Sequence record: NC_025447.1 | Source: Escherichia phage 121Q | Length of the DNA: 64,000 nt | Direction: 5' to 3' (one strand) | Shown here: piece by piece, positions 1-64,000 of the stretch | How the letters are laid out: every line of letters begins with the position of its first letter | How positions within the stretch are numbered: the first letter of the stretch is position 1 | The notes under the pieces: generated by a model | Database searches by the model: none | What the model saw: only the letters and a program-made list of their open reading frames with translations | What the model was told of the DNA's origin: nothing | Program-made: the position numbers and the translations under genes

Positions 1-1
1 A

Positions 2-1006
2 AGTAAAGTTAGTAATACTAACGTTGACATTCTTATTGTTGATGAGTGTAGTATGATTTCAGATGAACTATTCCAGCACATACAAGACCAATTGTGGCGT
101 GTCCGTCGAGCAGTTTTATTCATTGGTGATCGTTGTCAATTGCCTCCAGTTGAGTCTGAAGGAACAATGGGCGAGACTAAATTGTCTCCTACGTTTGATG
201 TACCTGTTCAATATGAGTTAACTGAGGTTTTACGACAAGCATTAGATAATCCGATTCTGGCAGTTGCAACTGCTATTCGTGAGTGTATTGGAACTAGTAA
301 AAATCCATTTGATATTATGCACCAAACATATGGTTTAAGCACTATTACACCTATTGATGATGAAGATTTGTTTTTGAATGTTTATCGTGAATTCATTATG
401 GAAAACAAGGGGTCATCTAAAAAAATATTTGATTTCGTAAATGAAAATAAAATCTTAGCATATACTAACTATAGAGTTAATTTGGCTAATATCTACATTA
501 GAAGTCAACTATTTGAAGTACCAGATGAATTTACTAAAGGTGAGCCAATTGTTTTTGAAAGCATAACTGAGAATAGTCCATATGTAGTACAACAAATTAT
601 ACAATGTCCTGAAGTAAAACGTGAAAGTTTCATGGGAATAGATTGTTGGCAATTCCGTTTACCTAATGGTAGTTATATTTTAGGTGTAGGGCCAGAAACA
701 AGAATTGCAATGGACGAAAAACTTGATAAACTTGTTAAGGATATTGAGAAAAAAGAAATAAATCCATTGACAAAGAAACCATATATGTGGCAGGATTACT
801 ATGTAATTAAGAACAAATTACATATCATCAATTATCCTTATGCAACCACTGTTCATAAATCACAAGGAAGTACTTTTGATAACATTTGGTTTGATACTGA
901 TTTTATTGAACGTATTGGTACAAATGATACTAAGTGTAGAATTTTATACACTGCCATGACACGCCCACGCTATAGTGTTATGTTGAGGCAAAATGCACGA
1001 TTCTAA
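2..1006 (+). CDS. dda: Dda-like SF1 DNA helicase, 5'-truncated by window edge
   Basis: Frame stays open upstream of the first ATG to the window edge and encodes ILIVDECSM (Walker B-like motif II); C-terminal TVHKSQGSTFD matches SF1 helicase motifs V/VI. Confidence 0.8.
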   Translation, partial: SKVSNTNVDILIVDECSMISDELFQHIQDQLWRVRRAVLFIGDRCQLPPVESEGTMGETKLSPTFDVPVQYELTEVLRQALDNPILAVATAIRECIGTSKNPFDIMHQTYGLSTITPIDDEDLFLNVYREFIMENKGSSKKIFDFVNENKILAYTNYRVNLANIYIRSQLFEVPDEFTKGEPIVFESITENSPYVVQQIIQCPEVKRESFMGIDCWQFRLPNGSYILGVGPETRIAMDEKLDKLVKDIEKKEINPLTKKPYMWQDYYVIKNKLHIINYPYATTVHKSQGSTFDNIWFDTDFIERIGTNDTKCRILYTAMTRPRYSVMLRQNARF

Positions 1007-1089
1007 AAGACTAAATGTTATACGTAAATATTTTTGATTTTTAATAATAAATAATCAAAAGTGTTTTGTATTATGGAGAAGAATATACA

Positions 1090-1656
1090 ATGAACAATTT
1101 ACTACAAGTATTTAAAATTGAAGTTGCAGGGACGAACCTAGATAATATCCCATATTATATGTATGGTGATTATGATTCATCTTCCCCAACAACCGCACCG
1201 ACTGACCAGCAAACTATTGATAAGTCAATTGCACTTTTGCGTTACCTACAACTTTCTCGTTTGCTTTCAACTTATTCAGTACCAGTTTATAGCAATGTTG
1301 AATTTGCTACACCTGGAACTGCAAAAACTATCCCAACTGGTGCAACAATTACAGTTGGTTATATTAGTTATCAACCGTTTATTAACACACTAAGTGTTGC
1401 TGACCAAGCTGCACTAACTACTGAAGATATGAAAACTGCAAAAGCTGCTGAAATAATTCAAAAACTAATCAATGATTCATTGAAAGGTGACGGTACTAAT
1501 GCTATCGTAAATGAAGAAATAACTGTACAAAAAACCATTCAGAGAATCAAGAACGCACTTACTACAAGTACTGTTGATTTTATTGAATATGAGAACGTGT
1601 ATCTTAATGTTCCTTCAGTTACTGATGCATCAGTAGTATCTTACGTTAAATTATAA
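1090..1656 (+). CDS. hypothetical protein
   Basis: ORF with GGAG upstream of ATG at 1090 (track ORF starts 1066); no recognisable motif. Confidence 0.55.
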   Translation: MNNLLQVFKIEVAGTNLDNIPYYMYGDYDSSSPTTAPTDQQTIDKSIALLRYLQLSRLLSTYSVPVYSNVEFATPGTAKTIPTGATITVGYISYQPFINTLSVADQAALTTEDMKTAKAAEIIQKLINDSLKGDGTNAIVNEEITVQKTIQRIKNALTTSTVDFIEYENVYLNVPSVTDASVVSYVKL

Positions 1657-1679
1657 TTTTATAACATGGAGTTCTTGAC

Positions 1680-1874
1680 ATGACTGACAAAACATTTTAT
1701 GATCGTATTATTGAAGACAAGGGAGTTTTTGATAAGGTAGTTTATGACCTAGAACTTATGATCAAAGACGCACCAAACCCACGTGTGCGAACCCAAGCAG
1801 AATTTGCAAAAACTTATCTTGTTCAAGTTCAAGCAATCTGTGAAGCAATTAAAAAACACAATGATAGTGCTTGA
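1680..1874 (+). CDS. hypothetical small protein
   Basis: 64-aa ORF in same-strand array. Confidence 0.45.
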   Translation: MTDKTFYDRIIEDKGVFDKVVYDLELMIKDAPNPRVRTQAEFAKTYLVQVQAICEAIKKHNDSA

Positions 1875-1899
1875 CAGAACTAATGTTCTATCCTATAAT
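1871..1899 (+). promoter_or_regulatory. sigma70-type early promoter upstream of IF3-like gene
   Basis: TTGACA, 17-nt spacer, TATAAT. Confidence 0.6.
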
Positions 1900-1943
1900 T
1901 ACTATCGAACAAAACATTAAAATCATATTGGAGCTTTTATTAC

Positions 1944-3006
<1,063 letters not shown>

Positions 3007-3022
3007 AATATAGACTTAAAAA

Positions 3023-5183
<2,161 letters not shown>

Positions 5184-5184
<1 letters not shown>

Positions 5185-5975
5185 TGCCAAGTAAAAGTAA
5201 AAGTCAAGCCAAATTCTTTGCCGCAGCAGCACATAATCCAGAATTTGCAAAAAAAGCTGGAATTTCCCAAAGTGCAGCGAAAGAGTGGAATGCCGCTGAT
5301 GAAAAGGAAGGTAATCTTAAAAAAAGTTCTAAACTTCCTAATAAAGTAAAAGAAGCAAGTATGCGTAGTTTAGTTGATATTGTTCAAGATGCAGAATTAG
5401 CTGATACTGAAGACCGAACTTGTGATATAATGGATTCTTGTGAAGACGATAAAGATAAATTGAATGAAATGCCACAACGTTTCGATAGTTTTCAAGGTCA
5501 AAATAGAGATGAGTTTGTTGATAAAACTGCTGAAATGACTGGTAAACACAATATGGTTAAGTTCGCTGAACACAAAGATTATGATGTGTATATGAATAAA
5601 AATGGTACTGGTTTTATTGCTTACGATAAGGCTGGTAAACAGCTTGCTATCGTCAGTGGGCATTTATCTAATGATGCAGTACTTGGAGTTCAAAACGTCT
5701 TCGAGATTGCTGCTACTGCCTCTAAAACAGGCACTAAAGGTATAATTTATAATATCTTTATGGATATGGTATCACATGGTATTAAAGTGCTTAGTGATAG
5801 TCTTCATACTGATGATGCAATTAAATTCTGGACCCGTTTAATTGGTTCACACCAAGTTTATATTGTTGGTGGTGGTGAAGTTCTTGCTAAGGCGAGTCCA
5901 GATAAAGTTCATAAGTACTGGAGTGATGATGAATCAAGTCCGAGTGCTGAACTTCAACTTATGTTAGTAAAATAA
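5184..5975 (+). CDS. hypothetical protein
   Basis: 263-aa ORF, ATGA overlap with upstream gene. Confidence 0.6.
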
Positions 5976-6074
5976 TAATATATCGGGACAAATCGTTCCG
6001 ATATTTTTTTTTGAGACAAACAAAACATTGGTGATACAATGTTTTATGACAAAGAGACATGATAAGGAATTCAA

Positions 6075-8039
6075 ATGGCTAAGAAAGAAAGTGCTGTTCT
6101 ACAGGAACATGATGTTCAACGACTTAATGATTATCAACATGCTCGTTTGCGTACAGAGATGTACCTTGGTTCTCGTTCAGTACATGAAAGTCAAGTACTG
6201 ATTTTTGGCGAATCAGGATATGAGGTTAAGAACGTAGAATGGGTTCCTGCAATTCTTACTGCTACACGTGAAATTATTGATAACAGCTTAGATGAATTTA
6301 AAAAAGCTGGAACTAAAGAACCTGTATTGAAAGTTGATTTCAATGAAGAAGAACTATCATTTGAGATTAGTGATAATGGTCGTGGTATTCCAATTGATTA
6401 TGTACCAGAGTATCAAAAAAACCTATGTACTATGGTAATGACCGAAACAAAAACTGGTCGAAACTTTGATGATTCAAAACGTGATGAAACTATTGGTCAG
6501 AATGGATTGGGTGGTTCAGTTGCGATGATTGTTAGTTCTAAGGCAGAATTGGAAATTCATCGCCAAGGTCGTCCATATAAAACACAAAGCAGTAATGATG
6601 GTTATGATGGGTTTTATAAGTTCAATCAGAAGTTTGAGGAAGGAACTATTATGTTCCCTGAACTTCATGTACATGAGCCTACCATTCGAAAGGTACAAAC
6701 AGATAAGACTGGAACAACAATTCGTTTTACATTGAGTAAAGAAGTTTTTCCAAATAGAAAATTACCTACTGAATTACTTTACAGTATTCTTAAAGAAATG
6801 GCAGCCGCCAACCTAACTTATAAAATATTTTTGAATGGTAAACGTATTGTTATTAAAGGTAACACCGAGAAAGCATTGTTCAATGCATCTAAATTGATGC
6901 AGTTGAATGTTAAAGATGATTCTTTCAATTTTAACAGTACTTTTTATATTGTTCCAAATGCAGTATCTGGAATGAATACAAACTTCCATATGCATGGATT
7001 GGTTAATAATGCTCCTGCATTTGATGGTGGTACACATCTTGACACCTTCAAGAAATTCTTTTCATTGGGTGTAGGAACTGCATTGGAGAAAGAATCGAAG
7101 AAACGTAGGATGAAACCTAATCGTTCTGATATTGAAGAAGGTTTGTTGATTTACAATGTCACAACTATGAAAGCACCTTCATTCAACTCACAGATTAAAT
7201 CTAAACTAACTAATGAAAACGTAATTCGACCAATTCAACAAGCAATGAATACAGAATGGTTTGATGAATTAGTTAAGAAAAACAAAGAATGGGTTGATGA
7301 AATATTTGAACGTTGTGCTGCACGTACCAATAAGAAAGATGCAGAAGAAGACCGTCGCCTCGCTAAGAAACTACTGAAAGGTAAAGTTGCAAAGCTACTT
7401 GATAGTACTGGTACAGACCGTTCACAGTGTATTTTATTGATTGCAGAAGGTGACTCTGCAATTTCCAACATGGCTAGTGCTCGTATACCAAGTATTCATG
7501 GTATTCTACCATTGCGTGGGAAAATTATGAACGTCAGTGGTACTGAGAAAACCAAAGAATTAATGGATTCAATGGCGTTGCATGATATAATGGCTAGTAT
7601 CAACTTAGTTCCAGGTGTTAAAGCAGAACGTTCTGAACTAAACTATGGTAAGCTTTACATCTGTGCTGATGAAGATGAAGATGGGAAGAACATTGGTGCT
7701 CTAGTGTGTAACTTCTTATTTAAATTCTGGCCTGAATTGTTTCAAGACCCAGAAAATCCATTTGTGTATGTATTCAAAACACCATTTATCATTCTTGAGA
7801 AAGGTAAAGAATCAAAATACTACTATGGTCATAATGTGCATGAATATAACCCAGATGATTGGAAAGGCTGGAAAGCAACCCGTGCTAAAGGATTGGGTAC
7901 GTTAGAAAAAGCAAACTTCCGTGATGCATTCACTAACAGTGTTGCAGTAGCGATCACCGATGATGGACGTCTTGGTGAAACTCTTGATTTGATTTTCAAC
8001 AAGAAACGTGCAGATGATCGTAAGAACTGGATGGAATAA
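6075..8039 (+). CDS. 39: DNA topoisomerase II large subunit, ATPase + Toprim (fused gp39/gp60-type)
   Basis: GHKL ATPase motif EIIDNSLDE, GLGG loop, Toprim motif LLIAEGDSA; single 654-aa ORF covers both ATPase and Toprim regions. Confidence 0.85.
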   Translation: MAKKESAVLQEHDVQRLNDYQHARLRTEMYLGSRSVHESQVLIFGESGYEVKNVEWVPAILTATREIIDNSLDEFKKAGTKEPVLKVDFNEEELSFEISDNGRGIPIDYVPEYQKNLCTMVMTETKTGRNFDDSKRDETIGQNGLGGSVAMIVSSKAELEIHRQGRPYKTQSSNDGYDGFYKFNQKFEEGTIMFPELHVHEPTIRKVQTDKTGTTIRFTLSKEVFPNRKLPTELLYSILKEMAAANLTYKIFLNGKRIVIKGNTEKALFNASKLMQLNVKDDSFNFNSTFYIVPNAVSGMNTNFHMHGLVNNAPAFDGGTHLDTFKKFFSLGVGTALEKESKKRRMKPNRSDIEEGLLIYNVTTMKAPSFNSQIKSKLTNENVIRPIQQAMNTEWFDELVKKNKEWVDEIFERCAARTNKKDAEEDRRLAKKLLKGKVAKLLDSTGTDRSQCILLIAEGDSAISNMASARIPSIHGILPLRGKIMNVSGTEKTKELMDSMALHDIMASINLVPGVKAERSELNYGKLYICADEDEDGKNIGALVCNFLFKFWPELFQDPENPFVYVFKTPFIILEKGKESKYYYGHNVHEYNPDDWKGWKATRAKGLGTLEKANFRDAFTNSVAVAITDDGRLGETLDLIFNKKRADDRKNWME

Positions 8040-8050
8040 TATAGACTAAT

Positions 8051-8073
8051 GGGGAACATGGTGTTCCCCTTTT
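8051..8073 (+). terminator. intrinsic terminator
   Basis: GGGGAACATGGTGTTCCCC hairpin followed by TTTT. Confidence 0.6.
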
Positions 8074-8089
8074 ACCAAGAGACAATGGA

Positions 8090-9502
8090 ATGGCTAAAAG
8101 TAAAAAAACAGAAAATCATAATATCGATAACCAAACACTAACTCTACTAGATTATAACAGTTCTGATTATGTGAATACAACATCACTAGAATATTCGATG
8201 TATACACTAGACCGTGCTATTCCTGGAATTGATGGTCTAAAGAGTTCACAACGTAAAGCAATCTTCACATTATCTAAAATTAGTGGGGAAATTAAAACAG
8301 TATCATGTGCTGGAAAAATGATTAGTGATGGAATCTATCTTCATGGGGACACGTCAGCATCTGGAACACTTCAGAATCTAGCATCTCCAGTAGCCAACAA
8401 CTATCCTCTTATTGGAAAACGTGGTGGTTTTGGTACACAAGTAAACAGCACCCCAGCATCTGCTCGTTACACTTATGTTAAAAAGAATAAGAGTACTGAA
8501 ATGCTCGTTTTACGTGATGCTGACATTATCCCAATGAAAGAGAACTATGACGGGACCACATTTGAACCTGTTCACTTTTTACCTATTATCCCACTGTCAT
8601 TATTTGGTAATGATAGTATGTCAGTAGGGTATAAGAGTACAATTCTACCACATAAAATTGAAGATATTATTGATAATTGTATTCGTGCTATTGATAAAAA
8701 ACCACTAAAAGAAATGACACCATATTATGTATCATGTGGGGCAAGTGATGTAGTAACAAAACTAGATGAAAATAAGTATGAGTTTTATGGTAAAGCTGAA
8801 GTAATCGATGCAAGTACGGTTAAGGTGACAGGTTTACCACCTAATTATAGTATTGAGAAATTCATCGAAAAACTCATTAAAATGAGTGATGATGGTGAGA
8901 TTCGTGACTATGACAATGACAGTACTGATGTAATTGATATCACCATTAAACTTCCTCGTGGTACATCAGCTAAATGGTCAGAAATGGATGTTATTGAGTA
9001 TTTTGGTATTAACAAAAAAATGACTCAACATTTAACGGTTCTTGGAGAAAATGGTAAAGTAAAAGTTTACGATACAACAATGGATTTGATTAAAGACTTC
9101 GTTGATTTTCGTTTCAAGTATTACATCAAGCGTTATGAAAAGAAACTTGATGATTGTGCGGCTGAGGTTCGATACAAAATTCTAATCAAGGAATGCTTTG
9201 ATAATGATATGATTGCTAAGGTGAAAGGGTTTGCAAACCGTGCAGAAATGGTGGAATTTGTTAAATCATTAAATGCAGAAATTGAAGCAACTGACGAGAA
9301 TATTCAAAGCATTGTAAACTTCCCATCATATCGCTGGACACAAGATAATTATCAATCAGTACTACAAGATATTCAATATAATCTTGATTTGATGGATAAG
9401 TATAATGAACTATTATCTAATCATGACCTAATTTGGGACATTTATAAATCTGAACTTAAAGAACTAAGAAAGATTGATTTTACTCCTAAATCAGACAATT
9501 GA
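8090..9502 (+). CDS. 52: DNA topoisomerase II medium subunit (GyrA-like, gp52-type)
   Basis: DRAIPGIDGLKSSQRK resembles GyrA/ParC N-terminal breakage-reunion motif; sits directly downstream of the large subunit. Confidence 0.8.
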   Translation: MAKSKKTENHNIDNQTLTLLDYNSSDYVNTTSLEYSMYTLDRAIPGIDGLKSSQRKAIFTLSKISGEIKTVSCAGKMISDGIYLHGDTSASGTLQNLASPVANNYPLIGKRGGFGTQVNSTPASARYTYVKKNKSTEMLVLRDADIIPMKENYDGTTFEPVHFLPIIPLSLFGNDSMSVGYKSTILPHKIEDIIDNCIRAIDKKPLKEMTPYYVSCGASDVVTKLDENKYEFYGKAEVIDASTVKVTGLPPNYSIEKFIEKLIKMSDDGEIRDYDNDSTDVIDITIKLPRGTSAKWSEMDVIEYFGINKKMTQHLTVLGENGKVKVYDTTMDLIKDFVDFRFKYYIKRYEKKLDDCAAEVRYKILIKECFDNDMIAKVKGFANRAEMVEFVKSLNAEIEATDENIQSIVNFPSYRWTQDNYQSVLQDIQYNLDLMDKYNELLSNHDLIWDIYKSELKELRKIDFTPKSDN

Positions 9503-9512
9503 TATATTTTAT

Positions 9513-9544
9513 GGAAGACCTTACTGGGTCTTCCTTGTCCTTTA
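9513..9544 (+). terminator. putative terminator
   Basis: GGAAGACC..GGTCTTCC inverted repeat, weak U tract. Confidence 0.45.
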
Positions 9545-9590
9545 TATAAATAATCTATAGATAATGGCAGCTTGGCTATGGAGAATTATA

Positions 9591-11984
9591 ATGACAACTT
9601 TTACCCCACGTTGGGATATAAAAGCCGATGCTCGATATATACAAGAAGGACAAGACATTCTTGTGCGTTTGAGTATCAATAAAGAAAGCACAACGGATGA
9701 TAGCTATGTATTAAACGAAGATGAATACTTAGAGATGATTCTTAATATACAATGCTTGGATAGTTCAGGTGCTGTATTTGATCCAGAACCACATTATACT
9801 TTTTATGTTGGTAATGACGAAAATAGTTTTATTCCTATTTCAGATGGAACAACTGGTAATAAATTAGTAAATGGTAAGCATAAGTGTAAGATTAGCAAAA
9901 CAGAATTTAACTTATCATCAAGTACTAATACTGAAGATGTTTATTTTATAAAAATTCATTGTAAAAATGACGGAACATATAATAATACTGAAAATATAAA
10001 TTTTTATTTACAAGCAGTAAATGTTATGTATTTTGGGAATATTTCACCAAGTGGAGTTTTAGGATTAACAGATACTTCAATAACATATGATAGTCAGGAA
10101 GTTTGGGTTACACCTGGAGTTGAGATTGGTGATGACAAAAAACTTTATTGTATTGGTGATGTTGAGTATGGTTCAAACAGTACATTGTTTGTTCAAGGGT
10201 TTGGGAGAAGAAGACCTTTTATACTCGGTACTGACATGACTACCGATATTACCCCTCGTGTATTCTTTCCTGCATATCGTTTGATTGACATGGATATATC
10301 TGAAGTTCCAGATAAACATATTACTAATGATTATGCCGTATTTAAACCAGCACAACCAACATGGCCTATTTCTGGCATAAACAAAGAAGTAAAAGTTAAT
10401 ATTCAAAATAGAAATGGTAATTTAATTGATTCAGGTATGGTTTTTAACCCTAATGGACAATTACTACAAACATTTTTATATGATTCAGATGCGTGTGATG
10501 CATATTTCAAAGTTGAAATTGTTGATATATTAAGTACATACACAGAAGAAAGCGAAAGGTTTGCTATCAATCAAAGATATAAGGCATATCAAATGTGGGT
10601 TTGTCCTGAAGATATTGACACTATATATTCTATAGCTGACAAACCACTACCGAATCATTTATATCAATTAAAAGATAACGTTGTATATCCCTATGTGATT
10701 AGTGGTGAGTACGACAATGGGTCAATTAAACCAGTTTATGATAGTAGTGATTGGATTGATTTGGGATATTATGACTCTACTCTTGGTGATAATATCATTG
10801 GTATGCAGAAAATGTTCAGGGTTTTGATTAACGCTGAAGAAGGTAATAATATAAACTTTGTTACTGATAGTGATTTGGGAACTATACATGTTGGTGAATA
10901 TTTTGGAGACAGTACCTATCCTAGAATAGAAACTGATAGTTCAAATCAGGTTTCGTATGTTTTGGATGGTGGTGATGATATTAGGAAGTATGGAATAGAT
11001 TTGACACCTGACGGATATCTTGTTGGAACTGCATATGCCAAAAGTATTGACTTTAGTGAAAACGATGACATTAAACTATCGTTTTATGTTAAAGCATTTA
11101 GTACTGAAGGTGGCGAAGCAAGGAAAATATTTAACCTTAAGATTGTAAGAGGGTTCGGTCAGAATTATTTGAGTGCACATGTACTACCGTCTGTTGCATT
11201 TGAGCGAGAGTGGTTTAAATGTATCAGTACTTCATCATTTACTAATCAACTTTTTTTCCGTCAATCTGATAATAGGTATGGTCTTCAGAAAGTTCCTAGG
11301 ATGTTATTGAAAGAAAACTTTCTAAGTCAAACGTACCCATATACTAATCTTTCGGATATCAAAAAAGTATTACGAAATAGTATCATTAATCCAAATGGCT
11401 CTACTATACCAAATGGAAAATTTAAAATGGTAATGGGTAATTATAAATTGATATCAGCACTTGACAATCAAGGCAATTTGCAATATGATTTATTATATAG
11501 AGAAGTTTTACCTGAAGGTTCTTTAGTATCTGTATCCAAAAATCCTCGTATGTATACTCAAATAGATAATGGTCAGCTTGGTGAACTGTTTGGTCTACGT
11601 CAAAATATCTTTCAAGCTATTGGTGAAGACACAACAAACTTGGTAAAAGATCCAACTGATTTACAAAATCGTGGTCTATACGTTGATGCTATACCAAGTA
11701 TCAGCGATGAAATGCTTGATACCGTTCCAAGATTTATGAATCACCCATACATTGAAGATGGTATACAGAAAAAATTCATGCCTATTATCCCAGTCGCATT
11801 TTGTCAGCCAGGTAAAGGTGAAGCATTTTTCAACACTTTACTTCAGAATAATGAACATGGTACAATGGTAGGTCTAGAGTTTGAAATCACATCTGTCGAA
11901 TTTGGGTACTTTTCACATGAATCAGTAAATTATGTACCAGATACATTTGTGATTACATTGCAAAACAATAACATAGGAGGTTAA
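9591..11984 (+). CDS. large hypothetical protein
   Basis: About 800-aa ORF; start placed at second ATG 9591 with GGAG-like RBS (track ORF 9564); no recognised motif. Confidence 0.6.
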   Translation: MTTFTPRWDIKADARYIQEGQDILVRLSINKESTTDDSYVLNEDEYLEMILNIQCLDSSGAVFDPEPHYTFYVGNDENSFIPISDGTTGNKLVNGKHKCKISKTEFNLSSSTNTEDVYFIKIHCKNDGTYNNTENINFYLQAVNVMYFGNISPSGVLGLTDTSITYDSQEVWVTPGVEIGDDKKLYCIGDVEYGSNSTLFVQGFGRRRPFILGTDMTTDITPRVFFPAYRLIDMDISEVPDKHITNDYAVFKPAQPTWPISGINKEVKVNIQNRNGNLIDSGMVFNPNGQLLQTFLYDSDACDAYFKVEIVDILSTYTEESERFAINQRYKAYQMWVCPEDIDTIYSIADKPLPNHLYQLKDNVVYPYVISGEYDNGSIKPVYDSSDWIDLGYYDSTLGDNIIGMQKMFRVLINAEEGNNINFVTDSDLGTIHVGEYFGDSTYPRIETDSSNQVSYVLDGGDDIRKYGIDLTPDGYLVGTAYAKSIDFSENDDIKLSFYVKAFSTEGGEARKIFNLKIVRGFGQNYLSAHVLPSVAFEREWFKCISTSSFTNQLFFRQSDNRYGLQKVPRMLLKENFLSQTYPYTNLSDIKKVLRNSIINPNGSTIPNGKFKMVMGNYKLISALDNQGNLQYDLLYREVLPEGSLVSVSKNPRMYTQIDNGQLGELFGLRQNIFQAIGEDTTNLVKDPTDLQNRGLYVDAIPSISDEMLDTVPRFMNHPYIEDGIQKKFMPIIPVAFCQPGKGEAFFNTLLQNNEHGTMVGLEFEITSVEFGYFSHESVNYVPDTFVITLQNNNIGG

Positions 11985-11985
11985 T

Positions 11986-12297
11986 ATGTTTAATCCGTTT
12001 TTTGACCCGTCTGGGATGACGGAGAAAGAACTACAGTTGAAAATTAATGAACAGTCAATGCGTATAACTTCAGCCCGTGCCGCTGGTATGAGTGATATGA
12101 TTATTGGTAATATGCAAACTGTGTTAAATCAATGTTATGCTGAACTAGAACTTCGTCAAGGACAAAAAGAAAAATCTGTTTATGATGAAGAAGACTCATG
12201 TATCTTCGACATGGATTCTTATCTAACTGACAATGAAGAGGCCCAGAAAAAGAAAAATGAAAGTACAAGGAAACAGATTTATAAGTCCCAATGGTGA
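11986..12297 (+). CDS. hypothetical protein
   Basis: 103-aa ORF starting 2 nt after upstream stop. Confidence 0.5.
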   Translation: MFNPFFDPSGMTEKELQLKINEQSMRITSARAAGMSDMIIGNMQTVLNQCYAELELRQGQKEKSVYDEEDSCIFDMDSYLTDNEEAQKKKNESTRKQIYKSQW

Positions 12298-12775
12298 TGT
12301 AAAATGTAATCTTAACGCAGTAGTTTATGCAATCAATTGCGGTGCGGATATCCAGTACTTACAATTGCAGGAAATTGATGAACCTGAAAGGTTGAAATTC
12401 AATGATAACTGTAAAAAATTTGGCTTAGAACAACGTATGCTGGATTATACTATCGAGCATGATAAAAATCATGAACTTTGGCGTTATGATCCAGTATACG
12501 ACAATATAAATCTACGTGACTTTTTCTTACAAAAATGTACATCAGATGAAGCACGAAAGCGTGTTGAGTATGAACTAGATTTATATGAATATTATAATAT
12601 GACAAAGCTATTAAGATGTATGATATGGCTTGTTGATTATATGGAAGAAAATGAGATCTTTTGGGGTCTAGGGCGTGGAAGCTCGGTTGCATCATACTGT
12701 TTGTTTTTGATTGGTCTACACATGGTAGATTCATTGAAATACGAACTCGATGTTAATGAATTTTTGAAATGGTAG
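12233..12775 (+). CDS. hypothetical protein
   Basis: ORF overlapping upstream gene; start ambiguous between 12233 and 12257. Confidence 0.5.
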   Translation: MKRPRKRKMKVQGNRFISPNGDVKCNLNAVVYAINCGADIQYLQLQEIDEPERLKFNDNCKKFGLEQRMLDYTIEHDKNHELWRYDPVYDNINLRDFFLQKCTSDEARKRVEYELDLYEYYNMTKLLRCMIWLVDYMEENEIFWGLGRGSSVASYCLFLIGLHMVDSLKYELDVNEFLKW

Positions 12776-12838
12776 CAAAACATGTGATATAATGTTTATT
12801 GTAGGCTTATATCACACATACAATAAAAGGATTTTGAT

Positions 12839-13183
12839 ATGTCTAAACATACAACTTATCGTGGTACAACAATTGACATGGATATGCTCAAGTACCAAAA
12901 TCAACATCAGGTAGCATTGGGTAATGCTAATCTAAACGCACGTGGTGATAAAATTGGTTCAGGTGGAACAATTATCAAAACTCGTGAAGAGTTGATACAA
13001 GAAAAAGAAAGAGAAATGCAAATTCCTGATTATATCCCTGAACACCAACTTCATAGTACTGAACATAGTTCTGAGGAAGTATGGGATGATGAAAGTTTTG
13101 AAGTTAAGCCCGAAGCACAAGAAGCTGAGGTTTCTGAAGAGAAGAAAGCCCCACGTCGAGCAAAAACTAAAGATCAGGAGTAA
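12839..13183 (+). CDS. hypothetical protein
   Basis: 114-aa ORF preceded by a TATAAT-containing promoter-like sequence. Confidence 0.5.
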   Translation: MSKHTTYRGTTIDMDMLKYQNQHQVALGNANLNARGDKIGSGGTIIKTREELIQEKEREMQIPDYIPEHQLHSTEHSSEEVWDDESFEVKPEAQEAEVSEEKKAPRRAKTKDQE

Positions 13184-13191
13184 TGTATTAA

Positions 13192-13518
13192 ATGTCTAAT
13201 AAAGTAATGACTGCATGTAAAGGTAAAGTACTAGTCACTGAACTGGAACATGGTGAACGCAAAACAGCAGGTGGAATCGTTTTAACAAACGATGACGGTA
13301 AAATTAGAGGTATTCGTTCTCGCTGGGCTAAAGTATATTCAGTAGGCGAAGACATTACTGATATTAAAGAAGGTCAATGGATTTTAATTGATCATGGTCG
13401 TTGGTCAAGAACGATTGAGGTTGATGGTATTGAACTAAACCTAGTTGATTACCCTGCCGCTGTTAGTTTAGTATCTGATGAAGACCCACGCACTAAAATG
13501 CTAACCTTTGGACGTTGA
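13192..13518 (+). CDS. 31: GroES-family co-chaperonin (gp31-like)
   Basis: 108 aa; ERKTAGGIVLT and downstream GxxVxxVG / GD pattern typical of Cpn10/GroES. Confidence 0.85.
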   Translation: MSNKVMTACKGKVLVTELEHGERKTAGGIVLTNDDGKIRGIRSRWAKVYSVGEDITDIKEGQWILIDHGRWSRTIEVDGIELNLVDYPAAVSLVSDEDPRTKMLTFGR

Positions 13519-13531
13519 TAAAATATAATTA

Positions 13532-13558
13532 AAGCTCGGATTAATATCTGGGCTTTTT
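13532..13558 (+). terminator. putative terminator
   Basis: AGCTCGG..CTGGGCT stem with G-U pairs followed by TTTTTAT. Confidence 0.4.
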
Positions 13559-13574
13559 ATTTGGACACATTTTG

Positions 13575-13844
13575 ATGATAACGGATGATGGAAAATTTAG
13601 TTTCAAAGATGTAACATTAGTATCAAAAAACGGAAGATTCATGTTTGAAGATAGAAAAAATACAAAATATGTATATGAAGTTTCACATGATATGTTTAAA
13701 GTTTTATTAGTTGCATCGGCCCAAGCTGAAAGTACTGGGATTAAAAATAAGGCAAATTCTTTTAATTTTTTATTAAATCAATTGGAAATGACAGAAGAAC
13801 TTTTCACGGCTTTATTATATAATTCAGCCGATTGGATTCTATAA
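13575..13844 (+). CDS. hypothetical protein
   Basis: ORF; track start 13572 is TTG, first ATG at 13575. Confidence 0.45.
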   Translation: MITDDGKFSFKDVTLVSKNGRFMFEDRKNTKYVYEVSHDMFKVLLVASAQAESTGIKNKANSFNFLLNQLEMTEELFTALLYNSADWIL

Positions 13845-13867
13845 CACGTACACATAAGGAAATAAAA

Positions 13868-14821
13868 ATGACCACACTATGGACTGAAAAATATCGCCCA
13901 CAATCAATGGAAGATTATGTATCAAAAAATGATGCACTACGCCAGAAAATGGAAGAATGGATTAAAACTGGTGACATTCCACATATTGGGTTTTTTGGCC
14001 CAGCAGGAACTGGTAAAACATCTGCGATCAAAGTACTCATTAATGGATTGGTACAGAATGGACACCTTGACCCAAGTGATGTGACTACGCTTAACATGTC
14101 GGATGAGGGTATTGATGCAGTTCGTGATAAAATCGATGCCGCAGCAAAGCTATCATGTTTTGGTAGGTATCGTATCTTTGTTCTTGAAGAAATGGAGCAG
14201 ATGAACCATAAAGCACAAGGTAGTTTGAAACGTGTAATGGAAGACTATCATGAAAATGCTCGCTTTATTTTAACAAGTAACGAACCACATAAAATTCAAA
14301 AACCTATCATTTCTCGTGTTCAAGTTATTACAATCGAAAAGCATGATATGGAACAATTCATGACTCGAATTTATAATATTCTTCTAGCAGAAGGTGTTGA
14401 TTTGAGTAGTGATGATAGTGTTGAACAAGTTCAAAAGTATATCAATGCTTCCTATCCTGATTTCCGTAAAACACTAAACGTATTGCAAAGTTCAGTTGTT
14501 GATGGTAAGCTAGTAAAACTTGAAGATAGTATTGAAAATTCAGCAGGGTATCGTACTGCAATTGTTGAAGCATTAAAGGCAGGAAACATTCGCCAAATGC
14601 GTGAACAAATTGTACAAAATATCCCTGATGATGAGATGGATGCATTCTTTTCTTATCTGTATCGTAATGCTGAAATGTTCAGTACTGATGAAATTACTCT
14701 TATGAAAATCAAGGTTAAGATTCGTGATGCTGTTGTAAAACAAGCAACTGTATCTGACCGTGAAATGAATCTCAGTGCACTTCTGTGCGAGATTGACCTA
14801 ATTTGTTCGGGGAACATGTAA
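13868..14821 (+). CDS. RFC/gp44-like AAA+ clamp-loader ATPase
   Basis: WTEKYRP box, Walker A GPAGTGKTS, sensor-1-like ILTSN, ISRVQ (SRC-like); start placed at ATG 13868 after AAGGAAA RBS, giving 318 aa. Confidence 0.75.
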   Translation: MTTLWTEKYRPQSMEDYVSKNDALRQKMEEWIKTGDIPHIGFFGPAGTGKTSAIKVLINGLVQNGHLDPSDVTTLNMSDEGIDAVRDKIDAAAKLSCFGRYRIFVLEEMEQMNHKAQGSLKRVMEDYHENARFILTSNEPHKIQKPIISRVQVITIEKHDMEQFMTRIYNILLAEGVDLSSDDSVEQVQKYINASYPDFRKTLNVLQSSVVDGKLVKLEDSIENSAGYRTAIVEALKAGNIRQMREQIVQNIPDDEMDAFFSYLYRNAEMFSTDEITLMKIKVKIRDAVVKQATVSDREMNLSALLCEIDLICSGNM

Positions 14822-15447
14822 TGAAACCACGTTGTATAGTTTTTGATTGTGATGAAGTTCTATTGGACCATATGGGTATGCTTTCTGAGTTCGTAAAACA
14901 AACTTATAATATCACACCATCAACACCATACCCATTAGAATATGATTTATCCGATTGGTTGGGTGTCCCCCAACAAGAAGTTAAAAAAATTCTTGAACAA
15001 TTCAACCAACAATCATATTTGTTTGGGTTGTTAAAACCAGTCGAACCTAATACAGTTGATATTGTACAAGAGCTACGTGATCGTTTTCATAAAGAAAAAT
15101 TTGTAGTACTAACAAAATGTGGCAAAAAAGGTTATGGAGAAGTTTTACGTAATGTAAACCTAATGCGTGAATTTGGTGAAAACTGTTTTGATGAGATTAT
15201 TATTATTGAAATGAACGAATCAAAGAAACAAGCACTAGAGGATTTACAGTCTAGATATGATGTAAAACTTATGATTGATGATTATATCAATAATATTGAA
15301 ACTGCAATGGGACTTGGTATTCCGTCAGTTATGATGGGATGTTCTCATAATTCAATGTATAAGAACACTGGTAATTTTGAATACATTGAGAATTGGACAG
15401 ATCTTAGATTGAAAATTTATTCAGTACTAGGTAAATATTACAAATAA
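14821..15447 (+). CDS. HAD-superfamily hydrolase (possible nucleotidase)
   Basis: N-terminal IVFDCDEVL = HAD motif I (DxDx[TV]); TAATG overlap with upstream gene. Confidence 0.6.
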   Translation: MKPRCIVFDCDEVLLDHMGMLSEFVKQTYNITPSTPYPLEYDLSDWLGVPQQEVKKILEQFNQQSYLFGLLKPVEPNTVDIVQELRDRFHKEKFVVLTKCGKKGYGEVLRNVNLMREFGENCFDEIIIIEMNESKKQALEDLQSRYDVKLMIDDYINNIETAMGLGIPSVMMGCSHNSMYKNTGNFEYIENWTDLRLKIYSVLGKYYK

Positions 15448-15459
15448 AACTTTTAAATT

Positions 15460-15496
15460 GGGGGGTTTGAATCAAACCCCTTTTGTTGTTTTTTAA
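15460..15496 (+). terminator. intrinsic terminator
   Basis: GGGGGGTTTGAATCAAACCCC hairpin followed by T-rich tract. Confidence 0.6.
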
Positions 15497-15545
15497 AAGT
15501 AGTAAATAGTATTATATGTGCTAGTTTTTAAGGATAATATAAAAT

Positions 15546-16109
15546 ATGGACGATTTAGATTATACAGATAATGCTATTCAGCAGTTGTATGATAACAGTG
15601 GTATGTTAGATATACTTCTTGCTGTAGAAAAATATTTCGATGATAATGATTTGTATGCGTATAAAGGAATTATTGAGGGTGAGTTGGTAGAGGGACCAAT
15701 TGTAAGTAAGTATTGGTGTACTGTAACATTTAAATACTATCGTGAAAATTTCCCTGATCCTACAGCATTCTCTATTTTGGAGAAGCATGGTACTAAAGTG
15801 TATGTTAAAGCTGATTATGAAATAACTCCTATCAAAGAACCTAATCGACAAGCTGATATGAAAAGTGTTGCGACACAATCAGGATCGGTACGTATACCAA
15901 AAAATGAAAGAATCCCAGTACTATTGGTTAGAGTGCAGATTCCACGAAACTTAATTAATCCAGAAAGTTTTGATGAATATAAACTAATGGCAGCAGAATT
16001 CAATAGTAATCCAATGAATTCACCAGAAAATTTTGAAGAACCTGTAACTGGTGATGATGTAGATTTGGATGTGGAAGTAACGGATGAGACACAAGAAGGT
16101 GGAATGTAA
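15546..16109 (+). CDS. hypothetical acidic protein
   Basis: 187-aa ORF. Confidence 0.55.
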   Translation: MDDLDYTDNAIQQLYDNSGMLDILLAVEKYFDDNDLYAYKGIIEGELVEGPIVSKYWCTVTFKYYRENFPDPTAFSILEKHGTKVYVKADYEITPIKEPNRQADMKSVATQSGSVRIPKNERIPVLLVRVQIPRNLINPESFDEYKLMAAEFNSNPMNSPENFEEPVTGDDVDLDVEVTDETQEGGM

Positions 16110-16789
16110 TGAAAAAGAAATTAAATGAACAAGGCTTACGTCCGCAAGTTCTCAAAGATTTGATTCATCCTATAATTAGTGTTGATGAATATACTCCTAA
16201 AATTGAAGATAGTAATATTGTTATTATGTTTCAGGTTCTTAACAATTTTGATGCAGCATATGATTTATCTTCTTTTATTGAAAAATCACCTATTGATGTA
16301 GTTGATACAGAAGCAGCAGAAACACCAAATTTAGATGGTCGATATCAAGTTTATGTGGAAATGGAACGAAATGCTGAATTCCCTGAAAAACTTTTACGTT
16401 TAATTAAAACTATTGAAAATATTTGTCCAGACCCAGGTTGGAAAATACAACTATATGGTGTTAATGACCCAATCGATGTTGATTTTGAAGAAATACAGCA
16501 GAGAATTGATTTGGGCATTCCTAGTTCAATTAGTGAGTTCCTTGATTATGCTGGTGTTTCAGTAATCAAAGAAGGAAACATGTTGACATTAAAAACAGCA
16601 TATGGTAAATTACACTACAGTACTGGAAGCGGTTTTGTTTCAGAAACATATGTGAAAAAGTTATTAAAGAATGATACACAATTAGACACTTCGCGTCTTA
16701 GTTCCATACTAGGGGAAAGCTATACAGTACTACGAAGTGGTGATCAATATGTAATTGGAAGAAACGGGAAATATTTGGTGTTGCGATGA
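16109..16789 (+). CDS. hypothetical protein
   Basis: 226-aa ORF, start overlaps upstream stop. Confidence 0.55.
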   Translation: MKKKLNEQGLRPQVLKDLIHPIISVDEYTPKIEDSNIVIMFQVLNNFDAAYDLSSFIEKSPIDVVDTEAAETPNLDGRYQVYVEMERNAEFPEKLLRLIKTIENICPDPGWKIQLYGVNDPIDVDFEEIQQRIDLGIPSSISEFLDYAGVSVIKEGNMLTLKTAYGKLHYSTGSGFVSETYVKKLLKNDTQLDTSRLSSILGESYTVLRSGDQYVIGRNGKYLVLR

Positions 16790-17604
16790 GAATTTTAAAT
16801 ATGCTTAAATCTCTTCACGAAACAACCAAATTACATCAGGATGAAAAGTATCGTCGCAGCCTTACTAAAGATTTAGCATGTCGTATGTATATGCGTAGAT
16901 TTGAAATTTCAAGAATTGGTAAAGGCTGGGATGATGTAAATCGTGAAGACATTGATCCAGATGCAATTTTTAAAGCATACATGGCTAGAAAAGTTTTCAT
17001 AAATGAAAAAACTTTTTATATTGATAGTGATAGAGAATTAGAAAATAAATTTACAAAAGGTTTATGGAAGATATGGTGTGTTGAAGTATTCGGTGAAGTA
17101 TTACCTGAGCCACCTGTTCCAGAAACTTATAAAGATTTAAAAAGTATTTTTGATAATGAACATATACATTCAAATTTCTCATTATATGATACTGTGTCAG
17201 AAGCTGTATTTTATGGTGAGTTACATGGTCATAACAAATACTTTGATAGTATGGTTAGTTTTGATTTGTTTTGTCACTTGCCTGGTGTATCAAGTTGGAC
17301 ATGTGACCAACACAGAGCAAGTAAGATTGATAAGCGAAAATTCTCGGCCCAAAGATTTATGCAAGTTGCTATGAGTATGTATAAACTTGATTATCTTGGT
17401 TGTCCAGAACCATATAAACATTTTTGGAAAGAAAGAGCACAAAAATGTTTAAACTATTGTATAATCCGTTTAATGGACACATACATTCTTAAGTTTAGAA
17501 ATGCAACTGTATACGACATGCCTGAACCACCAAAGAATGAAAAATATCCACCTGTCAAGACATTTGTATGGTACAAGGATAAAAGTAACAAAAGGATGCA
17601 CTAA
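16786..17604 (+). CDS. hypothetical protein
   Basis: 272-aa ORF, ATGA overlap. Confidence 0.55.
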   Translation: MRILNMLKSLHETTKLHQDEKYRRSLTKDLACRMYMRRFEISRIGKGWDDVNREDIDPDAIFKAYMARKVFINEKTFYIDSDRELENKFTKGLWKIWCVEVFGEVLPEPPVPETYKDLKSIFDNEHIHSNFSLYDTVSEAVFYGELHGHNKYFDSMVSFDLFCHLPGVSSWTCDQHRASKIDKRKFSAQRFMQVAMSMYKLDYLGCPEPYKHFWKERAQKCLNYCIIRLMDTYILKFRNATVYDMPEPPKNEKYPPVKTFVWYKDKSNKRMH

Positions 17605-17620
17605 GGTGCGTCCTTTTTTT
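17593..17620 (+). terminator. intrinsic terminator
   Basis: GGATGCAC..GTGCGTCC hairpin followed by T7 run. Confidence 0.55.
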
Positions 17621-17631
17621 CTTTTCAGGTG

Positions 17632-17660
17632 TTGACATGTGTAGTCGAAGTATGTACAAT
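17632..17660 (+). promoter_or_regulatory. sigma70-type early promoter
   Basis: TTGACA, 17-nt spacer, TACAAT. Confidence 0.55.
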
Positions 17661-17701
17661 ATCACCATCGCGTAAATTTTAATTGATTATGAGGTTTTAT
17701 A

Positions 17702-18829
17702 ATGAAAGGTAAATATTTTTTCATTGAAAATGGCAAAGAAGTTGAGATTCAAGAATTTAACTATAATTATGTACTGAACTCTTTATTGAAACAATATGAC
17801 CGTTCATCAAACAAAAAATACATTTATAATGTAATTGTTCGCCGCACCTATGACTCATTGGGTAATCCGTTATTTGATGTAAAAACTCTGTCATTAGATG
17901 AAATCTATTTTGATAATAAACGTCTGAAAGTTCTTGATTTAATGAAGGATAAAATTCATTTTAGTAATATTAGAATTGATCCTAACATGCCAGTACCGCC
18001 ATTAGAGCGTGAATATCGTGAATGGAAAGAAGGTCGTGCCAAACCACGTTTAGACTTGGTACAAACATCACCAGATGTACCTGCACCTATTGTTCTTAAG
18101 AAAAAACCTATCAACCCAGACGATAGCAGAATTGATGACATTGAAAGATGGGTTGAATTCCCTAGTACTATTGAAAAGAATTCAGTAAAAGTACTAGACT
18201 GGTTTGTAAACTTACCAGTTTGTGCACAAGAAATTGGAACTAAGATTCAACAAATTTCAGAACGTCAATTGGATCTTAACTCAGCATTACAACAGCATAG
18301 TGATTATATTAGAATGCTTATGAATAACCTTACTGTTGCGTTGGAAACGTTGTTCCCATTGAAGCCGACCTTTACACAGAAATTGTTTGGTAAAACTGAT
18401 ATCAAAGTGCAACCATCAGATTTGCCAAAAGTGATGAAAGCACTAAATGAAGCAGTTAAATATGACACTAATAAGTTTAGTGGTCTTAGTACGATGTTTT
18501 CAGAACTTAGAAACGAAGTTAATGAAATCAAAAATGAACTTGAATATGGTAAGTTGGGTTGTGAATACGCACTACGTTGTGTGGATGATGCGTTTGAATA
18601 TGAATTAACATTAGAACGTATTATGAAAATGGGAATCACCACCTCCATGACTGAAACGAGCATTATTGCAACAAGTAAGCAATATCAAGTTGATATGAAT
18701 CGTATGGTAGATATTCAAACTATTACTATTCCTTTGATTATCAATCGTTTACAATCACAGACAGGTAAAGCCGTAGATGAGAGTACTGTAGAGATTATTC
18801 GTAATCTGGCATATGGTAACAAAGAGTAA
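17702..18829 (+). CDS. hypothetical protein
   Basis: 375-aa ORF. Confidence 0.6.
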   Translation: MKGKYFFIENGKEVEIQEFNYNYVLNSLLKQYDRSSNKKYIYNVIVRRTYDSLGNPLFDVKTLSLDEIYFDNKRLKVLDLMKDKIHFSNIRIDPNMPVPPLEREYREWKEGRAKPRLDLVQTSPDVPAPIVLKKKPINPDDSRIDDIERWVEFPSTIEKNSVKVLDWFVNLPVCAQEIGTKIQQISERQLDLNSALQQHSDYIRMLMNNLTVALETLFPLKPTFTQKLFGKTDIKVQPSDLPKVMKALNEAVKYDTNKFSGLSTMFSELRNEVNEIKNELEYGKLGCEYALRCVDDAFEYELTLERIMKMGITTSMTETSIIATSKQYQVDMNRMVDIQTITIPLIINRLQSQTGKAVDESTVEIIRNLAYGNKE

Positions 18830-18837
18830 AAAAATAC

Positions 18838-18866
18838 TTGACTATCATACGTGCTGCCCGTATAAT
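18838..18866 (+). promoter_or_regulatory. sigma70-type early promoter
   Basis: TTGACT, 17-nt spacer, TATAAT. Confidence 0.6.
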
Positions 18867-18914
18867 GTTTATCACAGAGCAGCACATCATATTAAATTAA
18901 ACGAGGAATACTAA

Positions 18915-20051
18915 ATGTCCGAGAAAGAAATCAATCCTAAAAAAGCATCCACCGCAGCTAAATCAGCAAAACGTACTACTAAAACTGCGACTAAAGGTCA
19001 TACAATTGATGCAAGTGATATTTTTAACCAAACTACAAAATCACTACCAGTACTGAAAGATGTTAAGGGAAATACTATGTCTCTAACAGTTCAAAACATC
19101 AATACTGTTGGTACAACTGCTGGTGCTGCTGTTGGGCGTTTGGCTGATGAAATTATGTCTAAAGTTAATGTAACGGATGACAATACCGAGTTTGGTAAAT
19201 CAATCACCACAATTCTTACGTTGACTCGTGCAGTTGATATTGATAGTCTTCAAGAAGATAAATCAATTGTTGGTCGTATTAAGAAATTCTTTGTTAATGC
19301 TCAACAGAAAGTAGGTGATCAGTACAAAAACAGTAAAGAGCAAATTGACGAAATTATGAAAACTCTTCAAACTGGTATTAATCGCCAGCACGGAGAATGT
19401 GAATGGCTTGATAAAGCATATAATGAAAACAAAGAATATTTGTTTGAATTGCGTGATACATTAGTTGGTTTAGAAGAAGTGACTAAAACACAAGATGCAT
19501 TATTAGTAGAAATGCAAGCAGACAAAAATGTAGACTCTTTTGCTATTCAAGAGCAAAAGATGATTTGTGAAGCACTTTCTAAACAAGAAGATAAGATTCG
19601 TCGTCTTATCATGATGTGCGAGCTAAGTGGTCCACGTTTGATGAGTATGAAAAAAGTAAACTTAAACACTGTTTCTAAGTTTGAAGATTTAAAATCTGTT
19701 GTTATTCCAGCATGGAAGTCTCAATTGGCTGAACAGTTAATTTCCGAGCGTCAACGTAAGGATAATGAACTAGGCAATCTGATTGATAATGAGACAAACC
19801 GTCTTTTGGAAACTAACTCTAAAATGGTTGCAGCAAATATGTTGGACGCAGCAAAGGCAAACAACCGTGGTATTGTGGATATTAAAACCTTGCGTAATGT
19901 ACATAAAACGATGATTGACAGTATTGAAGCAGTTATTGAAGAAGAGAAAAAAGGTAAATTGGAACGTGAACGTGCTAAACAGGAAATTGCACAACTTTCC
20001 TATGAACTGGAAGACACTCTTCGTGAAATTGCCGAAAAAGCTAACAAGTAA
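18915..20051 (+). CDS. hypothetical coiled-coil-rich protein
   Basis: 378-aa ORF after strong promoter and RBS. Confidence 0.6.
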   Translation: MSEKEINPKKASTAAKSAKRTTKTATKGHTIDASDIFNQTTKSLPVLKDVKGNTMSLTVQNINTVGTTAGAAVGRLADEIMSKVNVTDDNTEFGKSITTILTLTRAVDIDSLQEDKSIVGRIKKFFVNAQQKVGDQYKNSKEQIDEIMKTLQTGINRQHGECEWLDKAYNENKEYLFELRDTLVGLEEVTKTQDALLVEMQADKNVDSFAIQEQKMICEALSKQEDKIRRLIMMCELSGPRLMSMKKVNLNTVSKFEDLKSVVIPAWKSQLAEQLISERQRKDNELGNLIDNETNRLLETNSKMVAANMLDAAKANNRGIVDIKTLRNVHKTMIDSIEAVIEEEKKGKLERERAKQEIAQLSYELEDTLREIAEKANK

Positions 20052-20054
20052 TAG

Positions 20055-20083
20055 TTGACATATGAGTGCGTTTTTAATATAAT
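20055..20083 (+). promoter_or_regulatory. sigma70-type early promoter, embedded in terminator hairpin
   Basis: TTGACA, 17-nt spacer, TATAAT. Confidence 0.5.
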
Positions 20084-20106
20084 CTTATTGAAAACGCACT
20101 CTTTTT
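20064..20106 (+). terminator. intrinsic terminator
   Basis: GAGTGCGTTTT...AAAACGCACTC long hairpin followed by TTTTT. Confidence 0.5.
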
Positions 20107-20130
20107 AATGTACAGATAAGGAACTAACTT

Positions 20131-20820
20131 ATGAAACGTCGTCATATTAGTGTTGATATTGAAGCTCTTGGAACACCTGAACTTTCCGGTTATGATATTA
20201 TTATCCCAAATTACGCAGCAGTAGTAGTTCCAAGTAAACCTGAAAATGACATTCGTCAGTTCTTATATATTAAATTACCATACCAGGATCAAGTTGCTAC
20301 TGGTTTAAAATCAGACGCAGGTGCAATGGATTTTTGGATGAATACATGTCAGAAAGAATACCCTAATGCATATTCTGAAGTTGCCAGTACTATGAAACTC
20401 AAAGCACCTGAACTGTATGGACCGAATGGTCAATCACGACGATTTTTTGCATACAGTAGTATTGTTGATTTCTGGAAAGAATTACGTTACAATGATTATG
20501 GTGAAGAAGTTCCTCATTCAGTCTGGGGTAATGGATGTAACTTCGATTGTAGTATTTTACAAGCAAACCATTTAAAACTAATGAACGCTGGTGAGTTGTG
20601 GAAGTATGATGCACCTGAAAATGCACGCACATTGAAACGTTTATTGAATGAAGAAGCTCGTATTGAAATGGATGAAATCGTTTCGGTACAGTTGGATAAA
20701 TTTATCACATATGCAAATACGTGTGGGATTAATGGGTTGGAGTTACATCATCCACTATTTGATGCAGCACGTGAAGCAATCCAGATTTCATTCTGTCTAA
20801 ACAAGCTTAAAATGGATTAA
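20131..20820 (+). CDS. dexA: DexA-like 3'-5' exonuclease (DnaQ-like fold)
   Basis: 229 aa; Exo I-like SVDIEALG near N-terminus and HHPLFDA Exo III-like motif near C-terminus. Confidence 0.75.
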   Translation: MKRRHISVDIEALGTPELSGYDIIIPNYAAVVVPSKPENDIRQFLYIKLPYQDQVATGLKSDAGAMDFWMNTCQKEYPNAYSEVASTMKLKAPELYGPNGQSRRFFAYSSIVDFWKELRYNDYGEEVPHSVWGNGCNFDCSILQANHLKLMNAGELWKYDAPENARTLKRLLNEEARIEMDEIVSVQLDKFITYANTCGINGLELHHPLFDAAREAIQISFCLNKLKMD

Positions 20821-20823
20821 TAC

Positions 20824-21918
20824 ATGAATTTCATTATTCTGTTAATACCTGCTCTTATCGTTGTATTCGTTATGAAATACATGTACGATAAGCATATCAG
20901 TACTAAAGAACTATTGATTCATATTGGTTGTTGTCTGGTTGGTGCGGCTCTTGTTCTTGGTATTTCATACGCAATCAACTATAGCCAGCTTTATGATGTT
21001 GAGATTCTGAATGGTCAAGTAACTTCAAAATACAGCCACAAAGAATATTGCACACAATCTAGTTCATGTAAGCACTATACATGGCATGAGAAGTGCCATA
21101 CGCGATATGATAGTAAAGGTAAATCACATCGTGAGTGTGAATCATATAAGGTTTTTGATTACTCATATGAAGTTGATTGGTATGTGAAAAGTACAGTAGG
21201 TGAGTTTGAGATTGAACGTGTGAACCGTCAAGGTACAATGACACCACCACGATGGCAGCAAGTTATGATTGGTGACTATGCCGCAGCAGAGAGTTCATAT
21301 ATCAACTATCTATTTGCTGATAAGAACTCATTGTTTAGTCCTGAAGAACTACACAACATGTATGATGAAAAGTATCTTAGTACTATTCCAGAATACCCAA
21401 GTGTAGTTGATTATTACAAAACACATCACGTAATTAACACTACAAATTACAACGTTGATGGTTACGATGAATACCTTCGTAATGAGCTAAAAACGATGGG
21501 TGCACGTAAGCAGGTAAACATCCAAGTACTAGTATATGATTACAAAGATGTGGATTTTGTTGATGCTACCCTTGCATCGTGGCGTGGTGGTAAGAAGAAT
21601 GATGTTATTATGTTCTTTGGTATTGACAATGATGGTAACGTTGTTAAATTCAACAGTACATCATTTGCACAAGGAATGAAGAATGAAGATTTACATGCAA
21701 AGATGCGTATTGATGCATTAAATGAAAAATTAACTCTTGACTTACTAGTTAAAGAAGTACATAATATTGACGCACAGTTTGAGAGACTCTCTAATAAAGA
21801 GTTTGAGTACTTGTCAGTAAAAATGGAACCTAGAAAAGATGTTCTTATCGGTGCTTCCATTGTTTTGTTGATTCTGTCTATTTTCATTGGCCTTTATATG
21901 AGGGATAACGATTTATGA
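20824..21918 (+). CDS. membrane protein with N- and C-terminal TM segments
   Basis: Hydrophobic N-terminus MNFIILLIPALIVVFV and C-terminal VLIGASIVLLILSIFIGLYM. Confidence 0.6.
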   Translation: MNFIILLIPALIVVFVMKYMYDKHISTKELLIHIGCCLVGAALVLGISYAINYSQLYDVEILNGQVTSKYSHKEYCTQSSSCKHYTWHEKCHTRYDSKGKSHRECESYKVFDYSYEVDWYVKSTVGEFEIERVNRQGTMTPPRWQQVMIGDYAAAESSYINYLFADKNSLFSPEELHNMYDEKYLSTIPEYPSVVDYYKTHHVINTTNYNVDGYDEYLRNELKTMGARKQVNIQVLVYDYKDVDFVDATLASWRGGKKNDVIMFFGIDNDGNVVKFNSTSFAQGMKNEDLHAKMRIDALNEKLTLDLLVKEVHNIDAQFERLSNKEFEYLSVKMEPRKDVLIGASIVLLILSIFIGLYMRDNDL

Positions 21919-22469
21919 ATGGTAAACTCCTTGCGTTAATTGGTATTTTGGTAGTTATCGTACTAATGGTGTTTGGTTCTATTAGTATGTATGTTGGTAC
22001 ACATGATCGTGCAGTTGAGTTTGAAGGAAACATTAAAAAGTACTATGATGCATCTGAAAGTCAACTTAGCAATTATAATCTTACTATTCAAGATAAGGTT
22101 CAAGTAGCAGATAAGTACAAAGATGCGTTGAAAGAAACGATTGAATCATACTTTAAAGGGCGTGAAGGTGTTGACCAGAAGTTTGTAATGTCACAGATTC
22201 AACAACAGGTTCCAAATCTTGATCCTAAAATTTATCAGGAATTGATGGTGACAATTGAAGCAGGACGTACAAAGTTCAACAATCTTCAGAAAATGAAAAT
22301 TGACCAGTGTACTGATTATGCTAAGTTCCGCAAAGGCTTCTGGAATTCCAAAATTCTTGATTCGAATACGTTTCCAAGTGAAAATATTGAACACCTTTGT
22401 ACAGTAGTATCTGATACGCGTACCAAGAAAGCAATGGATACTGGTATTCAAGAATCAATTAAACTATAA
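21915..22469 (+). CDS. LemA-like membrane-anchored protein
   Basis: N-terminal TM helix; C-terminal R..FNN.....N.....YAKFRKGF resembles LemA-family C-terminal pattern. Confidence 0.45.
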   Translation: MNGKLLALIGILVVIVLMVFGSISMYVGTHDRAVEFEGNIKKYYDASESQLSNYNLTIQDKVQVADKYKDALKETIESYFKGREGVDQKFVMSQIQQQVPNLDPKIYQELMVTIEAGRTKFNNLQKMKIDQCTDYAKFRKGFWNSKILDSNTFPSENIEHLCTVVSDTRTKKAMDTGIQESIKL

Positions 22470-22478
22470 TTAAATGTT

Positions 22479-22502
22479 GGGAGTACTTTGTACTCCCCTT
22501 TT
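22479..22502 (+). terminator. intrinsic terminator
   Basis: GGGAGTAC..GTACTCCC hairpin followed by CTTTT. Confidence 0.55.
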
Positions 22503-22504
22503 CT

Positions 22505-23092
22505 ATGGGGTGTACTATGTTTTTAAAAAATACTTATGAATTAATTAAAATGCTTCAAAATATGAATTCAGGTGGATTGTTTCCCTATTACTCTGAGGAT
22601 GAAACTCATCGTTTAGTCCTTAAATTGGATGAAACTGGACGTATTATATCACTAAGAACAACAGTTCCCAGTGTAGAACCAGTAATTACCAAATCGACTC
22701 AAAATTCAGGAACTGCTGTTCAAACACCACAAATGTACACGATTAGCACTCCACCTATTAAACGAGTTGCTTGTATTGTGAATATAAAAGTATCTAAGGA
22801 CTATCGTGACTTAATATCAGTAGAATGGTCAGAACTAACATCATCATTAGCAGGAAATGGATTTGTAGTATCTAATGGATTTGTTACTACAAATCCAAGT
22901 CCAGCACAAAATGTGAAAGAAGGACAACAGATCATGAGTGCATTGTATCTTAGTAATGGTTGTGTTATCATCAATGGTAAGTTGTATAGCGATTCCGACC
23001 CCACAGCATTCACTGAAGATTTGATTGGTGATAAAGAATACAGCATTCTTGAAATTATGAATTTTAAAAAGGTATATGAAAACCATGACTAG
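22505..23092 (+). CDS. hypothetical protein
   Basis: 195-aa ORF. Confidence 0.55.
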   Translation: MGCTMFLKNTYELIKMLQNMNSGGLFPYYSEDETHRLVLKLDETGRIISLRTTVPSVEPVITKSTQNSGTAVQTPQMYTISTPPIKRVACIVNIKVSKDYRDLISVEWSELTSSLAGNGFVVSNGFVTTNPSPAQNVKEGQQIMSALYLSNGCVIINGKLYSDSDPTAFTEDLIGDKEYSILEIMNFKKVYENHD

Positions 23093-23657
23093 ATTTCATC
23101 AAGATGATTTGCCATTTATACAAGAACTAGAAGAACTGGTGATAAGTATTATGGATGAAATTAGTACTTGGGATATAACAGTTTTTCGAAATGTATATGA
23201 TAAAGTGGTGAATTTTAAAAATGTTAATATTGAAGTAAAACATAATAATTTTTACTTAACAAAACAATTCATTCTAACTCGTCCTGGAACAAAGCCAGTT
23301 AAACGTAATTTGTCATTCGGACACCTGGTTGGTGCAGAAAATGTACATGATGAATGGGTTGATTCAATCTATTCGTATACAAAAGCACTTATTCCTGATA
23401 TTGAGAAAAAATATTATCTTAGTATAACATTAGATGAAAACGGAAATCTTAATGCATATTCAATAAATTCTTCTTCAAATGTTCCATTACATTCAGTGAC
23501 GATTGGTGATAAAAAAATGCTAATAAATTCTGAAACATGGTATAATAGAGAAAATTTCGCAGCAGAATCATTTCAGTACTCAGTATCTGAACCAAAGTCA
23601 CCTTTTGATTTAGTGTTTGTTAATAATATTATTTTACGTTTTGGTGTAGGAGTGTAA
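23076..23657 (+). CDS. hypothetical protein
   Basis: 193-aa ORF. Confidence 0.55.
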   Translation: MKTMTRFHQDDLPFIQELEELVISIMDEISTWDITVFRNVYDKVVNFKNVNIEVKHNNFYLTKQFILTRPGTKPVKRNLSFGHLVGAENVHDEWVDSIYSYTKALIPDIEKKYYLSITLDENGNLNAYSINSSSNVPLHSVTIGDKKMLINSETWYNRENFAAESFQYSVSEPKSPFDLVFVNNIILRFGVGV

Positions 23658-23660
23658 TTT

Positions 23661-24014
23661 ATGCTAATTTATTTAAGTGTTATTGTAATTTCGTTACTGG
23701 TATCATTCGCTGTTCTTAAAATTGTTGCTATTTGTAGAAGTAAGATTGATAGTTCTGAAACTAGATCAGTACTTGACTTGATTATGGATCATCCTAAAAT
23801 CTGTGGTATTATTGTATTATTCGTTGTACTGATTAATACATATATTGTCAGGGAACATTTATATAATATGTATGATTGTAGTGTACGTTCTATTTCACAA
23901 GGTGTTGAAACAGACTATAGTTGGTACTATGAGAAATGTCGATTTAAAAACCAGCATGGTATTTGGGTTGATTTTGATAAACTACGTGGAACTCCTTCAG
24001 GAGAAGAAGAATAA
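23661..24014 (+). CDS. hypothetical membrane protein
   Basis: Two predicted hydrophobic helices in N-terminal half. Confidence 0.55.
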   Translation: MLIYLSVIVISLLVSFAVLKIVAICRSKIDSSETRSVLDLIMDHPKICGIIVLFVVLINTYIVREHLYNMYDCSVRSISQGVETDYSWYYEKCRFKNQHGIWVDFDKLRGTPSGEEE

Positions 24015-24016
24015 TT

Positions 24017-24508
24017 ATGTTTGAATTCCCAGAAGAGTCATTTAACTTCATTGACCCTACTGATGATGGATACCGACATATTAACATTTATAGTAAAGCC
24101 AGAACGAAGTTAGGTAGAGATCTATCTAACTTTTCTTCGCACAGCTTCAAACTTGAACCATATGGATGGTTCCCATCAGTTGAAACATTTTACTTTTGGT
24201 TTTTAACTGGTCAAAAACATGATGACCTTAGAAAAGTATCTGGGGCAGCAGCAAAGGCCGCCGCTAACAAATATATGCATGATCGAATTGAAATGACAGA
24301 TGATTGTATCTCAATAATCCAAGATGCTATTTGTGCTAAGATAATTCAAAATCCAGAGTTAGCCGAAAGATTAAGAAAAAGTAAATTGCCTTTTTACCAT
24401 TACTATGTATATGGTGGTAAAGTTGTAGATGTATCCGACGAACATGATTGGTTTGTTAAAACATTCGAATATATAAGAACGGTGTTAAAGGAAAACTATA
24501 ATGGGTAA
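24017..24508 (+). CDS. hypothetical protein
   Basis: 163-aa ORF. Confidence 0.55.
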   Translation: MFEFPEESFNFIDPTDDGYRHINIYSKARTKLGRDLSNFSSHSFKLEPYGWFPSVETFYFWFLTGQKHDDLRKVSGAAAKAAANKYMHDRIEMTDDCISIIQDAICAKIIQNPELAERLRKSKLPFYHYYVYGGKVVDVSDEHDWFVKTFEYIRTVLKENYNG

Positions 24509-24779
24509 ATGTTGGGTATGTGTCAAGGTGTTTGATGAAGAATATGAAATAATATTAGATGTATTACCACAGCAGTACATGGTGTGTAATGAAAAATACA
24601 AATTGGACACCTACCCGACCCCCATGTACATGGGAATATGTCCTTTGTGTGATTCAAATGGTGTGTCCAATAGTGAGATTTCATTCACTAACCAAGCCAC
24701 AACTAACTGTGTATCTGGGTATATAAGAGAGAATCGAGAATATTTTATTAGGAGATTATATGAACGACAAAATCTTTGA
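24501..24779 (+). CDS. hypothetical Cys-rich small protein
   Basis: CWVC ... CPLC pairs suggest a zinc ribbon. Confidence 0.5.
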   Translation: MGKCWVCVKVFDEEYEIILDVLPQQYMVCNEKYKLDTYPTPMYMGICPLCDSNGVSNSEISFTNQATTNCVSGYIRENREYFIRRLYERQNL

Positions 24780-24990
24780 TACATATGACATCGATACTTT
24801 ACTAACACCATCTGATAACAGTACTGTTAAAATGGACATGTACTGGATTGTCGTTGATAAAAAAGTATTTAGACATAAAATTACTAAAGTTTGGCAATGT
24901 AATAAAAACAAATCTATTGTTGAGGGATTGGCACAATGCATTCCTAATGCAGAGGTTTTATTTTTACCATACGCATATACAAAGGAATAA
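24760..24990 (+). CDS. hypothetical protein
   Basis: 76-aa ORF. Confidence 0.45.
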   Translation: MNDKIFDTYDIDTLLTPSDNSTVKMDMYWIVVDKKVFRHKITKVWQCNKNKSIVEGLAQCIPNAEVLFLPYAYTKE

Positions 24991-24991
24991 A

Positions 24992-25153
24992 ATGAAAAAA
25001 ACTTGGAAAATATTCACAATACCTGCTATAATGTTGTTATTGGCACTTTTCACACCGCAGAGTCATGTATTGTCTCTTAATATTGTGGAAATAATTCTTC
25101 TTGTAATTCACTGTGTCGTGTGTTATAATTATGTAAAAGGTGATAAAGAATGA
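24992..25153 (+). CDS. hypothetical small membrane protein
   Basis: MKKTWKIFTIPAIMLLLALF hydrophobic; starts 1 nt after upstream stop (inner part of track ORF 24848..25153). Confidence 0.45.
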   Translation: MKKTWKIFTIPAIMLLLALFTPQSHVLSLNIVEIILLVIHCVVCYNYVKGDKE

Positions 25154-25572
25154 AGTTCTTTAAAATTCGAATTGGTGTAAGTTCTGGTTTATCTCATTGG
25201 GTATTTTATGATTTACCTGATAGTTATACTATTGATGATGTAATTGATTTATATACCGAAGATCAACAATGGGTGTTAGATACCGAAACACATAGAATTG
25301 ATTGTCAAGAGATTAGTGAAGAAGATTACAAGCACGGAAAGCAAGCCATGAAGTATTTTGAAACAAATATCAAAATGCTGTCTGAAAACGTATTTCCTGT
25401 AAAAGAATGGGCAATTTTACTTGCTAATCCTAAAAAACCTGTTAGAATTGGTTATCCAAATTTTCATATGGTGTATCGTATGAATGATAAGCGAGAGCTT
25501 AACTATCAATACGATTACGATTCATCTAAGTTTGGAGTTCTTAAACAATTTTTAAAGGCTTATCCAGTATGA
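25150..25572 (+). CDS. hypothetical protein
   Basis: 140-aa ORF. Confidence 0.55.
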   Translation: MKFFKIRIGVSSGLSHWVFYDLPDSYTIDDVIDLYTEDQQWVLDTETHRIDCQEISEEDYKHGKQAMKYFETNIKMLSENVFPVKEWAILLANPKKPVRIGYPNFHMVYRMNDKRELNYQYDYDSSKFGVLKQFLKAYPV

Positions 25573-25904
25573 GTGAAGATAGTAAAGAGTATATTTTACG
25601 TTGTTCTTGTGGCGATAAAATGGAGCATTGCGTTCACATTGCACAATTTGACTTGACAGAGGAATATGGAGATGATAAACTTGGTCAATGTCTGATAAGT
25701 ATGCGTTTAAATCCTTTTTTAAAATGGTATAACCGTGTATGGGTTGCAGTAAAGTATGTTTTTGGTGTAAACGACTATCAATATGTAGAAGCAACAATTG
25801 ATGTTGACATTCTAAAAGAAGTTGTGTTACAATTAGAAGATACTAGAACTGATGAGGTTAAAAAAGAACAAAGAGAAAAACGTACTGATGTGAAGGTTTT
25901 ATGA
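25569..25904 (+). CDS. hypothetical Cys-containing protein
   Basis: 111-aa ORF with CSCGDKMEHC. Confidence 0.5.
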   Translation: MSEDSKEYILRCSCGDKMEHCVHIAQFDLTEEYGDDKLGQCLISMRLNPFLKWYNRVWVAVKYVFGVNDYQYVEATIDVDILKEVVLQLEDTRTDEVKKEQREKRTDVKVL

Positions 25905-26095
25905 GTACTGAACTTTATGAAAAAAAGTACTGTACAAATTGCTCAACTGAGTATACAATACAAGGTATGTTGATTTGTACAATATGTCAGTCAAAGAAAT
26001 CAGCAACTTTCATCGTTGATGATAGATTTGGTGATTTGAAACAGTTTAAAGCAAACCGCAATCTTCGTATTTTTAGCAATCTAAATAAGGAATAA
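25901..26095 (+). CDS. hypothetical zinc-ribbon-like small protein
   Basis: CTNC...CTIC four-Cys pattern. Confidence 0.5.
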   Translation: MSTELYEKKYCTNCSTEYTIQGMLICTICQSKKSATFIVDDRFGDLKQFKANRNLRIFSNLNKE

Positions 26096-26098
26096 TAT

Positions 26099-26527
26099 AT
26101 GAATATCGAACAAACTATCCGTGAACATTCTTTCTTCGCTCCAGAAACTGGTCGTGTTATTGAGAGCGTCAAAATCGAAGAACTAATGGTCAATGTTAAA
26201 TACAAAGAACCAAATGATGAGATTAGCAGTACTTTTTGTGCTCTACGTGCACCATTCCGTAATGAAAAAGCTAAGAAACCAGCATATGTTCTTGCCATTG
26301 CACTGGGTTGTGTTGTAAAACTTGCAGTTGATGAAAATCTTCTGAATATTAAAGTTGCACCAAGCAATGACGATGAAAACATTGATTTGAACTTTGATGG
26401 TTCTCTTGATGAAGATGTATTTTTCCAACAGTCACTTGTTTACGACTTCCGTACAGTGACACATTCTCACATCAAGTTCATTAATGAAATGGTTGAGATT
26501 GTTGCTGAATACGAAGAATCTCTCTAA
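26099..26527 (+). CDS. EE-x-FFQ-x-S motif family protein (member 1)
   Basis: C-proximal DEDVFFQQSLVYD. Confidence 0.6.
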   Translation: MNIEQTIREHSFFAPETGRVIESVKIEELMVNVKYKEPNDEISSTFCALRAPFRNEKAKKPAYVLAIALGCVVKLAVDENLLNIKVAPSNDDENIDLNFDGSLDEDVFFQQSLVYDFRTVTHSHIKFINEMVEIVAEYEESL

Positions 26528-26539
26528 GTAAATACAAAA

Positions 26540-26560
26540 GCCTCCATTATGGAGGCTTTT
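26540..26560 (+). terminator. intrinsic terminator
   Basis: GCCTCCATTATGGAGGC hairpin followed by TTTT. Confidence 0.6.
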
Positions 26561-26580
26561 ATCACATAAGGAAATGAAAT

Positions 26581-27132
26581 ATGATAGACCAAATTAAAAT
26601 CCTTACAAAGCAAATCACTGATTTTCTTTCTGATAAAGATGGATTTAATACAGAAGTAAAAATGCACGGTGTTAGTGTTGATGTAATTGCACCAAATGGT
26701 AATGTAACAAGTTACGACATGTATGAATTACTTCTTTATACTCTAGCAGTACGTAAACTAGGTAGTGATATTGAACTCAATATCAATACTGATGAAAGTG
26801 GGAATAAAATTTTTGCAATCAACACCAGTGCTAAATTCGATATCAGTACTGAAATTAAAAAAATAAATGAAAGTTTTATTGGCTTTAAGCATGAATCAAT
26901 TCAAAGTGTTTTTATTGGAAAGCAAACTTCTAATAGTGAATGCCCATATTGTGTAATGACTTTATATAAAGATGGAAACTGGATGCGTCAAGATTTAGTA
27001 TTTGCTGAACTTCTGTATGCATTTACACATGAACTTAAAATCGAATTGGACGATAGTGTTTATTGCTTTAAGAAAATTCGAAATATAACTAAAGATATAC
27101 AAACCCAACTTAAAGAATTAAATGATAAATAA
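26581..27132 (+). CDS. hypothetical protein
   Basis: 183-aa ORF. Confidence 0.55.
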   Translation: MIDQIKILTKQITDFLSDKDGFNTEVKMHGVSVDVIAPNGNVTSYDMYELLLYTLAVRKLGSDIELNINTDESGNKIFAINTSAKFDISTEIKKINESFIGFKHESIQSVFIGKQTSNSECPYCVMTLYKDGNWMRQDLVFAELLYAFTHELKIELDDSVYCFKKIRNITKDIQTQLKELNDK

Positions 27133-27248
27133 ATATACCAGAAATGGTTAACATATCATGTTACTTTCCTCCCTTACATAATAATGATGCGTTATTATAT
27201 TTTCATTTTGTTCTTATTCCCCTTTTGGTACAAAATCATTTTAGTACT

Positions 27249-27271
27249 GCCCCGATCTTCGGGGCATTTTT
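27249..27271 (+). terminator. intrinsic terminator
   Basis: GCCCCGATCTTCGGGGC hairpin followed by ATTTTT. Confidence 0.6.
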
Positions 27272-27292
27272 CTTATCTAAAATTGAGGATAT

Positions 27293-27688
27293 ATGAAGAA
27301 CAATATTGGAACTTCAATAATTAAACCACTTTCTTATTACCTTGAAAAATTTAGAAGCACAAATGGTAATAAATTTAATAATATATTTCAGTTCTCTCAT
27401 AAAGAATATATTACAATTGATCATTTTTCAAAGAAACTAATGTATGTAAATGATAATAGTCATATTATTAAATTATCATTCGATATTGAGTTAGATAAAT
27501 TAACATTTACGGAATACATTAATCAAAAAACTTCTTTTTTATGTCAATACAATAGGAAAGTATATAGTAATATTTCTATGTATCTAAATGATGAATATCA
27601 CTTTCAACAATCTACAATAGAAGAAGTATTGTTCAGTACTGAAGAATTAAAAGAACTATATTACTGGTATAATTATTTCACATCTTGA
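27293..27688 (+). CDS. EE-x-FFQ-x-S motif family protein (member 2)
   Basis: DEYHFQQSTIEE. Confidence 0.55.
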   Translation: MKNNIGTSIIKPLSYYLEKFRSTNGNKFNNIFQFSHKEYITIDHFSKKLMYVNDNSHIIKLSFDIELDKLTFTEYINQKTSFLCQYNRKVYSNISMYLNDEYHFQQSTIEEVLFSTEELKELYYWYNYFTS

Positions 27689-27743
27689 CATTATTGTGGG
27701 TTTATCCTACAATATATGATGATGCTGCATTGAGGATAAATTT

Positions 27744-28154
27744 ATGAGTTTAGATTTACACAATGAACTAAAATATTTTTTAGATTTGGACATATCAGAA
27801 TTGAACCACCACGTCAATCATATGACTAGTACTGTATGGTGGTCTAATGATCAAGACGACCCAATTATCCAACTAAGTGATGAATCGTCAATTATGCGAT
27901 TTTATAAGATTAATTATAAAAAGAACATCAAGATCACATATGTACCATACAAAAACATACTACTAGTCGAAACACTTAATCCAAGTTCTTTATTAAAAAT
28001 CACCGATTTAGATACATTACAAACAAGTGAATCTTTATTCCAACGTTCATTAGTTGATGATCTTGGTGGTATTACTTTTGAAGATATATTACAATTGAAG
28101 AATATGTATAGTGAATTGTTGGAGATTAAAAACACTTTAGTAATGGGGAATTGA
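27744..28154 (+). CDS. EE-x-FFQ-x-S motif family protein (member 3)
   Basis: SESLFQRSLVDDLGGITFEDILQL. Confidence 0.6.
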   Translation: MSLDLHNELKYFLDLDISELNHHVNHMTSTVWWSNDQDDPIIQLSDESSIMRFYKINYKKNIKITYVPYKNILLVETLNPSSLLKITDLDTLQTSESLFQRSLVDDLGGITFEDILQLKNMYSELLEIKNTLVMGN

Positions 28155-28155
28155 T

Positions 28156-28560
28156 ATGGTAAGTTTACTAGATATTGATAATACCAGTTTAGTGCTGGTG
28201 AAAAAAGGTTTAATTCCAAATTCTAAAAAAATTGATTATGCTGTTATTGAAACAAATATTGGAAATATCTGGTACGACTCTGAAAGGGATATTGTGTTTA
28301 GCTGTGTAGACAGTGATCGTTCTGAATGTTGTAGAGTCGGTCATGACGGACAATTTGTTTTTGAATTTCGTTATTGGAAGGACGCAAAATTTCACCAAGA
28401 ACTGGTTGCTTTGTCAAATGAACTATATACAGAAGAATCGTTCTTCATGGCTAGTACTATTAATGATTTTGGTTCAGTTACATTTGAGTACTATAAAAAA
28501 ATATACGCACTATCCAGAGAAGTTATGAAAATTATCAGAACTGCTGAAGGTAAAGAATAA
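28156..28560 (+). CDS. EE-x-FFQ-x-S motif family protein (member 4)
   Basis: EESFFMASTINDFGSVTFEYY. Confidence 0.55.
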   Translation: MVSLLDIDNTSLVLVKKGLIPNSKKIDYAVIETNIGNIWYDSERDIVFSCVDSDRSECCRVGHDGQFVFEFRYWKDAKFHQELVALSNELYTEESFFMASTINDFGSVTFEYYKKIYALSREVMKIIRTAEGKE

Positions 28561-28561
28561 C

Positions 28562-28939
28562 ATGACTACTATATATGATATTTTGGGTGTTCTGAGTAGA
28601 AATATAGATGATGATTTTGTTATTGTTCAAGATACTAGAAATACATTTCAACTACCAATAGGTTCACCAGATAGGTTAATTTTTAATAGATACTCAAATG
28701 AACTAACTTACATCCATGATGGGATTGCAATTGTATCAGTTTCTATAAACGACTATACAATACGATATGTATATGACTTCAACGATTATTGTACAAGAAT
28801 CCACAGTATTGATATTTCCGAAGAGGAACTATTCCAATTGTCATTGATTGAGAAAAATGTAATAGGAATTACAGAAATTGGTATTATTAAAAAAGCATTA
28901 AACTATACAAATATAAGAATTAATGGTGGGTGCAGATGA
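28562..28939 (+). CDS. EE-x-FFQ-x-S motif family protein (member 5)
   Basis: EEELFQLSLIEKNVIGITEIGII. Confidence 0.55.
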   Translation: MTTIYDILGVLSRNIDDDFVIVQDTRNTFQLPIGSPDRLIFNRYSNELTYIHDGIAIVSVSINDYTIRYVYDFNDYCTRIHSIDISEEELFQLSLIEKNVIGITEIGIIKKALNYTNIRINGGCR

Positions 28940-29391
28940 ATGTTGACGAAATAAAAAATCATTTTGAAATTGCAATGTCATGTGAATTTGACACACAACG
29001 TGTTCATGACCCGAAAGAACATATACGCATTTGTTGTGAATTGTCAGATGATTGTAATATTTTTATTGGAAAAACCTATGACATGATCGATCTTTCATGT
29101 ATAGATCCATTGGAAAGAAAAACAAAATATTTATATCTGTACAACACAACATCAGATACGATTGCAATACAACTAATATCAACCACAACATCCCACAGTT
29201 ATTATAACATAACTGAGGTTAGTAGTTTAACGTTAACCGAAGAAGGATTCTTTCAACAATCGCTTATTCGTGAAATTGGTGTTAGTTATGATGAGTTAAA
29301 TGTATTAGTAGATTGTTTCGAAAAATTGAGTACTTTTGTATTATCCCTTTTTAATATACAGTCGCAAAATCCAATGGTGGTGAAATGCTAA
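28936..29391 (+). CDS. EE-x-FFQ-x-S motif family protein (member 6)
   Basis: EEGFFQQSLIREIGVSYDELNVL; ATGA overlap start (track start 28930 is GTG). Confidence 0.6.
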   Translation: MNVDEIKNHFEIAMSCEFDTQRVHDPKEHIRICCELSDDCNIFIGKTYDMIDLSCIDPLERKTKYLYLYNTTSDTIAIQLISTTTSHSYYNITEVSSLTLTEEGFFQQSLIREIGVSYDELNVLVDCFEKLSTFVLSLFNIQSQNPMVVKC

Positions 29392-29825
29392 ATCCAAGTA
29401 AATTTCTCCACTTACTTTCGATAACATCAATACCGGATCTTACCAGTGAAACTAATGAATATCGTGAAGCTGGGGTGGTGTCTATGGAACTCGATACATT
29501 TGACCACAAATGCTATGTGACATATGACCCACCGCGTTATGGTAAAGAACATTCTTCTTTTATTTTTGTATTCGTATACACGGTATATGATAATACAACA
29601 CTTGATGATGTTTGTATTGACACATACGAAATTTGTGATAATATCATAACTGATGACAACAATAACTCATTTGATATGTCACTATATAACACAGAAGAAT
29701 CGTTGTTTCAACTTAGTACTGTTATTGATGCACCATCATTAGAAGATATAAAACAATTTCAAGAACATCTTGACGCAGTTCGTGAGATGTTCTATAATCA
29801 TTATCCAGAAGTAGAGTTCAATTAA
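29385..29825 (+). CDS. EE-x-FFQ-x-S motif family protein (member 7)
   Basis: EESLFQLSTVIDAPSLEDIKQF. Confidence 0.6.
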   Translation: MLNPSKFLHLLSITSIPDLTSETNEYREAGVVSMELDTFDHKCYVTYDPPRYGKEHSSFIFVFVYTVYDNTTLDDVCIDTYEICDNIITDDNNNSFDMSLYNTEESLFQLSTVIDAPSLEDIKQFQEHLDAVREMFYNHYPEVEFN

Positions 29826-29839
29826 CTAAAGGTAATAAG

Positions 29840-30100
29840 ATGACTAAAGTAGTTCGTAAACGCCACATGATGAACATGGATGAATTTCGCACATTTGACA
29901 AATATCGTACTATGTTTCGTATGCTTTCACAGGGCCGTCCAATCGTCATTGTAACAGAGAATTACATGTCACCTGAGATTATGTTTGGTAATTATGAAAA
30001 GGTCTTCATGTTGTACGTGAAGCGTGGATTACTTGCAATCAAGACATTAACTGAAGCAACTGATGAAGATATGGATGGTGATAATACCTTTACCATGTGA
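29840..30100 (+). CDS. hypothetical protein
   Basis: 86-aa ORF. Confidence 0.5.
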   Translation: MTKVVRKRHMMNMDEFRTFDKYRTMFRMLSQGRPIVIVTENYMSPEIMFGNYEKVFMLYVKRGLLAIKTLTEATDEDMDGDNTFTM

Positions 30101-30178
30101 GGAAATATATGTCTGAAAAGCCAAAAGAACCATTAGATCGTGATGATGATTTTTATGACGAACGATATGGAGATGATG

Positions 30179-30430
30179 ATGAGTGAACATAGTGCTGTGC
30201 TTAAAAAGATTTTAAAGGAACTTGATGGTGAGTTTAATGTCACAGAAGAAGAATATCAGCATTGGAAGAAAGGTTTTGAACAACTAACCGAGTATGATAA
30301 AGTGTTCAATATGATTGGCGTAATTAGCCAGTACTTACTCGGTGGAGGACGTGCAAGTGCTTCAATTCTGGCATCTGCAATCATCTGTACATCACGATGG
30401 TGTGATGAAAAAAGTTTGGAAGATTTCTAA
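30179..30430 (+). CDS. hypothetical protein
   Basis: ORF; start among several ATGs after GGAG (track 30140); start uncertain. Confidence 0.45.
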   Translation: MSEHSAVLKKILKELDGEFNVTEEEYQHWKKGFEQLTEYDKVFNMIGVISQYLLGGGRASASILASAIICTSRWCDEKSLEDF

Positions 30431-30482
30431 ATAAGATGCTATAATATATTATAGTACCTTAACAATATAAAAAGGATTTTAT

Positions 30483-31343
30483 ATGAAACCTATCCGAGTA
30501 CTTTCTCTTTTTAATGGAATGAGTGTGGGATATATGGCATTGCAAGATGCTGGTATCCCAGTTGAAAAATATTATTCATCCGAAATTGATAAGTACGCAA
30601 TAGCTGAATCTCAATCTAACTTTCCTGATATTATCCAATTGGGTGATGTAACTAAGTGGAGAGAATGGGATATTGAGTGGGACAAAATAGATTTATTAAT
30701 GGGTGGTTTCCCATGCCAAGCCTGGTCAGTTGCAGGTAAACAGGGTGGTTTAAATGATATACGTGGGCAGTTATTTTTAGTAATGGTTGAAATTTTTGAT
30801 CATATCAAAAGTCTCAATCCTAACTTGAAATTTCTGTTTGAAAATGTTAAAATGAAGGAAGATTTCAAAGAATACATTAATAGTATTTTAGGAATCACGC
30901 CAGTACTGATAAACTCCCAGCATTATACGCCTCACTTCAGGCAGAGATATTACTGGTACAGTACTGATAAGCTTTTTATACCACCTGCATTATCCAATGC
31001 ACCTAAACTTCAAGATATTATTGAAGATGGTTGGTACACTGACAGAACCGCTTCGTACTGTATAGATGCTAACTATTTTAAAGGTGGTGATTGTAACCAG
31101 TACTTTAATAAATCCAGACGACAATTGGTGTTTCGTGATCCAGTGATTAATCGTCAATATCTATTAGAGAATGGCAAAAGAAATATTGACTATAGACACT
31201 TAAGTGTAGTAGAATGTTGTAAATTACAGGGTGTTCCTGAAGATTTCTTTAAAGTGTCTAGTAAGACACAAGCATACAAAATGCTTGGGAATGGATGGAC
31301 TATGCCAGTTATATCACATTTACTAAGAGAGATATTCTTTTGA
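30483..31343 (+). CDS. DNA (cytosine-5)-methyltransferase
   Basis: Motif I LFNGMSVG (FxGxG), motif IV GGFPCQAWSVAGK (PCQ), motif VI ENVK, C-terminal LGNGWTMPV (motif X-like). Confidence 0.8.
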   Translation: MKPIRVLSLFNGMSVGYMALQDAGIPVEKYYSSEIDKYAIAESQSNFPDIIQLGDVTKWREWDIEWDKIDLLMGGFPCQAWSVAGKQGGLNDIRGQLFLVMVEIFDHIKSLNPNLKFLFENVKMKEDFKEYINSILGITPVLINSQHYTPHFRQRYYWYSTDKLFIPPALSNAPKLQDIIEDGWYTDRTASYCIDANYFKGGDCNQYFNKSRRQLVFRDPVINRQYLLENGKRNIDYRHLSVVECCKLQGVPEDFFKVSSKTQAYKMLGNGWTMPVISHLLREIFF

Positions 31344-31825
31344 ACATAAACAAATACCAAACTTATATAAAACGTACAGAAAGTTTCAAACGGCTGGCTG
31401 TAAAATCTGAATTAGAATTTAATTTGTATTATCCTAATATTGGTGATGAGGTATTTTATTGCTCTCATTCAAAGAATGGAACTTTACTTAAATCGGGTAA
31501 AGGAACTATTGTTGATATGACCGCAAATTTCAGAGGTAAACTTAATGTAATGTACAAAGTACAAGATTCAAGTACTGAGTGTATTCATGAAGTGATGCAT
31601 AACATACCTGCATATCCAAAAGATTTTGTTCAGCTAATATCTCGAAGGGAGAAACCTATGTTTTATTGTGGTTATGACAAATTAACCAAACAAATTATTC
31701 CTAATACTATGGGAAAATTTAAAAGTGATGTGAAATCTGAACTTGAAAAGAAATTTGGCACGTCATGGGAAACTGAAAACGAGTTTATCGAAATTCGTTT
31801 AATTGAAATTACTATACTTGAATAA
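31295..31825 (+). CDS. hypothetical protein
   Basis: ORF overlapping the 3' end of the methyltransferase gene; no in-frame ATG downstream of the overlap until far into the ORF. Confidence 0.45.
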   Translation: MDYASYITFTKRDILLNINKYQTYIKRTESFKRLAVKSELEFNLYYPNIGDEVFYCSHSKNGTLLKSGKGTIVDMTANFRGKLNVMYKVQDSSTECIHEVMHNIPAYPKDFVQLISRREKPMFYCGYDKLTKQIIPNTMGKFKSDVKSELEKKFGTSWETENEFIEIRLIEITILE

Positions 31826-31830
31826 TTACA

Positions 31831-31855
31831 AATCCACGCATTGCGTGGATTTTTC
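31831..31855 (+). terminator. intrinsic terminator
   Basis: AATCCACGCATTGCGTGGATT hairpin followed by TTTT. Confidence 0.55.
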
Positions 31856-31867
31856 ATAGGTGCATAT

Positions 31868-32383
31868 ATGCCAATTCCTTATGTTAAAATTATTAATAAT
31901 ATTCTCGATTCATGGGAAGATGTTATTACTGGTAAAAAGCAACCATCACCAGTACATGCTTTATCTGGGAAACTTCAATTCAGAATGTCAAACCAAACTG
32001 AAACATTTAATAATCATGATATTTGCATTACATTAAAAACACCTATTAGTATTGTAATTAAAAAAAATAAAGATGATGAATTGACATTATCTATTGGTCG
32101 TGATAAAATCATTTTAAGTAATTTGTCTGAAGAAGAATTCTTTCAAAGAAGTACTATTATCGATATGAAAGATTTCACATATGAATCATTGGTTGAACTC
32201 AATACACGTTTTAACGATATTCAGGAACGATTGCGACCAATTCTTCGTATCGAAGAAGAAGCCTGGATTGAAAGTATTAGGAAGATGCAAGAAATGTTGA
32301 AAGAAAATATTAACAATCTGGGTAAAGCTACAATGGAATTTGGTAAAACTTTTAAACTGAACTTTTCAAAGGATCGTAAATGA
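31868..32383 (+). CDS. EE-x-FFQ-x-S motif family protein (member 8)
   Basis: EEEFFQRSTIIDMKDFTYESLVEL; track start 31841 is TTG inside the terminator hairpin, first ATG at 31868 with AGGTG RBS. Confidence 0.55.
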   Translation: MPIPYVKIINNILDSWEDVITGKKQPSPVHALSGKLQFRMSNQTETFNNHDICITLKTPISIVIKKNKDDELTLSIGRDKIILSNLSEEEFFQRSTIIDMKDFTYESLVELNTRFNDIQERLRPILRIEEEAWIESIRKMQEMLKENINNLGKATMEFGKTFKLNFSKDRK

Positions 32384-32835
32384 AAATTGATAATTTGATT
32401 CATGTTTTAGGATCTTTACATAAAATATTATCACATCTACATGAGATAAAGAAACTGGGATTTAACATCTCAAATTCAATTGAAACTACATTTAAATATC
32501 AATCAATTACTGGTGATGGTTATTACATAATCGAATATACCTATGAAACCGATCCAGACTTCTATCCTCTTACGTTGAGAATTTATCCAACAAATCCGAG
32601 AGGAATTCACGACATATCATCAATTTCACTTGATCCAGATGGTGAAACGAGTATTGAATACAATAATGATTCAAAACCAGAATTTTACATTGATGATATT
32701 AAAATGATGTTCAACGATGAATATGTGTTCCAGCAAAGTACTGTGCATGATGTTGGAAGTACTAATGGACAATTTTGGAATACATGTTATTATCATATGA
32801 TTGAAATTTGTAAATTACTAAAAGGCGATGATTAA
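32380..32835 (+). CDS. EE-x-FFQ-x-S motif family protein (member 9)
   Basis: DEYVFQQSTVHDVG. Confidence 0.55.
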   Translation: MKIDNLIHVLGSLHKILSHLHEIKKLGFNISNSIETTFKYQSITGDGYYIIEYTYETDPDFYPLTLRIYPTNPRGIHDISSISLDPDGETSIEYNNDSKPEFYIDDIKMMFNDEYVFQQSTVHDVGSTNGQFWNTCYYHMIEICKLLKGDD

Positions 32836-33218
32836 TGAAATACAGCATTGAAGTACATTACACTACAGGGGACACTGAAAATTGTTATGACGTTCTTAAT
32901 ACAATTGATATTCAATGGTCTTCTAAAGAGGAAGCAGTTGCTGCTTTACAGTGCCTAAAAGAGCATTGGGTGTTTTATATGAAGCAAGATAATTGCTATA
33001 CTAAAGAACACGAAACTATCGTTGAAAATGCTAAACAAAAAGAGTGGTTTGACCCAATATCACCAGAATATTCATTCTTGGTTAAAGTTGGCGATGTGAC
33101 AGTTCCATTACGAACACCGTGGAACGGCTACTTTGAAACTCTTCATAATGCACGAGTTGTCGCTGTTGATAATCCTGAGCAAATCGATTTCGATTCATTG
33201 GACTGGAAAAAACTATGA
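32835..33218 (+). CDS. hypothetical protein
   Basis: 127-aa ORF. Confidence 0.55.
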   Translation: MKYSIEVHYTTGDTENCYDVLNTIDIQWSSKEEAVAALQCLKEHWVFYMKQDNCYTKEHETIVENAKQKEWFDPISPEYSFLVKVGDVTVPLRTPWNGYFETLHNARVVAVDNPEQIDFDSLDWKKL

Positions 33219-33658
33219 CAGTACTGCACCAATTGAAGAAGGTTAAGCATCCAGTTGTATACGAGGATTGGAAACGACAGAAATTGATGGGTGATTTTTA
33301 TTTCCCAAAATCTAAAGTTCTTGCGAATTCAAGATGTACATATGTCACACATAATTATAAAGATACAGTATTTGTTGAAATGGGTTTCAATCCATCAAAT
33401 ACAATGTTCAGTACTAACCAGACATTTTACAAATTTCATATCAATAAAGATTCATTTTCTATTATGATTATAAAATTTTTAGTTGAAGATCTGGTATACA
33501 GTGAAGAAAGAGTTCCTTTATCATTAGTGGATATTCCTTATGATAATTTAGAGGAAATGTACTTCCAACAGTTGACAGTGCAAGAAAACTTCGGTATGAT
33601 AGGACTTCAAGAGTTAGAGATGATTAAGCAAATTCGTGATATCTACTTTAAGGAGTAA
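33215..33658 (+). CDS. EE-x-FFQ-x-S motif family protein (member 10)
   Basis: EEMYFQQLTVQENFGMIGLQELEMI. Confidence 0.55.
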   Translation: MTVLHQLKKVKHPVVYEDWKRQKLMGDFYFPKSKVLANSRCTYVTHNYKDTVFVEMGFNPSNTMFSTNQTFYKFHINKDSFSIMIIKFLVEDLVYSEERVPLSLVDIPYDNLEEMYFQQLTVQENFGMIGLQELEMIKQIRDIYFKE

Positions 33659-33660
33659 CT

Positions 33661-33804
33661 ATGCCAGTACGTAACAGTACTTCACGCTTTACGCTTCAAC
33701 AGAAAGCAGATCTTTTGAATATGGCTAACAAAGATTCTAATTTTTACTATCTAGTACTCGGTGGGTCAGTAGAAAAGATTGACCTACGTGAGTGTATGAA
33801 ATAA
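33661..33804 (+). CDS. hypothetical small protein
   Basis: 47-aa ORF with AGGAG RBS, not in the track (below 60 aa). Confidence 0.35.
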   Translation: MPVRNSTSRFTLQQKADLLNMANKDSNFYYLVLGGSVEKIDLRECMK

Positions 33805-33820
33805 CAAAAGGGGACTAAAA

Positions 33821-33991
33821 ATGAGTCTACGTGAATCATGGGAACAATTTAAAGAAGAGATTGGTTATCGTGGTGTTAAGATTGAAAAAATCAATCGAAC
33901 CGAAAGCATCAAAGCCAGTACTAATGGCACTACCTATGATCGTTATGATGAAAAGTATGGTTTGCATTCTAAACCGAAGGATACTGAATAA
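33821..33991 (+). CDS. hypothetical small protein
   Basis: 56-aa ORF with RBS. Confidence 0.35.
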   Translation: MSLRESWEQFKEEIGYRGVKIEKINRTESIKASTNGTTYDRYDEKYGLHSKPKDTE

Positions 33992-34134
33992 TGGTATACA
34001 CTAACATTTTTACTGGTATTATGCGTAAATTTATTAATGGTACTGGATACGTATCTAATGACAACGGTAGTACATGGGTAAAAAATAATACGTCTGAATC
34101 TTTAGTAAAAAGTCTTCCGTATTATAAAGCTTGA
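33991..34134 (+). CDS. hypothetical small protein
   Basis: 47-aa ORF, TAATG overlap. Confidence 0.3.
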   Translation: MVYTNIFTGIMRKFINGTGYVSNDNGSTWVKNNTSESLVKSLPYYKA

Positions 34135-34191
34135 CACATGAAAATGGAGTATATATAATACTCCTATATTAATTAAACGAGGATATACGAA

Positions 34192-34764
34192 ATGGCTGGT
34201 GTTGATAAAATTTGTGAATTCAGTTCAGATTATGAAGGTTACGAGATGTACAAGTCCAAGCGTAATCACATTCAAGTACTGTCAAAGTACCGTAAAGAAT
34301 TCCGAGGCCACAAAGCAACATTGTATGTTTTTGAGAATGGATATTCTGAAGTTTTCACAAGTGGTGGGTACAGTACAGCTAACATGGCACATATCAACCC
34401 AAACCCAACTGAAGATGATTGGAATAGTGGTAACGCTTTTCGTATTTCAATTTTGAATAAAATGAATCGTTACGACCGTTATTGTACATTCTTTGAAAAT
34501 ATTTCAGAATACAAACAAGCATTAAAGAAATATAATCAACGCTTACTAATGAATTATGATTACATTCTTCATGTGCCAACTGTTCCAGGTCAGGTTAATG
34601 GTCTGTATACGAATAGTACACATGATTTAACTGCGGTGAAGCGTCGCCTCAAACGTATGTTGGGTTGTCGTAATTTAACAATCAAGGTTATGCGTAATGA
34701 ATCAATGTATAACTTTTTAGATGTACTACACTACACACTGAAGGATAATAATGGAAACGATTAA
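34192..34764 (+). CDS. hypothetical protein
   Basis: 190-aa ORF with AGGA RBS. Confidence 0.55.
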   Translation: MAGVDKICEFSSDYEGYEMYKSKRNHIQVLSKYRKEFRGHKATLYVFENGYSEVFTSGGYSTANMAHINPNPTEDDWNSGNAFRISILNKMNRYDRYCTFFENISEYKQALKKYNQRLLMNYDYILHVPTVPGQVNGLYTNSTHDLTAVKRRLKRMLGCRNLTIKVMRNESMYNFLDVLHYTLKDNNGND

Positions 34765-34948
34765 GTTTATGTTTGAGGTGTTTGTTGCATTCATCTTATG
34801 TGCTGTGTCTCTTACTATTGCTTTAATCCCAGTAATCGTTTACCAAGTTAATGGTGGGACAGATCCAACAATTGATATTTTACTTCGTTGTTTCGGCTTT
34901 TTTATATGGTTGGCGATGTTTATGTACTACATGCATCTTGAGGATTGA
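34751..34948 (+). CDS. hypothetical small membrane protein
   Basis: Two hydrophobic helices (FVAFILCAVSLTIALIPVIV; FGFFIWLAMFMYY). Confidence 0.5.
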   Translation: METIKFMFEVFVAFILCAVSLTIALIPVIVYQVNGGTDPTIDILLRCFGFFIWLAMFMYYMHLED

Positions 34949-35781
34949 TTATGTCATTAGAAAAAATAATCATTTCTGAATTCCGAAAGTATATCATGGA
35001 TTGTGATAGAGATGTGCAGCGTAAGTTCAATGAGTACCTTGACAAATATCCGTATTTGATGTTTAATCCGTTTGAAACTGATGATGATTTATATCTTGGT
35101 TTTTACATAGGATTTACTCAACGAATTCTTCATAAAGATGAAATGAAACAATCTGAGATTTGGGTAGAAACTGACTCATCAGAGTCTAATGTTTTTTATC
35201 TTTATACATATTATGCCGAAATTGTTAGAGATACGACACCTGATGGTTGTCTATTTATACAATCGTCTGATATTGAAAGAATATATATCGAACCTGTATC
35301 TTTAGATATGGTTGCCCAGCTTCCAACTATCCAACAGTTAGGTGCAGACGAATTAACTTATTCTGTATTTGAATATCTAGGTAGAGATGATTTGACTCAA
35401 GAAATTGATAAAATGGTTTCTAAATATACTTCATCACTTATTTCAAATGGTAAACTTAAATTAGAATTAATTTTTGAAGATACTAGTATTAATCCAGTAA
35501 GAGGGGTAACAATTGGAAAAGTTACCATACGTGTTGTTTACGATAATGAAGTATTAGGATATATTTCAAAACGTGGACATGATTTATGTATAATTAGTAC
35601 ATTCGTTGTTTCTCGTAAAAAATGGAATGATTTAATGCAAAAAATCGTGGACGGTAGTAAAATTCGTGATATAATATGTAATGACATGGTAATTATTAAT
35701 CCTGATGTTGACTGTGATGTATATTTTCCAGTTCCTGGATTTACACGAGAAAACTTTAGTAAATTGAAGGATAAGAAATGA
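34945..35781 (+). CDS. hypothetical protein
   Basis: 278-aa ORF. Confidence 0.55.
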   Translation: MIMSLEKIIISEFRKYIMDCDRDVQRKFNEYLDKYPYLMFNPFETDDDLYLGFYIGFTQRILHKDEMKQSEIWVETDSSESNVFYLYTYYAEIVRDTTPDGCLFIQSSDIERIYIEPVSLDMVAQLPTIQQLGADELTYSVFEYLGRDDLTQEIDKMVSKYTSSLISNGKLKLELIFEDTSINPVRGVTIGKVTIRVVYDNEVLGYISKRGHDLCIISTFVVSRKKWNDLMQKIVDGSKIRDIICNDMVIINPDVDCDVYFPVPGFTRENFSKLKDKK

Positions 35782-36068
35782 AAATTTTAGAAGTCTTGCT
35801 AGAAAAAGATGCATCTGGTACTCTTTATGTTGGTAATGAGTTCAGTCCAGATCCAATTGATATGTTACAGAGAATCCAAACACTGACTCAAAACATCTCG
35901 GTTAAAAAACCGTTTCAGAAAGAATTGGAAATCTTTTGTGATAAAGATATTGAACAGCATGATAATGTGATTTCAGATATTAAAAGTCTATTGACAAAAA
36001 ATGGTTATGTAGAGTATAATCCTCCTATCGTAATCGTTATTCCAGACTTCATGAAAGGAACAATTTAA
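35778..36068 (+). CDS. hypothetical protein
   Basis: 96-aa ORF. Confidence 0.5.
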   Translation: MKILEVLLEKDASGTLYVGNEFSPDPIDMLQRIQTLTQNISVKKPFQKELEIFCDKDIEQHDNVISDIKSLLTKNGYVEYNPPIVIVIPDFMKGTI

Positions 36069-36337
36069 TGACTAAAGAAGAAATGAAATCTCGCTTAAGC
36101 GAACTGAAGAAAGAACGTAAACTAGTACGTTTAGACTGGGATATCCTTAACAGGAAAGATGAGCAATCATATGCTAACTGGAGTTCTGATAAAGTACGAA
36201 ATGACCGTTCTAAAGAAGATGCAAAGCAATTCATGGCATTATCGAAGCGACTATCATCTTTGAACAGTGAAATTACTGGCCTTCAGAAAGAGATTATTTC
36301 CATTCTTAAAGCGGAGATTGAATCACTCTATGAATAA
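36068..36337 (+). CDS. hypothetical coiled-coil protein
   Basis: 89-aa ORF. Confidence 0.5.
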   Translation: MTKEEMKSRLSELKKERKLVRLDWDILNRKDEQSYANWSSDKVRNDRSKEDAKQFMALSKRLSSLNSEITGLQKEIISILKAEIESLYE

Positions 36338-36626
36338 ACATGAAGTAATTCATTTTGATGATAAGATCTATATTCCAAATATTGATAGTACTGAAACATA
36401 TTACCTAATCAATAAGATTATGGCTGAAACAAATACGTGTTGTCGTCAACAGCCAGGAAAATATGAGTTCAGTCAGACTATTGGTTATTACCGATATGAT
36501 ATGTTAGAATCATTTACAATTGATAAGTCTAAAGTTATTGACATTCTTGTACAGAATGGATATAATGAACAACGTGTAAATAATACAGATTTACCAGTTT
36601 CAAAAATTGTTCTTTCTAATAATTAA
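36330..36626 (+). CDS. hypothetical protein
   Basis: ORF; start placed at ATG 36330 overlapping upstream stop (track 36267). Confidence 0.45.
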   Translation: MNKHEVIHFDDKIYIPNIDSTETYYLINKIMAETNTCCRQQPGKYEFSQTIGYYRYDMLESFTIDKSKVIDILVQNGYNEQRVNNTDLPVSKIVLSNN

Positions 36627-36629
36627 AAA

Positions 36630-36658
36630 TTGGACAAGAACAGATATTGTGATATAAT
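36630..36658 (+). promoter_or_regulatory. sigma70-type promoter
   Basis: TTGGAC, 17-nt spacer, TATAAT with TG-like extended -10. Confidence 0.45.
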
Positions 36659-36741
36659 GTTTGTTATCGGCAGATATTAAAATGCAAACCATTCCTCAAT
36701 GATGAGGGTTTTTCATAAAAAAGAAATAAAAGGGTATTAAA

Positions 36742-36951
36742 ATGGCTAAAGAAACTAACGCACAAGTACTAGATATCACCGACTTCGACCGCACTGTGAA
36801 CTACATTCAATTCCAGATTCATCAAGCAGAAGAAGCTCTAGCAGTATTCCACGGTACTGGTGCAAGGCCAATCCGTTTTGCTCACTTGATTGCATGGAAG
36901 AAAAGTCTTCAAGAAGAACTATCTGAACTGCGTAAAGCAAATCGTAAGTAA
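36742..36951 (+). CDS. hypothetical small protein
   Basis: 69-aa ORF. Confidence 0.5.
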   Translation: MAKETNAQVLDITDFDRTVNYIQFQIHQAEEALAVFHGTGARPIRFAHLIAWKKSLQEELSELRKANRK

Positions 36952-37016
36952 TTTATCTTACCGCCTCATCATTTTTGATGGGGCATTTTAATCATATAAA
37001 GTAAGAGGATTTATAA

Positions 37017-37523
37017 ATGAGTGTTGAATATTGGTTTTTGTTTGTGTGTATTGGTACACTTGCATTAATCACCATTGGATTGATTTTCAATACCATGATT
37101 AGTGGAAGTAAGTACTTTAAGACATTCCAACTTTTAATGTCTGCTATGCCATATAGTGCTGATGCCGAAAAAACAATTTCTCTAATTTTAGATAAGTTCG
37201 ATGCAAATCTTTTGGTGGCTAAAATTTCAGCATGTGATACAAATATTTCATTTTACACTGTAGAGACAGAACAGAATGGGATTGATACACAATACTCAAA
37301 TCCAGTAGTTGCTGAAATTTTCATTGGTTCAAAATATTATGCCTATGGATATGTAAGAAAATATTATTCAGAAGCAAAAGCTGAGTTGACGAAGAAGCGA
37401 CCATCAATAAAAACTTTAAAACGCATCATTGCGTTGGAAAAATCACTTCGTGGTCAAACAAGCGTTAATGAGCCACCATCAGTGATTAAATCCAAAAAAA
37501 GTAATGTTGTGGAGTTGGAGTAA
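37017..37523 (+). CDS. hypothetical membrane-anchored protein
   Basis: N-terminal TM WFLFVCIGTLALITIGLIF. Confidence 0.55.
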   Translation: MSVEYWFLFVCIGTLALITIGLIFNTMISGSKYFKTFQLLMSAMPYSADAEKTISLILDKFDANLLVAKISACDTNISFYTVETEQNGIDTQYSNPVVAEIFIGSKYYAYGYVRKYYSEAKAELTKKRPSIKTLKRIIALEKSLRGQTSVNEPPSVIKSKKSNVVELE

Positions 37524-37813
37524 TGGAACCAGAAAAATCAAGAAAAATTCTTATTGATGTCCAAACTAAATTATTAGATATTATGGAAATCATCAATGAG
37601 TTACCACAGGGTTATCAGTACAAAGTTCGTGAAATGTTATCTTGTGCCGAAACCGTTGTTTCTATGTACGATGATATTCAACATGGTATTATCCCTGATA
37701 TTCTCAAAGATGACGTAAATATTAACACTGAGGTAAAAGAAACTAAATTAGAATCAGAAACAGTATCTAATAAAAAAGTTCTAGACCTTAGTGGTATAAA
37801 AATTAATATCTAA
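37523..37813 (+). CDS. hypothetical protein
   Basis: 96-aa ORF. Confidence 0.5.
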   Translation: MEPEKSRKILIDVQTKLLDIMEIINELPQGYQYKVREMLSCAETVVSMYDDIQHGIIPDILKDDVNINTEVKETKLESETVSNKKVLDLSGIKINI

Positions 37814-37835
37814 AAAACATCCAATAGGAGAAGTA

Positions 37836-37985
37836 ATGAGTAATCAAAAAATCGACTTAGTAGTAAAACTTCAAGAGATTCAAGCACTAGCTAAAGACCT
37901 TGATAACACACGTGCATCAGTAGTTGATTCACTATGTGCAACAATCCTGACTGTTTTTACAGATTACGAAAAGAAATCTGATTAA
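37836..37985 (+). CDS. hypothetical small protein
   Basis: 49-aa ORF with AGGAG RBS. Confidence 0.35.
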   Translation: MSNQKIDLVVKLQEIQALAKDLDNTRASVVDSLCATILTVFTDYEKKSD

Positions 37986-38039
37986 ACGTTACTTTGTAAA
38001 TACCCAGTCAAGTACTGGGTATTTTTTTAAGGAAATAAA

Positions 38040-38432
38040 ATGACTGAATCAGAACTACACGAAATGATAGATTTCATTTATGAAATGGTGCAAGATAAAA
38101 ATAACATCAATACAATTACTACTGGACCAAGACAAATTGGTAACCAAATGACCTATTCGTTGTCTTTATGGTTACACCCGAACTTCAAGGTTGATTGTTT
38201 GTATTTCCGTCCTGATATTGATGCTTATTATTTTGTAAATCATGATGCATTAATGAAACCAAATAAGCGTACAGTTGATGATACCTTTGTGACACACCCA
38301 TTTTACCTGGCTGATTCCGAAGAAGATGAGTTTCAAAAGAACACAACGTTAAACCTAGGTGAAATTTGCATCCCTCACGAACTTAAAGATAAAATGAATC
38401 ACATCACAGAAGTTATGAAAACATGCTTGTAA
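38040..38432 (+). CDS. EE-x-FFQ-x-S motif family protein (member 11, divergent)
   Basis: EEDEFQKNTTLNLGEI. Confidence 0.5.
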   Translation: MTESELHEMIDFIYEMVQDKNNINTITTGPRQIGNQMTYSLSLWLHPNFKVDCLYFRPDIDAYYFVNHDALMKPNKRTVDDTFVTHPFYLADSEEDEFQKNTTLNLGEICIPHELKDKMNHITEVMKTCL

Positions 38433-38480
38433 GTGCAATGAATCTCTAGTATAATACTATGACTTTTTTAAGGAGAACAT

Positions 38481-39050
38481 ATGAACTTTATTAAATTCAA
38501 CACATCTGAGTTAGAAGCATACTTTAATACAAATAATAAATTCAATATTATTCTTAAAGACGGAACAACTGTTATCGGAGTATCATTGCTTTCATTTGAT
38601 GGCGAAAAACTCAAAACTGTTTATAAATTCACCAATCTTGATGGTGATTACTGGGATACATCAGATGTATCTAAAATTTGTACACATTATGTATTTGAAT
38701 CAATTGAAGTTGGTGATGGATGGGCATTGACCTGTAATGGTAATAAAGTATTTTCTGGTAACATATTTGGGGTAATTTCAAGTAAAGAAATCGTAGACCA
38801 TCATCTTCATGTTCTCAATAATAACGCCAACACTTATACACCTGATAATATCAAAATTCACGATATTGTAACATATACTGATTATAATGGTTTCAGTCAT
38901 AAAGCAATCGTAACTGAAGTTAAAAAACCAAAAAATTATTTCGACCACGGTTTAATTGAAGTATATATGGTAGGTGGCGACACACAATACTTTGAACATT
39001 TCACTTATACTGGTTGGGATAGATTTCTAACCGTTATTGAGGAATACTAA
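38481..39050 (+). CDS. hypothetical protein
   Basis: 189-aa ORF with AAGGAG RBS. Confidence 0.55.
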   Translation: MNFIKFNTSELEAYFNTNNKFNIILKDGTTVIGVSLLSFDGEKLKTVYKFTNLDGDYWDTSDVSKICTHYVFESIEVGDGWALTCNGNKVFSGNIFGVISSKEIVDHHLHVLNNNANTYTPDNIKIHDIVTYTDYNGFSHKAIVTEVKKPKNYFDHGLIEVYMVGGDTQYFEHFTYTGWDRFLTVIEEY

Positions 39051-39051
39051 C

Positions 39052-39540
39052 ATGCCTATTCGTGGTGTACCAGAGCCATTAAATGAAGTATTAAAATATG
39101 TTAATATTGAACTGCGAGATGTAAATCTTCGAAGAAATAATATATATTACTTTAAATCAACTGAAATGTGTTCAGTGCAAGTAATTATAGGTACATCTGT
39201 TAAGATAACTCGTGTACTTGATGGTAGTACAGATTTCGTCGAATACAACGTACTTACTAACAAAGTAACACACACATATAAATGGAGTGGGTATAAAACT
39301 ATTAAGTATGAGTTTGATGTTGCTAGAACTGAAGAAGAACGATTTATGTTAAGTACTATCAATCCAGCAAACTACCCTGAACTTGATACATTTTTGCTAA
39401 TTTTAAAACTGTATAATGAAGCAAATGGGAAAGCTAAGGAGTATGATAGAATTATGTATGAACGCAAAAAAGAACGTGCTCAGAAAAGTTATGATCTTTA
39501 TGATAACCCATATGTAAAATATAATAAGGGGAGAAAATGA
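39052..39540 (+). CDS. EE-x-FFQ-x-S motif family protein (member 12, divergent)
   Basis: EEERFMLSTINPANYPELDTF; start at ATG 39052 (track 39037). Confidence 0.5.
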   Translation: MPIRGVPEPLNEVLKYVNIELRDVNLRRNNIYYFKSTEMCSVQVIIGTSVKITRVLDGSTDFVEYNVLTNKVTHTYKWSGYKTIKYEFDVARTEEERFMLSTINPANYPELDTFLLILKLYNEANGKAKEYDRIMYERKKERAQKSYDLYDNPYVKYNKGRK

Positions 39541-39941
39541 ATAACGAAGTTGAAATTATCATAACTCCACCTATACAAAGTCTTGATGTATCTATTAGTG
39601 ATTTTTTAGAAAAATATTATGAATGGTTTAATAATGATAATATCATTTATAATCATACATTACCAGATGGTTTCGTGGAGCTTATAGAATTAAATTCAAA
39701 ATCACTATACTTCTGTGTTGAATACAATGATTATATGACAGATGAAGCTTATCGTTTTCGTTGTACATTGTATCCGAATTATTTTTCAATAGGTTATAAA
39801 GACTACCAGTACTGCACCACTAACTACAGTGTAGAGGAAGAATTTCAGTACAATTTACTTTATCCAGATTTAGATTATACTATTGCAGTACTGTTATCTA
39901 AAATTATGGATTTTTATAAAGGTAAATACAGTGCAGCCTAA
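39537..39941 (+). CDS. EE-x-FFQ-x-S motif family protein (member 13, divergent)
   Basis: VEEEFQYNLLYPDLDYT. Confidence 0.45.
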   Translation: MNNEVEIIITPPIQSLDVSISDFLEKYYEWFNNDNIIYNHTLPDGFVELIELNSKSLYFCVEYNDYMTDEAYRFRCTLYPNYFSIGYKDYQYCTTNYSVEEEFQYNLLYPDLDYTIAVLLSKIMDFYKGKYSAA

Positions 39942-40116
39942 AACATTTGACGAGTGGTATCAAATGCATTACAATATAAATGCAGGTGATGTATACTTCT
40001 TTAAGTTGGAGTTGTTTTTATTGTTAAATGATCCCGAATCGTACTATAACAATATCATTTATTGTGATGATTTTAGTACATATTTTAGTATTGCAGTTAT
40101 GGATATAAAAAGATGA
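39883..40116 (+). CDS. small protein, possible divergent MTHEEW-family member
   Basis: Contains QPKTFDEWYQMHY; likely starts at in-frame GTG near 39931; start uncertain. Confidence 0.35.
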   Translation: MQYCYLKLWIFIKVNTVQPKTFDEWYQMHYNINAGDVYFFKLELFLLLNDPESYYNNIIYCDDFSTYFSIAVMDIKR

Positions 40117-40175
40117 CACATGAAGAATGGTTGGTACAAACTGAACACTTGGTTATAGCAAGTATGAAATTTTGA
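40113..40175 (+). pseudogene. truncated MTHEEW-family copy
   Basis: ATGACACATGAAGAATGG start identical to full-length paralogs but stop after 20 codons. Confidence 0.35.
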
Positions 40176-40476
40176 AATGAACAGTTGATGCACTTGGTAA
40201 GTAATAAAGCGTATTACGATGCATTCTTTGGGAAAAATGCTACAATTGAGGTTCATGTGTATTATGCTATTACATTTGGTGATTAATTTATGAAATATGA
40301 ACATTTAAAATACTATGCTGATAGAATAAATTATTATCCCTTTTATATAAGATTAGATGCATTAATATCAAAAAAAGTTGTATATAAACGTTCTCAAGCT
40401 GATCTAACCAATATAGCATTCATTCTTGCAGTACTGTCTAAAATGGGATAATATTAAATTAAGATGGATATTAAGA

Positions 40477-40653
40477 GATGACACATGAAGAATGGTTAGA
40501 TGAACTAAAATTCAAACATAATCCTTTTGGTTTTGGTATACGCCAAGGTCATTATGATGTGTTAAAAGATAAACAACTTTTCAAATCATTTGTACTTGAT
40601 GCGGATAGCAACCACTGGTTCATCTATGAGCTTGCAATTAGAGACAAAAAATA
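40477..40653 (+). CDS. MTHEEW-family small protein
   Basis: 58 aa MTHEEWLDEL...HWFIYELAIRDKK; below track cutoff. Confidence 0.5.
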
Positions 40654-40659
40654 GTAAGA

Positions 40660-40995
<336 letters not shown>

Positions 40996-40996
40996 A

Positions 40997-41179
40997 ATGA
41001 CACACGAAGAATGGATGTACAAACAGCATAAAGAACATGACTGCTTTGGGAATGGTATTCGTCAGGTACATTATGATATTCTCAAAGATATAAATTTATT
41101 CATAAAATATGTTTTGGATGAAAATAAACATTGGTTTATATATGAGATTGCATATAGAAACTCAAATAAACAAAAATAA
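40997..41179 (+). CDS. MTHEEW-family small protein
   Basis: MTHEEWMYKQ...HWFIYEIAYRN; paralog of 40477..40653. Confidence 0.5.
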   Translation: MTHEEWMYKQHKEHDCFGNGIRQVHYDILKDINLFIKYVLDENKHWFIYEIAYRNSNKQK

Positions 41180-41193
41180 ATAAGGAATATATT

Positions 41194-41412
41194 ATGGAAA
41201 CAACGTTATTTGAAGTTATTCAAGCATTAAAAACTGGTGATGACATTCAAGTATTGCTACATGGTTATCGTTTAAAAGGCACTGTGGTTTTAGTTAATGA
41301 CACAACGTTAGTTATTGCCGAAACAAATCCATATGATAGTAATCAAGTTGCTAATATCCATATTGATATTAAAAGCATTATTGGTGTAGGCGTAAATAAA
41401 AATCAAGAATAA
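41194..41412 (+). CDS. hypothetical small protein
   Basis: 72-aa ORF. Confidence 0.45.
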   Translation: METTLFEVIQALKTGDDIQVLLHGYRLKGTVVLVNDTTLVIAETNPYDSNQVANIHIDIKSIIGVGVNKNQE

Positions 41413-41490
41413 CAAATGTTTTTGAAAAAAACCAGAAAATGAATGATTTTTTTGGACAACTCAAAAATATATGATATAATAATTAGTACA

Positions 41491-41580
<90 letters not shown>

Positions 41581-41584
41581 ATAT

Positions 41585-41680
<96 letters not shown>

Positions 41681-41689
41681 CTAAAAACC

Positions 41690-41854
41690 ATGACGCATGA
41701 AGAATGGATGAATGATATTAATTTTAGATATTCGGGTATCGGTAGTTGGCGAAAATATCATTGGGAAATTATTTCAGACCCAGCAGAATACGATAAACTT
41801 ATAAACCATGAAGTATATCCGTGGTTCTTTATTGAAATAATGGTACGAATATGA
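41690..41854 (+). CDS. MTHEEW-family small protein
   Basis: MTHEEWMNDINFRYSGIGSW...; 54 aa. Confidence 0.5.
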   Translation: MTHEEWMNDINFRYSGIGSWRKYHWEIISDPAEYDKLINHEVYPWFFIEIMVRI

Positions 41855-42011
41855 CGCATGAAGAATGGATGAATGACATTAATTTTAGATATTCGGGTAT
41901 CGGTAAATGGCTAAAGTATCATTGGGAATTCATTTCAGAGCCACATATGTATGATAAACTTATCAACGATCCAGCATATGAAATGTACTTAATTGAACTA
42001 CTGGTACGAAT

Positions 42012-42015
<4 letters not shown>
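41851..42015 (+). CDS. MTHEEW-family small protein
   Basis: MTHEEWMNDINFRYSGIGKW...; near-duplicate of 41690 copy; ATGA overlap. Confidence 0.5.
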
Positions 42016-42177
<162 letters not shown>

Positions 42178-42185
42178 AAAAAAAG

Positions 42186-42595
<410 letters not shown>

Positions 42596-42599
<4 letters not shown>

Positions 42600-42630
42600 C
42601 TAAATAATTCAGTACTGAGGATATTAATAT
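42596..42630 (+). promoter_or_regulatory. degenerate copy of promoter cassette (copy 2)
   Basis: TTGACTAAATAATTCAGTACTGAGGATATTAATAT; -35 and spacer conserved, -10 degraded. Confidence 0.35.
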
Positions 42631-42656
42631 GTTTAAAGATGAACGTCCAGATTTGT

Positions 42657-42694
<38 letters not shown>

Positions 42695-42699
42695 GAATT

Positions 42700-43050
42700 C
42701 CACAATCAGACGTATATGGTGTAAGCTACGTCGATGCAATCCAGAACAAGATCTCTGGTACTCTAGGAAGTGGTGAATGTTAACCTAGACGGGTTTGATA
42801 ATTGGACGATAGGCAATTATTACTTGACTAGCAGGTTGAAACTAGAGGTGACAGTCCTTCACCAAACTGGAAAACCGGATGGACTTTTATTTAAAAGGGT
42901 AAGGCGTGGAAATATGTTTACAGAAGTTGCTTTTAGTAGCCTGTACGCCCCACGACAAGGTAGCCGAAAGGTAAGTTAAAACGGGTGGTTATAAAGCTGA
43001 ATTAACAGCGGCGTTTAAAAGCGTCACCATCCATTTTTTTAATTAAAGTT
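42700..43050 (+). ncRNA. candidate structured non-coding RNA downstream of early promoter
   Basis: About 350 nt between a consensus promoter and the next RBS with no convincing ORF, locally GC-richer, several hairpins including GGTGACAGTCCTTCACC and a GAAA-loop stem. Confidence 0.3.
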
Positions 43051-43056
43051 GGCGAT

Positions 43057-43809
<753 letters not shown>

Positions 43810-43826
43810 TTCACATGATATAGGGA

Positions 43827-44088
<262 letters not shown>

Positions 44089-44096
44089 GAATCTTC

Positions 44097-44498
44097 ATGA
44101 AAAAGAATGACTTGATCAAAATGCTCCAAGAGATTGACGGCAATCCAGAGATTGTTATTTGGAATGGCTATGTCGATGATTATATGAACATCGAAAAAGG
44201 CTTGACTAAAATCACACTAGTCAAAGAAACTGAACAGTTCCTTCTGAACGCATTAGAGCATGAATGGTGCGAACGTAACAAGACATTCGACATTCCAGAA
44301 GACCAACGAACTAAGATTGCAGAACGTGCTAAAGAACTTCATAAGAAGCGTGAATACGATTTCCAGAACCCATATGTTACTGAAGAAGAATTCAATCGCT
44401 GGTACGGAAAAAGAAAGTTGACAAAGTATGTTCTTTCACCTAAACTACGTGGTAAGACTTCTCTTGGTGTATTCAATGCATCTGACTTAGATTACTAA
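44097..44498 (+). CDS. hypothetical protein (paralog pair with 45138..45353)
   Basis: N-terminus MKKNDLIKMLQEIDGNPEIVIW resembles MKAKDLISILQKNPEADILIH. Confidence 0.55.
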   Translation: MKKNDLIKMLQEIDGNPEIVIWNGYVDDYMNIEKGLTKITLVKETEQFLLNALEHEWCERNKTFDIPEDQRTKIAERAKELHKKREYDFQNPYVTEEEFNRWYGKRKLTKYVLSPKLRGKTSLGVFNASDLDY

Positions 44499-44508
44499 GG
44501 AAAACAAA

Positions 44509-44829
44509 ATGATGTGGTATTCAAATGTACCGTGTGAACCTAAATATATTCAGATTTCACATAATGCACTGAAAGCGTTCTGTGATAATTGCAGTACTAA
44601 AGATTATCACTTCGAAGACTTCAGAACGTTGATTTATGACCATCACTGTCAGCCAGCAACCAAAGATGGTATGTTTGTAATTGAACAATTCTTTCATGGT
44701 AAGGTATTGCAAATTGTTGCTGATTATCTGAAAGCAATGGGATATATTATCAAAGATGATTATCTTGATTTAGAAGGTGAATGCATTGTTGATGGTTATG
44801 ATGGTGTACTGATGAATTGGACATGGTGA
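44509..44829 (+). CDS. hypothetical protein
   Basis: 106-aa ORF. Confidence 0.5.
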   Translation: MMWYSNVPCEPKYIQISHNALKAFCDNCSTKDYHFEDFRTLIYDHHCQPATKDGMFVIEQFFHGKVLQIVADYLKAMGYIIKDDYLDLEGECIVDGYDGVLMNWTW

Positions 44830-44833
44830 TGAA

Positions 44834-45136
44834 ATGATTGCAACAATGATGATTGTACTTATCCCAATAGTACTAGTAATTCTAGTGACTTCATATGGTG
44901 CAACCACAACTATTGAAGATCTAAAAACACATTACGCTATCGTCTTTAGTGAAGCACATGAAGACTTTGGTACAGTACTGACCGATAAGACTTATATTGC
45001 AACTAAATGTAAGTACTACCGATTCTGGGAACGTTCTGACAAATACCACTACAGAGATGAGAAAGGCGTGAATCAGTACTTAGACGTACTGGATGCATTC
45101 TTGAAACCTTACTATACAGTAACCGAGGTAAAATAA
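44834..45136 (+). CDS. hypothetical membrane-anchored protein
   Basis: N-terminal TM MIATMMIVLIPIVLVILV. Confidence 0.5.
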   Translation: MIATMMIVLIPIVLVILVTSYGATTTIEDLKTHYAIVFSEAHEDFGTVLTDKTYIATKCKYYRFWERSDKYHYRDEKGVNQYLDVLDAFLKPYYTVTEVK

Positions 45137-45137
45137 C

Positions 45138-45353
45138 GTGAAAGCTAAAGATTTGATTTCAATTTTACAGAAAAACCCAGAAGCAGATATTCTTATTCAT
45201 GCTTCGCCTTATGATGACTATGCGATTGGTAGTTGCGAAACTGCTCATTCATATCAAGCAGGGGACACCGCTGTTGAAGAGTCTGGTGAAGATTTTTCGG
45301 AATCATTTGATGAAGATGGAAAACTCTTAGTACCAGTCATCATTCTCTCATAA
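45138..45353 (+). CDS. hypothetical protein (paralog pair with 44097..44498)
   Basis: GTG start in track; N-terminal similarity to 44097 ORF. Confidence 0.45.
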   Translation: MKAKDLISILQKNPEADILIHASPYDDYAIGSCETAHSYQAGDTAVEESGEDFSESFDEDGKLLVPVIILS

Positions 45354-45360
45354 AAGAACG

Positions 45361-45543
<183 letters not shown>

Positions 45544-45562
45544 AGAGGTACTTCGAGTATGC

Positions 45563-45629
<67 letters not shown>

Positions 45630-45632
45630 TAA

Positions 45633-45661
45633 TTGACATAACTTTGAATGGAGTGTATTAT
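45633..45661 (+). promoter_or_regulatory. sigma70-type promoter
   Basis: TTGACA, 17-nt spacer, TATTAT. Confidence 0.5.
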
Positions 45662-45704
45662 GTTCCAAGAAGAAAACTGGGGTTTTTAACATAACGGGGA
45701 ATGT

Positions 45705-45837
<133 letters not shown>

Positions 45838-45838
45838 G

Positions 45839-45889
<51 letters not shown>

Positions 45890-45895
45890 TAATTA

Positions 45896-45968
45896 GCCGA
45901 CTTAGCTCAGTAGGTAGAGCGTTCCTCTTGTAAGGGAAATGTCACCAGTTCAATTCCGGTAGTCGGCA
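45896..45968 (+). tRNA. tRNA-Thr (anticodon UGU)
   Basis: Perfect acceptor GCCGACT/AGTCGGC, D-arm GCTCAGTAGGTAGAGC, anticodon loop CTTGTAA, T-loop TTCAATT; CCA not encoded. Confidence 0.65.
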
Positions 45969-45980
45969 CAAAATAAAGGT

Positions 45981-46421
<441 letters not shown>

Positions 46422-46429
<8 letters not shown>

Positions 46430-46787
46430 TCTAATAGTACGTATAATGCAAGATGTTTGTAATAACCTTTATACAGGCAATTTTGACGATCCGAACATAA
46501 AAATATTATGTTATGATGGTTTTACAATGGTACATCCAGCCTATTCAAATAATATCTACGTAGCATATACAGGTGAAAATCTATTGTATCAATTTGATAT
46601 ATATAGTACAATGACAAAGATAATTTTGGATGCATCTAAACCAGCAATCTTTATTGCTTCTCATGATTACCATTACACGGAAGAATCACTATTTCAGTAC
46701 TCAATGATTAATGACATTGGTGGGTTGACATTGGATGAGGTTAATGCTATACTAGCTGTCTCACGTTTGGTTAAAACCCACAATTAG
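46422..46787 (+). CDS. EE-x-FFQ-x-S motif family protein (member 17)
   Basis: EESLFQYSMINDIGGLTLDEVNAI. Confidence 0.6.
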
Positions 46788-46796
46788 GAGATTCAT

Positions 46797-46988
46797 ATGT
46801 TCTGGAATTTATTATGCTTGTTTGGTCGCACATTAGTACTTGCAATTATTCATACACCTGGCATTCGTAATTATGTTTCTTATGAATTTAAGAAAGATTA
46901 TCACAACGGTACTGAAGTACGTGCCACTAAAATGTGCAAAGACTTCAATGTATCCGTTCCTCCATTTAAGAAGTACGAGGATGAATAA
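46797..46988 (+). CDS. hypothetical small protein
   Basis: 63-aa ORF with GGAG RBS, hydrophobic N-terminus. Confidence 0.45.
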   Translation: MFWNLLCLFGRTLVLAIIHTPGIRNYVSYEFKKDYHNGTEVRATKMCKDFNVSVPPFKKYEDE

Positions 46989-47272
46989 TGGAATTCATTG
47001 TTGCACCTGATGAACTTAAAACATTCACGTTCAGAGATAATAATAATTATCCTTATACAAATCATTCATTGAATTCATTACATGTTATTTCAATCATTGC
47101 ATCTGAATATAGAGATAATCCATGTATTGATTTTAAAACCACTGATGGTGAATATACATGGGTGATCCCAAAAGATAAATATAGTTATCAAGGGGCAGTA
47201 GATATTCGTGACTCGATTCTAAAACAAATCGAAGATGGAAATACTCATCCTAAACTAAAAACTCAGTACTGA
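46988..47272 (+). CDS. hypothetical protein
   Basis: 94-aa ORF. Confidence 0.5.
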   Translation: MEFIVAPDELKTFTFRDNNNYPYTNHSLNSLHVISIIASEYRDNPCIDFKTTDGEYTWVIPKDKYSYQGAVDIRDSILKQIEDGNTHPKLKTQY

Positions 47273-47285
47273 AATCGTTTAACCC

Positions 47286-47340
47286 GATAGCTTCTAGTCA
47301 GTACTGATTCCTCCTTATGTATAGAAGCTATCACTTTTTA
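47286..47340 (+). terminator. intrinsic terminator
   Basis: 11-bp stem GATAGCTTCTA...TAGAAGCTATC followed by ACTTTTTTA. Confidence 0.55.
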
Positions 47341-47505
47341 CGTATAATGATATTACCCTCAAATTCATTATATTCGTTACCCTCTAACAGTATCTTTTTA
47401 TTCCTCTTGGATGCTGTAATTTAGAAGTTGACATTTTAACTTCTTATATGTTATACTTAAGGCTGATTCAATGAATCGGCCTTTTTTCTTATATAGGTGA
47501 ATGCA

Positions 47506-47925
47506 ATGAGTTATTTGTTTACTTTAATTGATAAGTATGTTGACATTGTATACCGTCAAGTTTGTAGTGATACGTTTGAAACAAAAAACCCAATTAGAGA
47601 TGGAATTTTTGATGTTGCCGTTGGATCATTTTTGAATGGGTACACCGAGTCATTATACAACAGTAATAATATTTTTATTTCAGTTCAATCAAGGCATACA
47701 TCAGACTATGCTGTTAGCATTGATATTTGGGAAAATAATATAGAAATAGACATAACGGAACATACTAACATTTGTGTTGATGATACATTTAATCAATTAA
47801 CTGAAGAAATGTACTTGCAGTTGAATTTTGTACATGATCTTACAAATATCAGTTATGATACATTAAGGAAAATATGTTTTCTTAGTGGGGTGATTCGTAG
47901 TAATATGAGTAAGTATGGGAAGTGA
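47506..47925 (+). CDS. EE-x-FFQ-x-S motif family protein (member 18, divergent)
   Basis: TEEMYLQLNFVHDLTNISYDTLRKI; first ATG at 47506 (track start 47497 is GTG). Confidence 0.5.
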   Translation: MSYLFTLIDKYVDIVYRQVCSDTFETKNPIRDGIFDVAVGSFLNGYTESLYNSNNIFISVQSRHTSDYAVSIDIWENNIEIDITEHTNICVDDTFNQLTEEMYLQLNFVHDLTNISYDTLRKICFLSGVIRSNMSKYGK

Positions 47926-48343
47926 AATGTTAAAAATTCCACCTAAGTCGTTAACACATCTTATTGAATGTGGTGTAATATTTTCCGAAGGTGATACCTC
48001 ATCATACACATCGGTCGATGAACCTTATAATTTTTCATACCAATCTTATAAAAATAATTCTAAAATTTCTTGTAGAGAGGCTGAAAACATATTAATAGAT
48101 GTTTCGTTACATAATGTTCCGAAATTTTACATTGATATCTTTGGTGATTCTTTGACAATTCGAACATATGATTATTTTATTAACAAAGACCTCTTGAATC
48201 TTCCAATTGAACATGATAGTATAGATTCAGAACTTTTCTTTCAACTATCAACTGTTTATGATTTACAGGGTTTAACTGTTGAACAGTTGAATGGTATTTT
48301 TGAGATTTCACGAAACATACGAAGCAGGAACACAAATGTCTAA
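47915..48343 (+). CDS. EE-x-FFQ-x-S motif family protein (member 19)
   Basis: DSELFFQLSTVYDLQGLTVEQLNGI. Confidence 0.6.
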   Translation: MGSEMLKIPPKSLTHLIECGVIFSEGDTSSYTSVDEPYNFSYQSYKNNSKISCREAENILIDVSLHNVPKFYIDIFGDSLTIRTYDYFINKDLLNLPIEHDSIDSELFFQLSTVYDLQGLTVEQLNGIFEISRNIRSRNTNV

Positions 48344-48746
48344 TATTTTAAATGAAAAAACAGTTGATGTTGCTATTGGCGTTCTTAACACCGCAACTTC
48401 ATTTCAGAAGAAACACAGTGTTGTATACTTTGGTGAAGATTGTTGGCTGAACTATACTAATAATTCGTTTATAATTCGTGTAGAGGCTGATGATATTGGA
48501 TTAACCGTTCAGGTAGGATATACCAAAACTGGTAAACAAATCACTGTCATTGTCGATAAACTTACGTCTTCTTTTTATGATAGTATAAATGATTGTGAAC
48601 ACTATAGTTCAACATTTTATGATACCGAAGAAGAACATTTTATGGATAGTACTGTTAAAGAGTTAGCTATTCCATATAATCTAATGAAAGCCGTGAGTGA
48701 TTTAATTTTAAAATATAAAAAAATAGGAGTTACTAATGCAATTTAA
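48335..48746 (+). CDS. EE-x-FFQ-x-S motif family protein (member 20, divergent)
   Basis: EEEHFMDSTVKEL; start placed at ATG 48335 (MSNILNEK) overlapping upstream stop; track ORF 48291. Confidence 0.5.
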
Positions 48747-49182
48747 TGGTAAAGTTTCCAAAGTAGGTTTGGTTTTTGAAAACTGTGAATTTGTTGATAT
48801 TGATGTAAAGAATGTTTTATGGATGCATATTGCTGATGAGAAGACTCTTTGTAGCCGTTTTTCAAACGGACTGACAATTAGTACTGTTATCGGTGAGTTT
48901 GGTATTGCTTTACGCAGCAATACACCATCTGATTTCATGGATAACTCTACATTGTTGGAACGTTTGAAAATGCGTGACGTGACACACGTTTATCTTTATG
49001 ATACTAACGGTGTTATTCAACGTTATGTAGTCGAATGGGCTGATTACAACCTTAATGGGCAATATTCAGTTAACCAGCGTGTTCAACTAACGCCCGGTGG
49101 AAATATTGTGTTTGTTAGTTCAACTGGCAAATTAATCAGTGTAGATGATAAAAACATTGACCTATTCACAGCATATAACTAA
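48736..49182 (+). CDS. hypothetical protein
   Basis: 148-aa ORF. Confidence 0.55.
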   Translation: MQFNGKVSKVGLVFENCEFVDIDVKNVLWMHIADEKTLCSRFSNGLTISTVIGEFGIALRSNTPSDFMDNSTLLERLKMRDVTHVYLYDTNGVIQRYVVEWADYNLNGQYSVNQRVQLTPGGNIVFVSSTGKLISVDDKNIDLFTAYN

Positions 49183-49193
49183 TACGAGCTTCT

Positions 49194-49613
49194 ATGAAAA
49201 CAATCAAAATTCATTTCAAAGACACTTGGACAGAAGTAAGTACTGGTAATATTCAGGATATTTTATATAGTACTGAAACTATTCATGTTTATGATGAAGA
49301 AACTGGTGCCGAGCAGTTAAAAGTTTTGCATCGTAGTGTTGGTGAGCACACTGAATATGGAATTAAACATACTCGTGAATTACTTAATACTAATCACATT
49401 GAAACCCGTAAAGCAAACTTATCAAAAGAAGAAATGTTTGATTTCATCCTGAACCATAAAGTTCATATTGAACCTGATGGGTCGATATGGGAGAACACTG
49501 CTGGACAAAAAGTGCTGAAAAAATATCATGTTTCTATTGATAATGTAAAAATGTCAGGGTATGATTTGGAAGATGCAATTAATGAATATGTATCTAGGCA
49601 GAGGGCAAATTGA
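49194..49613 (+). CDS. hypothetical protein
   Basis: 139-aa ORF. Confidence 0.55.
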   Translation: MKTIKIHFKDTWTEVSTGNIQDILYSTETIHVYDEETGAEQLKVLHRSVGEHTEYGIKHTRELLNTNHIETRKANLSKEEMFDFILNHKVHIEPDGSIWENTAGQKVLKKYHVSIDNVKMSGYDLEDAINEYVSRQRAN

Positions 49614-49984
49614 TGAGCTTGATCACATTTACAATTATTTGTTGCATTACTATTGTACTTTGTCGCCTGATTCATGTATACTCATATCATAAAGCGTTGC
49701 GAATCGAACAAGAGATTTACAACGAAAACCGAGAACCAGAACCAGTCAAGAAGCCACCTTCCCCTTATGGGTTGAAACGTGAGATGCATTCTCAAAGTAA
49801 AAAGTGGGGTTATGCAATTACTAAAAATGGCTACATCTACACTGCAAGTAATGGTTATTTTCAAATTCACCACGAATTAGAAGTGGCAGTTCAAATTTTG
49901 TGGGAGATGGAGGACATTGGTGGTTATGAGCGTACTAAGTTTGAATTCATATCAAATGATCCAGGAACTTCACGAGAAACATGA
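49610..49984 (+). CDS. hypothetical membrane-anchored protein
   Basis: N-terminal TM LITFTIICCITIVLC. Confidence 0.5.
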   Translation: MMSLITFTIICCITIVLCRLIHVYSYHKALRIEQEIYNENREPEPVKKPPSPYGLKREMHSQSKKWGYAITKNGYIYTASNGYFQIHHELEVAVQILWEMEDIGGYERTKFEFISNDPGTSRET

Positions 49985-50129
49985 TATAATTGTTGATGTG
50001 GAGAAGAAGGAAGTCGTTATGAAAACGCAAGCATATAGAATTTTAGAAGACTTCCATCTAAAAGCATTTATAATGAAGTTCTGTACAGATGAACATCTTA
50101 CCGGACGAGTAATACGTAAGGAGTTGTAA
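49956..50129 (+). CDS. hypothetical small protein
   Basis: In-frame ATG inside track ORF 49917..50129; start uncertain. Confidence 0.35.
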   Translation: MIQELHEKHDIIVDVEKKEVVMKTQAYRILEDFHLKAFIMKFCTDEHLTGRVIRKEL

Positions 50130-50471
50130 ATGAACTTAAGTTCAACAATTCAGTACTTGAGCAGTAACTTCGAGAAAATTATTTCTCGCGGTGGGATGAT
50201 TGTACACCCAGAAACAGAGGAAATGTACATCATTGGATTTGATAAAAATTCTTATGATCAAGTACTTGTAATTTCCAAGTTAGAAAGTTATAATGAAGTT
50301 GTTCAGTTTTGCTGTACCGAATTTGGTATCTATATTAAAGACGCTGAAACTAATACAATTTCGCATTATTTTTACCACACACTGATGGGTACTAAAGATT
50401 TCGGATTGAAGTTCAATGATTTAGTACAATGTCACTATATGTTTAAAACCTTCCCAGCTAGTGGGCACTAA
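50130..50471 (+). CDS. hypothetical protein
   Basis: 113-aa ORF. Confidence 0.5.
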   Translation: MNLSSTIQYLSSNFEKIISRGGMIVHPETEEMYIIGFDKNSYDQVLVISKLESYNEVVQFCCTEFGIYIKDAETNTISHYFYHTLMGTKDFGLKFNDLVQCHYMFKTFPASGH

Positions 50472-50484
50472 GGAGTATATCAAT

Positions 50485-51273
50485 ATGAGCAACATTTTCT
50501 TCAAAACTATTTCTTTCAAAAAAGCATCTTACTCCTACGCCTACGTTGATGGTAAAGTGCTTAATATTGTACTGGATGGTGTTGATGTACCAGTTGAATT
50601 TAAAACACATGAAGAAGCAGTTGAAGGTGCTAAAGAATTGAATTCAATTCTTAATGGTGAAGTAAGTCAAAAACAAAATGTAAAATCTGATTTAGATGTA
50701 CTTTTGGAAAAAATCAAAACTGGTGAAGTATTAGAAATTTTAGACAACTGTAATGAAAAACTTCGTAATGTAGTTAATAATGTTCGTGACCAGATTCAAG
50801 AAAAAGCACTAGAGCAAGCATTCAAACATGTATCCAAGAATGCTGAATCTCGTATTGATGGTATGGTTAAAAATCTTGATGATGTACTATCCCATCTCTT
50901 TACTAAAGAATACGAACAAGAAGTTGAAGAAGAACCAGTAAAAGAAACCAAAAAAGAAAAACGTAGCTTTGGTTCAGGTGATGATGTGTTTGGCTTTACG
51001 AATGTCCGAACAAGTGCAGATGAACCAAAAGAAATTAGTGAGATGCTCATTGGTGACATGACAACTAAGCAGCTTCGTAATGAAATTGACAAGTTTGTAA
51101 CTAGTTGTATCAAATCAGAACGTGCACAAAGTATGTTTAAAAGCATTAGTGAGAACTTTGGTCCAGAAGCAACTGAGCAGGCACTAACTGCATTTAAAGA
51201 ATTGATTTATAATGTAGCCATTAGCAATCCAGATAAAACACTTGAAGAAGTTCTACGTGACAATTTCAAATAA
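50485..51273 (+). CDS. hypothetical protein
   Basis: ORF; start placed at ATG 50485 after AAGGAG RBS (track 50461). Confidence 0.55.
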   Translation: MSNIFFKTISFKKASYSYAYVDGKVLNIVLDGVDVPVEFKTHEEAVEGAKELNSILNGEVSQKQNVKSDLDVLLEKIKTGEVLEILDNCNEKLRNVVNNVRDQIQEKALEQAFKHVSKNAESRIDGMVKNLDDVLSHLFTKEYEQEVEEEPVKETKKEKRSFGSGDDVFGFTNVRTSADEPKEISEMLIGDMTTKQLRNEIDKFVTSCIKSERAQSMFKSISENFGPEATEQALTAFKELIYNVAISNPDKTLEEVLRDNFK

Positions 51274-51278
51274 TTAGA

Positions 51279-51304
51279 TAAAATTAAAGCCACTACAATG
51301 TAGT
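51279..51304. terminator. bidirectional intrinsic terminator between convergent genes
   Basis: GCCACTACAATGTAGTGGC hairpin flanked by A-run upstream and T7 run downstream. Confidence 0.6.
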
Positions 51305-51315
51305 GGCTTTTTTTA

Positions 51316-52470
51316 TTATGCGTTGTAACCAACTATTACGACTGAGCAGTCAAGCGGTTCTACTACTTTTAAAATCACATTATCATCTTCATCCACTTGT
51401 ATTTCGCTATGAACTACATGATTGTCTGAAGAATATAATTGAACTTGTGGTAGTGCTTTACCATGTTCAGTTACTGGAACTGAGATAGAGTACATAGAGT
51501 CTTCACCGAGAACCCACTCACTTAAAGTATATTCTTTATGGAAAGGAGTAGTATGCAGTGTTTTTCCGATTATACTCAAAGAAACAGGTAAATTATCAGT
51601 TTGATACACAGTAATATTACCTTCTGCGTCTACAGAAAGATCTACACCAACTTGATATAAGTCACCACTGTATGCTTGAAGTGCTAAGTACTGTCCACGA
51701 TCATGAACATCAAATGGAACAACCGCAGAAAATACACCTTCCGAAACAGGTTCAAATTGGGATAGAAGAACTGATGTAACAAAATCAATATCCTCACCAC
51801 TTTCAAGAACATCAAATTCCACCACTTTAGTGTTATAATATGGAGAAGTGAGCGTAGCAGTACCTTTCCCTGATTGTGTGATAACATCAACTGGAATTGT
51901 AAATGCATCATTAACAAATTGGGTAGTAAAGTATTCTGTCCCGTCTGGTAATACGATTGTTATTACCATACCGTTAGTATCAATTTCTGAACCAGTGTTG
52001 AATAATTTACCACTAATTGAGTCATTACCAACAAATACTGGTGAAATGAGAATATTATCTATATCACGATCTATAATACCACATTCAGGTGTATACATAT
52101 GATACAAGGTTTGTGAACTACCTAAAATTGTTTTATGTAGCATGAATTTATATACAAATCCAGTATCAGTTTCTTGTGGCTCTTCGGAATATCCACGAAC
52201 AAAGAAACAATTTTTATTAATTTCACTTAATAGTTGGTCATTAGTTTTATTGTAATTTAATAGATAACCTTTATTATCTTTAGTTGTTATTTGTACTTTA
52301 CGATATATTATATTAGTTCTGGGATCAACTAAATCATATAATCTATGGCTTCTTTGGCGATAGATTCTAATATTTTTTAGTCTAGTTCCATCGTTGAGGA
52401 TTGCACCATCAACAACATAACCACATTCACCAAACTTATAGCGTCCAGCCGCAGCAATTGACCTTGACAT
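51316..52470 (-). CDS. hypothetical protein (only long minus-strand gene; beta-rich composition, possibly structural or surface protein)
   Basis: 384-aa ORF on minus strand with GGAGGG RBS 5-6 nt upstream of ATG; convergent with upstream + gene across a bidirectional terminator. Confidence 0.65.
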   Translation of the reverse strand: MSRSIAAAGRYKFGECGYVVDGAILNDGTRLKNIRIYRQRSHRLYDLVDPRTNIIYRKVQITTKDNKGYLLNYNKTNDQLLSEINKNCFFVRGYSEEPQETDTGFVYKFMLHKTILGSSQTLYHMYTPECGIIDRDIDNILISPVFVGNDSISGKLFNTGSEIDTNGMVITIVLPDGTEYFTTQFVNDAFTIPVDVITQSGKGTATLTSPYYNTKVVEFDVLESGEDIDFVTSVLLSQFEPVSEGVFSAVVPFDVHDRGQYLALQAYSGDLYQVGVDLSVDAEGNITVYQTDNLPVSLSIIGKTLHTTPFHKEYTLSEWVLGEDSMYSISVPVTEHGKALPQVQLYSSDNHVVHSEIQVDEDDNVILKVVEPLDCSVVIVGYNA

Positions 52471-52586
52471 TTATCCCTCCATTGGTATAATTATTATAAC
52501 GTATTTATTATGCATATCCAAAAAATGAGCTTGACTGGTGTATGATTTGGTGTTATCATGTAGTGAATGAATAATGAGGTGTTTTT

Positions 52587-53171
52587 ATGAATGTTATTGA
52601 TAATAGATTAGTACTGAAAAATGGAAAAATGACTGTTAAGTTATATAAAGATGAAGCAGATTCTTTCATGGCAAAAGCGATTGAAAAATCAGAACGATAT
52701 AAACTTTTGGCTCCAGCCAGTAAATCGCCATATGGTTTTAATCATGCACATAGTCATTTTGTTGGTATGGTATGTGAGCACGCATCTTTAGTACTTTTTA
52801 ATGAAATTGAAAACAATACTGGTATTAAACTTAATATCGATCCAGCATTCCAAAATGAAGCACGTGACGGTGAATGTGATATTAAGGTAAACAACCTTCG
52901 TATTGAAGTAAAAGGTATCAAGTATAAATCATGGACTGACTTTGGACCATGTGTTAGTACTCGACAGTTAAAAAATATCCAGAAAAAAGCTGACGTAATA
53001 CTATGGGTATTGTATAATGAGAAAAAACAAGAGTTCACGTTTGAGGGATTCAACTATGTAAAAGATATTAGTTCTATCCCAGTTATCCTCACTGGTGTAC
53101 CAGGGCGACCAATGATTGAAAATCACCCAGTACTCGGTATTATGAAACCACTACAGGAGTTACCATTGTGA
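52587..53171 (+). CDS. hypothetical protein, possible PD-(D/E)xK nuclease fold
   Basis: GECDIKV ... RIEVKG resembles D...(D/E)xK catalytic arrangement; tentative. Confidence 0.5.
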   Translation: MNVIDNRLVLKNGKMTVKLYKDEADSFMAKAIEKSERYKLLAPASKSPYGFNHAHSHFVGMVCEHASLVLFNEIENNTGIKLNIDPAFQNEARDGECDIKVNNLRIEVKGIKYKSWTDFGPCVSTRQLKNIQKKADVILWVLYNEKKQEFTFEGFNYVKDISSIPVILTGVPGRPMIENHPVLGIMKPLQELPL

Positions 53172-53395
53172 TTACTGCAACTGTATATCAAGATATCAAT
53201 GAAGAATTTCATTCTAAAATTGCGTTCTTATCATTTCCTGTACTCCCAGCAGTTGGGTCAACGTTGAATCTTACCATTTGTGGTTTTGAGAAATATTATA
53301 AAGTACTAGATATTGAGTACTGTGCTGATGTATATTCATGTAATAGTGAAATTGCAATTCCAGTATCAATCGATATTATTGTAAAAGAGGTTTGA
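53168..53395 (+). CDS. hypothetical small protein
   Basis: GTG start in track, 75 aa. Confidence 0.4.
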   Translation: MITATVYQDINEEFHSKIAFLSFPVLPAVGSTLNLTICGFEKYYKVLDIEYCADVYSCNSEIAIPVSIDIIVKEV

Positions 53396-53397
53396 TT

Positions 53398-53853
53398 ATG
53401 TTTAAGAATTTTATGGTTATCGTAGCAGTACTGTTTGGTACATCATGTTTCATTTCCCCAGTACACGCAGAAGAACAACGTCAAACTATTAAAACTATTG
53501 GGACTGGTAAAACTCCCCCTAAACGTACTGCTGAAGAATACATGCCTGAAATGCGTGAACGTTATCGTCAGACATACAGGGAAAAACATGCTAATGATAA
53601 ACCCATCAAGAAGCATAAATGGGAAGTTGTTAAATCTCCTTCATTTTGTGCTGGATATGCTAAAGTAAAGATTGAGCAGCACAAAAACCAGTACTATAAA
53701 GATATGTATTCCTTCTATGACTCCAGAATTTCTGACACAGATATGATGGCAGGGAAGGTTGATAAAGAAGAATTTCTACAAGGCTATGATATGATGGACG
53801 ATGACAAAATCATGGAATGCGTTGAAGTGTATGAAAAATACAGAGGCTTCTGA
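53398..53853 (+). CDS. secreted/periplasmic protein with signal peptide
   Basis: MFKNFMVIVAVLFGTSCFISPVHA-EEQ signal peptide-like N-terminus; ATG at 53398 after AGAGG RBS (track start 53392 is TTG). Confidence 0.55.
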   Translation: MFKNFMVIVAVLFGTSCFISPVHAEEQRQTIKTIGTGKTPPKRTAEEYMPEMRERYRQTYREKHANDKPIKKHKWEVVKSPSFCAGYAKVKIEQHKNQYYKDMYSFYDSRISDTDMMAGKVDKEEFLQGYDMMDDDKIMECVEVYEKYRGF

Positions 53854-54329
53854 TGTTAACAATAGTGTTGTTGGTTAGTCCATTTGTGTATTTTGTGCTG
53901 TATAATATTTTTAGTAATGCTAATCATTTTAAATATGCACAAACAATTGCAAAGCATGAAGGTTTTTGGAATTTTTTCCCAGCATTACTATGCTCATATC
54001 TATACCATGAACGCTATTTCATTTTTCCTGAATATAAAAATTATGGTTATGATTCTAAAGTAAATGGTATAATTGAGTACTGTATAAGAAATTATATTAA
54101 TAATAATGATAACGTCCAAGTAAGAATAGGAAATGGTAATATATCAAGAATAGTTTTCATACCTGATATACAAGACCCAATATACTTATATCCATATGAT
54201 TATAGTATTAGTGTAGGTTGTTCGATACATGGTAGTAAATCTATGTACGATTATTTTATCTTACCACCAACACAAATTAGATTAATAGAAAAATATTTGA
54301 GGGAAAAGTTTGACAACAAAGATTCTTAG
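53853..54329 (+). CDS. hypothetical membrane protein
   Basis: N-terminal TM MLTIVLLVSPFVYFVLYNIF. Confidence 0.5.
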   Translation: MLTIVLLVSPFVYFVLYNIFSNANHFKYAQTIAKHEGFWNFFPALLCSYLYHERYFIFPEYKNYGYDSKVNGIIEYCIRNYINNNDNVQVRIGNGNISRIVFIPDIQDPIYLYPYDYSISVGCSIHGSKSMYDYFILPPTQIRLIEKYLREKFDNKDS

Positions 54330-54370
54330 TATTATAATTAACACACCAAGTAACCCAAGGGGGATGGAAA

Positions 54371-54829
54371 ATGGATGTATTAGCTACAAATTTCAAACGT
54401 AACACAGAAGAGCGTGAAGGTTATTTGAGTATTAGTGAAGTTGTCGATGACAATTTTAAACAATACATTTTTAATAGTGCAATTAAATTAAAATGCACAA
54501 AAGATTCACCTGATCGTAGCTTTACTAAATGGATTGCGTATTGGGAAGATTCACCAGTTGCAATTGAAATGACTGTGATTACAACAGTACTTGAAACAGG
54601 TTACATCAAAGCCATTATAGTTGATAAGAAAGTCCGTACTCTTGATGAAATTAATCCATATACAGCCCGAAATTCTAAAGTTTTTGGTGTGTTGGTTGAT
54701 GGTAAATTTATGATAGAAAAAGATGCAAAGGAATATGTAATTAATAAACTTCAAACTACATCAGAAAAAAAGGAAGTAGTGGACCAAAACTCTGTTGATG
54801 CAATCAAAAAAGCATGGGGACTAAAGTAA
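54371..54829 (+). CDS. hypothetical protein
   Basis: 152-aa ORF with GGGGGA RBS. Confidence 0.55.
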   Translation: MDVLATNFKRNTEEREGYLSISEVVDDNFKQYIFNSAIKLKCTKDSPDRSFTKWIAYWEDSPVAIEMTVITTVLETGYIKAIIVDKKVRTLDEINPYTARNSKVFGVLVDGKFMIEKDAKEYVINKLQTTSEKKEVVDQNSVDAIKKAWGLK

Positions 54830-54830
54830 T

Positions 54831-55253
54831 ATGTTCACACTAAGTAATGCAAAATATCTTTTTCTTATTAGTATTATTGGTTGGGTTATGGCTCCAGTGC
54901 TAAATGCACTGGGGTTTTCCGATGAACATAAACTTTTAAATGTTTCAGGTTTAATTCAGGGTATTTCATGGTATACATTAATTATATTTTCAGTGTGCAT
55001 CAATACATTTGCCCGTGATTATCGACGTTTGTTATATCTGAAAGTATTTGGAACTACACGATATAGTTTTGTTTACACTTTCATTTTAGTACCGTGTATG
55101 TTATATGCATTTGTATTTGATTACTATACATATCTATGGGTATGTGGAACTATGTTTGTTATGTTGGAATACATCAGAACTGTTCAAAACTCATATGCCG
55201 ATGAGTTTCATGATCTAGAAGTTAAACGAAAATTAACGGAGCTAAACAAATGA
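54831..55253 (+). CDS. multi-pass membrane protein
   Basis: Several hydrophobic segments. Confidence 0.5.
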   Translation: MFTLSNAKYLFLISIIGWVMAPVLNALGFSDEHKLLNVSGLIQGISWYTLIIFSVCINTFARDYRRLLYLKVFGTTRYSFVYTFILVPCMLYAFVFDYYTYLWVCGTMFVMLEYIRTVQNSYADEFHDLEVKRKLTELNK

Positions 55254-55675
55254 GAGGCTATAATAAGATTTGTATTTTTGTATTTTTAGTTTGTGCATTC
55301 AATTCGTTTGGTTACTACTGTACAGAAAATAATATTTCATATGGTTTAAATCCTTTGTGGTTTACAATTTCCAATGTAGCACAAATTGGTATTGCTCTTA
55401 TGTCTGCACTTATGTTCTGTCCAATTGTCACTATGGATACTGATCATGAAAGGCTTGGATTTCTCCGTGATACTGGAGACGAACCTTACAGTAGATTGAT
55501 TGTGTTGTATCCATTTATTGTTATTTTAGGTACTAACATCCAACTTGGGTCATTATCTAATAGTGTTACATCAGCAGCTATTGCTATATTTGCATTCACA
55601 TTTTTTATGGTACACAAATCAGTACTTAATTGGTATATCACAAAAATGGCAGAAGAAGGTACTAAAAATACTTGA
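55250..55675 (+). CDS. multi-pass membrane protein
   Basis: Several hydrophobic segments; ATGA overlap. Confidence 0.5.
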   Translation: MRGYNKICIFVFLVCAFNSFGYYCTENNISYGLNPLWFTISNVAQIGIALMSALMFCPIVTMDTDHERLGFLRDTGDEPYSRLIVLYPFIVILGTNIQLGSLSNSVTSAAIAIFAFTFFMVHKSVLNWYITKMAEEGTKNT

Positions 55676-55700
55676 CATAATTTAGTATGTTATATATAAT
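55672..55700 (+). promoter_or_regulatory. sigma70-type promoter
   Basis: TTGACA, 17-nt spacer, TATAAT. Confidence 0.5.
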
Positions 55701-55734
55701 TATTTTGTTAAAAACAAATTAGAGTAAGGAACTT

Positions 55735-55986
55735 ATGAACATCGATAAGGTCAAAGAACTTAGTGCTGCACTAATTAAGAATGAAGAAGTTTGTGAAGAA
55801 CTTCGCAGTACTATCAAAGTTGAGTACGCACGACTCCAAGGTATGCTTCAAGAATCAGAATGGGTAGTAACTAAATCTATCGAAGCAATCTATAAGGATA
55901 TCGAATCCCTTTTCAACAAGAAAAGTAAGATTGAATCTGATTCATATAACAAACGTAAAGAGTTATCTACTGCACTTGGTATCTAA
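55735..55986 (+). CDS. hypothetical protein
   Basis: 83-aa ORF. Confidence 0.5.
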   Translation: MNIDKVKELSAALIKNEEVCEELRSTIKVEYARLQGMLQESEWVVTKSIEAIYKDIESLFNKKSKIESDSYNKRKELSTALGI

Positions 55987-55992
55987 AAGTAT

Positions 55993-56021
55993 TTGACATA
56001 ACAAATAATATGGAGTACAAT
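55993..56021 (+). promoter_or_regulatory. sigma70-type promoter
   Basis: TTGACA, 17-nt spacer, TACAAT. Confidence 0.5.
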
Positions 56022-56060
56022 GTGCTCCTAATTTAATTATCAGCTAAAAAGGAAAACATT

Positions 56061-56321
56061 ATGAAATCTATTCTCGTTGCAGTTAACCTGGTTGCTTCCC
56101 CATCTTTCAACTTCAAACAAGTTGTTGCTGATAATCTGAAGAAGATCTGTCCAAACGCTGAATTGACTTTCTGTGTATTTGATTCAGAAAAAGTAACTAA
56201 AGTTGATCTAAACTATCTTTTGAACGAAGTACAAAGCGTTTCTGGTGAAAGTAACTTAAAAGTTCTTCATGAGATTGCAGAAGATTATGATGACACTCTA
56301 GTAATTTCGGAGAAATTCTAA
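56061..56321 (+). CDS. hypothetical protein
   Basis: 86-aa ORF. Confidence 0.5.
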   Translation: MKSILVAVNLVASPSFNFKQVVADNLKKICPNAELTFCVFDSEKVTKVDLNYLLNEVQSVSGESNLKVLHEIAEDYDDTLVISEKF

Positions 56322-56326
56322 ATCAA

Positions 56327-56746
56327 ATGATTACATTCATTCAGTACTTAATCATTAAATTTTTTGGCTATTATACGATTGAGGGCAAAGCTACGCTTGC
56401 ACATAAAATCTTTGTAGCATTATGTACGGGTGATTATGACGTATTGAATAAGTACTGTAAATCTAAAGAATGTATTGATATAATGGCACTTCGTATCTAT
56501 GAGTGCCGATCCAATAGATACAATTTTTACCAGTACAGATTTGATAAAGAAGAATTTGATAGCATCAAAATGCTAAAGAATTTATGTAACAATAAAAAGA
56601 ATATGCATATATCAGAATTTGTTGCTTTGTATTTTTATTTAAAAAGTTCATTGTATATGAACACGATGCAAAGATTCGATACTAGAATTAATGTATTCAC
56701 CGATAAAGAATTTTATATATACGATAAATTCTTAGATAAGGTTTAA
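56327..56746 (+). CDS. hypothetical protein
   Basis: 139-aa ORF. Confidence 0.5.
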   Translation: MITFIQYLIIKFFGYYTIEGKATLAHKIFVALCTGDYDVLNKYCKSKECIDIMALRIYECRSNRYNFYQYRFDKEEFDSIKMLKNLCNNKKNMHISEFVALYFYLKSSLYMNTMQRFDTRINVFTDKEFYIYDKFLDKV

Positions 56747-56747
56747 T

Positions 56748-57245
56748 ATGACAACTGTTTATATTGATAAACGATTAAATTTATTGATTACCGATTCTAG
56801 AGTTACGTCAACTATACCACGAAACTTATTTGGTTTTTTCCCACTAAGACCAAAATATCAATATGGAGTTGTTAATCAAAAAACTTTATATGTACATGAC
56901 CGTTTATTCAGTGCTAGTGGGTCAGTAAGTGAAATTGATAAAGTACTGGATTGGTTAATTAATAAAGTACCAGTTATACCTGACAGAAAGTTAAGTTGCC
57001 ATTGTGTGCTTCTTTCTAAAGATTATGTTATTCATATGATTTTAACTAAAGGAAAGTTTATTAAAAAACTTGAATATCTACATGAAGACTACACTTTCTT
57101 TATGGGAAGTGGTGGAGAATACATGGTAGATGCTGCTATTCATGAAGAACATACAACTTTATATGATAAAGTGTTTAGTACTTTCATGGATGTGCATAAC
57201 CATGATTGCTTCACAGATGATAATATTAATGTATATCGATTTTGA
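56748..57245 (+). CDS. HslV/proteasome beta-like Ntn-hydrolase peptidase (putative)
   Basis: Starts MTTVYIDKR (Thr directly after Met, cf. HslV MTTIVSVRR); FFMGSGGEYMVDAA matches HslV IAIGSGGPYAQAA; Gly/Ser-rich FSASGSVSE at the position of HslV GFAGGTADAF; 165 aa. Confidence 0.5.
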   Translation: MTTVYIDKRLNLLITDSRVTSTIPRNLFGFFPLRPKYQYGVVNQKTLYVHDRLFSASGSVSEIDKVLDWLINKVPVIPDRKLSCHCVLLSKDYVIHMILTKGKFIKKLEYLHEDYTFFMGSGGEYMVDAAIHEEHTTLYDKVFSTFMDVHNHDCFTDDNINVYRF

Positions 57246-57266
57246 TTTCGTCATTAGGAGATGTAA

Positions 57267-58232
57267 GTGAAAAAGCTTGATTTAAATACAATTGCCGAAG
57301 AAGTTCTGGATGAATGTTTTTCTAATGAAGAAGTCAACACACTAGAAGCCTTAGATTTCGTTGAAGATAAAGATGAAAATGAAGGTAAAGTACAAAGCAG
57401 TTTCAAATATAATATTACACTTAAGCGACCACCAAATGTTTCCAATGAAGATCTAATTCGTGATATTCAAGCTGGTATCAATGTAAAGAAAAACACTGAA
57501 CTGTTAGTTCGTTACAATTATGGACTTATTATTGATGTAGCAAGTAAATGTACTTGTTATATCCCATTTGAAGATAAGATTTCATATGGTGTTGAGGGGT
57601 TCATGAGAGCACTAAAAACCTTTGATCTTAATAAGAATGTGAAGTTCATTACCTATGCTTCTTCTAGTATTTACATGACAGTTTATAACGAAAGTTCTGA
57701 CGCTAACTATATGGTACACTTCCCACGTTATATGAGTGTTCATAAGATCAAAGTAAAAAGATTCTGTCAGGAATATATGCGTAAACATGGTGTTCGCCCA
57801 ACTCCTGAAATAATCTCAGAGGGTACTGGGATTGAGATTCAGCATGTTAATAACTGTTTGTTATTTCAAAGCGAATACACTTCTCTGGATGCACCATTAG
57901 ACGGTGTTACCGATGGTACACTAGGTGACATTATTCATTCACCTGCTTCTGATTTTAACCTCAATGTTGATAGTATTCGTGCACCTTTACGTTATGCTAT
58001 CAATGAACTGACTAACGAATTGAGTACTAAAGAACGTGAGATTATCCAGCGTGTTCATGGTCTAGGTGAATATGAACCTGAAACGCTTCGTGAGATTGCT
58101 GATAATGGTTTTGTTGATGATAATGGAAAATATGTTAAATCCCGTTCATCAATACATCGAAAGTACAGTGAAGCTATGCAAAAGCTTAAGAAGCTAGTAC
58201 TTGCAAAAGGGTACGAATACGAAGATTTCTAA
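57267..58232 (+). CDS. sigma-70 family RNA polymerase sigma factor (regions 2 and 4)
   Basis: Region 2-like LVRYNYGLIIDVASK...GVEGFMRALKTFD...KFITYASSSIYMTV; region 4 HTH-like EREIIQRVHGL...ETLREIADNGF...SRSSIHRKYSEAMQKLKK; GTG start after AGGAG. Confidence 0.7.
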   Translation: MKKLDLNTIAEEVLDECFSNEEVNTLEALDFVEDKDENEGKVQSSFKYNITLKRPPNVSNEDLIRDIQAGINVKKNTELLVRYNYGLIIDVASKCTCYIPFEDKISYGVEGFMRALKTFDLNKNVKFITYASSSIYMTVYNESSDANYMVHFPRYMSVHKIKVKRFCQEYMRKHGVRPTPEIISEGTGIEIQHVNNCLLFQSEYTSLDAPLDGVTDGTLGDIIHSPASDFNLNVDSIRAPLRYAINELTNELSTKEREIIQRVHGLGEYEPETLREIADNGFVDDNGKYVKSRSSIHRKYSEAMQKLKKLVLAKGYEYEDF

Positions 58233-58240
58233 AGAAAAAA

Positions 58241-58265
58241 GGTTGGCTTATGCCAACCTTTTTTT
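58241..58265 (+). terminator. intrinsic terminator
   Basis: GGTTGGCTTATGCCAACC hairpin followed by T7 run. Confidence 0.65.
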
Positions 58266-58269
58266 ATGG

Positions 58270-58790
58270 GATGAAGTAAAAGTTTGTGATATAATTATCT
58301 TGTACAATTCTGTTGGCATGATATTCATGTACCTGATCCACTCGAAAACGTAGAGGGCAGTTGAGCAGTCCGACAGTGCGAACAGCAAAAGAAACCCGTT
58401 AGATGTGGGCATAGTTTGAACCCCTCACGGCAATGCGGCTGTATAAAGAACCACGTTAGGATAGCTGGTGGTTCCTTGATAGACATATAAGGATAACACC
58501 TTACGAATTATCTAAGGGAGAGTTATCAAATTTTGTACAGGAAAGTTGCGTCCAGAATTTGAGTACTCACATTAAGTATTTGATTGCATAGATACTTAAT
58601 GAAGATACACTATGTTTAAAAGTGTAGACCGTCATATGAAACTGAAGTAGAGAGAAACAGGATGACCCGCTTTCGCACTCGTTATGAGTAATCTTCAATG
58701 CAATAGCTCTGATACCATCAGCGTCAAATTTCCCTCCTTGTGGGGGGAAGAAAAATCCCTTCCTCAAATCCCGTCAATATTAAAAGTCCT
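58270..58790 (+). other. GC-richer non-coding region (candidate structured RNA or gene remnant)
   Basis: About 520 nt without a convincing ORF between terminator and next promoter; visibly higher GC than flanks. Confidence 0.3.
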
Positions 58791-58818
58791 TGACAGTTAT
58801 TAATCATTCGCGTAGAAT
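58790..58818 (+). promoter_or_regulatory. sigma70-type promoter
   Basis: TTGACA, 17-nt spacer, TAGAAT. Confidence 0.5.
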
Positions 58819-58882
58819 ACGTAGTATTAGAAGCGAACAGACATCTCGAAGAGATGGATGATTAACCATTAAGGAATATCCA

Positions 58883-59092
58883 ATGAATTCAGTAATCTTT
58901 TTAGTAGTCGCTTTCTCTGTTAATTCCGGTATACAAATAACCCCAATGAATTCCATGAATCAATGCATAGCAGTACGTGATAGTACATACGAACAAGTAA
59001 ACAAAGATATTTGGATTACAGTTAATAAAGAACAAATGTGGTGTTACAATAGTAATACTAACACAAAGCTTATTGTAGGACAAACTCAATGA
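58883..59092 (+). CDS. hypothetical small protein with N-terminal hydrophobic segment
   Basis: 69-aa ORF with AAGGAA RBS. Confidence 0.5.
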   Translation: MNSVIFLVVAFSVNSGIQITPMNSMNQCIAVRDSTYEQVNKDIWITVNKEQMWCYNSNTNTKLIVGQTQ

Positions 59093-59319
59093 GTTATGGT
59101 GTTCGTTTTGAGATTCGTTCTATTGTCATCGATGCAGAGAAACAAGTATCGTTAGATGGTGATATACGTGAAATTTATCTATCATGTATCCGTGCGAAAT
59201 CTGAAGCAGATGCCTTAGTACAAATGTATAGTTTTAACTTTTCAAATGGATTCTATTTGGTACGAGTTGTTGAAGTTAAAAAAGTAATTCTTGGTTGTTG
59301 CATAGAAGGAATAATGTAA
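59089..59319 (+). CDS. hypothetical protein
   Basis: 76-aa ORF, ATGA overlap. Confidence 0.5.
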   Translation: MSYGVRFEIRSIVIDAEKQVSLDGDIREIYLSCIRAKSEADALVQMYSFNFSNGFYLVRVVEVKKVILGCCIEGIM

Positions 59320-60108
59320 ATGAGCACTATCGATGAACTGATTCAACGGAATTCAAAATATTACCAACCATCAGAAATTGTGGATAACATTACTAAATCT
59401 GAGTTTGGACCGAACACACGCAAACTCATTCATGTAATGTCACGTGATGGCTTTAAATGTGATTGTTGTGGTGAATCAAATGTAGTATTCACTTTACACA
59501 AGCACAGTACTAAAGAACGTTATAAATTCAGACCTTATGTACTTAAAGGGAAACGCCTTGTACGCATGACGTTAGACCATAATGTACTGGACTGTCTTCA
59601 GGGCGGTAATGATAAAGAGAACATGACTGCATTGTGTGAAGATTGTAACGCATTACGCCAGCATAAGTTTGCTGAGTACAGTGAGTTTAAACACTGGTAT
59701 CATAACGCGGATCGTTCAATCGAGCCTGACGTTAACTACTGCTTCATTGAGTACATTAAGAATGCCAAAGATACATACATTCTTAAATCAATGTCACCTA
59801 TTACCGTGTTTCCTGAGAACCTATTCACTACATTAAAGAATAGTTTTATTGTCGGTGATATTGATGCATTCAAGTATTTTGACAAAGGTGCAAAACATTT
59901 TGAAATTCAATGTCTTAGTACTGCACTATGTAAACTCATTAAAATTTACATAAAAGAGTATTTGGGTATTGACAATGTACGTGTACCAGAGTATACTTTT
60001 TCTATTGAATTCGATTGTGAATCAATTAAAGAGTTTGGAATTCTTTTCAATAAACAAATAGAACTTGCAATTCAAAACGAAATCAAGTACTATACTACTA
60101 ACATTTAA
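59320..60108 (+). CDS. HNH endonuclease (free-standing, homing-endonuclease-like)
   Basis: CDCCGESN ... MTLDHNVLDCLQGGNDKENMTALCEDCNALRQH: Cys pairs plus H-N-H catalytic pattern. Confidence 0.75.
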   Translation: MSTIDELIQRNSKYYQPSEIVDNITKSEFGPNTRKLIHVMSRDGFKCDCCGESNVVFTLHKHSTKERYKFRPYVLKGKRLVRMTLDHNVLDCLQGGNDKENMTALCEDCNALRQHKFAEYSEFKHWYHNADRSIEPDVNYCFIEYIKNAKDTYILKSMSPITVFPENLFTTLKNSFIVGDIDAFKYFDKGAKHFEIQCLSTALCKLIKIYIKEYLGIDNVRVPEYTFSIEFDCESIKEFGILFNKQIELAIQNEIKYYTTNI

Positions 60109-60123
60109 TCAGAGGAAATTATC

Positions 60124-60306
60124 ATGCAAATTATCATTCTTATCGTTGGCATCATGCTGGGTGTTTACGGTCACTCCTGGATGAACGAGAAGTTTCCTAA
60201 TACGCGTCCTGAGTATTGCAGTACTAATGTATTCCAGAATGGTGAGAAACCAAAGGAAAGTATTGGTAAAAAGCTGGACAAAGTACTTGATGTGATCAAT
60301 GAATAA
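60124..60306 (+). CDS. hypothetical small membrane protein
   Basis: MQIIILIVGIMLGVYG hydrophobic N-terminus. Confidence 0.45.
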   Translation: MQIIILIVGIMLGVYGHSWMNEKFPNTRPEYCSTNVFQNGEKPKESIGKKLDKVLDVINE

Positions 60307-60517
60307 GGGCCATAAAATGTTTAAACCGAATTCCAATGTTGGAAAGAAAGTTCAATTACTTGAGGATGTATCCACTCTGAGTGGAATTTTCCCAAGAGGT
60401 CACATCATGACTATTATTGCCGAAACATCCCGTGGTTGGGACTTGGAAGATGCTGATGGTAATCGCATCCTTGAAGCTGGCTTCTATGGTCATCGTGAAT
60501 ATAAAATTATCGATTAA
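60299..60517 (+). CDS. hypothetical protein
   Basis: 72-aa ORF; start may be at 60317. Confidence 0.45.
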   Translation: MNKGHKMFKPNSNVGKKVQLLEDVSTLSGIFPRGHIMTIIAETSRGWDLEDADGNRILEAGFYGHREYKIID

Positions 60518-60614
60518 GGATATAAAATGATGTTAGAGGCTATCGTTGGTATTGTTAGTTTTAGTCATCTGTGTTGCTTGCTTTGGGTATATGATGATTT
60601 TTGGTGATTAATAC

Positions 60615-60642
60615 TTGACAGAAGATATCAGTACTGTATAAT
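60615..60642 (+). promoter_or_regulatory. sigma70-type early promoter
   Basis: TTGACA, 16-nt spacer containing CAGTACTG, TATAAT. Confidence 0.6.
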
Positions 60643-60687
60643 GTTTATATCAAACGAAATCCACTTTAACAAATGATAGGAAATATT

Positions 60688-60966
60688 ATGTCTTTTTCTA
60701 AAGAAGAACGTGACCTTATTAAAAAAGCAATTTGGTTTTATGCTAATGAAGGGAAGTGCGATGAAGAAAAAGCACGTGAACTGTGTAATATCCTTGAGAA
60801 GAAACAAGAACTGAAAGTGTATCGTATCCGTGATTTGGATGAAGGGGATCGTATTGTCCTAGCTGAAACAAAAGAAGAAGCAGAACAAATCTTCACTGAT
60901 AAAAACGAAAATCCACATTGGATGGAAGAAGTCTGTGATGTTAAAAAAGGTACTTATATCGATTGA
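60688..60966 (+). CDS. hypothetical protein
   Basis: ORF; ATG at 60688 after AGGAAA (track 60673). Confidence 0.5.
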   Translation: MSFSKEERDLIKKAIWFYANEGKCDEEKARELCNILEKKQELKVYRIRDLDEGDRIVLAETKEEAEQIFTDKNENPHWMEEVCDVKKGTYID

Positions 60967-60991
60967 CAGTACTGAATAATAGCAGTATAAT
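60963..60991 (+). promoter_or_regulatory. sigma70-type early promoter
   Basis: TTGACA GTACTGAATAATAGCAG TATAAT. Confidence 0.6.
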
Positions 60992-61084
60992 GTTTATATC
61001 AAAGGGAATGCAGTGAAAGGAAAGACAGCATAATCGTACTCGTCACTGCGTTCCCGCCCTTTTAAATTAAATGAGGAATTAACT

Positions 61085-61393
61085 ATGTTTCAAACTAACA
61101 CTCAAGGTTTTGTAATCATCGATTTGAATCAAAACAGCGGTTATTGGATGAAACCTACTGACGCATGTATGCAGTTTGATTTCTTAGGTTACAGAATTAG
61201 TGTAAGTACTGGTGCTTCTGTACTGAGAGGTGGTTGTATCGTTGAACATCTGGTAACTGATCCAGAAGGTCGTGAGTATGAAATCGCAGGTTCAGTACAA
61301 GATGCCATTATGTTTGTATGTCAGCGTGAAATGAATGGTTCGAACTCAAATGCACTGACTCATGCTCTTTCTCAAGAAGTGGAGGTTCGTTAA
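61085..61393 (+). CDS. hypothetical protein
   Basis: 102-aa ORF with GAGGAA RBS. Confidence 0.55.
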   Translation: MFQTNTQGFVIIDLNQNSGYWMKPTDACMQFDFLGYRISVSTGASVLRGGCIVEHLVTDPEGREYEIAGSVQDAIMFVCQREMNGSNSNALTHALSQEVEVR

Positions 61394-61644
61394 TGAAATA
61401 CATTGTAGCAGTACTCGTCGCATTTTTACTCACTGCATGTGATGCTTCAACCAAAGAACGCACAAGTGATTTTGAACTCCCTACTGAATTAAAAGAAGCA
61501 GGATGTAAGATTTATCGTATGCAACAGGAAGGTGCTGGTGCAACGTTGTATACAGTTTATTGTCCTAATGCAAACACCAGTACTGGATACACTAGCGGAA
61601 AAACACGAATCAACACTTCAGTGATTAATGGAGTACAACAATGA
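61393..61644 (+). CDS. putative lipoprotein
   Basis: MKYIVAVLVAFLLTAC: signal peptide with lipobox L-T-A-C. Confidence 0.6.
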   Translation: MKYIVAVLVAFLLTACDASTKERTSDFELPTELKEAGCKIYRMQQEGAGATLYTVYCPNANTSTGYTSGKTRINTSVINGVQQ

Positions 61645-62009
61645 GCCTTGATACAACCCGTGCAACAGATTTATTCACTCGTCTGAATGATGAAGAATAT
61701 CTTGCTGAAATAAAGTACAAGCTTGAAAAACTGGCTCGAAGTGCTGAAGTAATTGAAGTTAAAGGTCATTTACCAATGGATCAATTCCATACGTTCAAAG
61801 AAGATATGGTTTATTATCCAAATGAAATTTGGATTGAGTGGGAACATTGGACTAACAAAACTCTACGCATTGAAGGTTATTGTGTGAATTATGAATCTGA
61901 ACCTGGTGATGTTACAAAAACTCTCTCCATTTGGTGTACAAAAACACATGAACTAGTTGAGGTGAATTTGAATTATATGAAAGGTTTCCGTTGGGGTGAT
62001 ATTCAATGA
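61641..62009 (+). CDS. hypothetical protein
   Basis: 122-aa ORF. Confidence 0.5.
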   Translation: MSLDTTRATDLFTRLNDEEYLAEIKYKLEKLARSAEVIEVKGHLPMDQFHTFKEDMVYYPNEIWIEWEHWTNKTLRIEGYCVNYESEPGDVTKTLSIWCTKTHELVEVNLNYMKGFRWGDIQ

Positions 62010-62281
62010 TTAAAAAACTATTGACAGTTGTCTTTGTATTCTGTACAATGTTTCTTACAGCATGTAATGATGACGGCAGGTTTAGTGCAAAAGACTTAGT
62101 TCGTCAGGATTGTACATTCACAGGCAAGTCTTTTATTAACGAGTATGAAATATGTACACAATCAGGTCGTATCTGTGGTGGTTGGGAAAAACGTCAGGAG
62201 CGATTGTATGTATATGAATGCCCTGGACATCACAACAAAGTACTAAGCACACACAAACTTGTTTATGATAAGGTTGAATAA
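62006..62281 (+). CDS. putative lipoprotein
   Basis: MIKKLLTVVFVFCTMFLTAC: signal peptide with lipobox L-T-A-C; Cys-rich mature part. Confidence 0.6.
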   Translation: MIKKLLTVVFVFCTMFLTACNDDGRFSAKDLVRQDCTFTGKSFINEYEICTQSGRICGGWEKRQERLYVYECPGHHNKVLSTHKLVYDKVE

Positions 62282-62496
62282 TGACTACCAATGAAATGAT
62301 GCAGGTTATTTGGGATAAAGGTTGTGATATTAAAATCACCAGTACTGAAGTTCGTGTATTCAAAACAGAATATATGGAGTACTTGGACCTTGATACTTAT
62401 AATAATATTGTATCAATTGAACACAAAGGTGCAGTACTGGAAACGATTGATGTAGTTCTCAAGAAAGCTACCGACCTATTAGGAGTGGTAGTGTGA
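62281..62496 (+). CDS. hypothetical protein
   Basis: 71-aa ORF. Confidence 0.5.
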   Translation: MTTNEMMQVIWDKGCDIKITSTEVRVFKTEYMEYLDLDTYNNIVSIEHKGAVLETIDVVLKKATDLLGVVV

Positions 62497-62647
62497 ATAA
62501 CAAAGAGTGGGAAGATTACCGCAAGAAGTGCCGAGAGTTTGATAAAGAACTCACAGGTGCAGTGAACGCGGTAATGTGGGTATCTGCAATTATTGCAGTA
62601 CTTGGTTTGGGTGCTATTATTATTAATAAATTATTCTAAGGACTAAT

Positions 62648-62848
62648 ATGTTTACTTTATATCTTGCAGTAGTACTAACTAATGGTGAAATCACTCGCAC
62701 CGTTGGTGAAGGTGTATATAAAACACCTGATCAGTGTTACTCTGCAACTCATTGGCCTCGTGATGCTGGTGATGAAACTCGCACTGAATACAAATGTATG
62801 AAGGTTAAAGGTGACTTTGTAAATCTAAAGGTTATTGAGACTAAGTAA
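62648..62848 (+). CDS. hypothetical small protein with N-terminal hydrophobic segment
   Basis: 66-aa ORF. Confidence 0.45.
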   Translation: MFTLYLAVVLTNGEITRTVGEGVYKTPDQCYSATHWPRDAGDETRTEYKCMKVKGDFVNLKVIETK

Positions 62849-63366
62849 TGGATATTAATGAGTTGTTGAAATTAGTGTTTAATCGTGAACGCCGCGATAC
62901 AAGACCAATTGAATATCAAGATGTGATACGCATTGAAACTGATTTCTGTTATGGTAAAACAACTCATGATCTTTTGAATCTCTCTGGAAAACGCTATGCT
63001 GATGTTTGTTTTTCAGAGAGAAGTGATGGTTCAGAAATAACAAGTACTGATATTGTTTGTTACGCACGCAGTGCTGATAAATCTTATGAAATAGAACTTA
63101 TATATTCCCCTAGTTCTAAAACAAATCATCACCGCCATATTTTATATGATGTTTACACACCACCTGGTATTGCTGAATATTTTGTTATTGATTATAGTAC
63201 TGAAGAAAATGTGTTTCAACAAAGTTTGATTCATAACTTTGAGGTGAATGATCCATTAGTACCAAAGTTGTTCAAACTACTTGACACCATCGATGTTGAC
63301 TTTGAATTTGTTATGTGCATTAGAACTTCTTTATTCAATGAATTCATGGAACTTTTTAATATATGA
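62848..63366 (+). CDS. EE-x-FFQ-x-S motif family protein (member 21, distal copy)
   Basis: EENVFQQSLIHNFEV. Confidence 0.55.
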   Translation: MDINELLKLVFNRERRDTRPIEYQDVIRIETDFCYGKTTHDLLNLSGKRYADVCFSERSDGSEITSTDIVCYARSADKSYEIELIYSPSSKTNHHRHILYDVYTPPGIAEYFVIDYSTEENVFQQSLIHNFEVNDPLVPKLFKLLDTIDVDFEFVMCIRTSLFNEFMELFNI

Positions 63367-63584
63367 ATAGATACTATGTTGTGTATGAACACGTCTCTGA
63401 ATTTAATAACATACGCGGGTTTTCCAGAGTAGTCACCAAGATGGATGTATTCATTCGTGCTCTTAGTGAAGTAGATGCACTGTTTAAATTGTTTGATGAA
63501 ATTACAAAGTATAACACACCCAAAACACACCGCTATGTGGAAACTGTACATAGCATTATGCTAACTGAAAGTGATGAGGAATGA
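63363..63584 (+). CDS. hypothetical protein
   Basis: 73-aa ORF. Confidence 0.5.
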   Translation: MNRYYVVYEHVSEFNNIRGFSRVVTKMDVFIRALSEVDALFKLFDEITKYNTPKTHRYVETVHSIMLTESDEE

Positions 63585-63587
63585 TAA

Positions 63588-63806
63588 ATGAATTTATATC
63601 TAGTTGAAGGTTTAGTACAAGTCTATAAACCAGAAGGTGAAGGTCAACGTTTTTCACACGTAGAAGAATTTAAGTACGTTGTACAGGCTGATGGTCAGTA
63701 CGATGCGGAAATTCAAGTAGATGAATCATTCCGTAAGAAAAATGAAATTGGTAAATTTCAATACCAGAACTTACAATACAAAGTATGGCCTAGCATAAAT
63801 GACTAA
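63588..63806 (+). CDS. hypothetical protein
   Basis: 72-aa ORF. Confidence 0.5.
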   Translation: MNLYLVEGLVQVYKPEGEGQRFSHVEEFKYVVQADGQYDAEIQVDESFRKKNEIGKFQYQNLQYKVWPSIND

Positions 63807-63807
63807 G

Positions 63808-64000
63808 ATGTGGTGGTGTCATGGTGTATATAACGTGTATGTAAATGGTAGATATAAAATGTCTAGTACCTATGCAAGACGTGTTAATGCGAACAACCAA
63901 GTTGATGCTGCCTGTGAGATCATTGAGTGGTATGCTGAGTTCAATGCACCTGACTATATGTACGAAATAGTTACAATAAATGTTGTACAAATAGATACAT
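63808..64000 (+). CDS. hypothetical protein, 3'-truncated by window edge
   Basis: ORF from ATG 63808 runs open to the window end. Confidence 0.35.
   Translation, partial: MWWCHGVYNVYVNGRYKMSSTYARRVNANNQVDAACEIIEWYAEFNAPDYMYEIVTINVVQIDT

What the first reader, a model, noticed from the sequence alone, without database searches (positions are those of the whole stretch)
56748..57245. HslV/proteasome-like N-terminal-nucleophile peptidase encoded by the phage
The ORF begins MTT (Thr1 nucleophile after Met removal, as in HslV) and contains GSGG in the context FFMGSGGEYMVDAA, closely matching the HslV motif IAIGSGGPYAQAA (E. coli HslV recalled from memory), with overall similar length. No HslU-like ATPase partner is evident in the window. 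A phage proteasome-like peptidase next to a sigma factor gene could point to regulated proteolysis of host or phage regulators.
Basis: partly seen in the sequence, partly recalled or inferred. Interest (0 to 1): 0.6.

Follow-up and report, generated by a model that had tools for sequence, protein, structure and literature searches.

The report
Phage proteasome-like (HslV-type) threonine peptidase
This jumbo coliphage gene really does encode a small proteasome/HslV-like peptidase with its catalytic residues intact, but it belongs to a phage-only branch that lacks the part HslV uses to dock its ATPase, and nobody yet knows what any member of this branch cuts.

The parts
56748..57245 (+). Gene for the 165-aa proteasome/HslV-like Ntn (family T1-type) peptidase. 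Thr2 becomes the N-terminal nucleophile once Met1 is removed. Invariant in the family: T2, T3, D16, T20, K45, G58, G120-S121-G122, D153.
   Evidence: conservation; AF2 pLDDT 93.9; HslV top fold hit; hhalign to HslV, E 2e-6 to 8e-6, full length
56799..56870 (+). Codons 18-41: extended S3/S4 beta-hairpin, about 10 residues longer than in HslV, with a conserved F/L-P-L/Y tip (P32). This is the family signature next to the active site.
   Evidence: strands 18-27 and 31-41; 10-residue insertion versus HslV; conserved Pro; 'LPYP' in Vibrio-phage relatives; S3/S4 is the site of Connectase's active-site-covering insertion
55993..56021 (+). Sigma-70 consensus promoter (TTGACA-N17-TACAAT), the nearest upstream of the peptidase gene and the presumed start of the four-gene unit
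   Evidence: 16 strict matches in the window, all on the + strand, 0.57 expected by chance
56061..56321 (+). First gene of the unit, 86 aa, function unknown (phrog_26969). Not conserved with the peptidase beyond close relatives.
56327..56746 (+). Second gene of the unit, 139 aa, function unknown (phrog_37211). Its stop codon lies 1 nt before the peptidase ATG. Not conserved with the peptidase beyond close relatives.
57267..58232 (+). Phage sigma-70-family factor (321 aa, GTG start preceded by AGGAG), last gene of the unit. An ortholog lies downstream of the peptidase gene in 5 of 7 divergent contexts.
58234..58265 (+). Intrinsic terminator (14-bp stem, UUAU loop, U-tract) directly after the sigma stop codon; 3' end of the unit
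   Evidence: MFE -23.7 kcal/mol, z -4.76

Best explanation
The gene encodes a phage-specific proteasome homolog, a compact T1-type N-terminal-nucleophile hydrolase. [quoted passage not shown] Proposed mechanism, with the basis for each step. (1) It is transcribed by host RNA polymerase from a consensus sigma70 promoter, together with two small ORFs and the phage sigma factor. The promoter, tight gene packing and terminator are shown; early timing is inferred. (2) Host methionine aminopeptidase removes Met1, as it does for E. coli HslV, which also starts MTT. This exposes Thr2 as the N-terminal nucleophile with no propeptide (inferred from sequence and established T1 and MetAP chemistry). (3) Thr2, with D16 and K45 as the Asp17/Lys33-type partners, T20 as the Thr21-type substrate-backbone contact and the G120-S121-G122 loop, hydrolyses peptide bonds. 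Conservation and alignment are shown; activity is inferred. (4) It does not work as a canonical HslVU machine. Helix H2 is missing, the S3/S4 hairpin beside the active site is extended with a conserved proline tip, and the phage has no HslU/ClpX gene. It therefore most likely acts on its own or as a homo-oligomer, with substrate access governed by the hairpin, on specific host or phage proteins during infection. It is not the prohead protease and is not a detected virion component. The substrate is unknown.
For: Catalytic set: T2, T3, D16, T20, K45, G58, G120-S121-G122 and D153 are invariant in 23-24 sequences, with identity to the query falling to 19-24%. hhalign against five HslVs is full length, E 1.7e-6 to 7.9e-6, with T2/D16/T20/GSG aligned to Thr1/Asp17/Thr21/Gly-Ser124-Gly.
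Functional gene: dN/dS about 0.10.
Phage-only clade: 16 representatives among 1.8 billion proteins. phrog_24804 E 1e-103 and phrog_1040 'peptidase HslV family' E 4.9e-6, with 16 of 24 members hitting it. hhalign to Vibrio-phage members gives 99.2% probability, E 1.2e-18. Wider clade of 165-183 aa proteins.
PPH-like architecture: a single helix (60-72) where HslV has H1+H2, and the chain ends right after the last strand. PMC8665760 states PPH/RPC lack H2, have no propeptide and are phage-borne.
No unfoldase partner: no AAA+ gene beside any homolog. Across the Sharanji genome, HslU hits only the ClpA-like gp377 Walker A.
Transcription unit.
Not structural: a separate S77 prohead protease sits next to the capsid genes, and the phAPEC6 ortholog gp067c is absent from the virion proteome table.
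Against: No enzymatic, structural or genetic data exist for any family member. Active-site geometry could not be inspected because the tools return no coordinates. hhalign places the invariant K45 one column away from Lys33 (Q44 aligns with Lys33) in a low-confidence stretch beside the insertion. The oxyanion-hole glycine (Gly45 in HslV, Gly47 in 20S) cannot be assigned unambiguously: G58 is invariant, but position 56 is Ala here. Oligomeric state is unknown. A linker-joined tandem gave pTM 0.72 in the best model, but the five models ranged from 60 to 82 pLDDT and there was no control. Use of host HslU or the phage ClpA-like ATPase is argued against only by architecture, not tested. Membership in PPH proper could not be tested by sequence, and the protein is 165 aa rather than about 140.
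Confidence: 0.7

Rival explanations
1. It is a functional HslV replacement: it assembles into HslV-like double hexameric rings that dock the host's HslU ATPase and redirect ATP-dependent degradation to targets useful to the phage.
For: HslV is the single best structural match. The N-terminus MTT and the GSGG motif are as in E. coli HslV. The host E. coli encodes HslU (established knowledge). The tandem model gave a moderately confident two-subunit arrangement (pTM 0.72).
Confidence: 0.12
2. It is a sequence-specific processing enzyme or transpeptidase rather than a bulk degradative protease, working like Connectase (a monomeric proteasome homolog that acts on one target). A specific version: it processes the co-transcribed phage sigma factor or a host transcription regulator, analogous to the B. 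subtilis spoIIGA-sigE operon in which the upstream protease gene product matures pro-sigma-E.
Against: Mimasvirus phages (GAP32, CBB, XbC2) keep a sigma ortholog that aligns from residue 1-2 yet have no family member nearby or by tblastn. Two divergent homologs have no sigma within 6-8 kb. The linkage can be explained by inherited synteny. Connectase lacks both H1 and H2, whereas this protein lacks only H2. The spoIIGA analogy rests on my own knowledge and is not a homology.
Confidence: 0.13
3. It partners with the phage's own ClpA-like AAA+ ATPase (Sharanji gp377) as an alternative peptidase to ClpP.
For: The phage encodes a ClpA-type double AAA+ ATPase, a ClpP and a ClpS-domain protein, which shows investment in regulated proteolysis.
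Against: gp377 has an IG(M) loop at the place where I recall E. coli ClpA having its ClpP-docking IGL loop, and a cognate ClpP is encoded. The genes are more than 130 kb apart. No precedent is known to me for Clp ATPases docking onto a proteasome-type peptidase.
Confidence: 0.03
4. It is a catalytically dead scaffold or decoy that merely retains the fold.
For: Some relatives look broken: ICP1 copies need a frameshift and the 501E54-1 copy has an in-frame stop. The oxyanion glycine is not unambiguously conserved.
Against: All other catalytic positions are invariant across relatives with as little as about 20% identity. The N-terminus is invariably MTT. dN/dS is about 0.10.
Confidence: 0.02

Closest known systems
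[quoted passage not shown]
   Same: Encoded by tailed phages. No propeptide (Thr directly after Met). Lacks helix H2. Compact C-terminus without S12/H5. Catalytic Thr/Asp/Lys retained. Closer to HslV/BPH than to Anbu-type families.
   Different: 165 aa rather than about 140. It has an S3/S4 hairpin about 10 residues longer, whereas the paper describes this group as compact and without insertions. Sequence clustering with the PPH reference (WP_042125023.1) could not be tested here.
phrog_1040 'peptidase HslV family' (Vibrio phage PWH3a-P1 VPIG_00136, ICP1 ORF163, helene, KLEP7 gp189)
   Same: Homologous over the full length (hhalign 99.2%, E 1.2e-18). Same motifs: MTTxxxD, (S/T)DSR.T, QK, G.GS, GSG, D..YTDD. 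Similar size (166-183 aa). Extended hairpin with a conserved proline.
   Different: Only 19-21% identity, and a separate PHROG (24804, labelled unknown function). Different phage lineages (~120-150-kb Vibrio/Pseudaeromonas myoviruses against ~350-kb Rak2-like jumbo phages). No sigma factor neighbour in the Vibrio phages.
HslV (ClpQ), the peptidase of the bacterial HslVU ATP-dependent protease (MEROPS T1B; TIGR03692; PDB 1M4Y, 1G3I, 1NED)
   Same: Best structural match. N-terminal MTT. Thr1/Asp17/Thr21/Gly-Ser-Gly columns aligned. Similar length. No C-terminal H5.
   Different: Fails the curated HslV models. Lacks helix H2. 10-residue insertion in the S3/S4 hairpin. About 12-19% identity. No HslU gene adjacent or in the phage genome.
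Other stand-alone bacterial and archaeal proteasome homologs: BPH, Anbu, Connectase
   Different: BPH and Anbu retain H1+H2 and have longer pore loops or C-terminal helices. Connectase lacks both H1 and H2 and is an archaeal ligase.

Membership tests
Proteasome-type Ntn hydrolases (MEROPS family T1 fold) | Alpha-beta-beta-alpha sandwich of the proteasome beta/HslV type | tested here: met
Proteasome-type Ntn hydrolases (MEROPS family T1 fold) | N-terminal Thr/Ser nucleophile plus Asp17 and Lys33 equivalents | tested here: met
   T2, D16 and K45 are invariant in 23-24 sequences. T2 and D16 align to Thr1 and Asp17. K45 is the only invariant Lys, but hhalign puts it one column off Lys33. Geometry was not inspected.
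Proteasome-type Ntn hydrolases (MEROPS family T1 fold) | Oxyanion-hole glycine (Gly47 in 20S, Gly45 in HslV) | tested here: inconclusive
   G58 is invariant and ends the strand before H1. The alignment to HslV is ambiguous between position 56 (Ala here, Gly in Vibrio-phage relatives) and G58.
Proteasome-type Ntn hydrolases (MEROPS family T1 fold) | Gly-Ser-Gly loop (Ser129 in 20S, Ser124 in HslV) | tested here: met
   G120-S121-G122 is invariant and aligns to the GSGG of HslV in BLASTP and hhalign.
HslV (HslVU peptidase subunit) | Passes the curated sequence models (TIGR03692, NF003964, Pfam PF00227) | tested here: not met
   No hit for the query. The best among 24 family members is E 0.056-0.086, far below the cut-offs. 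A profile against PDB sequences finds no HslV.
HslV (HslVU peptidase subunit) | Two apical helices H1 and H2 forming the HslU-facing surface | tested here: not met
   The model has one helix (60-72) followed by a loop and a strand. hhalign opens gaps where HslV has H2.
HslV (HslVU peptidase subunit) | Cognate HslU ATPase encoded alongside (hslVU operon) or in the same genome | tested here: not met
   No AAA+ neighbour in the window or in seven relatives' loci. No HslU/ClpX gene in the 350-kb Sharanji genome. Use of the host's HslU is not testable here.
HslV (HslVU peptidase subunit) | Double hexameric ring assembly | tested here: inconclusive
   The tandem two-copy AF2 run gave pTM 0.72 for the best model, with wide spread between models and no coordinates or control.
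PPH (Fuchs et al. 2021) | Lacks helix H2; no propeptide; no S12/H5 C-terminal elements | tested here: met
   Secondary structure of the model compared with the description in PMC8665760. The sequence starts MTT.
PPH (Fuchs et al. 2021) | Found in tailed phages and prophages | tested here: met
   All homologs found are in phage genomes or phage-like contigs.
PPH (Fuchs et al. 2021) | About 140 residues, compact, without insertions | tested here: not met
   165 aa, and the clade is 165-183 aa. 10-residue insertion in the S3/S4 hairpin. Family members do map onto about 140 positions (14-155) of phrog_1040.
PPH (Fuchs et al. 2021) | Clusters by sequence with the PPH reference (WP_042125023.1) | not testable with these tools
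   The reference sequence is not retrievable by accession, AFDB50 was unavailable, and the paper's supplement holds no sequences.
phrog_1040 'peptidase HslV family' | Significant match to the family profile or its members | tested here: met
   E 4.9e-6 for the query; 16 of 24 members match, best 8.8e-11. hhalign to four members gives E 1.2e-18. The protein's own, better-matching PHROG is 24804 (E 1e-103), so the relation is at superfamily level.

The most novel reading that the evidence does not exclude
The peptidase is an unfoldase-independent, site-specific protease or transpeptidase made from a host-type promoter together with the phage sigma factor. It remodels the transcription machinery by maturing the phage sigma or by cleaving a host sigma, anti-sigma or other regulator. 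That would give the first function for any viral proteasome homolog and a phage counterpart of the spoIIGA-sigE logic.
Probability: 0.1. Interest if true: 0.8.

Novelty: new member of a known kind. Interest (0 to 1): 0.45.

Why it matters
Proteasome homologs carried by phages were recognised only by sequence analysis in 2021, and I found no experimental work on any of them, so their substrates, oligomeric state and need for an unfoldase are all open. This copy is unusually tractable. A 99.7%-identical phage (Sharanji) is recorded with E. coli K-12 MG1655 as host, so host delta-hslU and clp mutants could be tested directly, alongside point mutants of Thr2 if the phage can be engineered. The protein is small and predicted with high confidence. 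It sits in a cleanly bounded operon with the phage sigma factor, in a phage that also carries its own ClpA/ClpP/ClpS set. Showing what it cuts would tell us why large phages bring their own proteolysis machinery. For annotation, most of the public records listed here call this gene 'hypothetical protein'. It can be named a proteasome/HslV-like (PPH-like) Ntn peptidase, but not 'ATP-dependent protease subunit HslV'.

Tried and rejected
1. Direct sequence routes to HslV failed or were marginal. Pfam, NCBIfam and PDB phmmer/hmmsearch gave nothing significant. Only PHROGs and profile-profile comparison bridged the gap.
2. tblastn with E. coli HslV against the phage collection returned only host-DNA fragments mislabelled as phage, not true phage HslVs.
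3. Word-indexed profile searches with A2 did not leave the family. Adding the Vibrio-phage relatives (A3) widened it only within the phage clade.
5. Candidate partner genes: the two upstream ORFs are not conserved with the peptidase. PADLOC finds no defence-system relation.
6. The ~175-188-aa ORFs upstream of sigma in GAP32, CBB and XbC2 were tested as possible divergent homologs and rejected.
7. Prohead-protease role rejected: a separate S77 protease sits beside the capsid genes, and the ortholog is absent from the phAPEC6 virion proteome table.
8. The corollary of the sigma-processing idea, that sigma orthologs in peptidase-less phages would lack the N-terminal region, was not borne out.
9. 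Tandem-copy AF2 as an oligomerisation test gave an ambiguous result.
10. The Rfam scan of the gap after sigma gave only sub-threshold hits that correspond to the terminator hairpin.

Full report
OBSERVATION. The ORF at 56748-57245 (+) exists as described. It has an ATG start, encodes 165 aa, begins MTTVYID and contains FFMGSGGEYMVDAA. The window comes from a PBECO4/121Q-type (genus Asteriusvirus, Rak2-like) jumbo coliphage. The 2.3-kb region around the gene is 99.8% identical to phage CRJP21 and 99.7% to G17 and Sharanji, and the window maps to Sharanji 138534-75698. The gene is Sharanji gp183 and phAPEC6 gp067c. It is conserved in about 50 jumbo-phage records from Escherichia, Klebsiella, Salmonella and Erwinia, down to 30% identity. 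Most call it 'hypothetical protein', and two already call it 'ATP-dependent protease (subunit HslV)'. dN/dS against the 74.5%-identical fEgEco12 ortholog is about 0.10, so the gene is under purifying selection.

IS IT A PROTEASOME/HSLV-LIKE NTN HYDROLASE? Direct sequence tests are weak. Pfam gives nothing for the query, and PF00227 appears only at E 0.086 in 2 of 24 relatives. NCBIfam HslV models reach E about 0.06 in 1 of 24. PDB sequence and profile searches find no HslV. BLASTP to E. coli HslV gives E 0.035 over the GSGG region. PHROGs gives the first real link. The protein's own family is phrog_24804 (unknown function, E 1e-103), and it also matches phrog_1040 'peptidase HslV family' at E 4.9e-6, as do 16 of 24 relatives, the best at 8.8e-11.

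In alignments reaching 19-24% identity to the query, the invariant columns are M1, T2, T3, D16, T20, K45, G58, G120-S121-G122 and D153. A profile-profile alignment of the widened family against five true HslVs is full length (probability 80-84%, E 1.7e-6 to 7.9e-6). It puts T2 on Thr1, D16 on Asp17, T20 on Thr21 and GSG on Gly-Ser124-Gly.

Two caveats apply. The invariant K45 is placed one column from Lys33 in a low-confidence stretch beside an insertion. The oxyanion glycine cannot be assigned unambiguously between position 56 (Ala here) and the invariant G58. I could not inspect coordinates, so geometry is untested.

IT IS NOT A CANONICAL HSLV. Besides failing the curated models, the model has a single helix (60-72) where HslV has H1 and H2, and it has a long beta-hairpin (strands 18-27 and 31-41). 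hhalign shows a 10-residue insertion there and gaps where H2 would be. No AAA+ gene lies next to the gene in the window or in seven divergent relatives' loci. In the complete Sharanji genome, tblastn with E. coli HslU hits only the Walker A of gp377 at E 3.6e-4.

That genome does encode other proteolysis genes. gp377 is a ClpA-type double AAA+ ATPase with an SIGMSG loop where I recall E. coli ClpA having its ClpP-docking IGL loop. gp496 is a ClpP. gp293 is a ClpS-domain protein and lies in the window at 2461-3006. gp358 is an S77 prohead protease beside the capsid genes. The prohead protease rules out a head-maturation role for the Ntn protein, and the phAPEC6 ortholog is absent from the table of 62 virion proteins.

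WHAT FAMILY IS IT? An exhaustive search of 1.8 billion representatives finds only 16 hits. Thirteen are phage-type proteins (eleven full-length at 165-181 aa and two short fragments), and the last three are weak partial matches to much longer proteins. A relaxed tblastn from a distant member touched Vibrio phage PWH3a-P1 VPIG_00136, which RefSeq annotates as 'peptidase HslV family'. Its relatives occur in ICP1 (ORF163), helene, eugene, KLEP7 and others. Family against these Vibrio-phage proteins gives hhalign probability 99.2%, E 1.2e-18, full length, with shared motifs MTTxxxD, (S/T)DSR.T, QK, G.GS, GSG and D..YTDD. A combined profile retrieves a coherent phage clade of 165-183 aa, none with a precomputed Pfam domain. 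BFVD shows about 20 phage proteins with this fold, including proteins from other jumbo-phage lineages such as Noxifer, RisingSun, PhiPA3, RP12, RSF1 and CcrBL9.

The literature already holds the concept. [quoted passage not shown] They also found AAH and CPH in phages, all of unknown function. The present protein shares the PPH hallmarks but is longer, with the S3/S4 hairpin extension. According to that paper, S3/S4 is the site where Connectase carries its active-site-covering specificity element. I could not test sequence clustering with the PPH reference. I found no experimental study of any phage member. Genome papers merely note 'HslV without HslU' in other jumbo phages.

CONTEXT AND EXPRESSION. 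Strict sigma70 consensus promoters (TTGACA-N16-18-TAHAAT) occur 16 times in the window, all on the coding strand, against 0.57 expected. The nearest upstream of the gene is at 55993-56021. It is followed by tightly packed ORFs at 56061 (86 aa), 56327 (139 aa, stop 1 nt before the peptidase ATG), 56748 (the peptidase) and 57267 (sigma factor, AGGAG-GTG). A strong intrinsic terminator lies at 58234-58265, directly after the sigma stop. The peptidase and the phage sigma factor are therefore very probably co-transcribed by host RNA polymerase. This fits the presumed early region described for the related phage CBB.

The sigma ortholog follows the peptidase gene in 5 of 7 divergent contexts, whereas the two upstream ORFs are conserved only in close relatives. 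However, at least one of those contexts is broadly syntenic, and two homologs lack a nearby sigma. Mimasvirus phages (GAP32, CBB, XbC2) and others keep a full-length sigma ortholog with no detectable peptidase. The peptidase is thus an accessory gene and the sigma does not depend on it. A functional link remains possible but unproven.

MECHANISM (most likely). The protein is made from a host-type promoter. Met1 is removed by host methionine aminopeptidase, as for E. coli HslV, which also begins MTT. Thr2 acts as the N-terminal nucleophile with D16, K45 and the GSG loop, and T20 contacts the substrate backbone. The extended, proline-tipped S3/S4 hairpin shapes substrate access or subunit contacts. 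There is no dedicated unfoldase. Conservation, fold and operon structure are shown. Catalysis, oligomeric state and substrate are inferred or unknown. A tandem two-copy AF2 run gave pTM 0.72 for the best model, but with wide disagreement between models and no control, so it is only a hint of self-association.

RIVALS. The rivals are hijacking of host HslU (about 0.12), a Connectase-like site-specific enzyme that might act on the co-expressed sigma or a host regulator (about 0.13), partnership with the phage ClpA-like ATPase (about 0.03), and a dead scaffold (about 0.02).

VERDICT. The HslVU-like mode of action is not supported. The gene is a member, or a longer variant, of an already described but functionally uncharacterised class of phage proteasome homologs. 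Interest is moderate. A specialist would not be surprised that it exists, but the copy is experimentally tractable, since the near-identical phage Sharanji is recorded with E. coli K-12 MG1655 as host, and it could give the first function for a viral proteasome homolog.

Noticed in passing
window 2461-3006 (+), with 1944-2447 (+) upstream; Sharanji gp377 (217594-219882) and gp496 (304750-305445): The window encodes a ClpS-domain protein (181 aa, PF02617 E 2e-5) just after an IF3-like ORF. Elsewhere the same phage encodes a ClpA-type double AAA+ ATPase (with an SIGMSG loop where I recall ClpA's IGL ClpP-docking loop) and a ClpP. Together these form a phage-borne ClpA/ClpP/ClpS set, plus two GroES-like genes.
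   Followed up: partly
window 1871, 17632, 20055, 25804, 27685, 32081, 34131, 35991, 36538, 52464, 54310, 55672, 55993, 60615, 60963, 62021 (all + strand): There are sixteen strict sigma70 consensus promoters (TTGACA-N16-18-TA[ACT]AAT), all on the coding strand, against 0.57 expected by chance. This is a dense array of host-type promoters in this block of small genes.
   Followed up: partly
window 58234-58265 and 58266-58882: A strong intrinsic terminator follows the sigma gene directly. After it come about 620 nt with no + strand ORF of at least 40 aa, which is unusual in this tightly packed genome. Rfam gives only sub-threshold hits on the terminator hairpin.
   Followed up: partly
L014:3001-3547 (Vibrio phage ICP1 NC_015157 88323-88869); L017:301-840 (Vibrio phage 501E54-1): ICP1's homolog (ORF163, 'peptidase HslV family') is split. 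The MTT... N-terminus is in a different frame from the annotated ORF and needs a +1 shift near CCCCAAGAAAAATTAC. All ICP1 isolates listed matched in two pieces. The 501E54-1 copy has an in-frame stop. These are either pseudogenes or recoding.
   Followed up: partly
window 56061-58232 compared with L001:5314-7486 (fEgEco12): Within one operon, the two upstream ORFs are 94% and 90% identical between the two phages, but the peptidase is 74.5% and the sigma factor 59%. The peptidase-sigma pair is either evolving much faster or has been exchanged as a module.
   Followed up: no
L026, L027, L028 (GAP32, CBB, XbC2 sigma loci): Mimasvirus phages keep the sigma ortholog but have a small HTH-protein gene immediately upstream, and no peptidase homolog within 3.5 kb or by tblastn.
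   Followed up: partly
L016:1-147 (KLEP7 gp190) and L007:9037-9360: A DUF4326 gene lies next to, or two genes away from, the peptidase homolog in two unrelated contexts.
   Followed up: no
window 59320-60108 (+): A 262-aa ORF with Cys-rich motifs lies downstream of the operon. The syntenic fEgEco12 gene is annotated as an HNH endonuclease, possibly a mobile homing element near the sigma gene.
   Followed up: no
window about 40465-45642: Identity to Sharanji drops to 86-94%, with gaps, over the stretch that corresponds to Sharanji's tRNA gene cluster (tRNA-Thr, Asn, Met, Ser, Arg, Gly). This is a variable tRNA region.
   Followed up: no
phages collection records OR845448.1, OR851086.1, OR849164.1, OR846616.1 and others: Short records labelled as phages carry bona fide bacterial hslV-hslU genes (97% identity to E. 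coli HslV). They look like host-DNA contigs, so 'phage HslV' hits there are artefacts.
   Followed up: partly
window 57267-58229 (sigma factor): The phage sigma factor matches the PADLOC model MzaA (E 1.3e-7) over its sigma-like region. This is probably shared sigma-domain homology rather than a defence function.
   Followed up: no

What the first reader, a model, noticed from the sequence alone, without database searches (positions are those of the whole stretch)
57267..58232. Sigma-70 family sigma factor with both region 2 and region 4 in a T4-like context
The 321-aa ORF has a region 2-like core (LIIDVASK...GVEGFMRALKTFD...KFITYASS) and a C-terminal region 4 HTH-like segment (ETLREIADNGF...SRSSIHRKYSEAMQKLKK). 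T4 late sigma gp55 is short and lacks region 4, so a full two-domain sigma here suggests a different or additional transcription-programme switch. It lies directly downstream of an HslV-like peptidase gene.
Basis: partly seen in the sequence, partly recalled or inferred. Interest (0 to 1): 0.6.

Follow-up and report, generated by a model that had tools for sequence, protein, structure and literature searches.

The report
Jumbo-phage middle-stage sigma factor gene
This gene in a 350-kb E. coli jumbo phage encodes a real, complete but very divergent sigma factor, already annotated in sequenced relatives, which most likely redirects the host RNA polymerase to the phage's "middle" promoters in between the host sigma and a separate T4-type late sigma.

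Summary
ORF 57267-58232 (+) encodes a 321-aa sigma-70-family protein with regions 2, 3 and 4. It has an AGGAG RBS and a strong terminator.

The window comes from an Asteriusvirus jumbo phage, 99.6% identical to G17 and Sharanji. The gene is already annotated there as a sigma factor. The literature on relatives already notes an r2-r4 sigma alongside a separate gp55-like late sigma. As a finding it is therefore already known.

New analysis:
- The protein belongs to a sharply separated phage clade. It lacks the sigma-70 W433/W434 pair and the Q437, T440, H455 and E458 determinants, and it carries a 9-aa insertion in the region 4.2 helix-turn-helix.
- The gene lies in an early operon behind a host-type TTGACA-N17-TACAAT promoter.
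- The genome has a third promoter class, G[GA]GACA-N16-TATAAT with TGn. It gives 32 hits against 2.25 expected. It lies before replication genes, tRNAs and the gp55-like gene.
- The -35 of this class changes between genera together with the sigma's recognition helix.

Best model, confidence about 0.55: a cascade from host sigma-70 to this sigma to the gp55-like sigma.

In passing, an undescribed structured RNA of about 400 nt starts 70 nt downstream. It has 3-5 copies per genome and strong covariation, and it is driven by the same promoter class.

The parts
55993..56021 (+). Host-type early promoter TTGACA-N17-TACAAT. It is the nearest promoter upstream of the four-gene operon that ends with the sigma gene.
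   Evidence: It is one of 21 sigma-70-type promoters in the window, all on the + strand. Ten of them are perfect 12/12 matches, against 0.26 expected.
56061..56746 (+). Two small early ORFs of unknown function (86 aa and 139 aa), the first genes of the operon.
   Evidence: The second matches PHROG 37211, function unknown.
56748..57245 (+). HslV-like (Ntn-hydrolase-like) ORF of 165 aa, immediately upstream of the sigma gene.
   Evidence: PHROG 1040 'peptidase HslV family', E 4.9e-6. It begins MTT, and its GSGG motif aligns with HslV's GSGG. No Pfam or NCBIfam hit.
57256..57260 (+). Ribosome-binding site AGGAG, 6 nt before the GTG start.
   Evidence: Read directly from the sequence.
57267..58232 (+). 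Sigma-70-family sigma factor gene, 321 aa. Layout: acidic N-terminal motif at residues 1-30; region 1.2/2 at about 56-147; region 3 at about 154-226; region 4 at about 241-314.
57645..57689 (+). Region 2.3/2.4 codons, residues 127-141. F127, T129, Y130 and A131 are kept (sigma-70 F427, T429, Y430, A431). S133 and S134 replace W433 and W434. M137 replaces Q437 and Y140 replaces T440.
   Evidence: phmmer alignment to E. coli RpoD, clade alignments, and the roles of these residues from PMC2613000.
58083..58208 (+). Region 4.2 helix-turn-helix. Helix T273-D279; a clade-specific insertion of about 9 aa (NGFVDDNGK, a beta-hairpin in the model); recognition helix S292-K314. In that helix R293 corresponds to R584, S294 to E585, H297 to R588 and R298 to Q589.
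58234..58266 (+). Intrinsic terminator ending the sigma operon (GGTTGGC-TTAT-GCCAACC followed by T7).
   Evidence: -20.3 kcal/mol.
58271..58295 (+). Middle-class-like promoter GGGATG-N16-TATAAT with GTGA before the -10. It drives the RNA element.
   Evidence: The paralogous copies carry GAGACA or GGGACA promoters at the same position.
58302..58745 (+). One copy of a multi-copy structured non-coding RNA family of about 400 nt. The HMM core covers 58329-58713.
6013..6040 (+). Middle-class promoter GAGACAAACAAAACATTGGTGATACAAT, upstream of the topoisomerase II large-subunit gene (6075-8039).
40641..40669 (+). Middle-class promoter GAGACA...TATAAT, 13 nt upstream of tRNA-Gly (40682-40754).
41453..41480 (+). 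Middle-class promoter TGGACA...TGATATAAT, 11 nt upstream of tRNA-Ser (41491-41580).

Best explanation
The ORF encodes a phage sigma factor. It is made early from a host-sigma-70 promoter and is not a detected virion protein. I propose that it binds the host core RNA polymerase and directs it to a phage-specific 'middle' promoter class, G[GA]GACA(A)-N16-TATAAT, usually preceded by TGn.

Those promoters sit in front of replication genes, tRNAs, a multi-copy structured RNA and the gene for the gp55-like late sigma. The phage would then run a three-step cascade:
1. Host sigma-70 reads TTGACA/TATAAT early promoters.
2. This sigma reads the middle promoters.
3. The gp55-like sigma reads (T)ATAAATA late promoters.

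This sigma would play the role that MotA/AsiA 'sigma appropriation' plays in T4.

Shown here:
- The domain architecture of the protein.
- Its placement in an early operon.
- The existence, enrichment and strand bias of the three promoter classes.
- The middle-class promoter in front of the late-sigma gene.
- Co-variation between the -35 element and the recognition helix across genera.

Inferred:
- Binding to host core polymerase.
- That it is this protein's region 4 that reads the G[GA]GACA element.
- The timing of expression.
For: Protein:
- It is a sigma-70-family protein with sigma-2, sigma-3 and sigma-4.
- It is conserved as a distinct clade of about 18 representatives at 50% identity, E <= 1e-29, followed by a gap to cellular sigmas at about 1e-20.
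- The -11A and -7T pocket residues are invariant in the clade: F427, T429, Y430 and N383 equivalents.

Expression:
- The gene is last in an operon behind TTGACA-N17-TACAAT, in a region with 21 host-type promoters, all co-oriented.
- It is absent from the phAPEC6 virion protein list.

Promoter class:
- [GT][AG]GAC[AG]-N16/17-TA[TC]AAT gives 32 hits in PBECO4, 30 of them on the coding strand. Shuffles give a mean of 2.25 and a maximum of 6.
- The hits lie before SSB, primase, exonuclease, topoisomerase II, a DNA-polymerase operon and a Lon-like protease. One lies 58 nt upstream of the gp55-like gene.
- TATAAATA or ATAAATA motifs lie before structural genes.

Cross-genus evidence:
- CBB's published 'Promoter 1' list has the same architecture with TG[AG]AAC[GA].
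- Asteriusvirus and a metagenomic group with recognition helix S-R-[ST]-S-[IL]-H-R use GGGACA or GAGACA.
- CBB, GAP32, Yen9-04 and Serratia BF types with helix S-K-A-T-L-S-R-R use G[GA]AAC[GA].
- RaK2 with helix V-R-G-T-L-H-Y-K uses TTGAA[CT]A.
- The changed base is -33 and the changed residues are the E585 and R588 equivalents, which read -33 in sigma-70. R584, which reads -31 C, and the C at -31 are both kept in Asteriusvirus.

Other:
- No AsiA-like protein was detected in PBECO4.
Against: There is no experimental or transcriptomic evidence for any phage of this clade.

The middle-class -10 is a perfect sigma-70 TATAAT with an extended TGn. Host sigma-70 could therefore use these promoters without any -35 contact. 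Meanwhile the phage sigma lacks the sigma-70 residues that read -12 (Q437, T440), TGn (H455, E458) and the W433/W434 pair, so how it would read TGnTATAAT is unexplained.

The covariation rests on only three or four independent lineages and is confounded with phylogeny. RaK2 contributes just two promoters, with inconsistent spacing (17 and 18 nt).

Sigma-70 core-binding residues Q406 and E407 are not conserved (S and Y), so binding to core polymerase is assumed, not shown.

Some middle-class hits lie inside the early region.

The AsiA search used a sequence recalled from memory and a low-sensitivity method, and MotA was not searched.
Confidence: 0.55

Rival explanations
1. The protein is a working sigma factor with a different regulon. 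One option is a general replacement for host sigma-70 on all phage TATAAT-type promoters once the host sigma is displaced or inactivated. Another is the highly repeated AAAAAGTACTTGCA-N17-TATAATGTTTTACAT module found at PBECO4 133-152 kb.
For: All three non-late promoter classes share a TATAAT -10, and the sigma keeps the -11A and -7T pocket residues. The repeated module has a non-consensus -35 (CTTGCA or TTGCAA) and about 21 nearly identical copies, which suggests a dedicated reader.
Against: The repeated module has A-rich UP-like DNA and looks like a strong host promoter in front of tiny early-type ORFs. The sigma is not in the virion list, so it cannot act first. The genus-specific -35 changes that track the recognition helix were seen in the G[GA]GACA / G[GA]AACG class, including at orthologous positions.
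Confidence: 0.2
2. The middle-class promoters are used by host sigma-70 through their extended -10, with the conserved -35-region motif bound by some other phage activator, analogous to MotA. On this view the sigma-like protein is a competitor or decoy that occupies core polymerase or a partner protein rather than initiating transcription itself.
For: TGnTATAAT promoters are known not to need a -35 contact (PMC2613000). The phage protein has lost W433/W434, which matter for open-complex formation, and also Q437, T440, H455 and E458. T4 provides a precedent for an activator-read middle element.
Against: The motif sits exactly where sigma region 4 binds, 16-17 nt from the -10, and keeps the GAC core of TTGACA. 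It co-varies with the sigma recognition helix. All three sigma domains are conserved across a clade at 30-45% identity, which suggests selection for full sigma function. No AsiA-like hit was found.
Confidence: 0.15
3. It is a gp55 orthologue with an unrelated C-terminal extension, or a decaying copy of a captured host rpoD or rpoS gene.
For: It is annotated 'RpoD' or 'RpoS' in several records. There is a weak N-terminal resemblance to the gp55-like protein, KR..N.DLIR.IQ.
Against: A separate gp55-like gene exists, and the two proteins show no significant similarity. The ORF is intact in about 90 phage records, with conserved start, domains and motifs. It scores far below every RpoD, RpoS, FliA or SigB equivalog cut-off, for example 88 bits against 354. 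It forms its own clade.
Confidence: 0.02

Closest known systems
Sigma factor CBB_513 of Pectobacterium phage CBB, and its orthologues in GAP32, RaK2, PBECO4 (gp356), phAPEC6 (gp066c) and Sharanji (WNN14470.1): the 'RpoD-like' sigma of group 2 jumbo phages
   Same: These are direct orthologues, 99% identical in Asteriusvirus records and 35-44% in CBB and RaK2. They share the r2+r3+r4 architecture and the early-region location. Each genome also has a separate gp55-like sigma.
   Different: Nothing differs in kind. The published descriptions stop at annotation. They do not report the loss of W433/W434, the HTH insertion, or the assignment of the 'divergent RpoD-like' promoters to this sigma.
E. 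coli sigma-70 (RpoD) and sigma-S, group 1 and 2 sigma factors
   Same: Same order of regions 1.2, 2, 3 and 4. The F427, T429, Y430 and N383 equivalents are kept, as is the R584 equivalent. The candidate promoters have a TATAAT -10 and a xxGACA -35 at sigma-70 spacing.
   Different: No region 1.1 and no non-conserved region. W433/W434 become S/S, Q437 becomes M, T440 becomes Y, H455 becomes Y, E458 becomes V, E585 becomes S, R588 becomes H and Q589 becomes R. There is a 9-aa insertion in the 4.2 HTH. Scores are far below the equivalog cut-offs.
T4 middle transcription (MotA/AsiA sigma appropriation) and T4 gp55 late sigma
   Same: A distant T4 relative with T4-type replication genes, T4-like late promoters (TATAAATA) and a gp55-like gene next to gp46/47-like genes. 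A distinct middle promoter class with a sigma-70-like -10 and an altered upstream element precedes the replication genes.
   Different: T4 remodels host sigma-70 with AsiA and MotA and encodes no region-4-bearing sigma. This phage encodes its own full sigma, and no AsiA-like protein was detected. The middle element sits at -35, not at the -30 MotA-box position.
Phage-encoded sigma cascades in Bacillus phage SPO1 (gp28, then gp33/34). From my own knowledge; not tested here.
   Same: The idea of successive phage sigma factors replacing the host sigma on host core polymerase to time middle and late genes.
   Different: Unrelated phage lineage and Gram-positive host. Here the late factor is a T4 gp55-type minimal sigma.

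Membership tests
Sigma-70 family (Pfam Sigma70_r2/r3/r4; NCBIfam TIGR02937) | Region 2 (core binding, -10 recognition and melting) | tested here: met
   Pfam r2 covers residues 80-140 at E 7e-5, with 22.9 bits just under the 24 cut-off. TIGR02937 scores 44.7 against a cut-off of 42.9. phmmer against solved sigma factors reaches 5e-17, with the alignment running through region 2.
Sigma-70 family (Pfam Sigma70_r2/r3/r4; NCBIfam TIGR02937) | Region 4 helix-turn-helix (-35 recognition, flap binding) | tested here: met
   Pfam r4 covers residues 251-279 at E 3e-5, with 23.9 bits against 24.1. The match is cut short by a 9-aa insertion. The alignment to sigma-70 continues through the recognition helix. 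The AlphaFold model shows helix, hairpin, helix. Foldseek aligns the full length to SigA and sigma-S.
Sigma-70 family (Pfam Sigma70_r2/r3/r4; NCBIfam TIGR02937) | Binds core RNA polymerase and confers promoter-specific initiation | not testable with these tools
   Needs biochemistry. Sigma-70 core-binding residues Q406 and E407 are S and Y here.
Group 1/2 sigma (RpoD/RpoS), as the gene is named in several records | Score above the RpoD or RpoS equivalog cut-offs, with the conserved 2.3/2.4 residues W433, W434, Q437 and T440 | tested here: not met
   RpoD_Cterm scores 88 bits against 354. rpoS_proteo scores 70.5 against 378.7. The WW pair is absent in all 26 clade members.
Group 3 sigma (FliA/WhiG, SigB/F/G) | Score above the subfamily cut-offs | tested here: not met
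   FliA_WhiG scores 55.6 against 189.6. SigBFG scores 56.6 against 234. The architecture (1.2-2-3-4, about 320 aa) resembles group 3.
ECF (group 4) sigma | Only regions 2 and 4, with no region 3 | tested here: not met
   Region 3 is the best Pfam match, E 2e-9 and above its cut-off.
T4 gp55 late sigma family (PHROG 234) | Sequence similarity to gp55-type minimal sigma | tested here: not met
   The only PHROG hit is 351. BLASTP against the genome's own gp55-like protein gives E 0.054. That gp55-like protein does hit PHROG 234, at 8e-18.
Rak2-like jumbo-phage sigma clade (PHROG 351 in part; group 2 jumbo phage 'RpoD-like' sigma) | Full-length similarity, plus the clade motifs: N-terminal KKLDLN..EVLDECF, no WW pair, G[FY]xDxxGK insertion in the HTH, and the R298 equivalent | tested here: met
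   99% identity to the PBECO4, G17 and phAPEC6 proteins. The clade is separated by a score gap. The motifs are present.

The most novel reading that the evidence does not exclude
This sigma is the middle-stage switch of a three-tier cascade: host sigma-70, then this sigma, then the gp55-like sigma. It replaces T4's MotA/AsiA mechanism in Rak2-like jumbo phages.

Its insertion-bearing region 4 reads a G[GA]GACA -35 element. The natural covariation across genera (residues equivalent to E585 and R588 against base -33) amounts to a ready-made -35 recognition code.

Its regulon includes a previously undescribed structured RNA family of about 400 nt. That family has 3-5 copies per genome, with one copy syntenic with the sigma gene and one with the late-sigma gene.
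Probability: 0.4. Interest if true: 0.65.

Novelty: already known. Interest (0 to 1): 0.35.

Why it matters
Jumbo phages of this clade are being developed for therapy against E. coli, Klebsiella, Salmonella and plant pathogens. More than 80% of their genes have no known function, and their transcription programme has never been tested.

This analysis yields a concrete, checkable map:
- Which promoters are early, middle or late.
- Which factor reads each class.
- That the late-sigma gene itself sits behind a middle promoter.

Such a map would organise annotation of about 550 genes. It also gives an orthogonal sigma/promoter pair for E. coli, with natural specificity variants. Finally, it shows that a T4 relative solved 'middle transcription' with its own sigma instead of remodelling the host's.

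The sigma gene as such is not news. The RNA family next to it may be.

Tried and rejected
- CBB's published -35 (TGAAACG-N-TATAAT) has no match in the window. The Asteriusvirus version differs by one or two bases and was only found by asking which hexamers sit 16-17 nt upstream of intergenic TATAAT motifs.
- Plain k-mer over-representation across the whole window was uninformative.
- The word-indexed protein search returned only 14 close relatives. The exhaustive search was needed to see the clade and the score gap.
- Rfam, at gathering thresholds over the whole window and at E <= 1 on 58200-58900, found only tRNAs and terminator-like fragments. The downstream RNA is therefore not a described family.
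- I considered a hammerhead-like core (CAGAUGAG...GAAC) in that RNA. I rejected it because the positions that would be essential vary or differ from the consensus.
- I considered a group I intron or a homing-endonuclease association, because an HNH gene lies 600 nt downstream. The other copies have no consistent HNH neighbour.
- tblastn with T4 AsiA (sequence from memory) found nothing. This is a weak negative, and MotA was not tested.
- Pairwise BLAST of the HslV-like ORF against E. coli HslV (sequence from memory) gave only E 0.035.
- PA5oct's paper gave no usable link. Its ncRNAs were not compared, because that genome did not appear in the similarity search.
Full report
WHAT IS THERE

ORF 57267..58232 on the + strand encodes 321 aa. 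It starts at a GTG, 6 nt after AGGAG (57256-57260). It ends 2 nt before a hairpin plus T-run terminator at 58234-58266, -20.3 kcal/mol.

Profile searches identify a sigma-70-family protein with three recognisable regions:
- Pfam Sigma70_r3, residues 162-226, E 2e-9, above its cut-off.
- Pfam Sigma70_r2, residues 80-140, E 7e-5.
- Pfam Sigma70_r4, residues 251-279, E 3e-5. The r2 and r4 matches each fall a fraction of a bit below the curated cut-off.
- The NCBIfam sigma-70 superfamily model TIGR02937 is passed, 44.7 bits against 42.9. RpoD_Cterm aligns across residues 79-283 at E 6e-25.
- PHROG 351 'RNA polymerase sigma factor' matches at E 2e-60.
- Solved RpoD, SigA and RpoS chains match by sequence at up to 5e-17.

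An AlphaFold model built on a 26-sequence clade alignment has pLDDT 73. It shows helical sigma-2, sigma-3 and sigma-4 domains. Foldseek against the PDB returns only sigma factors at probability 1.00.

WHERE IT COMES FROM, AND WHAT IS ALREADY KNOWN

The window is 99.6% identical over the 4.5 kb around the gene to Escherichia phages G17 and Sharanji. It is 97-99% identical to phAPEC6, PBECO4 and others. These are Asteriusvirus jumbo myoviruses of 350-370 kb.

The gene is already annotated there as 'RNA polymerase sigma factor' or 'RpoD subfamily sigma-70 subunit'. Orthologues at 31-44% identity occur in RaK2, K64-1, GAP32, CBB, Serratia phage BF, Yersinia fHe-Yen9 and Xanthomonas XaC1.

Four papers already cover this:
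- The CBB paper describes the orthologue as having regions 2, 3 and 4. It notes a separate gp55-like sigma and lists three promoter types.
- Iyer et al. 2021 state that group 2 jumbo phages carry a minimal sigma and a fuller RpoD-like one.
- The Sharanji paper calls the RpoD-like sigma a hallmark of that group.
- The phAPEC6 paper mentions it.

I found no experimental work on the protein. As a finding, the gene is already known.

NOT A gp55 ORTHOLOGUE, BUT AN ADDITIONAL SIGMA

PBECO4 encodes gp530, 'sigma factor for late transcription'. It matches PHROG 234 'late sigma transcription factor' at 8e-18 and lies beside Mre11/Rad50-like genes. It shows no significant similarity to the ORF studied here (E 0.054).

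The gp55-like protein is 73-79% identical across these genera. The RpoD-like sigma is only 31-44% identical, so the latter evolves much faster.

HOW THE PROTEIN DIFFERS FROM CELLULAR SIGMAS

An exhaustive search shows a sharply separated clade. About 18 representatives at 50% identity score E <= 1e-29. Scores then jump to about 1e-20 for cellular sigmas.

I aligned the protein to E. coli sigma-70. Numbering was checked against the alignment. The sigma-70 sequence beyond residue 578 comes from my memory.

Residues kept:
- N84 = N383
- F127 = F427
- T129 = T429
- Y130 = Y430
- A131 = A431
- R293 = R584

Residues replaced:
- W433 and W434, by S133 and S134. The pair is never WW in any of the 26 members.
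- Q437, by M.
- T440, by Y.
- H455, by Y.
- E458, by V.
- E585, by S.
- R588, by H.
- Q589, by R. This arginine is nearly invariant in the clade.

Other clade features:
- A conserved insertion of about 9 residues (G[FY]xDxxGK) sits in the turn of the region 4.2 helix-turn-helix. It is modelled as a small beta-hairpin.
- An acidic N-terminal motif (KKLDLN..EVLDECF) and a C-terminal KGxExEDF tail are clade-specific and unexplained.

All RpoD, RpoS, FliA and SigB equivalog cut-offs are missed by a wide margin. The 'RpoD' and 'RpoS' names in some records are therefore not justified. The presence of region 3 excludes an ECF sigma.

According to the review PMC2613000, sigma-70 residues act as follows:
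- R584 reads -31.
- E585 and R588 affect -33.
- Q437 and T440 read -12.
- H455 and E458 read TGn.
- Y425, F427, Y430, W433 and W434 act in melting.

GENOMIC SETTING

The window carries 21 TTGAC[AT]-N16-18-TA[TCG]AAT promoters, all on the + strand. Ten of them are perfect consensus matches, against 0.26 expected.

The nearest one upstream of the sigma gene is 55993-56021 (TTGACA-N17-TACAAT). It is followed by four abutting ORFs: 86 aa, 139 aa, a 165-aa HslV-like protein, and the sigma. The terminator comes next.

The sigma is not among the virion proteins listed for phAPEC6. It is therefore most simply an early gene read by the host holoenzyme.

PROMOTER CLASSES IN THE WHOLE GENOME

I fetched all of PBECO4 and analysed its intergenic DNA. 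Four classes emerge:
1. Consensus sigma-70 promoters. There are 44 relaxed matches, 43 of them on the coding strand, against 3.6 in shuffles.
2. A repeated module, AAAAAGTACTTGCA-N17-GTATAATGTTTTACAT plus a G-rich hairpin. About 21 copies lie at 133-152 kb before tiny ORFs. These are probably immediate-early.
3. G[GA]GACA(A)-N16-TATAAT or TACAAT, usually with (G)TG[AC] before the -10. There are 32 matches, 30 on the coding strand, against 2.25 in shuffles (maximum 6).
4. (T)ATAAATA late motifs just upstream of head, baseplate and tail genes.

Class 3 precedes SSB, primase, an exonuclease, topoisomerase II, the DNA-polymerase operon and a Lon-like protease. In the window it precedes tRNA-Gly and tRNA-Ser. 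It also precedes the gp55-like gene: GTGGGACAAACTGCTTTTTGGTGCTATAAT lies 58 nt before its start.

CBB's published 'Promoter 1' set has the same architecture, with TG[AG]AAC[GA]. It includes the promoter of CBB's gp55-like gene.

CO-VARIATION

I used loci that pair the sigma gene and the gp55-like gene on the same contigs. I added the promoters of the RNA family described below. The -35 element tracks the sigma recognition helix:
- Asteriusvirus (helix KSRSSIHRKY) uses GGGACA or GAGACA.
- A metagenomic group (helix SSRTSLHRCY) also uses GGGACA or GAGACA.
- The CBB, GAP32, Yen9-04 and BF group (helix TSKATLSRRY) uses G[GA]AAC[GA].
- RaK2 (helix TVRGTLHYKF) uses TTGAA[CT]A.

Between the first two states, the base that changes is -33 (G to A). 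The residues that change are the E585 and R588 equivalents (S...H to A...S). These are the residues genetically tied to -33 in sigma-70.

This supports direct reading by the phage sigma's region 4. It rests on only three or four lineages.

MODEL AND CAVEATS

The best-supported reading is a cascade: host sigma-70 (early genes, including this one), then this sigma (middle genes: replication, tRNAs, RNA elements and the late-sigma gene), then the gp55-like sigma (late genes). My confidence is about 0.55.

The main weaknesses are:
- The middle -10 is a perfect extended sigma-70 -10, which the host sigma could use unaided.
- The phage sigma lacks the known readers of -12 and TGn, and also lacks the W-dyad.
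- Binding to core polymerase is untested.
- No transcriptome exists for this clade.

Rivals are a different regulon for a functional sigma (0.2), an activator-plus-host-sigma mechanism with this protein acting as a competitor (0.15), and a gp55 orthologue or decaying rpoD copy (refuted).

NOTICED NEXT DOOR: A STRUCTURED RNA FAMILY

The 650-nt ORF-free stretch after the terminator begins with a class-3-like promoter at 58271-58295. It contains an element with four paralogues in PBECO4. All four lie in ORF-free gaps in the gene orientation. Three of them sit directly behind class-3 promoters that I had already listed.

Distribution:
- A signature search found 19 copies in IMG/VR, all on Rak2-like contigs.
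- blastn found 248 places in 60 phage records, 3-5 per genome, almost all unannotated.
- A profile search finds a copy directly after RaK2's sigma gene as well. It finds another copy about 4.6 kb downstream of the gp55-like gene in every genus.

Structure:
- RNAalifold on 19 sequences predicts 59 pairs in 11 helices. Of these, 32 show compensatory double changes.
- In the pair-count test, 94.9% of cells pair, against 81.5% in shuffles and 36-45% when the partners are slid.
- There are 142 double-change cells against 42 expected.
- No shuffle out of 500 reaches the observed value on any of the five measures.
- Rfam has no match.

Its function is unknown.

VERDICT

The gene is an already-annotated, literature-noted member of a known jumbo-phage sigma clade. 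Interest in the finding as stated is modest.

The added value here is a testable promoter assignment with natural specificity variants, a list of unusual residues, and a probably undescribed RNA family under the same promoters.

Noticed in passing
window 58271-58745 (+). Paralogues at PBECO4 94224-93655, 305470-305011 and 38575-38105. Other copies at L003 4006-4364 (RaK2) and in L047-L065.: A structured non-coding RNA family of about 400 nt with no Rfam match. It has 3-5 copies per genome, in 60 Rak2-like jumbo-phage records (248 places). Each copy sits behind a middle-class promoter. There are 59 predicted pairs in 11 helices, 32 with compensatory changes. In the pair-count test 94.9% of cells pair, against 81.5% in shuffles and 36-45% when slid. 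One copy is syntenic with the sigma gene (Asteriusvirus and RaK2) and one with the gp55-like gene (all genera). Function unknown.
   Followed up: yes
whole window (30 sites, e.g. 42201, 60629, 60967) and the whole PBECO4 genome: The palindrome CAGTACTG is hugely over-represented. It occurs 30 times in the window against 0.6 expected, and 191 times in PBECO4 against 3.4. AGTACT occurs 891 times against 118, while other 6-bp palindromes of similar composition occur 49-225 times. It occurs in ORFs and in promoter spacers (e.g. TTGACAGAAGATATCAGTACTGTATAAT). It could be a site for a phage DNA-binding or DNA-modifying protein.
   Followed up: partly
PBECO4 133,000-152,000 (- strand), outside the window; loci L007 and L008: About 21 near-identical copies of a promoter module: AAAAAGTACTTGCA-N17-(G)TATAATGTTTTACAT, followed by a conserved G-rich hairpin (e.g. 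GAGAGGGGGAAACGGTTCTCCCTC). Each precedes a tiny ORF. They look like immediate-early promoters with an UP element and a conserved 5' leader structure.
   Followed up: partly
window 56748-57245 (+): The ORF just upstream of the sigma gene begins MTT, like HslV's N-terminal threonine nucleophile. Its GSGG motif aligns with HslV's GSGG. Otherwise it is barely similar to HslV (PHROG 1040 at E 4.9e-6, no Pfam hit). PBECO4 also has other HslV-family and ATP-dependent protease genes (gp096, gp097, gp457, gp539).
   Followed up: partly
window 40641-40754 and 41453-41580 (+); tRNA cluster at 40682-45969: Six tRNA genes lie in the window: Gly-TCC, Ser-TGA, a 92-nt 'Ser-ACT', Met, Asn and Thr. tRNA-Gly and tRNA-Ser each have a middle-class promoter 11-13 nt upstream. 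Three identical TTGACTAAATAGTTCAGTACTG(A)TATAAT promoters lie among the others. ARAGORN's tRNA-Ser with anticodon ACT is called Arg or 'undetermined' in papers on related phages.
   Followed up: no
loci L022-L039 against L012-L020: The gp55-like late sigma is 73-79% identical between Asteriusvirus and the CBB, GAP32 and RaK2 genera. The RpoD-like sigma is only 31-44% identical. The two sigmas of the same genomes therefore evolve at very different rates.
   Followed up: partly
window 59320-60108 (+): A 262-aa HNH endonuclease ORF (PHROG 35175 at E 2e-188; weak Pfam HNH match) lies about 600 nt downstream of the RNA element. fEgEco12's paper lists this HNH gene and the sigma among the genes absent from the relative Ecwhy_1, although tblastn finds a sigma homologue in Ecwhy_1.
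   Followed up: no
PBECO4 intergenic regions; also L002 ~6015, L013 ~4880 and L014 ~3518: A repeated terminator-like hairpin with a UUCG tetraloop, GGTTGACTTCGGTCAGCC(TTTT), occurs at least 8 times. It contains a TTGACT that pairs with a downstream TATAAT, making terminator-promoter combination units that are conserved across genera.
   Followed up: no
window 51286-52470: This is the only sizeable minus-strand gene in this part of the window, at 51316-52470 (384 aa). It is annotated as a virion structural protein in PBECO4 (gp368). It abuts a perfect bidirectional terminator at 51286-51310 and is embedded among early + strand genes.
   Followed up: no

What the first reader, a model, noticed from the sequence alone, without database searches (positions are those of the whole stretch)
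58270..58790. GC-rich 0.5-kb non-coding island downstream of the sigma factor gene
Between the sigma gene terminator (58241-58265) and the next promoter (58790-58818) lies about 520 nt with visibly higher GC than the surrounding AT-rich DNA and no credible ORF (only a 66-aa minus-strand ORF with no start signals). It may be a structured RNA, a remnant of a degraded gene or intron, or horizontally acquired DNA. An HNH endonuclease gene lies about 0.5 kb downstream.
Basis: seen in the sequence. Interest (0 to 1): 0.5.

Follow-up and report, generated by a model that had tools for sequence, protein, structure and literature searches.

The report
New large structured RNA gene family
The GC-rich "empty" stretch after the phage sigma-factor gene is a gene for a roughly 480-base, intricately folded non-coding RNA of a previously undescribed family. 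It occurs in 3-5 diverged copies in every related giant phage and also in mobile defence islands of enterobacterial chromosomes.

Summary
Window 58270-58790 has GC 0.40 against 0.33 for the window (99th percentile) and no conserved ORF.

It is not an intron remnant, a pseudogene or foreign DNA. It is a stand-alone gene for a ~480-nt RNA on the + strand with its own extended -10 promoter (TGATATAAT, 58287-58295).

- **Copies:** PBECO4, a near-identical relative (about 99.8%) fetched for 298 of its 348 kb, carries four diverged copies. About 68 jumbo-phage records hold 1-5 matching places, 3-5 in most.
- **Structure:** An alignment of 35 non-redundant copies supports 22 helices, including four pseudoknots. 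92% of cells are paired against 39-41% when partners are slid, 77 of 118 pairs show compensatory double changes, and 0 of 500 shuffles reach this.
- **Known families:** No Rfam 15 family matches, and no paper describing it was found.
- **Bacteria:** Intact copies also sit in chromosomal integrative islands with the layout recombinase, RNA, CI/Cro switch, then anti-phage cargo (DarTG, Kiwa).

The function is unknown. My best guess is a trans-acting folded RNA working with a conserved partner during the phage middle phase. The main rival is a cis-acting origin or primer RNA that the islands pirate.

Unexplained: two direct CGUCA-containing motifs in the 3' tail covary by identity.

The parts
58229..58266 (+). 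Rho-independent terminator of the upstream sigma-factor gene. It is the left boundary and not part of the RNA.
   Evidence: Hairpin AAAAAAGGTTGGC-TTAT-GCCAACCTTTTTTT read. It aligns to the terminator parts of several sRNA models. It is annotated as a terminator in phage G17.
58267..58295 (+). Promoter of the RNA gene: a -35-like box TGGGAT (58267-58272) and an extended -10 TGATATAAT (58287-58295). The predicted start is about 58302-58304.
   Evidence: TGnTATAAT with an upstream TGGGAY/TGGAAC/TGAAAC box lies at the same distance in 15 of 16 representative copies (TGTCCTATAAT in L053), including the K64-1 copy (GAACA box) and the E. coli chromosomal copy (TGGGAT box); the L142 island copy has a weaker TATACT -10. 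The box resembles the second promoter class described for phage CBB (PMC5259590). The start site is inferred, not measured.
58302..58780 (+). Core of the non-coding RNA (about 480 nt). It is copy 'A' of four paralogues per Asteriusvirus genome.
   Evidence: nhmmer gives 466.6 bits against the family profile. 123 of 124 modelled base pairs form in this copy. G.U cells (7.7%) outnumber A.C cells (1.8%), which marks the + strand as the folded strand.
58310..58513 (+). 5' domain.
- P1: 58310-16 / 58370-76, formed with the loop of P1.1 (58365-67 / 58377-79).
- P2: 58317-21 / 58325-29.
- P3: 58333-43 / 58353-60, with an invariant GAAAAYGUA loop.
- P4: 58382-86 / 58438-42.
- P5: 58396-99 / 58427-30 and 58407-09 / 58422-24.
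- PK-A: 58433-35 / 58484-86.
- P7: 58448-54 / 58468-74.
- PK-B: P7 loop 58459-63 with 58509-13.
- P8: 58488-92 / 58499-503.
   Evidence: Per-helix counts. P1.1, P4, P5a and PK-A are 100% paired. P1, P3, P7, PK-B and P8 are 82-99% paired with many double changes. P5b (58407-09 / 58422-24) is weaker at 72% paired, and P2 was not counted.
58520..58704 (+). 3' domain.
- P9/P9a: 58520-23 / 58565-68 and 58528-35 / 58553-60. P9a carries a swappable GUAC...CCGUC module.
- P10: 58570-81 / 58590-601.
- PK-C: P10 loop 58583-89 with 58698-704.
- P11: 58606-11 / 58621-26.
- Invariant GACCGU.
- PK-D: 58631-35 with 58662-66, inside the P14 loop.
- P13: 58643-47 / 58693-97.
- P14: 58650-54 / 58670-74.
- P15: 58677-80 / 58686-89.
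   Evidence: PK-C is 99.6% paired with double changes in 7 of 7 pairs. PK-D, P13 and P14 are 100% paired. P10 has double changes in 11 of 12 pairs. Invariant nucleotides are listed.
58709..58780 (+). 3' tail. It holds weak hairpin P16 (58711-15 / 58721-25), motif 1 AUCAGCGUCAA (58717-58727), GC hairpin P17 (58730-37 / 58742-49) and motif 2 AUCCCGUCAA (58768-58777).
   Evidence: The two motifs covary by identity. In 89 unique copies Y is TT 69 / CC 20 with none discordant, and R is GG 49 / AA 36 / GA 4. K64-1 has CUUCA in both motifs. Most other copies carry a terminator-like hairpin plus a U-run between the motifs. This copy lacks it.
58790..58856 (+). Conserved downstream module: sigma-70 promoter TTGACA-17-TAGAAT (58790-58818), a stem-loop (58807-11 / 58833-37) whose loop holds ACGUAGU (58819-25), and a hairpin (58842-47 / 58851-56). 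Whether it is the end of the RNA or the regulatory region of the next operon is not settled.
   Evidence: Promoter scan. A stem-loop with loop ACG[A/U]AGUGA, followed by a hairpin or promoter, lies 40-90 nt after motif 2 in most copies inspected by eye, including bacterial ones; the E. coli copy (L109) is unclear.

Best explanation
**Shown:** the region is a stand-alone gene for a ~480-nt non-coding RNA of a new family, folded from the + strand.
- It is probably transcribed from its own extended -10 promoter (TGATATAAT, 58287-58295).
- It folds into two domains with about 22 helices. Four of these are loop-to-strand pseudoknots.
- About 110 nucleotides are invariant, mostly in junctions and loops.
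- It is one of four old paralogues in Asteriusvirus genomes. Related jumbo phages hold up to five (1-5 matching places per record).
- All copies in a genome lie on one strand, and one copy is antisense to its neighbours.

**Inferred (about 0.4-0.5 on its own):** the RNA acts in trans as a stable folded particle.
- It would be a scaffold, ribozyme core or decoy that binds a conserved partner through the invariant unpaired motifs: GAAAAYGUA, AUGAG, GAUAGA, UAAGGGA, GACCGU, AGAAAC and ACCCGCUU.
- It would be made from the phage's TGAAAC-box promoters, a putative middle class, during the DNA-synthesis phase.
- Each paralogue keeps its own private pseudoknot sequences.
- Chromosomal islands that carry a copy next to their CI/Cro switch would use it to plug into, or jam, the same phage process.
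For: **Conservation and copy number**
- Conserved at about 66-72% identity across 60-68 jumbo-phage records, with 1-5 places per record (3-5 in most).
- Four full-length copies in PBECO4 at about 38, 94, 195 and 305 kb, all on one strand.
- The 305-kb copy is antisense to the baseplate and endonuclease VII genes. Its position is syntenic in Salmonella phage Munch.
- A divergent full-length copy is present in Klebsiella phage K64-1.

**Structure**
- 118 pairs were counted: 92.3% of cells are paired against 39-41% when slid. 77 pairs show double changes. The covariation score is 0.456 against 0.06-0.09 slid. 0 of 500 shuffles reach this.
- Top mutual-information pairs are 97-100% Watson-Crick.
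- The G.U versus A.C asymmetry identifies the + strand.

**Not coding, not a known RNA**
- No conserved ORF.
- No Rfam 15 family in nine copies at E<=5-10. No tRNA or tmRNA.

**Expression signals**
- A promoter is conserved upstream of nearly every copy examined.

**Features typical of large functional RNAs**
- About 110 invariant positions and peripheral modules that swap position between copies.

**Beyond phages**
- Intact copies sit in at least 12 bacterial island loci.
Against: - No expression data exist for any of these phages. The 5' and 3' ends are inferred.
- The window copy has no terminator before the next promoter, so it could be a long leader.
- The single-sequence folding z-score is only -1.28 on either strand.
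- Nothing identifies a partner or an activity.
- Satellites usually need to carry cis-acting elements, not trans-acting helper functions. That favours the origin rival.
- Conservation continues beyond the internal terminator-like hairpin, which does not fit a simple terminated sRNA.
Confidence: 0.6

Rival explanations
1. Cis-acting replication origin. The transcript would be a structured pre-primer, like ColE1 RNA II or the T4 oriF/oriG middle-promoter transcripts. It would form an R-loop near its G-rich 3' tail and prime leading-strand synthesis by the T4-type replisome. The 3-5 copies would be the multiple origins of a 350-kb genome. The islands would carry one to be amplified, and perhaps transduced, when a jumbo phage infects.
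For: - Several dispersed copies lie on one strand (38, 94, 195 and 305 kb in PBECO4).
- The promoter class is the one reported upstream of DNA-synthesis genes in CBB. From general knowledge, T4 origin transcripts also start at middle promoters.
- The 3' tail holds an invariant GGGG within a G-run next to a C/U-rich run.
- The islands lack recognisable replication genes, and they carry the RNA as a conserved core element.
Against: - About 110 invariant nucleotides and four covarying pseudoknots are far more than known origin transcripts need.
- GC skew shows no switch at any copy. This is weak evidence, because skew follows transcription here.
- No obvious conserved unwinding element or iterons are shared by all copies of a genome. 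The CGUCA motif variants are copy-specific.
Confidence: 0.18
2. Cis-acting transcriptional device. The folded leader would modify or instruct the polymerase that made it, either by processive antitermination (as with HK022 put RNA) or as a sensor with an expression platform. It would decide read-through of the internal terminator into downstream genes, or into antisense transcription of the baseplate genes (copy D) or the island CI repressor.
For: - Most copies hold an intrinsic-terminator-like hairpin plus a U-run inside the conserved element, and conservation continues beyond it.
- Copy D and the island copies are convergent with the next gene. The gap is 130-380 nt.
- The duplicated CGUCA motifs could be alternative pairing partners of the P16 5' strand.
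Against: - Known antitermination RNAs and riboswitches are several times smaller.
- Downstream genes are unrelated between copies.
- Several copies, including this one, lack the terminator hairpin.
- The loop and flank positions of the motifs also covary by identity. Alternative pairing does not explain that.
Confidence: 0.12
3. DNA-level repeated element, such as a recombination site, a protein-binding array or a packaging signal, with no role for the transcript.
For: - Multi-copy and co-oriented.
- Two direct motifs covary by identity, as crossover cores of site-specific recombination would.
Against: - Compensatory changes in 77 pairs, long-range pseudoknots and the strand-specific excess of G.U over A.C all demand a folded single strand.
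- A conserved promoter sits upstream of nearly every copy.
Confidence: 0.03
4. One reading: a decayed gene or intron remnant, or recently acquired foreign DNA.
For: Raised GC and the lack of an ORF. An HNH-annotated ORF lies 0.5 kb downstream.
Against: - No intron model matches.
- The element has its own promoter and does not interrupt a gene.
- It is conserved with covariation across genera.
- No frame-consistent ORF traces are conserved across copies.
- The HNH ORF is absent next to other copies.
Confidence: 0.02

Closest known systems
GOLLD (RF01998) and ROOL (RF03087) large ornate RNAs of phages and prophages
   Same: Hundreds of nucleotides long, with many helices and pseudoknots. Encoded by phages, non-coding and of unknown function. 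They are reported to accumulate in lytic growth and, by cryo-EM, to self-assemble (bioRxiv 10.1101/2024.12.08.627333; Harris & Breaker review cited in PMC7567579).
   Different: No covariance-model match even at E<=10. Different hosts: enterobacterial jumbo myoviruses. Present as 3-5 diverged paralogues per genome. Not tied to tRNA genes. Also a core part of chromosomal CI/Cro islands. Oligomerisation was not tested.
RNA-seq-defined lncRNAs of jumbo phage PA5oct (ncRNA001-004; PMC7318152)
   Same: A related jumbo-phage clade. ORF-less regions of 236-619 nt. ncRNA002 (451 nt) makes up about 5% of phage reads. No known function.
   Different: ncRNA001 and ncRNA002 show no detectable sequence similarity to this family by nhmmer; ncRNA003 and 004 were not fetched. 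No structure or conservation was reported for them outside phage MIJ3.
Abundant ncRNAs of phage ICP1 and its PLE satellites (PMC7567579)
   Same: A lytic phage and the chromosomal islands that parasitise it both express prominent non-coding transcripts. The satellite RNA is suspected to be regulatory.
   Different: In that system the phage RNA and the satellite RNA are not reported to be homologous to each other. Here the island RNA and the phage RNA are clear homologues (up to 84% identity).
ColE1 RNA II pre-primer and T4 oriF/oriG origin transcripts (from general knowledge)
   Same: Non-coding transcripts from a dedicated promoter. RNA II is about 550 nt and must fold correctly. T4 uses several dispersed origins fired from middle promoters.
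   Different: Those RNAs lack multi-pseudoknot cores and large sets of invariant nucleotides. No R-loop, RNase H site or DNA start has been shown here.
Satellite P4 CI immunity RNA and lambda OOP antisense RNA (from general knowledge; P4 cited in PMC7567579)
   Same: RNA genes sit beside the immunity switch of a mobile element. In P4, two repeated sites (seqA and seqC) pair with one RNA segment. That recalls the two identity-covarying motifs here.
   Different: Those RNAs are about 70 nt and act by simple antisense pairing. No complementary partner of the CGUCA motifs was found.

Membership tests
This new RNA family (jumbo-phage/island ornate RNA) | Full-length match to the family profile, with the conserved core motifs GAUAGA, UAAGGGA, GACCGU, AGAAAC and ACCCGCUU | tested here: met
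   Window copy scores 466.6 bits, E 1e-140. The invariant columns are present in the window row.
This new RNA family (jumbo-phage/island ornate RNA) | Ability to form the covariation-supported helices and four pseudoknots | tested here: met
   123 of 124 modelled pairs form in the window copy.
This new RNA family (jumbo-phage/island ornate RNA) | Discrete transcript of the predicted size and strand | not testable with these tools
   No transcriptome of any carrier phage was found.
GOLLD RNA (RF01998) / ROOL RNA (RF03087) | Match to the Rfam covariance model at the gathering score | tested here: not met
   No hit in the window at gathering score. No hit at E<=10 on the region or at E<=5 on eight other copies.
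Group I intron (RF00028) | Covariance-model match, and insertion within a gene whose exons flank it | tested here: not met
   No model hit. The element lies between a terminator and a promoter, has its own promoter, and one paralogue is antisense to its neighbours.
Group II intron (RF00029 and domain models) | Domain V / D1-D4 model match, usually with an intron-encoded reverse transcriptase | tested here: not met
   No model hit. No conserved ORF.
HEARO / IscB omega RNA (RF02033) | Model match, and position directly upstream of an IscB-type (RuvC+HNH) gene | tested here: not met
   No model hit. The downstream 262-aa ORF has no Pfam domain at E<=0.01. The first sizeable downstream ORFs of the copies compared are unrelated to it and to each other.
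RNase P RNA, tmRNA, 6S RNA, SRP RNA | Match to the Rfam model (and ARAGORN for tmRNA) | tested here: not met
   No hits. The local resemblance ACAG..ACCCGCUU to RNase P CR-V is from memory only and is not supported by the models.
CRISPR array (phage UE-S1 annotates a 'repeat_region' over the 5' part) | Three or more regularly spaced direct repeats with unique spacers | tested here: not met
   Self-comparison of 58200-58900 finds only the terminator inverted repeat and short chance matches.
R-loop replication origin (ColE1 RNA II / T4 oriF type) | Persistent RNA-DNA hybrid and an RNA-to-DNA transition at the locus, with an origin-dependent copy-number peak | not testable with these tools
   Only indirect points are available: promoter class, dispersed copies and no GC-skew switch.
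PA5oct ncRNA001/002 | Detectable sequence homology | tested here: not met
   nhmmer --max on PA5oct 7.5-23.5 kb finds nothing at the ncRNA loci; the best hit anywhere in the stretch is E=0.69. A structure-aware search was not done.

The most novel reading that the evidence does not exclude
This would be a new class of ornate RNA that is the shared 'currency' between giant phages and the chromosomal islands that exploit or fight them. In this reading the RNA is the cis-acting heart of RNA-primed replication origins, or of another cis-required step, in Rak2-type jumbo phages. SOS-inducible, defence-carrying islands have pirated a copy so that the infecting phage amplifies and mobilises them. The identity-covarying CGUCA motifs would mark the RNA-to-DNA transition or processing sites. 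Equally novel alternatives that the evidence does not exclude are a new ribozyme class and a self-assembling RNA particle.
Probability: 0.2. Interest if true: 0.92.

Novelty: categorically new. Interest (0 to 1): 0.82.

Why it matters
- **Rarity.** Very few classes of large, highly structured bacterial or phage RNAs are known (RNase P, tmRNA, group I and II introns, OLE, GOLLD, ROOL, raiA). Each has opened new biochemistry.
- **Strength of support.** This family has unusually strong comparative support: about 90 unique sequences and four pseudoknots.
- **Tractability.** It sits in culturable E. coli, Salmonella, Klebsiella, Erwinia and Serratia jumbo phages that are being developed for therapy, so it can be tested directly.
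- **Paralogues.** Its presence as 3-5 old paralogues per genome is unusual for a large phage RNA.
- **Link to mobile islands.** Its recurrence as a core element next to the CI/Cro switch of islands carrying DarTG, Kiwa and other anti-phage cargo ties a structured RNA to phage-satellite or phage-defence interplay. Such a link is not recalled for other RNAs of this size.
- **Annotation.** Several GenBank records place three to five spurious 'hypothetical proteins' or a 'repeat_region' over this gene. A covariance model would correct about 250 loci.

Tried and rejected
- **Rfam.** Scans at gathering and at permissive E-values on nine copies gave only terminator-like sRNA noise.
- **ARAGORN.** Nothing found.
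- **Copies in the window.** A search for further copies inside the window found none.
- **PA5oct ncRNAs.** No similarity.
- **Linked protein gene.** Proteins downstream of four copies were aligned to look for a linked gene. They are unrelated. Island proteins have no homologues in the 298 kb of the 348-kb PBECO4 genome fetched, nor in the other jumbo-phage loci in session.
- **Single-sequence thermodynamics.** The z-score is -1.28 on both strands, which is uninformative.
- **GC skew as an origin test.** Skew follows gene orientation and shows no switch at the RNA loci.
- **Partner of the duplicated CGUCA motifs.** No Watson-Crick partner was found within 58300-58782. A register-free test of alternative pairing with the P16 5' strand was inconclusive.
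- **Plasmids.** No match.
- **Literature.** Eight searches (three by phage names and ncRNA terms, two by Asteriusvirus plus a second term, one by jumbo phage plus ROOL/GOLLD, one by literal sequence strings, one by satellite and jumbo-phage terms) and a term lookup in the CBB paper found no description of this RNA.
- **Resemblances considered and dropped.** RNase P CR-IV/CR-V, rrn boxA and a Shine-Dalgarno mimic (UAAGGGA). These are recalled resemblances without model support.
- **Covariance model.** None was built. The 400-column limit would have required splitting the RNA.

Full report
**Observation**

The window is from an Asteriusvirus jumbo phage. It is about 99.7% identical to G17, Sharanji and PBECO4 across the query.

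Region 58270-58790 has GC 0.399 against 0.332 for the window. That is the 99th percentile of 521-nt windows, with a peak of 0.455.

It lies between two features:
- the terminator hairpin of a confirmed sigma-70-family gene (57267-58232);
- a near-consensus promoter at 58790-58818.

The 66-aa minus-strand ORF has no family match. No ORF is conserved among homologues.

**What it is: conservation and copy number**

The 466-nt core matches 60 phage records, and a second query from a diverged paralogue raises this to 68. Identity is about 66-72% in other genera. In most records nothing is annotated under the match. The carriers include:
- Serratia phage BF and Erwinia pEa_SNUABM phages (Eneladusvirus);
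- Pectobacterium CBB and Cronobacter GAP32 (Mimasvirus);
- Salmonella Munch-like phages;
- Yersinia, Xanthomonas and Erwinia jumbo phages.

A more divergent full-length copy is present in Klebsiella phage K64-1 of the RaK2 group (154.8 bits).

Most records hold 3-5 matching places; a few distant ones hold one or two. I fetched 298 kb of PBECO4 and found four full-length copies, all on one strand, each in a 600-840 bp gap:

| Copy | PBECO4 position | Note |
|---|---|---|
| A | 195038-195504 | Equivalent to the window copy |
| B | 93655-94126 | |
| C | 37969-38504 | |
| D | 304928-305391 | Antisense to the flanking baseplate-hub and endonuclease VII genes |

Copy D has the same position in Salmonella phage Munch.

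Pattern scans of IMG/VR, GTDB genomes and metagenomes added many loci. A profile search then gave 145 hits, 92 unique full-length sequences and 67 sequences below 95% identity. Within each jumbo contig all copies share a strand.

**Promoter and strand**

Nearly every copy has TGnTATAAT about 10-60 nt upstream of the first helix. It is preceded by a TGGGAY, TGGAAC or TGAAAC box. In the window this is TGGGAT at 58267-72 and TGATATAAT at 58287-95.

The box resembles the second promoter class described for CBB and GAP32. That class is enriched upstream of DNA-synthesis genes (PMC5259590). The RNA is therefore probably a middle-phase transcript. This is an inference.

In the modelled pairs, G.U cells (7.7%) outnumber A.C cells (1.8%) four-fold. 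The + strand is therefore the folded strand.

**Structure**

The method combined mutual information with manual helix assembly. The result is a two-domain model with 22 counted helices, four of which are pseudoknots. In each pseudoknot a hairpin loop pairs with a distant strand:
- P1 with the P1.1 loop;
- the P7 loop with 58509-13;
- the P10 loop with 58698-704;
- the P14 loop with 58631-35.

A further crossing helix, PK-A (58433-35 / 58484-86), is also supported.

On the MAFFT alignment A1 (35 sequences), the tool count gave:

| Measure | Model | Controls |
|---|---|---|
| Cells paired | 92.3% | 39-41% when 3' partners are slid by 1-3 columns |
| Pairs with changes on both sides | 77 of 118 (643 cells) | 30-35 pairs when slid |
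| Covariation score | 0.456 | 0.06-0.09 slid; 0.169 shuffled |
| Shuffles reaching the observed values | 0 of 500 | |

P1.1, P4, P5a, PK-A, PK-D, P13 and P14 are paired in 100% of sequences, and PK-C in 99.6%.

The window copy forms 123 of 124 modelled pairs.

About 110 columns are invariant, mostly unpaired. They include GAAAAYGUA, UGAG, GCA.A..A.ACC.G, CGGC.A, GAUAGA, UAAGGGA, GACCGU, UAG..AGAAAC.G and ACCCGCUU.C.

Peripheral elements behave like modules. A GUAC...CCGUC motif sits in P9 in most copies, in the P15 loop in others, or in both. P5b has short, long and absent forms.

Single-sequence folding energy is unremarkable, with z = -1.28 on either strand. The case for structure therefore rests on comparative evidence.

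**The 3' tail and what follows**

After P15 and PK-C comes a weak hairpin, P16. Then come two direct motifs, A-Y-C-N-CGUCA-R, at window 58717-27 and 58768-77. They flank a GC hairpin, P17.

In most copies, but not this one, the motifs also flank an intrinsic-terminator-like hairpin with a U-run.

The two motifs covary by identity within each copy:
- Y is TT in 69 copies and CC in 20, with none discordant;
- R is GG in 49, AA in 36 and GA in 4.

K64-1 has CUUCA in both motifs. The variants differ between paralogues of one genome. No Watson-Crick partner column exists in the aligned RNA. I cannot explain this.

Conservation continues downstream. Most copies inspected have a stem-loop with loop ACG[A/U]AGUGA, followed by a hairpin or promoter. 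In the window these are at 58807-37, 58790-818 and 58842-56. The true 3' end is therefore unknown.

**Bacterial copies**

Two of 5,426 complete E. coli genomes carry an intact copy (448.8 bits), with promoter, both domains and tail. It is only about 81% identical to the nearest phage copy.

That copy lies in a ~10.7-kb island between ffs and ybaA. The island holds:
- a tyrosine integrase split by IS3;
- an mSLOG-DUF4326 / DUF488 / DuOB trio;
- a serine invertase.

The GTDB and metagenome scans revealed at least 11 more island loci, including Silvania hatchlandensis. They share this layout:
1. a large serine recombinase;
2. variable ORFs;
3. the RNA;
4. a convergent CI-like S24/HTH repressor;
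5. a Cro-like HTH gene;
6. a conserved 286-aa ORF;
7. LprI;
8. an invertase;
9. cargo such as DarT with an ADP-ribosylglycohydrolase, or KwaB.

The island RNAs are closest (81-84% identity) to a particular paralogue found in some jumbo phages. No plasmid carries the RNA.

**Comparison with known families**

- No Rfam 15 family reaches even E<=5-10 on nine copies. This covers GOLLD, ROOL, group I and II introns, RNase P, tmRNA, 6S and HEARO.
- ARAGORN finds nothing.
- The nearest analogues are analogues of kind only:
  - the GOLLD and ROOL ornate phage RNAs;
  - the RNA-seq lncRNAs of jumbo phage PA5oct, which show no sequence similarity (PMC7318152);
  - the abundant ncRNAs of ICP1 and its PLE satellites (PMC7567579).
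- Eight literature searches, one on literal sequence strings, and a term lookup in the CBB paper found no description of this RNA.

**How it probably works**

What is shown: it is a folded-RNA gene family under strong purifying selection on a complex tertiary architecture.

What is inferred:
- **Favoured reading: a trans-acting particle (scaffold, ribozyme or decoy).** The invariant junctions, pseudoknots and swappable peripheral modules are the signature of RNAs that form a precise three-dimensional core. Each paralogue also keeps private pseudoknot sequences.
- **Main rival (0.18): a cis-acting origin or pre-primer RNA.** Its appeal is that satellites must carry cis elements. In addition, the copies are dispersed and co-oriented, and they are driven by a putative middle-class promoter, as T4 origin transcripts are.
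- **Third reading (0.12): a cis-acting antitermination or attenuation device.** The internal terminator and the convergent arrangement with CI or the baseplate genes suggest this.

**Verdict**

This is a real, strongly supported and apparently undescribed class of large structured RNA, with an unexpected link between phages and chromosomal islands. The function is open. Interest is high.

Noticed in passing
L109 (E. coli LR-29-1 NZ_AP027515.1, locus 3850-14640; RNA at 7888-8556): A ~10.7-kb integrative island lies between ffs and ybaA. It holds an IS3-split tyrosine integrase, an intact copy of the RNA, about 700 nt of further non-coding DNA, an mSLOG-DUF4326 / DUF488 / DuOB gene trio and a serine invertase. 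The RNA copy is found in only 2 of 5,426 complete E. coli genomes; the second locus (EEC_W5) was not inspected.
   Followed up: partly
L112, L123, L124, L128, L130, L137, L141, L142, L144, L153, L154: A recurrent chromosomal island family with this layout: large serine recombinase, variable ORFs, the RNA, a convergent CI-like repressor, a Cro-like gene, a 286-aa ORF, LprI, an invertase, then defence cargo (DarTG-like, KwaB). It looks like an uncharacterised satellite or defence-island type. No structural or replication genes were recognised.
   Followed up: partly
window 58717-58727 and 58768-58777 (all family members): Two direct A-Y-C-N-CGUCA-R motifs covary by identity within each copy, with 0 of 89 discordant at Y. 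K64-1 has CUUCA in both motifs. No complementary partner was found. Possible explanations include a switch, processing sites or a copying or recombination requirement.
   Followed up: partly
L004 44140-44190, L043, L039 (B-type orthologues): A covarying terminator-like hairpin with a T-run lies between the -10 element and the first helix of the RNA. This would be a promoter-proximal terminator of unclear meaning.
   Followed up: no
A1 columns 310-380 and 510-550; P5b region columns 133-190: A ~30-nt module (AAUUUU-GUAC-AAnAnAG-AUCCGUC-AAAAUU) occupies P9 in most copies, the P15 loop in others, or both. P5b exists in short, long (GUAC..GCAGUC..GACAUAAGAC) and absent forms.
   Followed up: partly
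window 58790-58856; equivalents: In most copies inspected, the RNA is followed by a stem-loop with loop ACG[A/U]AGUGA and then a hairpin that overlaps a promoter. The promoter is TTGACn-17-TAnAAT or TGGAAC...TGTATAAT. This may be the RNA's real 3' part or a shared regulatory cassette for the next operon.
   Followed up: partly
window 41491-45968: A cluster of at least five tRNA genes found by Rfam. It coincides with the only other window region whose GC exceeds that of the finding.
   Followed up: no
GenBank records OR699182, OR699282, PQ330092, PP886230, ON568341: Several deposited genomes place three to five 'hypothetical protein' CDSs over this non-coding RNA gene. UE-S1 places a 'repeat_region' over it. 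This is probably over-annotation.
   Followed up: no
window 59320-60108: The ORF annotated as HNH endonuclease in 121Q and PBECO4 has Cys pairs and a DH..N pattern, but no Pfam match at E<=0.01. It is not linked to the other RNA copies.
   Followed up: partly
window 61000-61600: A second stretch with GC 0.40-0.42, among the highest in the window. It was not examined.
   Followed up: no

What the first reader, a model, noticed from the sequence alone, without database searches (positions are those of the whole stretch)
59320..60108. Free-standing HNH endonuclease in a gene-dense accessory region
Clear Cys-pair plus HNH motif protein, not inserted in an intron or split gene. Such free-standing homing endonucleases drive localized gene conversion in T4-like phages and may explain the mosaicism around this region (GC-rich island upstream, repeated promoters).
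Basis: partly seen in the sequence, partly recalled or inferred. Interest (0 to 1): 0.35.

Follow-up and report, generated by a model that had tools for sequence, protein, structure and literature searches.

The report
Jumbo-phage HNH endonuclease gene, decaying in relatives
The ORF is a real, catalytically intact HNH DNA endonuclease gene of a PBECO4/G17-like jumbo coliphage (not a T4-like phage); databases already annotate it as such, related phages have lost it partly or wholly, and it carries the promoter for the next genes inside its own coding sequence.

Summary
Observation confirmed: 59320..60108 (+) is a 262-aa ORF with C47xxC50, D86-H87, N101 and C106xxC109-N110. All of these are invariant across 30 family members down to 21% identity.

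The window is an Asteriusvirus (Rak2-like jumbo phage, 99.6% identical to G17/Sharanji), not T4-like. Orthologues are already labelled "HNH endonuclease" (PHROG 35175, RefSeq PBECO4, UniProt slurp01). The family is small and was found only in Rak2-like jumbo phages.

The gene is free-standing and lies third in an early sigma70-type operon. It is under purifying selection (dN/dS 0.13-0.30) and syntenic down to 60% protein identity.

It is also dispensable:
- 26 records keep it intact.
- SD-1_S14 and CMSTMSU carry frameshifts.
- A4 keeps only Met-Ser-Thr plus residues 181-262.
- EC22.5-2, JNE01 and Turkey5 keep only a ~45-nt scar.

The scar is a consensus promoter (59969-59997) that lies inside the HNH coding sequence, so "empty" sites are deletion scars, not naive insertion sites. 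Recombination breakpoints flank the gene and also fall within it.

Most likely it is a long-resident selfish or competitive nuclease in a decay cycle. Cleavage activity and target are untested. Ordinary overall.

Separately, the "GC-rich island" upstream is a conserved, multi-copy structured-RNA candidate unrelated to the HNH gene.

The parts
58790..58818 (+). sigma70-type promoter (TTGACA-N17-TAGAAT) heading the three-gene early operon: 69-aa ORF, 76-aa ORF, HNH
   Evidence: 11 of 12 consensus positions. No terminator-like site between it and the HNH gene.
58883..59092 (+). 69-aa ORF, left neighbour. This is where the haplotype switches in phage EC22.5-2.
   Evidence: EC22.5-2 is 99-100% identical to the window up to 58878. 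It then drops to 82/77/50% and becomes 94-100% identical to HNH-less JNE01.
59089..59319 (+). 76-aa ORF (PHROG 28392, unknown function). Its start overlaps the upstream stop (ATGA). It is deleted together with the HNH gene in the scar alleles.
   Evidence: Absent from EC22.5-2, JNE01 and Turkey5. Present at 52% identity in A4 and 79% in vB_Ec-M-J.
59320..60108 (+). HNH endonuclease gene, 262 aa, including the stop codon
59458..59664 (+). Zinc-stabilised beta-beta-alpha-metal core (residues 47-115): C47xxC50, D86-H87, N101, C106xxC109-N110
59420..59779 (+). Low-divergence patch within the gene (codons ~34-153) shared between the two main allele types
   Evidence: 93-98% nucleotide identity to vB_Ec-M-J, against 55-87% in the rest of the gene and its flanks. 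dS is 0.16, against 0.66-1.18 for the other parts of the gene.
59860..60105 (+). C-terminal helical region (residues 181-262). It survives alone in phage A4 as ORF A4_184 (Met-Ser-Thr plus residues 181-262).
   Evidence: It is homologous to the C-terminal part of full-length family members P0016 and P0017. No fold match.
59969..59997 (+). sigma70-type promoter TTGACA-N17-TATACT embedded in the HNH coding sequence (codons for G-I-D-N-V-R-V-P-E-Y-T), about 125 nt upstream of the next gene
   Evidence: Conserved in all HNH alleles including the 60%-identical contig L007, and it is all that remains in the scar alleles. The Asp codon is GAC in every allele, although GAC makes up only 20% of Asp codons in this window.
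60124..60306 (+). 60-aa ORF, first gene downstream and presumably served by the embedded promoter. Right end of the EC22.5-2 recombination patch (~60198).

Best explanation
The gene encodes a working, zinc-stabilised HNH-type (D-H...N...N) DNA endonuclease. It belongs to a small family found only in Rak2-like jumbo phages.

It is expressed early as the third cistron of a host-sigma70-driven operon (promoter at 58790). It is a free-standing, dispensable, selfish-type nuclease gene that has sat at this locus for a long time, not a recent insertion. The proposed mechanism is intronless homing or marker exclusion. In mixed infections the enzyme nicks or cuts the genomes of relatives that lack an intact copy, at or near this locus. 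Repair from the HNH+ genome then restores the gene together with flanking markers. Between such events copies decay.

The observed alleles form a decay series: intact, frameshifted, nuclease domain deleted (A4), and almost fully deleted (EC22.5-2, JNE01, Turkey5). A consensus sigma70 promoter for the downstream genes lies inside the 3' third of the coding sequence. It is the one piece that every decayed allele retains, so loss of the gene is constrained to leave that scar.

Shown here: gene, motif, fold, conservation, purifying selection, allele series, embedded promoter sequence, recombination breakpoints. Inferred only: nuclease activity, its target, homing, and promoter activity.
For: Identity as an HNH nuclease:
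- PHROG 35175 matches full length.
- D86, H87, N101, N110, C47, C50, C106 and C109 are invariant in 30 homologues at 21-95% identity.

Functional constraint:
- dN/dS is 0.13-0.30 against alleles at 98%, 79% and 60% protein identity.
- The gene is at the same locus in a metagenomic relative with a 60%-identical protein.
- There is partial synteny with Salmonella phage Munch.

Dispensability and decay:
- 26 records are intact.
- SD-1_S14 has a 31-bp frameshifting deletion and CMSTMSU has two 1-bp deletions.
- A4 retains Met-Ser-Thr plus residues 181-262, with a short direct repeat (ATYGATG) at the junction.
- EC22.5-2 (and the matching ECO103 4-12-1 record), JNE01 and Turkey5 lack the 76-aa ORF and the HNH gene.

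Scar rather than naive site:
- The 77-85-bp 'empty' intergenic region carries TTGACA-N17-TATACT/TATAAT.
- Its spacer (8-9 of 17) and downstream sequence match the promoter inside the HNH ORF better than any of 13 other promoters in the window (at most 6 of 17). Only 1 of 5000 shuffles reaches the observed values.
- The protein segment encoded across the promoter (GIDNVRVPEYTF) aligns with GIKNARKPKYNF in the distant family member P0016. The coding sequence is therefore ancestral.

Recombination around and inside the gene:
- EC22.5-2 is 99-100% window-like outside 58879-60198 but JNE01-like inside that interval.
- The nuclease core has dS 0.16, against 0.66-1.18 in the rest of the gene.

Free-standing paralogous or orthologous family members sit at another locus in Eneladusvirus and Mimasvirus phages. 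The CBB paper already calls such genes free-standing HNH homing endonucleases (PMC5259590).
Against: - No cleavage activity, target site or homing event has been shown for this protein or any family member.
- The alleles lacking the gene are scars, not naive sites, so there is no direct evidence that the gene has ever invaded an unoccupied site.
- Long-term synteny and purifying selection fit a gene useful to the phage at least as well as a purely selfish one.
- The mosaic breakpoints coincide with highly conserved flanking sequence (58383-58878). That sequence would focus ordinary homologous recombination without any nuclease.
- The CMSTMSU frameshifts could be sequencing errors, since that record is flagged UNVERIFIED_ORG.
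Confidence: 0.55

Rival explanations
1. Domesticated nuclease. The enzyme is kept because it benefits the phage, not because it homes. It might attack co-infecting rival phages (interference competition), degrade host DNA, or process phage DNA early in infection.
For: The position is syntenic down to 60% protein identity, with partial synteny to phage Munch. Purifying selection acts on both halves of the protein. The family homologue is also syntenic between Eneladusvirus and Mimasvirus. It sits in an early operon behind a host-type promoter. There is a precedent in another jumbo phage: the intron-encoded endonuclease gp210 of PhiPA3 interferes with a co-infecting phage (PMC11620839).
Against: The gene has been lost or broken repeatedly in phages that were isolated and propagated, so any benefit is conditional. 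No defence or anti-defence family matches. Recurrent homing also maintains purifying selection, so selection alone does not discriminate.
Confidence: 0.27
2. Recent insertion of a mobile HNH cassette into a naive intergenic site. Under this view the genomes without it show the original empty site.
For: There is a presence/absence polymorphism of a ~1-kb block (76-aa ORF plus HNH) between phages that are 98-100% identical in the flanks.
Against: The 'empty' sites contain sequence homologous to the inside of the HNH ORF, namely the promoter, half of its spacer and ~15 nt downstream. A4 holds an in-frame internal deletion that keeps the original start codon. The gene's divergence from the other allele types is of the same order as that of its neighbours. 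It is at the same locus in a relative with only 60% protein identity.
Confidence: 0.08
3. Degenerate, catalytically dead HNH remnant that acts only as a DNA-binding protein.
For: Pfam HNH models score below their thresholds. The third 'H' position (H115) is not conserved in the family.
Against: The general base H87, with D86, N101, N110 and all four zinc cysteines, is invariant over 30 sequences. N110 in place of His is the known 'HNN' arrangement of active enzymes (own knowledge). The nuclease half has dN/dS of 0.14.
Confidence: 0.04
4. Packaging-associated HNH protein that works with terminase, like HK97 gp74.
For: It has an HNH fold with CxxC pairs, as those proteins do.
Against: No terminase or portal gene lies within several kb. 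The neighbours are a sigma factor and small early ORFs. The gene is behind host-type early promoters. It is more than twice the size of those proteins and is dispensable in several isolates.
Confidence: 0.02

Closest known systems
Orthologues annotated 'HNH endonuclease' in Asteriusvirus genomes (PBECO4 RefSeq NC_027364, UB, JP4, fEgEco12 Gp520, slurp01 UniProt A0A1C3S5W8; PHROG 35175)
   Same: Same gene at the same locus, 79-99.6% protein identity.
   Different: Nothing of substance. These are annotation labels only, with no experiments. Several records call it 'hypothetical protein'.
Free-standing HNH genes of other Rak2-like jumbo phages (Pectobacterium CBB, Cronobacter GAP32, Serratia BF BF_0529, Yersinia fHe-Yen9 g524/g517, Salmonella Munch gp499)
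   Same: Same family: 21-42% identity over the N-terminal ~180 residues, with the same invariant C..C, DH, N, CxxCN, R and FAEY..FK.WY motifs. They are free-standing in early regions. The CBB paper describes three such genes as free-standing HNH homing endonucleases (PMC5259590).
   Different: They lie at a different locus (upstream of a thioredoxin gene in Eneladusvirus). They are 290-330 aa with an extra C-terminal tail ending in ...F.KL..AFK.LFA, which the Asteriusvirus proteins lack. No embedded TTGACA promoter is expected, because the Asp codon is absent there.
T4-type free-standing HNH homing endonucleases (Mob family) and intronless homing as shown for T-even Seg/Mob enzymes (own knowledge)
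   Same: The proposed way of working is the same: a free-standing nuclease gene between phage genes, sporadic among relatives, with flanking recombination tracts.
   Different: No detectable sequence relationship: tblastn and HMM searches return only Rak2-like phages and generic HNH domains. The host phage is not T4-like. Homing is not demonstrated. The gene-less alleles here are deletion scars rather than cleavable naive sites.
PhiPA3 gp210, an intron-encoded homing endonuclease of a nucleus-forming jumbo phage (PMC11620839)
   Same: A nuclease gene of the homing type in a jumbo phage, shown there to harm a co-infecting relative. It is a model for the competition reading.
   Different: That enzyme is intron-encoded within an RNA polymerase gene and belongs to a different phage lineage. 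No similarity was tested or found here.

Membership tests
HNH (beta-beta-alpha-metal) endonuclease superfamily | General-base His in a D/H-H dipeptide at the end of the first strand | tested here: met
   D86-H87 is invariant in 30 homologues and in the 7-sequence cross-genus alignment.
HNH (beta-beta-alpha-metal) endonuclease superfamily | Structural Asn and a metal-ligand Asn/His on the helix after the second CxxC | tested here: met
   N101 and N110 are invariant. H115 is variable (D/S/N), so this is the H-N-N arrangement.
HNH (beta-beta-alpha-metal) endonuclease superfamily | Two Cys pairs forming the structural zinc site (in the zinc-finger subclass) | tested here: met
   C47, C50, C106 and C109 are invariant.
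HNH (beta-beta-alpha-metal) endonuclease superfamily | Beta-beta-alpha-metal fold | tested here: met
HNH (beta-beta-alpha-metal) endonuclease superfamily | Curated profile score (Pfam PF01844 gathering threshold) | tested here: not met
   15.7 bits against a 21.4 cut-off; HNH_5 scores 15.1 against 27.5. PHROG HNH families match strongly, and two family members carry precomputed PF01844 hits.
HNH (beta-beta-alpha-metal) endonuclease superfamily | Metal-dependent DNA nicking or cleavage | not testable with these tools
   Needs purified protein.
Free-standing homing endonuclease gene (intronless homing) | Not inside an intron, intein or split host gene | tested here: met
   No intron family in Rfam. 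The flanking 69-aa and 60-aa ORFs are separate intact genes in alleles without it.
Free-standing homing endonuclease gene (intronless homing) | Sporadic presence among close relatives | tested here: met
   26 intact, 2 frameshifted, 1 domain-deleted, and 4 records lacking it among Asteriusvirus records.
Free-standing homing endonuclease gene (intronless homing) | Existence of a naive, never-occupied cognate site in relatives | tested here: not met
   All gene-less alleles examined retain a remnant of the gene's 3' region, the embedded promoter.
Free-standing homing endonuclease gene (intronless homing) | Co-conversion or recombination tracts centred on the gene | tested here: inconclusive
   There is a patch at 58879-60198 in EC22.5-2 and a low-dS core at 59420-59779. 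Breakpoints in conserved flanks are also expected from ordinary recombination.
Free-standing homing endonuclease gene (intronless homing) | Cleavage of the gene-less allele near the insertion point and super-Mendelian inheritance | not testable with these tools
   Needs cleavage assays and phage crosses.
Terminase-associated HNH proteins (HK97 gp74-like) | Gene adjacent to terminase and portal genes | tested here: not met
   The neighbours are a sigma factor and small early ORFs in every annotated relative.
T4-like phage Seg/Mob endonucleases | Host genome is T4-like, or the protein is homologous to Mob/Seg proteins | tested here: not met
   The genome is an Asteriusvirus. tblastn against 50,697 phage records hits only Rak2-like jumbo phages.

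The most novel reading that the evidence does not exclude
The nuclease gene and an essential regulatory signal are entangled. The early promoter for the downstream genes evolved inside the HNH coding sequence, so the phage cannot cleanly excise the selfish gene. Every decay product keeps that piece (a 'promoter hostage' arrangement). The intact enzyme would serve as a weapon in mixed infections among Asteriusviruses, cutting genomes that carry only the scar and so driving the observed exchange of ~1.3-kb patches.
Probability: 0.15. Interest if true: 0.5.

Novelty: already known. Interest (0 to 1): 0.22.

Why it matters
As a gene, it matters little. It is an HNH endonuclease that public annotation already names, in a phage group where such genes have already been noted.

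The comparative picture has modest value. It gives a clean natural series for the life cycle of a free-standing nuclease gene in jumbo phages: intact, frameshifted, domain-deleted, scar. It shows that 'empty' sites can be scars. It also shows a promoter embedded in the nuclease gene that constrains how the gene can be lost.

It further supplies ready-made HNH+ and HNH- phage pairs (G17 or PBECO4 against JNE01 or EC22.5-2) for testing homing or interference competition in a non-nucleus-forming jumbo phage.

The more interesting object at this locus is the multi-copy structured-RNA candidate just upstream. It deserves its own study.

Tried and rejected
- A sequence search of the PDB found nothing relevant.
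- The first AlphaFold run, on 4 close sequences, was too poor to use (pLDDT 50).
- NCBIfam gave only a weak HNH-domain-level match to IscB (19.7 bits against a 175-bit cut-off). This is not membership.
- PADLOC gave nothing for the HNH protein or the 76-aa ORF.
- P0033, a 971-aa protein with 14 repeats that matched residues 174-214, is a low-complexity artefact and was ignored.
- The 256-aa ORF at the equivalent place in the divergent Asteriusvirus EJP2 is not an HNH homologue and matches no PHROG.
- The extra ORFs upstream of the HNH gene in contig L007 match no PHROG.
- Synteny between this locus and the HNH loci of Eneladusvirus and Mimasvirus was looked for and not found, apart from the HNH gene itself. 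One downstream gene is shared with phage Munch.
- No paralogue of the gene exists within the window.
- I considered that the upstream conserved element might be functionally tied to the HNH family, because both have the same phyletic range. I rejected this. The element is present in HNH-less genomes, and its paralogous copy sits ~105 kb away with no HNH gene nearby.
- Literature searches found only annotation-level mentions.

Full report
**What is there.** The ORF is exactly as reported: 59320..60108 on the + strand, 262 aa. The window has 33% GC, and about 3e-5 open frames of this length are expected by chance. The protein carries C47-x-x-C50, D86-H87, N101 and C106-x-x-C109-N110. PHROG 35175 ('HNH endonuclease') matches it end to end (E=1.8e-188), and thirteen other HNH PHROGs match more weakly. 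Pfam HNH and HNH_5 match only below their gathering scores. NCBIfam gives only a domain-level echo of the IscB HNH domain, and PADLOC gives nothing.

**Which genome.** The locus is 99.6% identical to Escherichia phages vB_EcoM_G17 and Sharanji, and 95-99% identical to phAPEC6, slurp01, UB and PBECO4. These are classified in Asteriusvirus, the Rak2-like jumbo phages of ~350 kb. The phage is therefore not T4-like. Several records already label the orthologue 'HNH endonuclease', UniProt does so for slurp01, and the fEgEco12 genome paper lists it as Gp520 next to the sigma factor Gp519 (PMC13070987). None of this goes beyond annotation.

**The family.**
- A word-indexed search of 5.8 billion proteins found five clusters.
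- An exhaustive HMM search of 1.84 billion representatives found 140 proteins at E<=1e-3, but only 28 at E<=1e-10. The weaker ones match just the generic HNH core.
- tblastn against 50,697 phage records hits only Rak2-like jumbo phages: Asteriusvirus, Eneladusvirus, Mimasvirus, the Salmonella Munch/7t3 group, Klebsiella fENko-Kae01, Xanthomonas XbC2/XaC1 and Erwinia Kaldavass. It does not hit Klebsiella RaK2 or K64-1.
- In a 30-sequence alignment reaching 21% identity, C47, C50, T84, D86, H87, L90, G95, N101, C106, C109, N110, R113, A118, F123 and N139 are invariant.
- H115, which a reader might take as the last 'H', varies (D/S/N). The metal ligand is therefore N110 and the motif is the H-N-N variant.

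**Context and expression (inferred).** The gene is free-standing. A 69-aa ORF (58883..59092), a 76-aa ORF (59089..59319, ATGA overlap) and the HNH gene (ATG directly after the TAA) follow a TTGACA-N17-TAGAAT promoter at 58790-58818. No terminator-like site intervenes. All genes here are on the + strand. Perfect or near-perfect sigma70 promoters are strongly enriched in the window, with 12 matches against 1.0 expected. This fits the early region described for the related phage CBB (PMC5259590). No terminase or portal gene is nearby.

**An embedded promoter.** A TTGACA-N17-TATACT site lies inside the ORF at 59969-59997, across the codons for G-I-D-N-V-R-V-P-E-Y-T and about 125 nt before the next gene. 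It is conserved as TTGACA-N17-TATA(A/C)T in every allele type: window, vB_Ec-M-J, A4 and the 60%-identical contig L007. The Asp codon is always GAC, although GAC is only 20% of Asp codons in the window.

**Presence, decay and loss.** Among Asteriusvirus records:
- 26 have an intact gene.
- SD-1_S14 has a 31-bp deletion right after the HNH motif.
- CMSTMSU has two 1-bp deletions. That record is flagged unverified, so these may be sequencing errors.
- Ecwhy_1 merely has its record opened inside the gene.
- A4 has an 87-aa ORF consisting of Met-Ser-Thr fused to residues 181-262. This is an in-frame deletion of the nuclease part, flanked by a short direct repeat (ATC/ATT-GATG) in the full-length gene.
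- EC22.5-2 (the ECO103 4-12-1 record has the same length and the same match), JNE01 and Turkey5 lack both the 76-aa ORF and the HNH gene. Their 69-aa and 60-aa ORFs are separated by 77-85 bp.

**Empty sites are scars.** The short intergenic region in the gene-less phages consists of the same promoter. Its spacer matches the HNH-internal promoter at 8-9 of 17 positions, and its first ~15 downstream bases are similar too. Thirteen unrelated promoters of the window reach at most 6 of 17, and 1 of 5000 shuffles reaches the observed values. The protein segment encoded across the promoter aligns with distant family members (GIKNARKPKYNF in P0016). The coding sequence is therefore older than the promoter, and the gene-less alleles derive from gene-bearing ones. 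The gene is also at the same locus in contig L007, a relative with 60% protein identity, although the genes upstream of it differ there. One downstream gene is shared with the HNH locus of phage Munch. This is a long-resident gene, not a fresh insertion.

**Selection.** dN/dS is 0.24 (vs UB), 0.30 (vs vB_Ec-M-J) and 0.13 (vs L007), and both halves of the protein are constrained.

**Mosaicism.** Two signals were found.
- EC22.5-2 is 99-100% identical to the window up to 58878 and again from ~60199. Between those points it is 94-100% identical to JNE01, whose sigma-factor gene further left is only 50-77% identical to the window. A short patch carrying the scar allele therefore sits in a window-type backbone, or the reverse.
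- Between the window-type and vB_Ec-M-J-type alleles, codons 34-153 are 93-98% identical with dS 0.16. The rest of the gene has dS 0.66-1.18 and the neighbouring genes 0.36-0.70. The nuclease core has thus been exchanged more recently than its surroundings.

Both signals fit nuclease-stimulated gene conversion. Both also fit ordinary recombination anchored in the nearly identical sequence at 58383-58878.

**Interpretation.** The best reading (about 0.55) is an active early HNH nuclease of the free-standing, selfish type. It would be maintained by recurrent repair-mediated transfer among co-infecting Asteriusviruses and would decay in between, with its 3' end pinned by the embedded promoter. 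A domesticated role, such as competition with co-infecting phages as shown for PhiPA3 gp210 (PMC11620839), is the main rival (about 0.27). A recent insertion into a naive site, a dead remnant and a packaging cofactor are all disfavoured. Activity, target and homing are untested.

**Side observation.**
- RNAalifold on five orthologues gives 149 pairs, 21 of them with compensatory double changes.
- The element occurs 3-5 times per genome, 246 places in 60 records, and only in Rak2-like jumbo phages.
- One paralogous copy lies in another intergenic gap ~105 kb away.
- A seven-sequence alignment including paralogues and three other genera gives 76 pairs, 35 with compensatory changes, separated by invariant unpaired blocks.
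- Rfam has no match.
- The element is present in HNH-less genomes, so it is independent of the HNH gene.

**Verdict.** The gene itself is already known at annotation level and is ordinary.

Noticed in passing
window 58332-58775 (+), between the terminator at 58232-58267 and the promoter at 58790: ORF-free ~440-nt element (GC ~0.40) that is far more conserved than the flanking genes. It has strong covariation support for a secondary structure: 35 of 76 consensus pairs show compensatory changes across paralogues and four phage genera. It occurs 3-5 times per genome, only in Rak2-like jumbo phages, and has no Rfam match. It is a candidate new large structured RNA family. One GenBank record (UE-S1) marks part of it merely as 'repeat_region'. 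There is no second copy inside this window.
   Followed up: partly
window 58287-58295 (+): A possible extended -10 promoter (TGATATAAT) lies just after the sigma-gene terminator and ~40 nt upstream of the conserved element. It could give the element its own transcript. This was read from the sequence and not tested.
   Followed up: no
window 57267-58232 (+): Phage-encoded sigma-70 family factor (regions 2, 3 and 4; PHROG 351). It is unusually divergent between Asteriusvirus lineages, with 50-77% nucleotide identity and dS ~1.6, although it lies next to near-identical non-coding sequence.
   Followed up: no
window 58232-58267: A 30-nt perfect palindrome flanked by A-run and T-run sequence (AAAAAAGGTTGGCTTATGCCAACCTTTTTTT). 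It looks like a bidirectional intrinsic terminator after the sigma gene. It is the source of the weak Rfam sRNA look-alike hits.
   Followed up: partly
window 56748-57245 (+): A 165-aa ORF (PHROG 24804) with a weak match to an HslV-family peptidase PHROG (E=4.9e-6).
   Followed up: no
window 40682-45969 (+): A cluster of six tRNA genes (Gly-TCC, Ser-TGA, Ser-ACT, Met-CAT, Asn-GTT, Thr-TGT). ARAGORN calls all six, while Rfam's tRNA model at gathering score finds five and misses Gly.
   Followed up: no
L014 3499-4269 (Escherichia phage EJP2, OQ411014.1 293906-294676): In this divergent Asteriusvirus, a 256-aa ORF sits just downstream of the conserved element. It matches no PHROG, and EJP2 gave no hit in the tblastn search with the HNH protein. 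A different gene of similar size is therefore in this variable slot.
   Followed up: partly
L007 2570-3885 and 4691-5946 (ENA contig ERZ14189038 NODE_291): This metagenomic relative has the same backbone order: sigma factor, conserved element, 69-aa ORF homologue, HNH, 58-aa ORF. It carries extra ORFs inserted on both sides of the conserved element, including a 286-aa ORF directly upstream of the HNH gene in place of the 76-aa ORF. This marks the positions as variable slots.
   Followed up: partly
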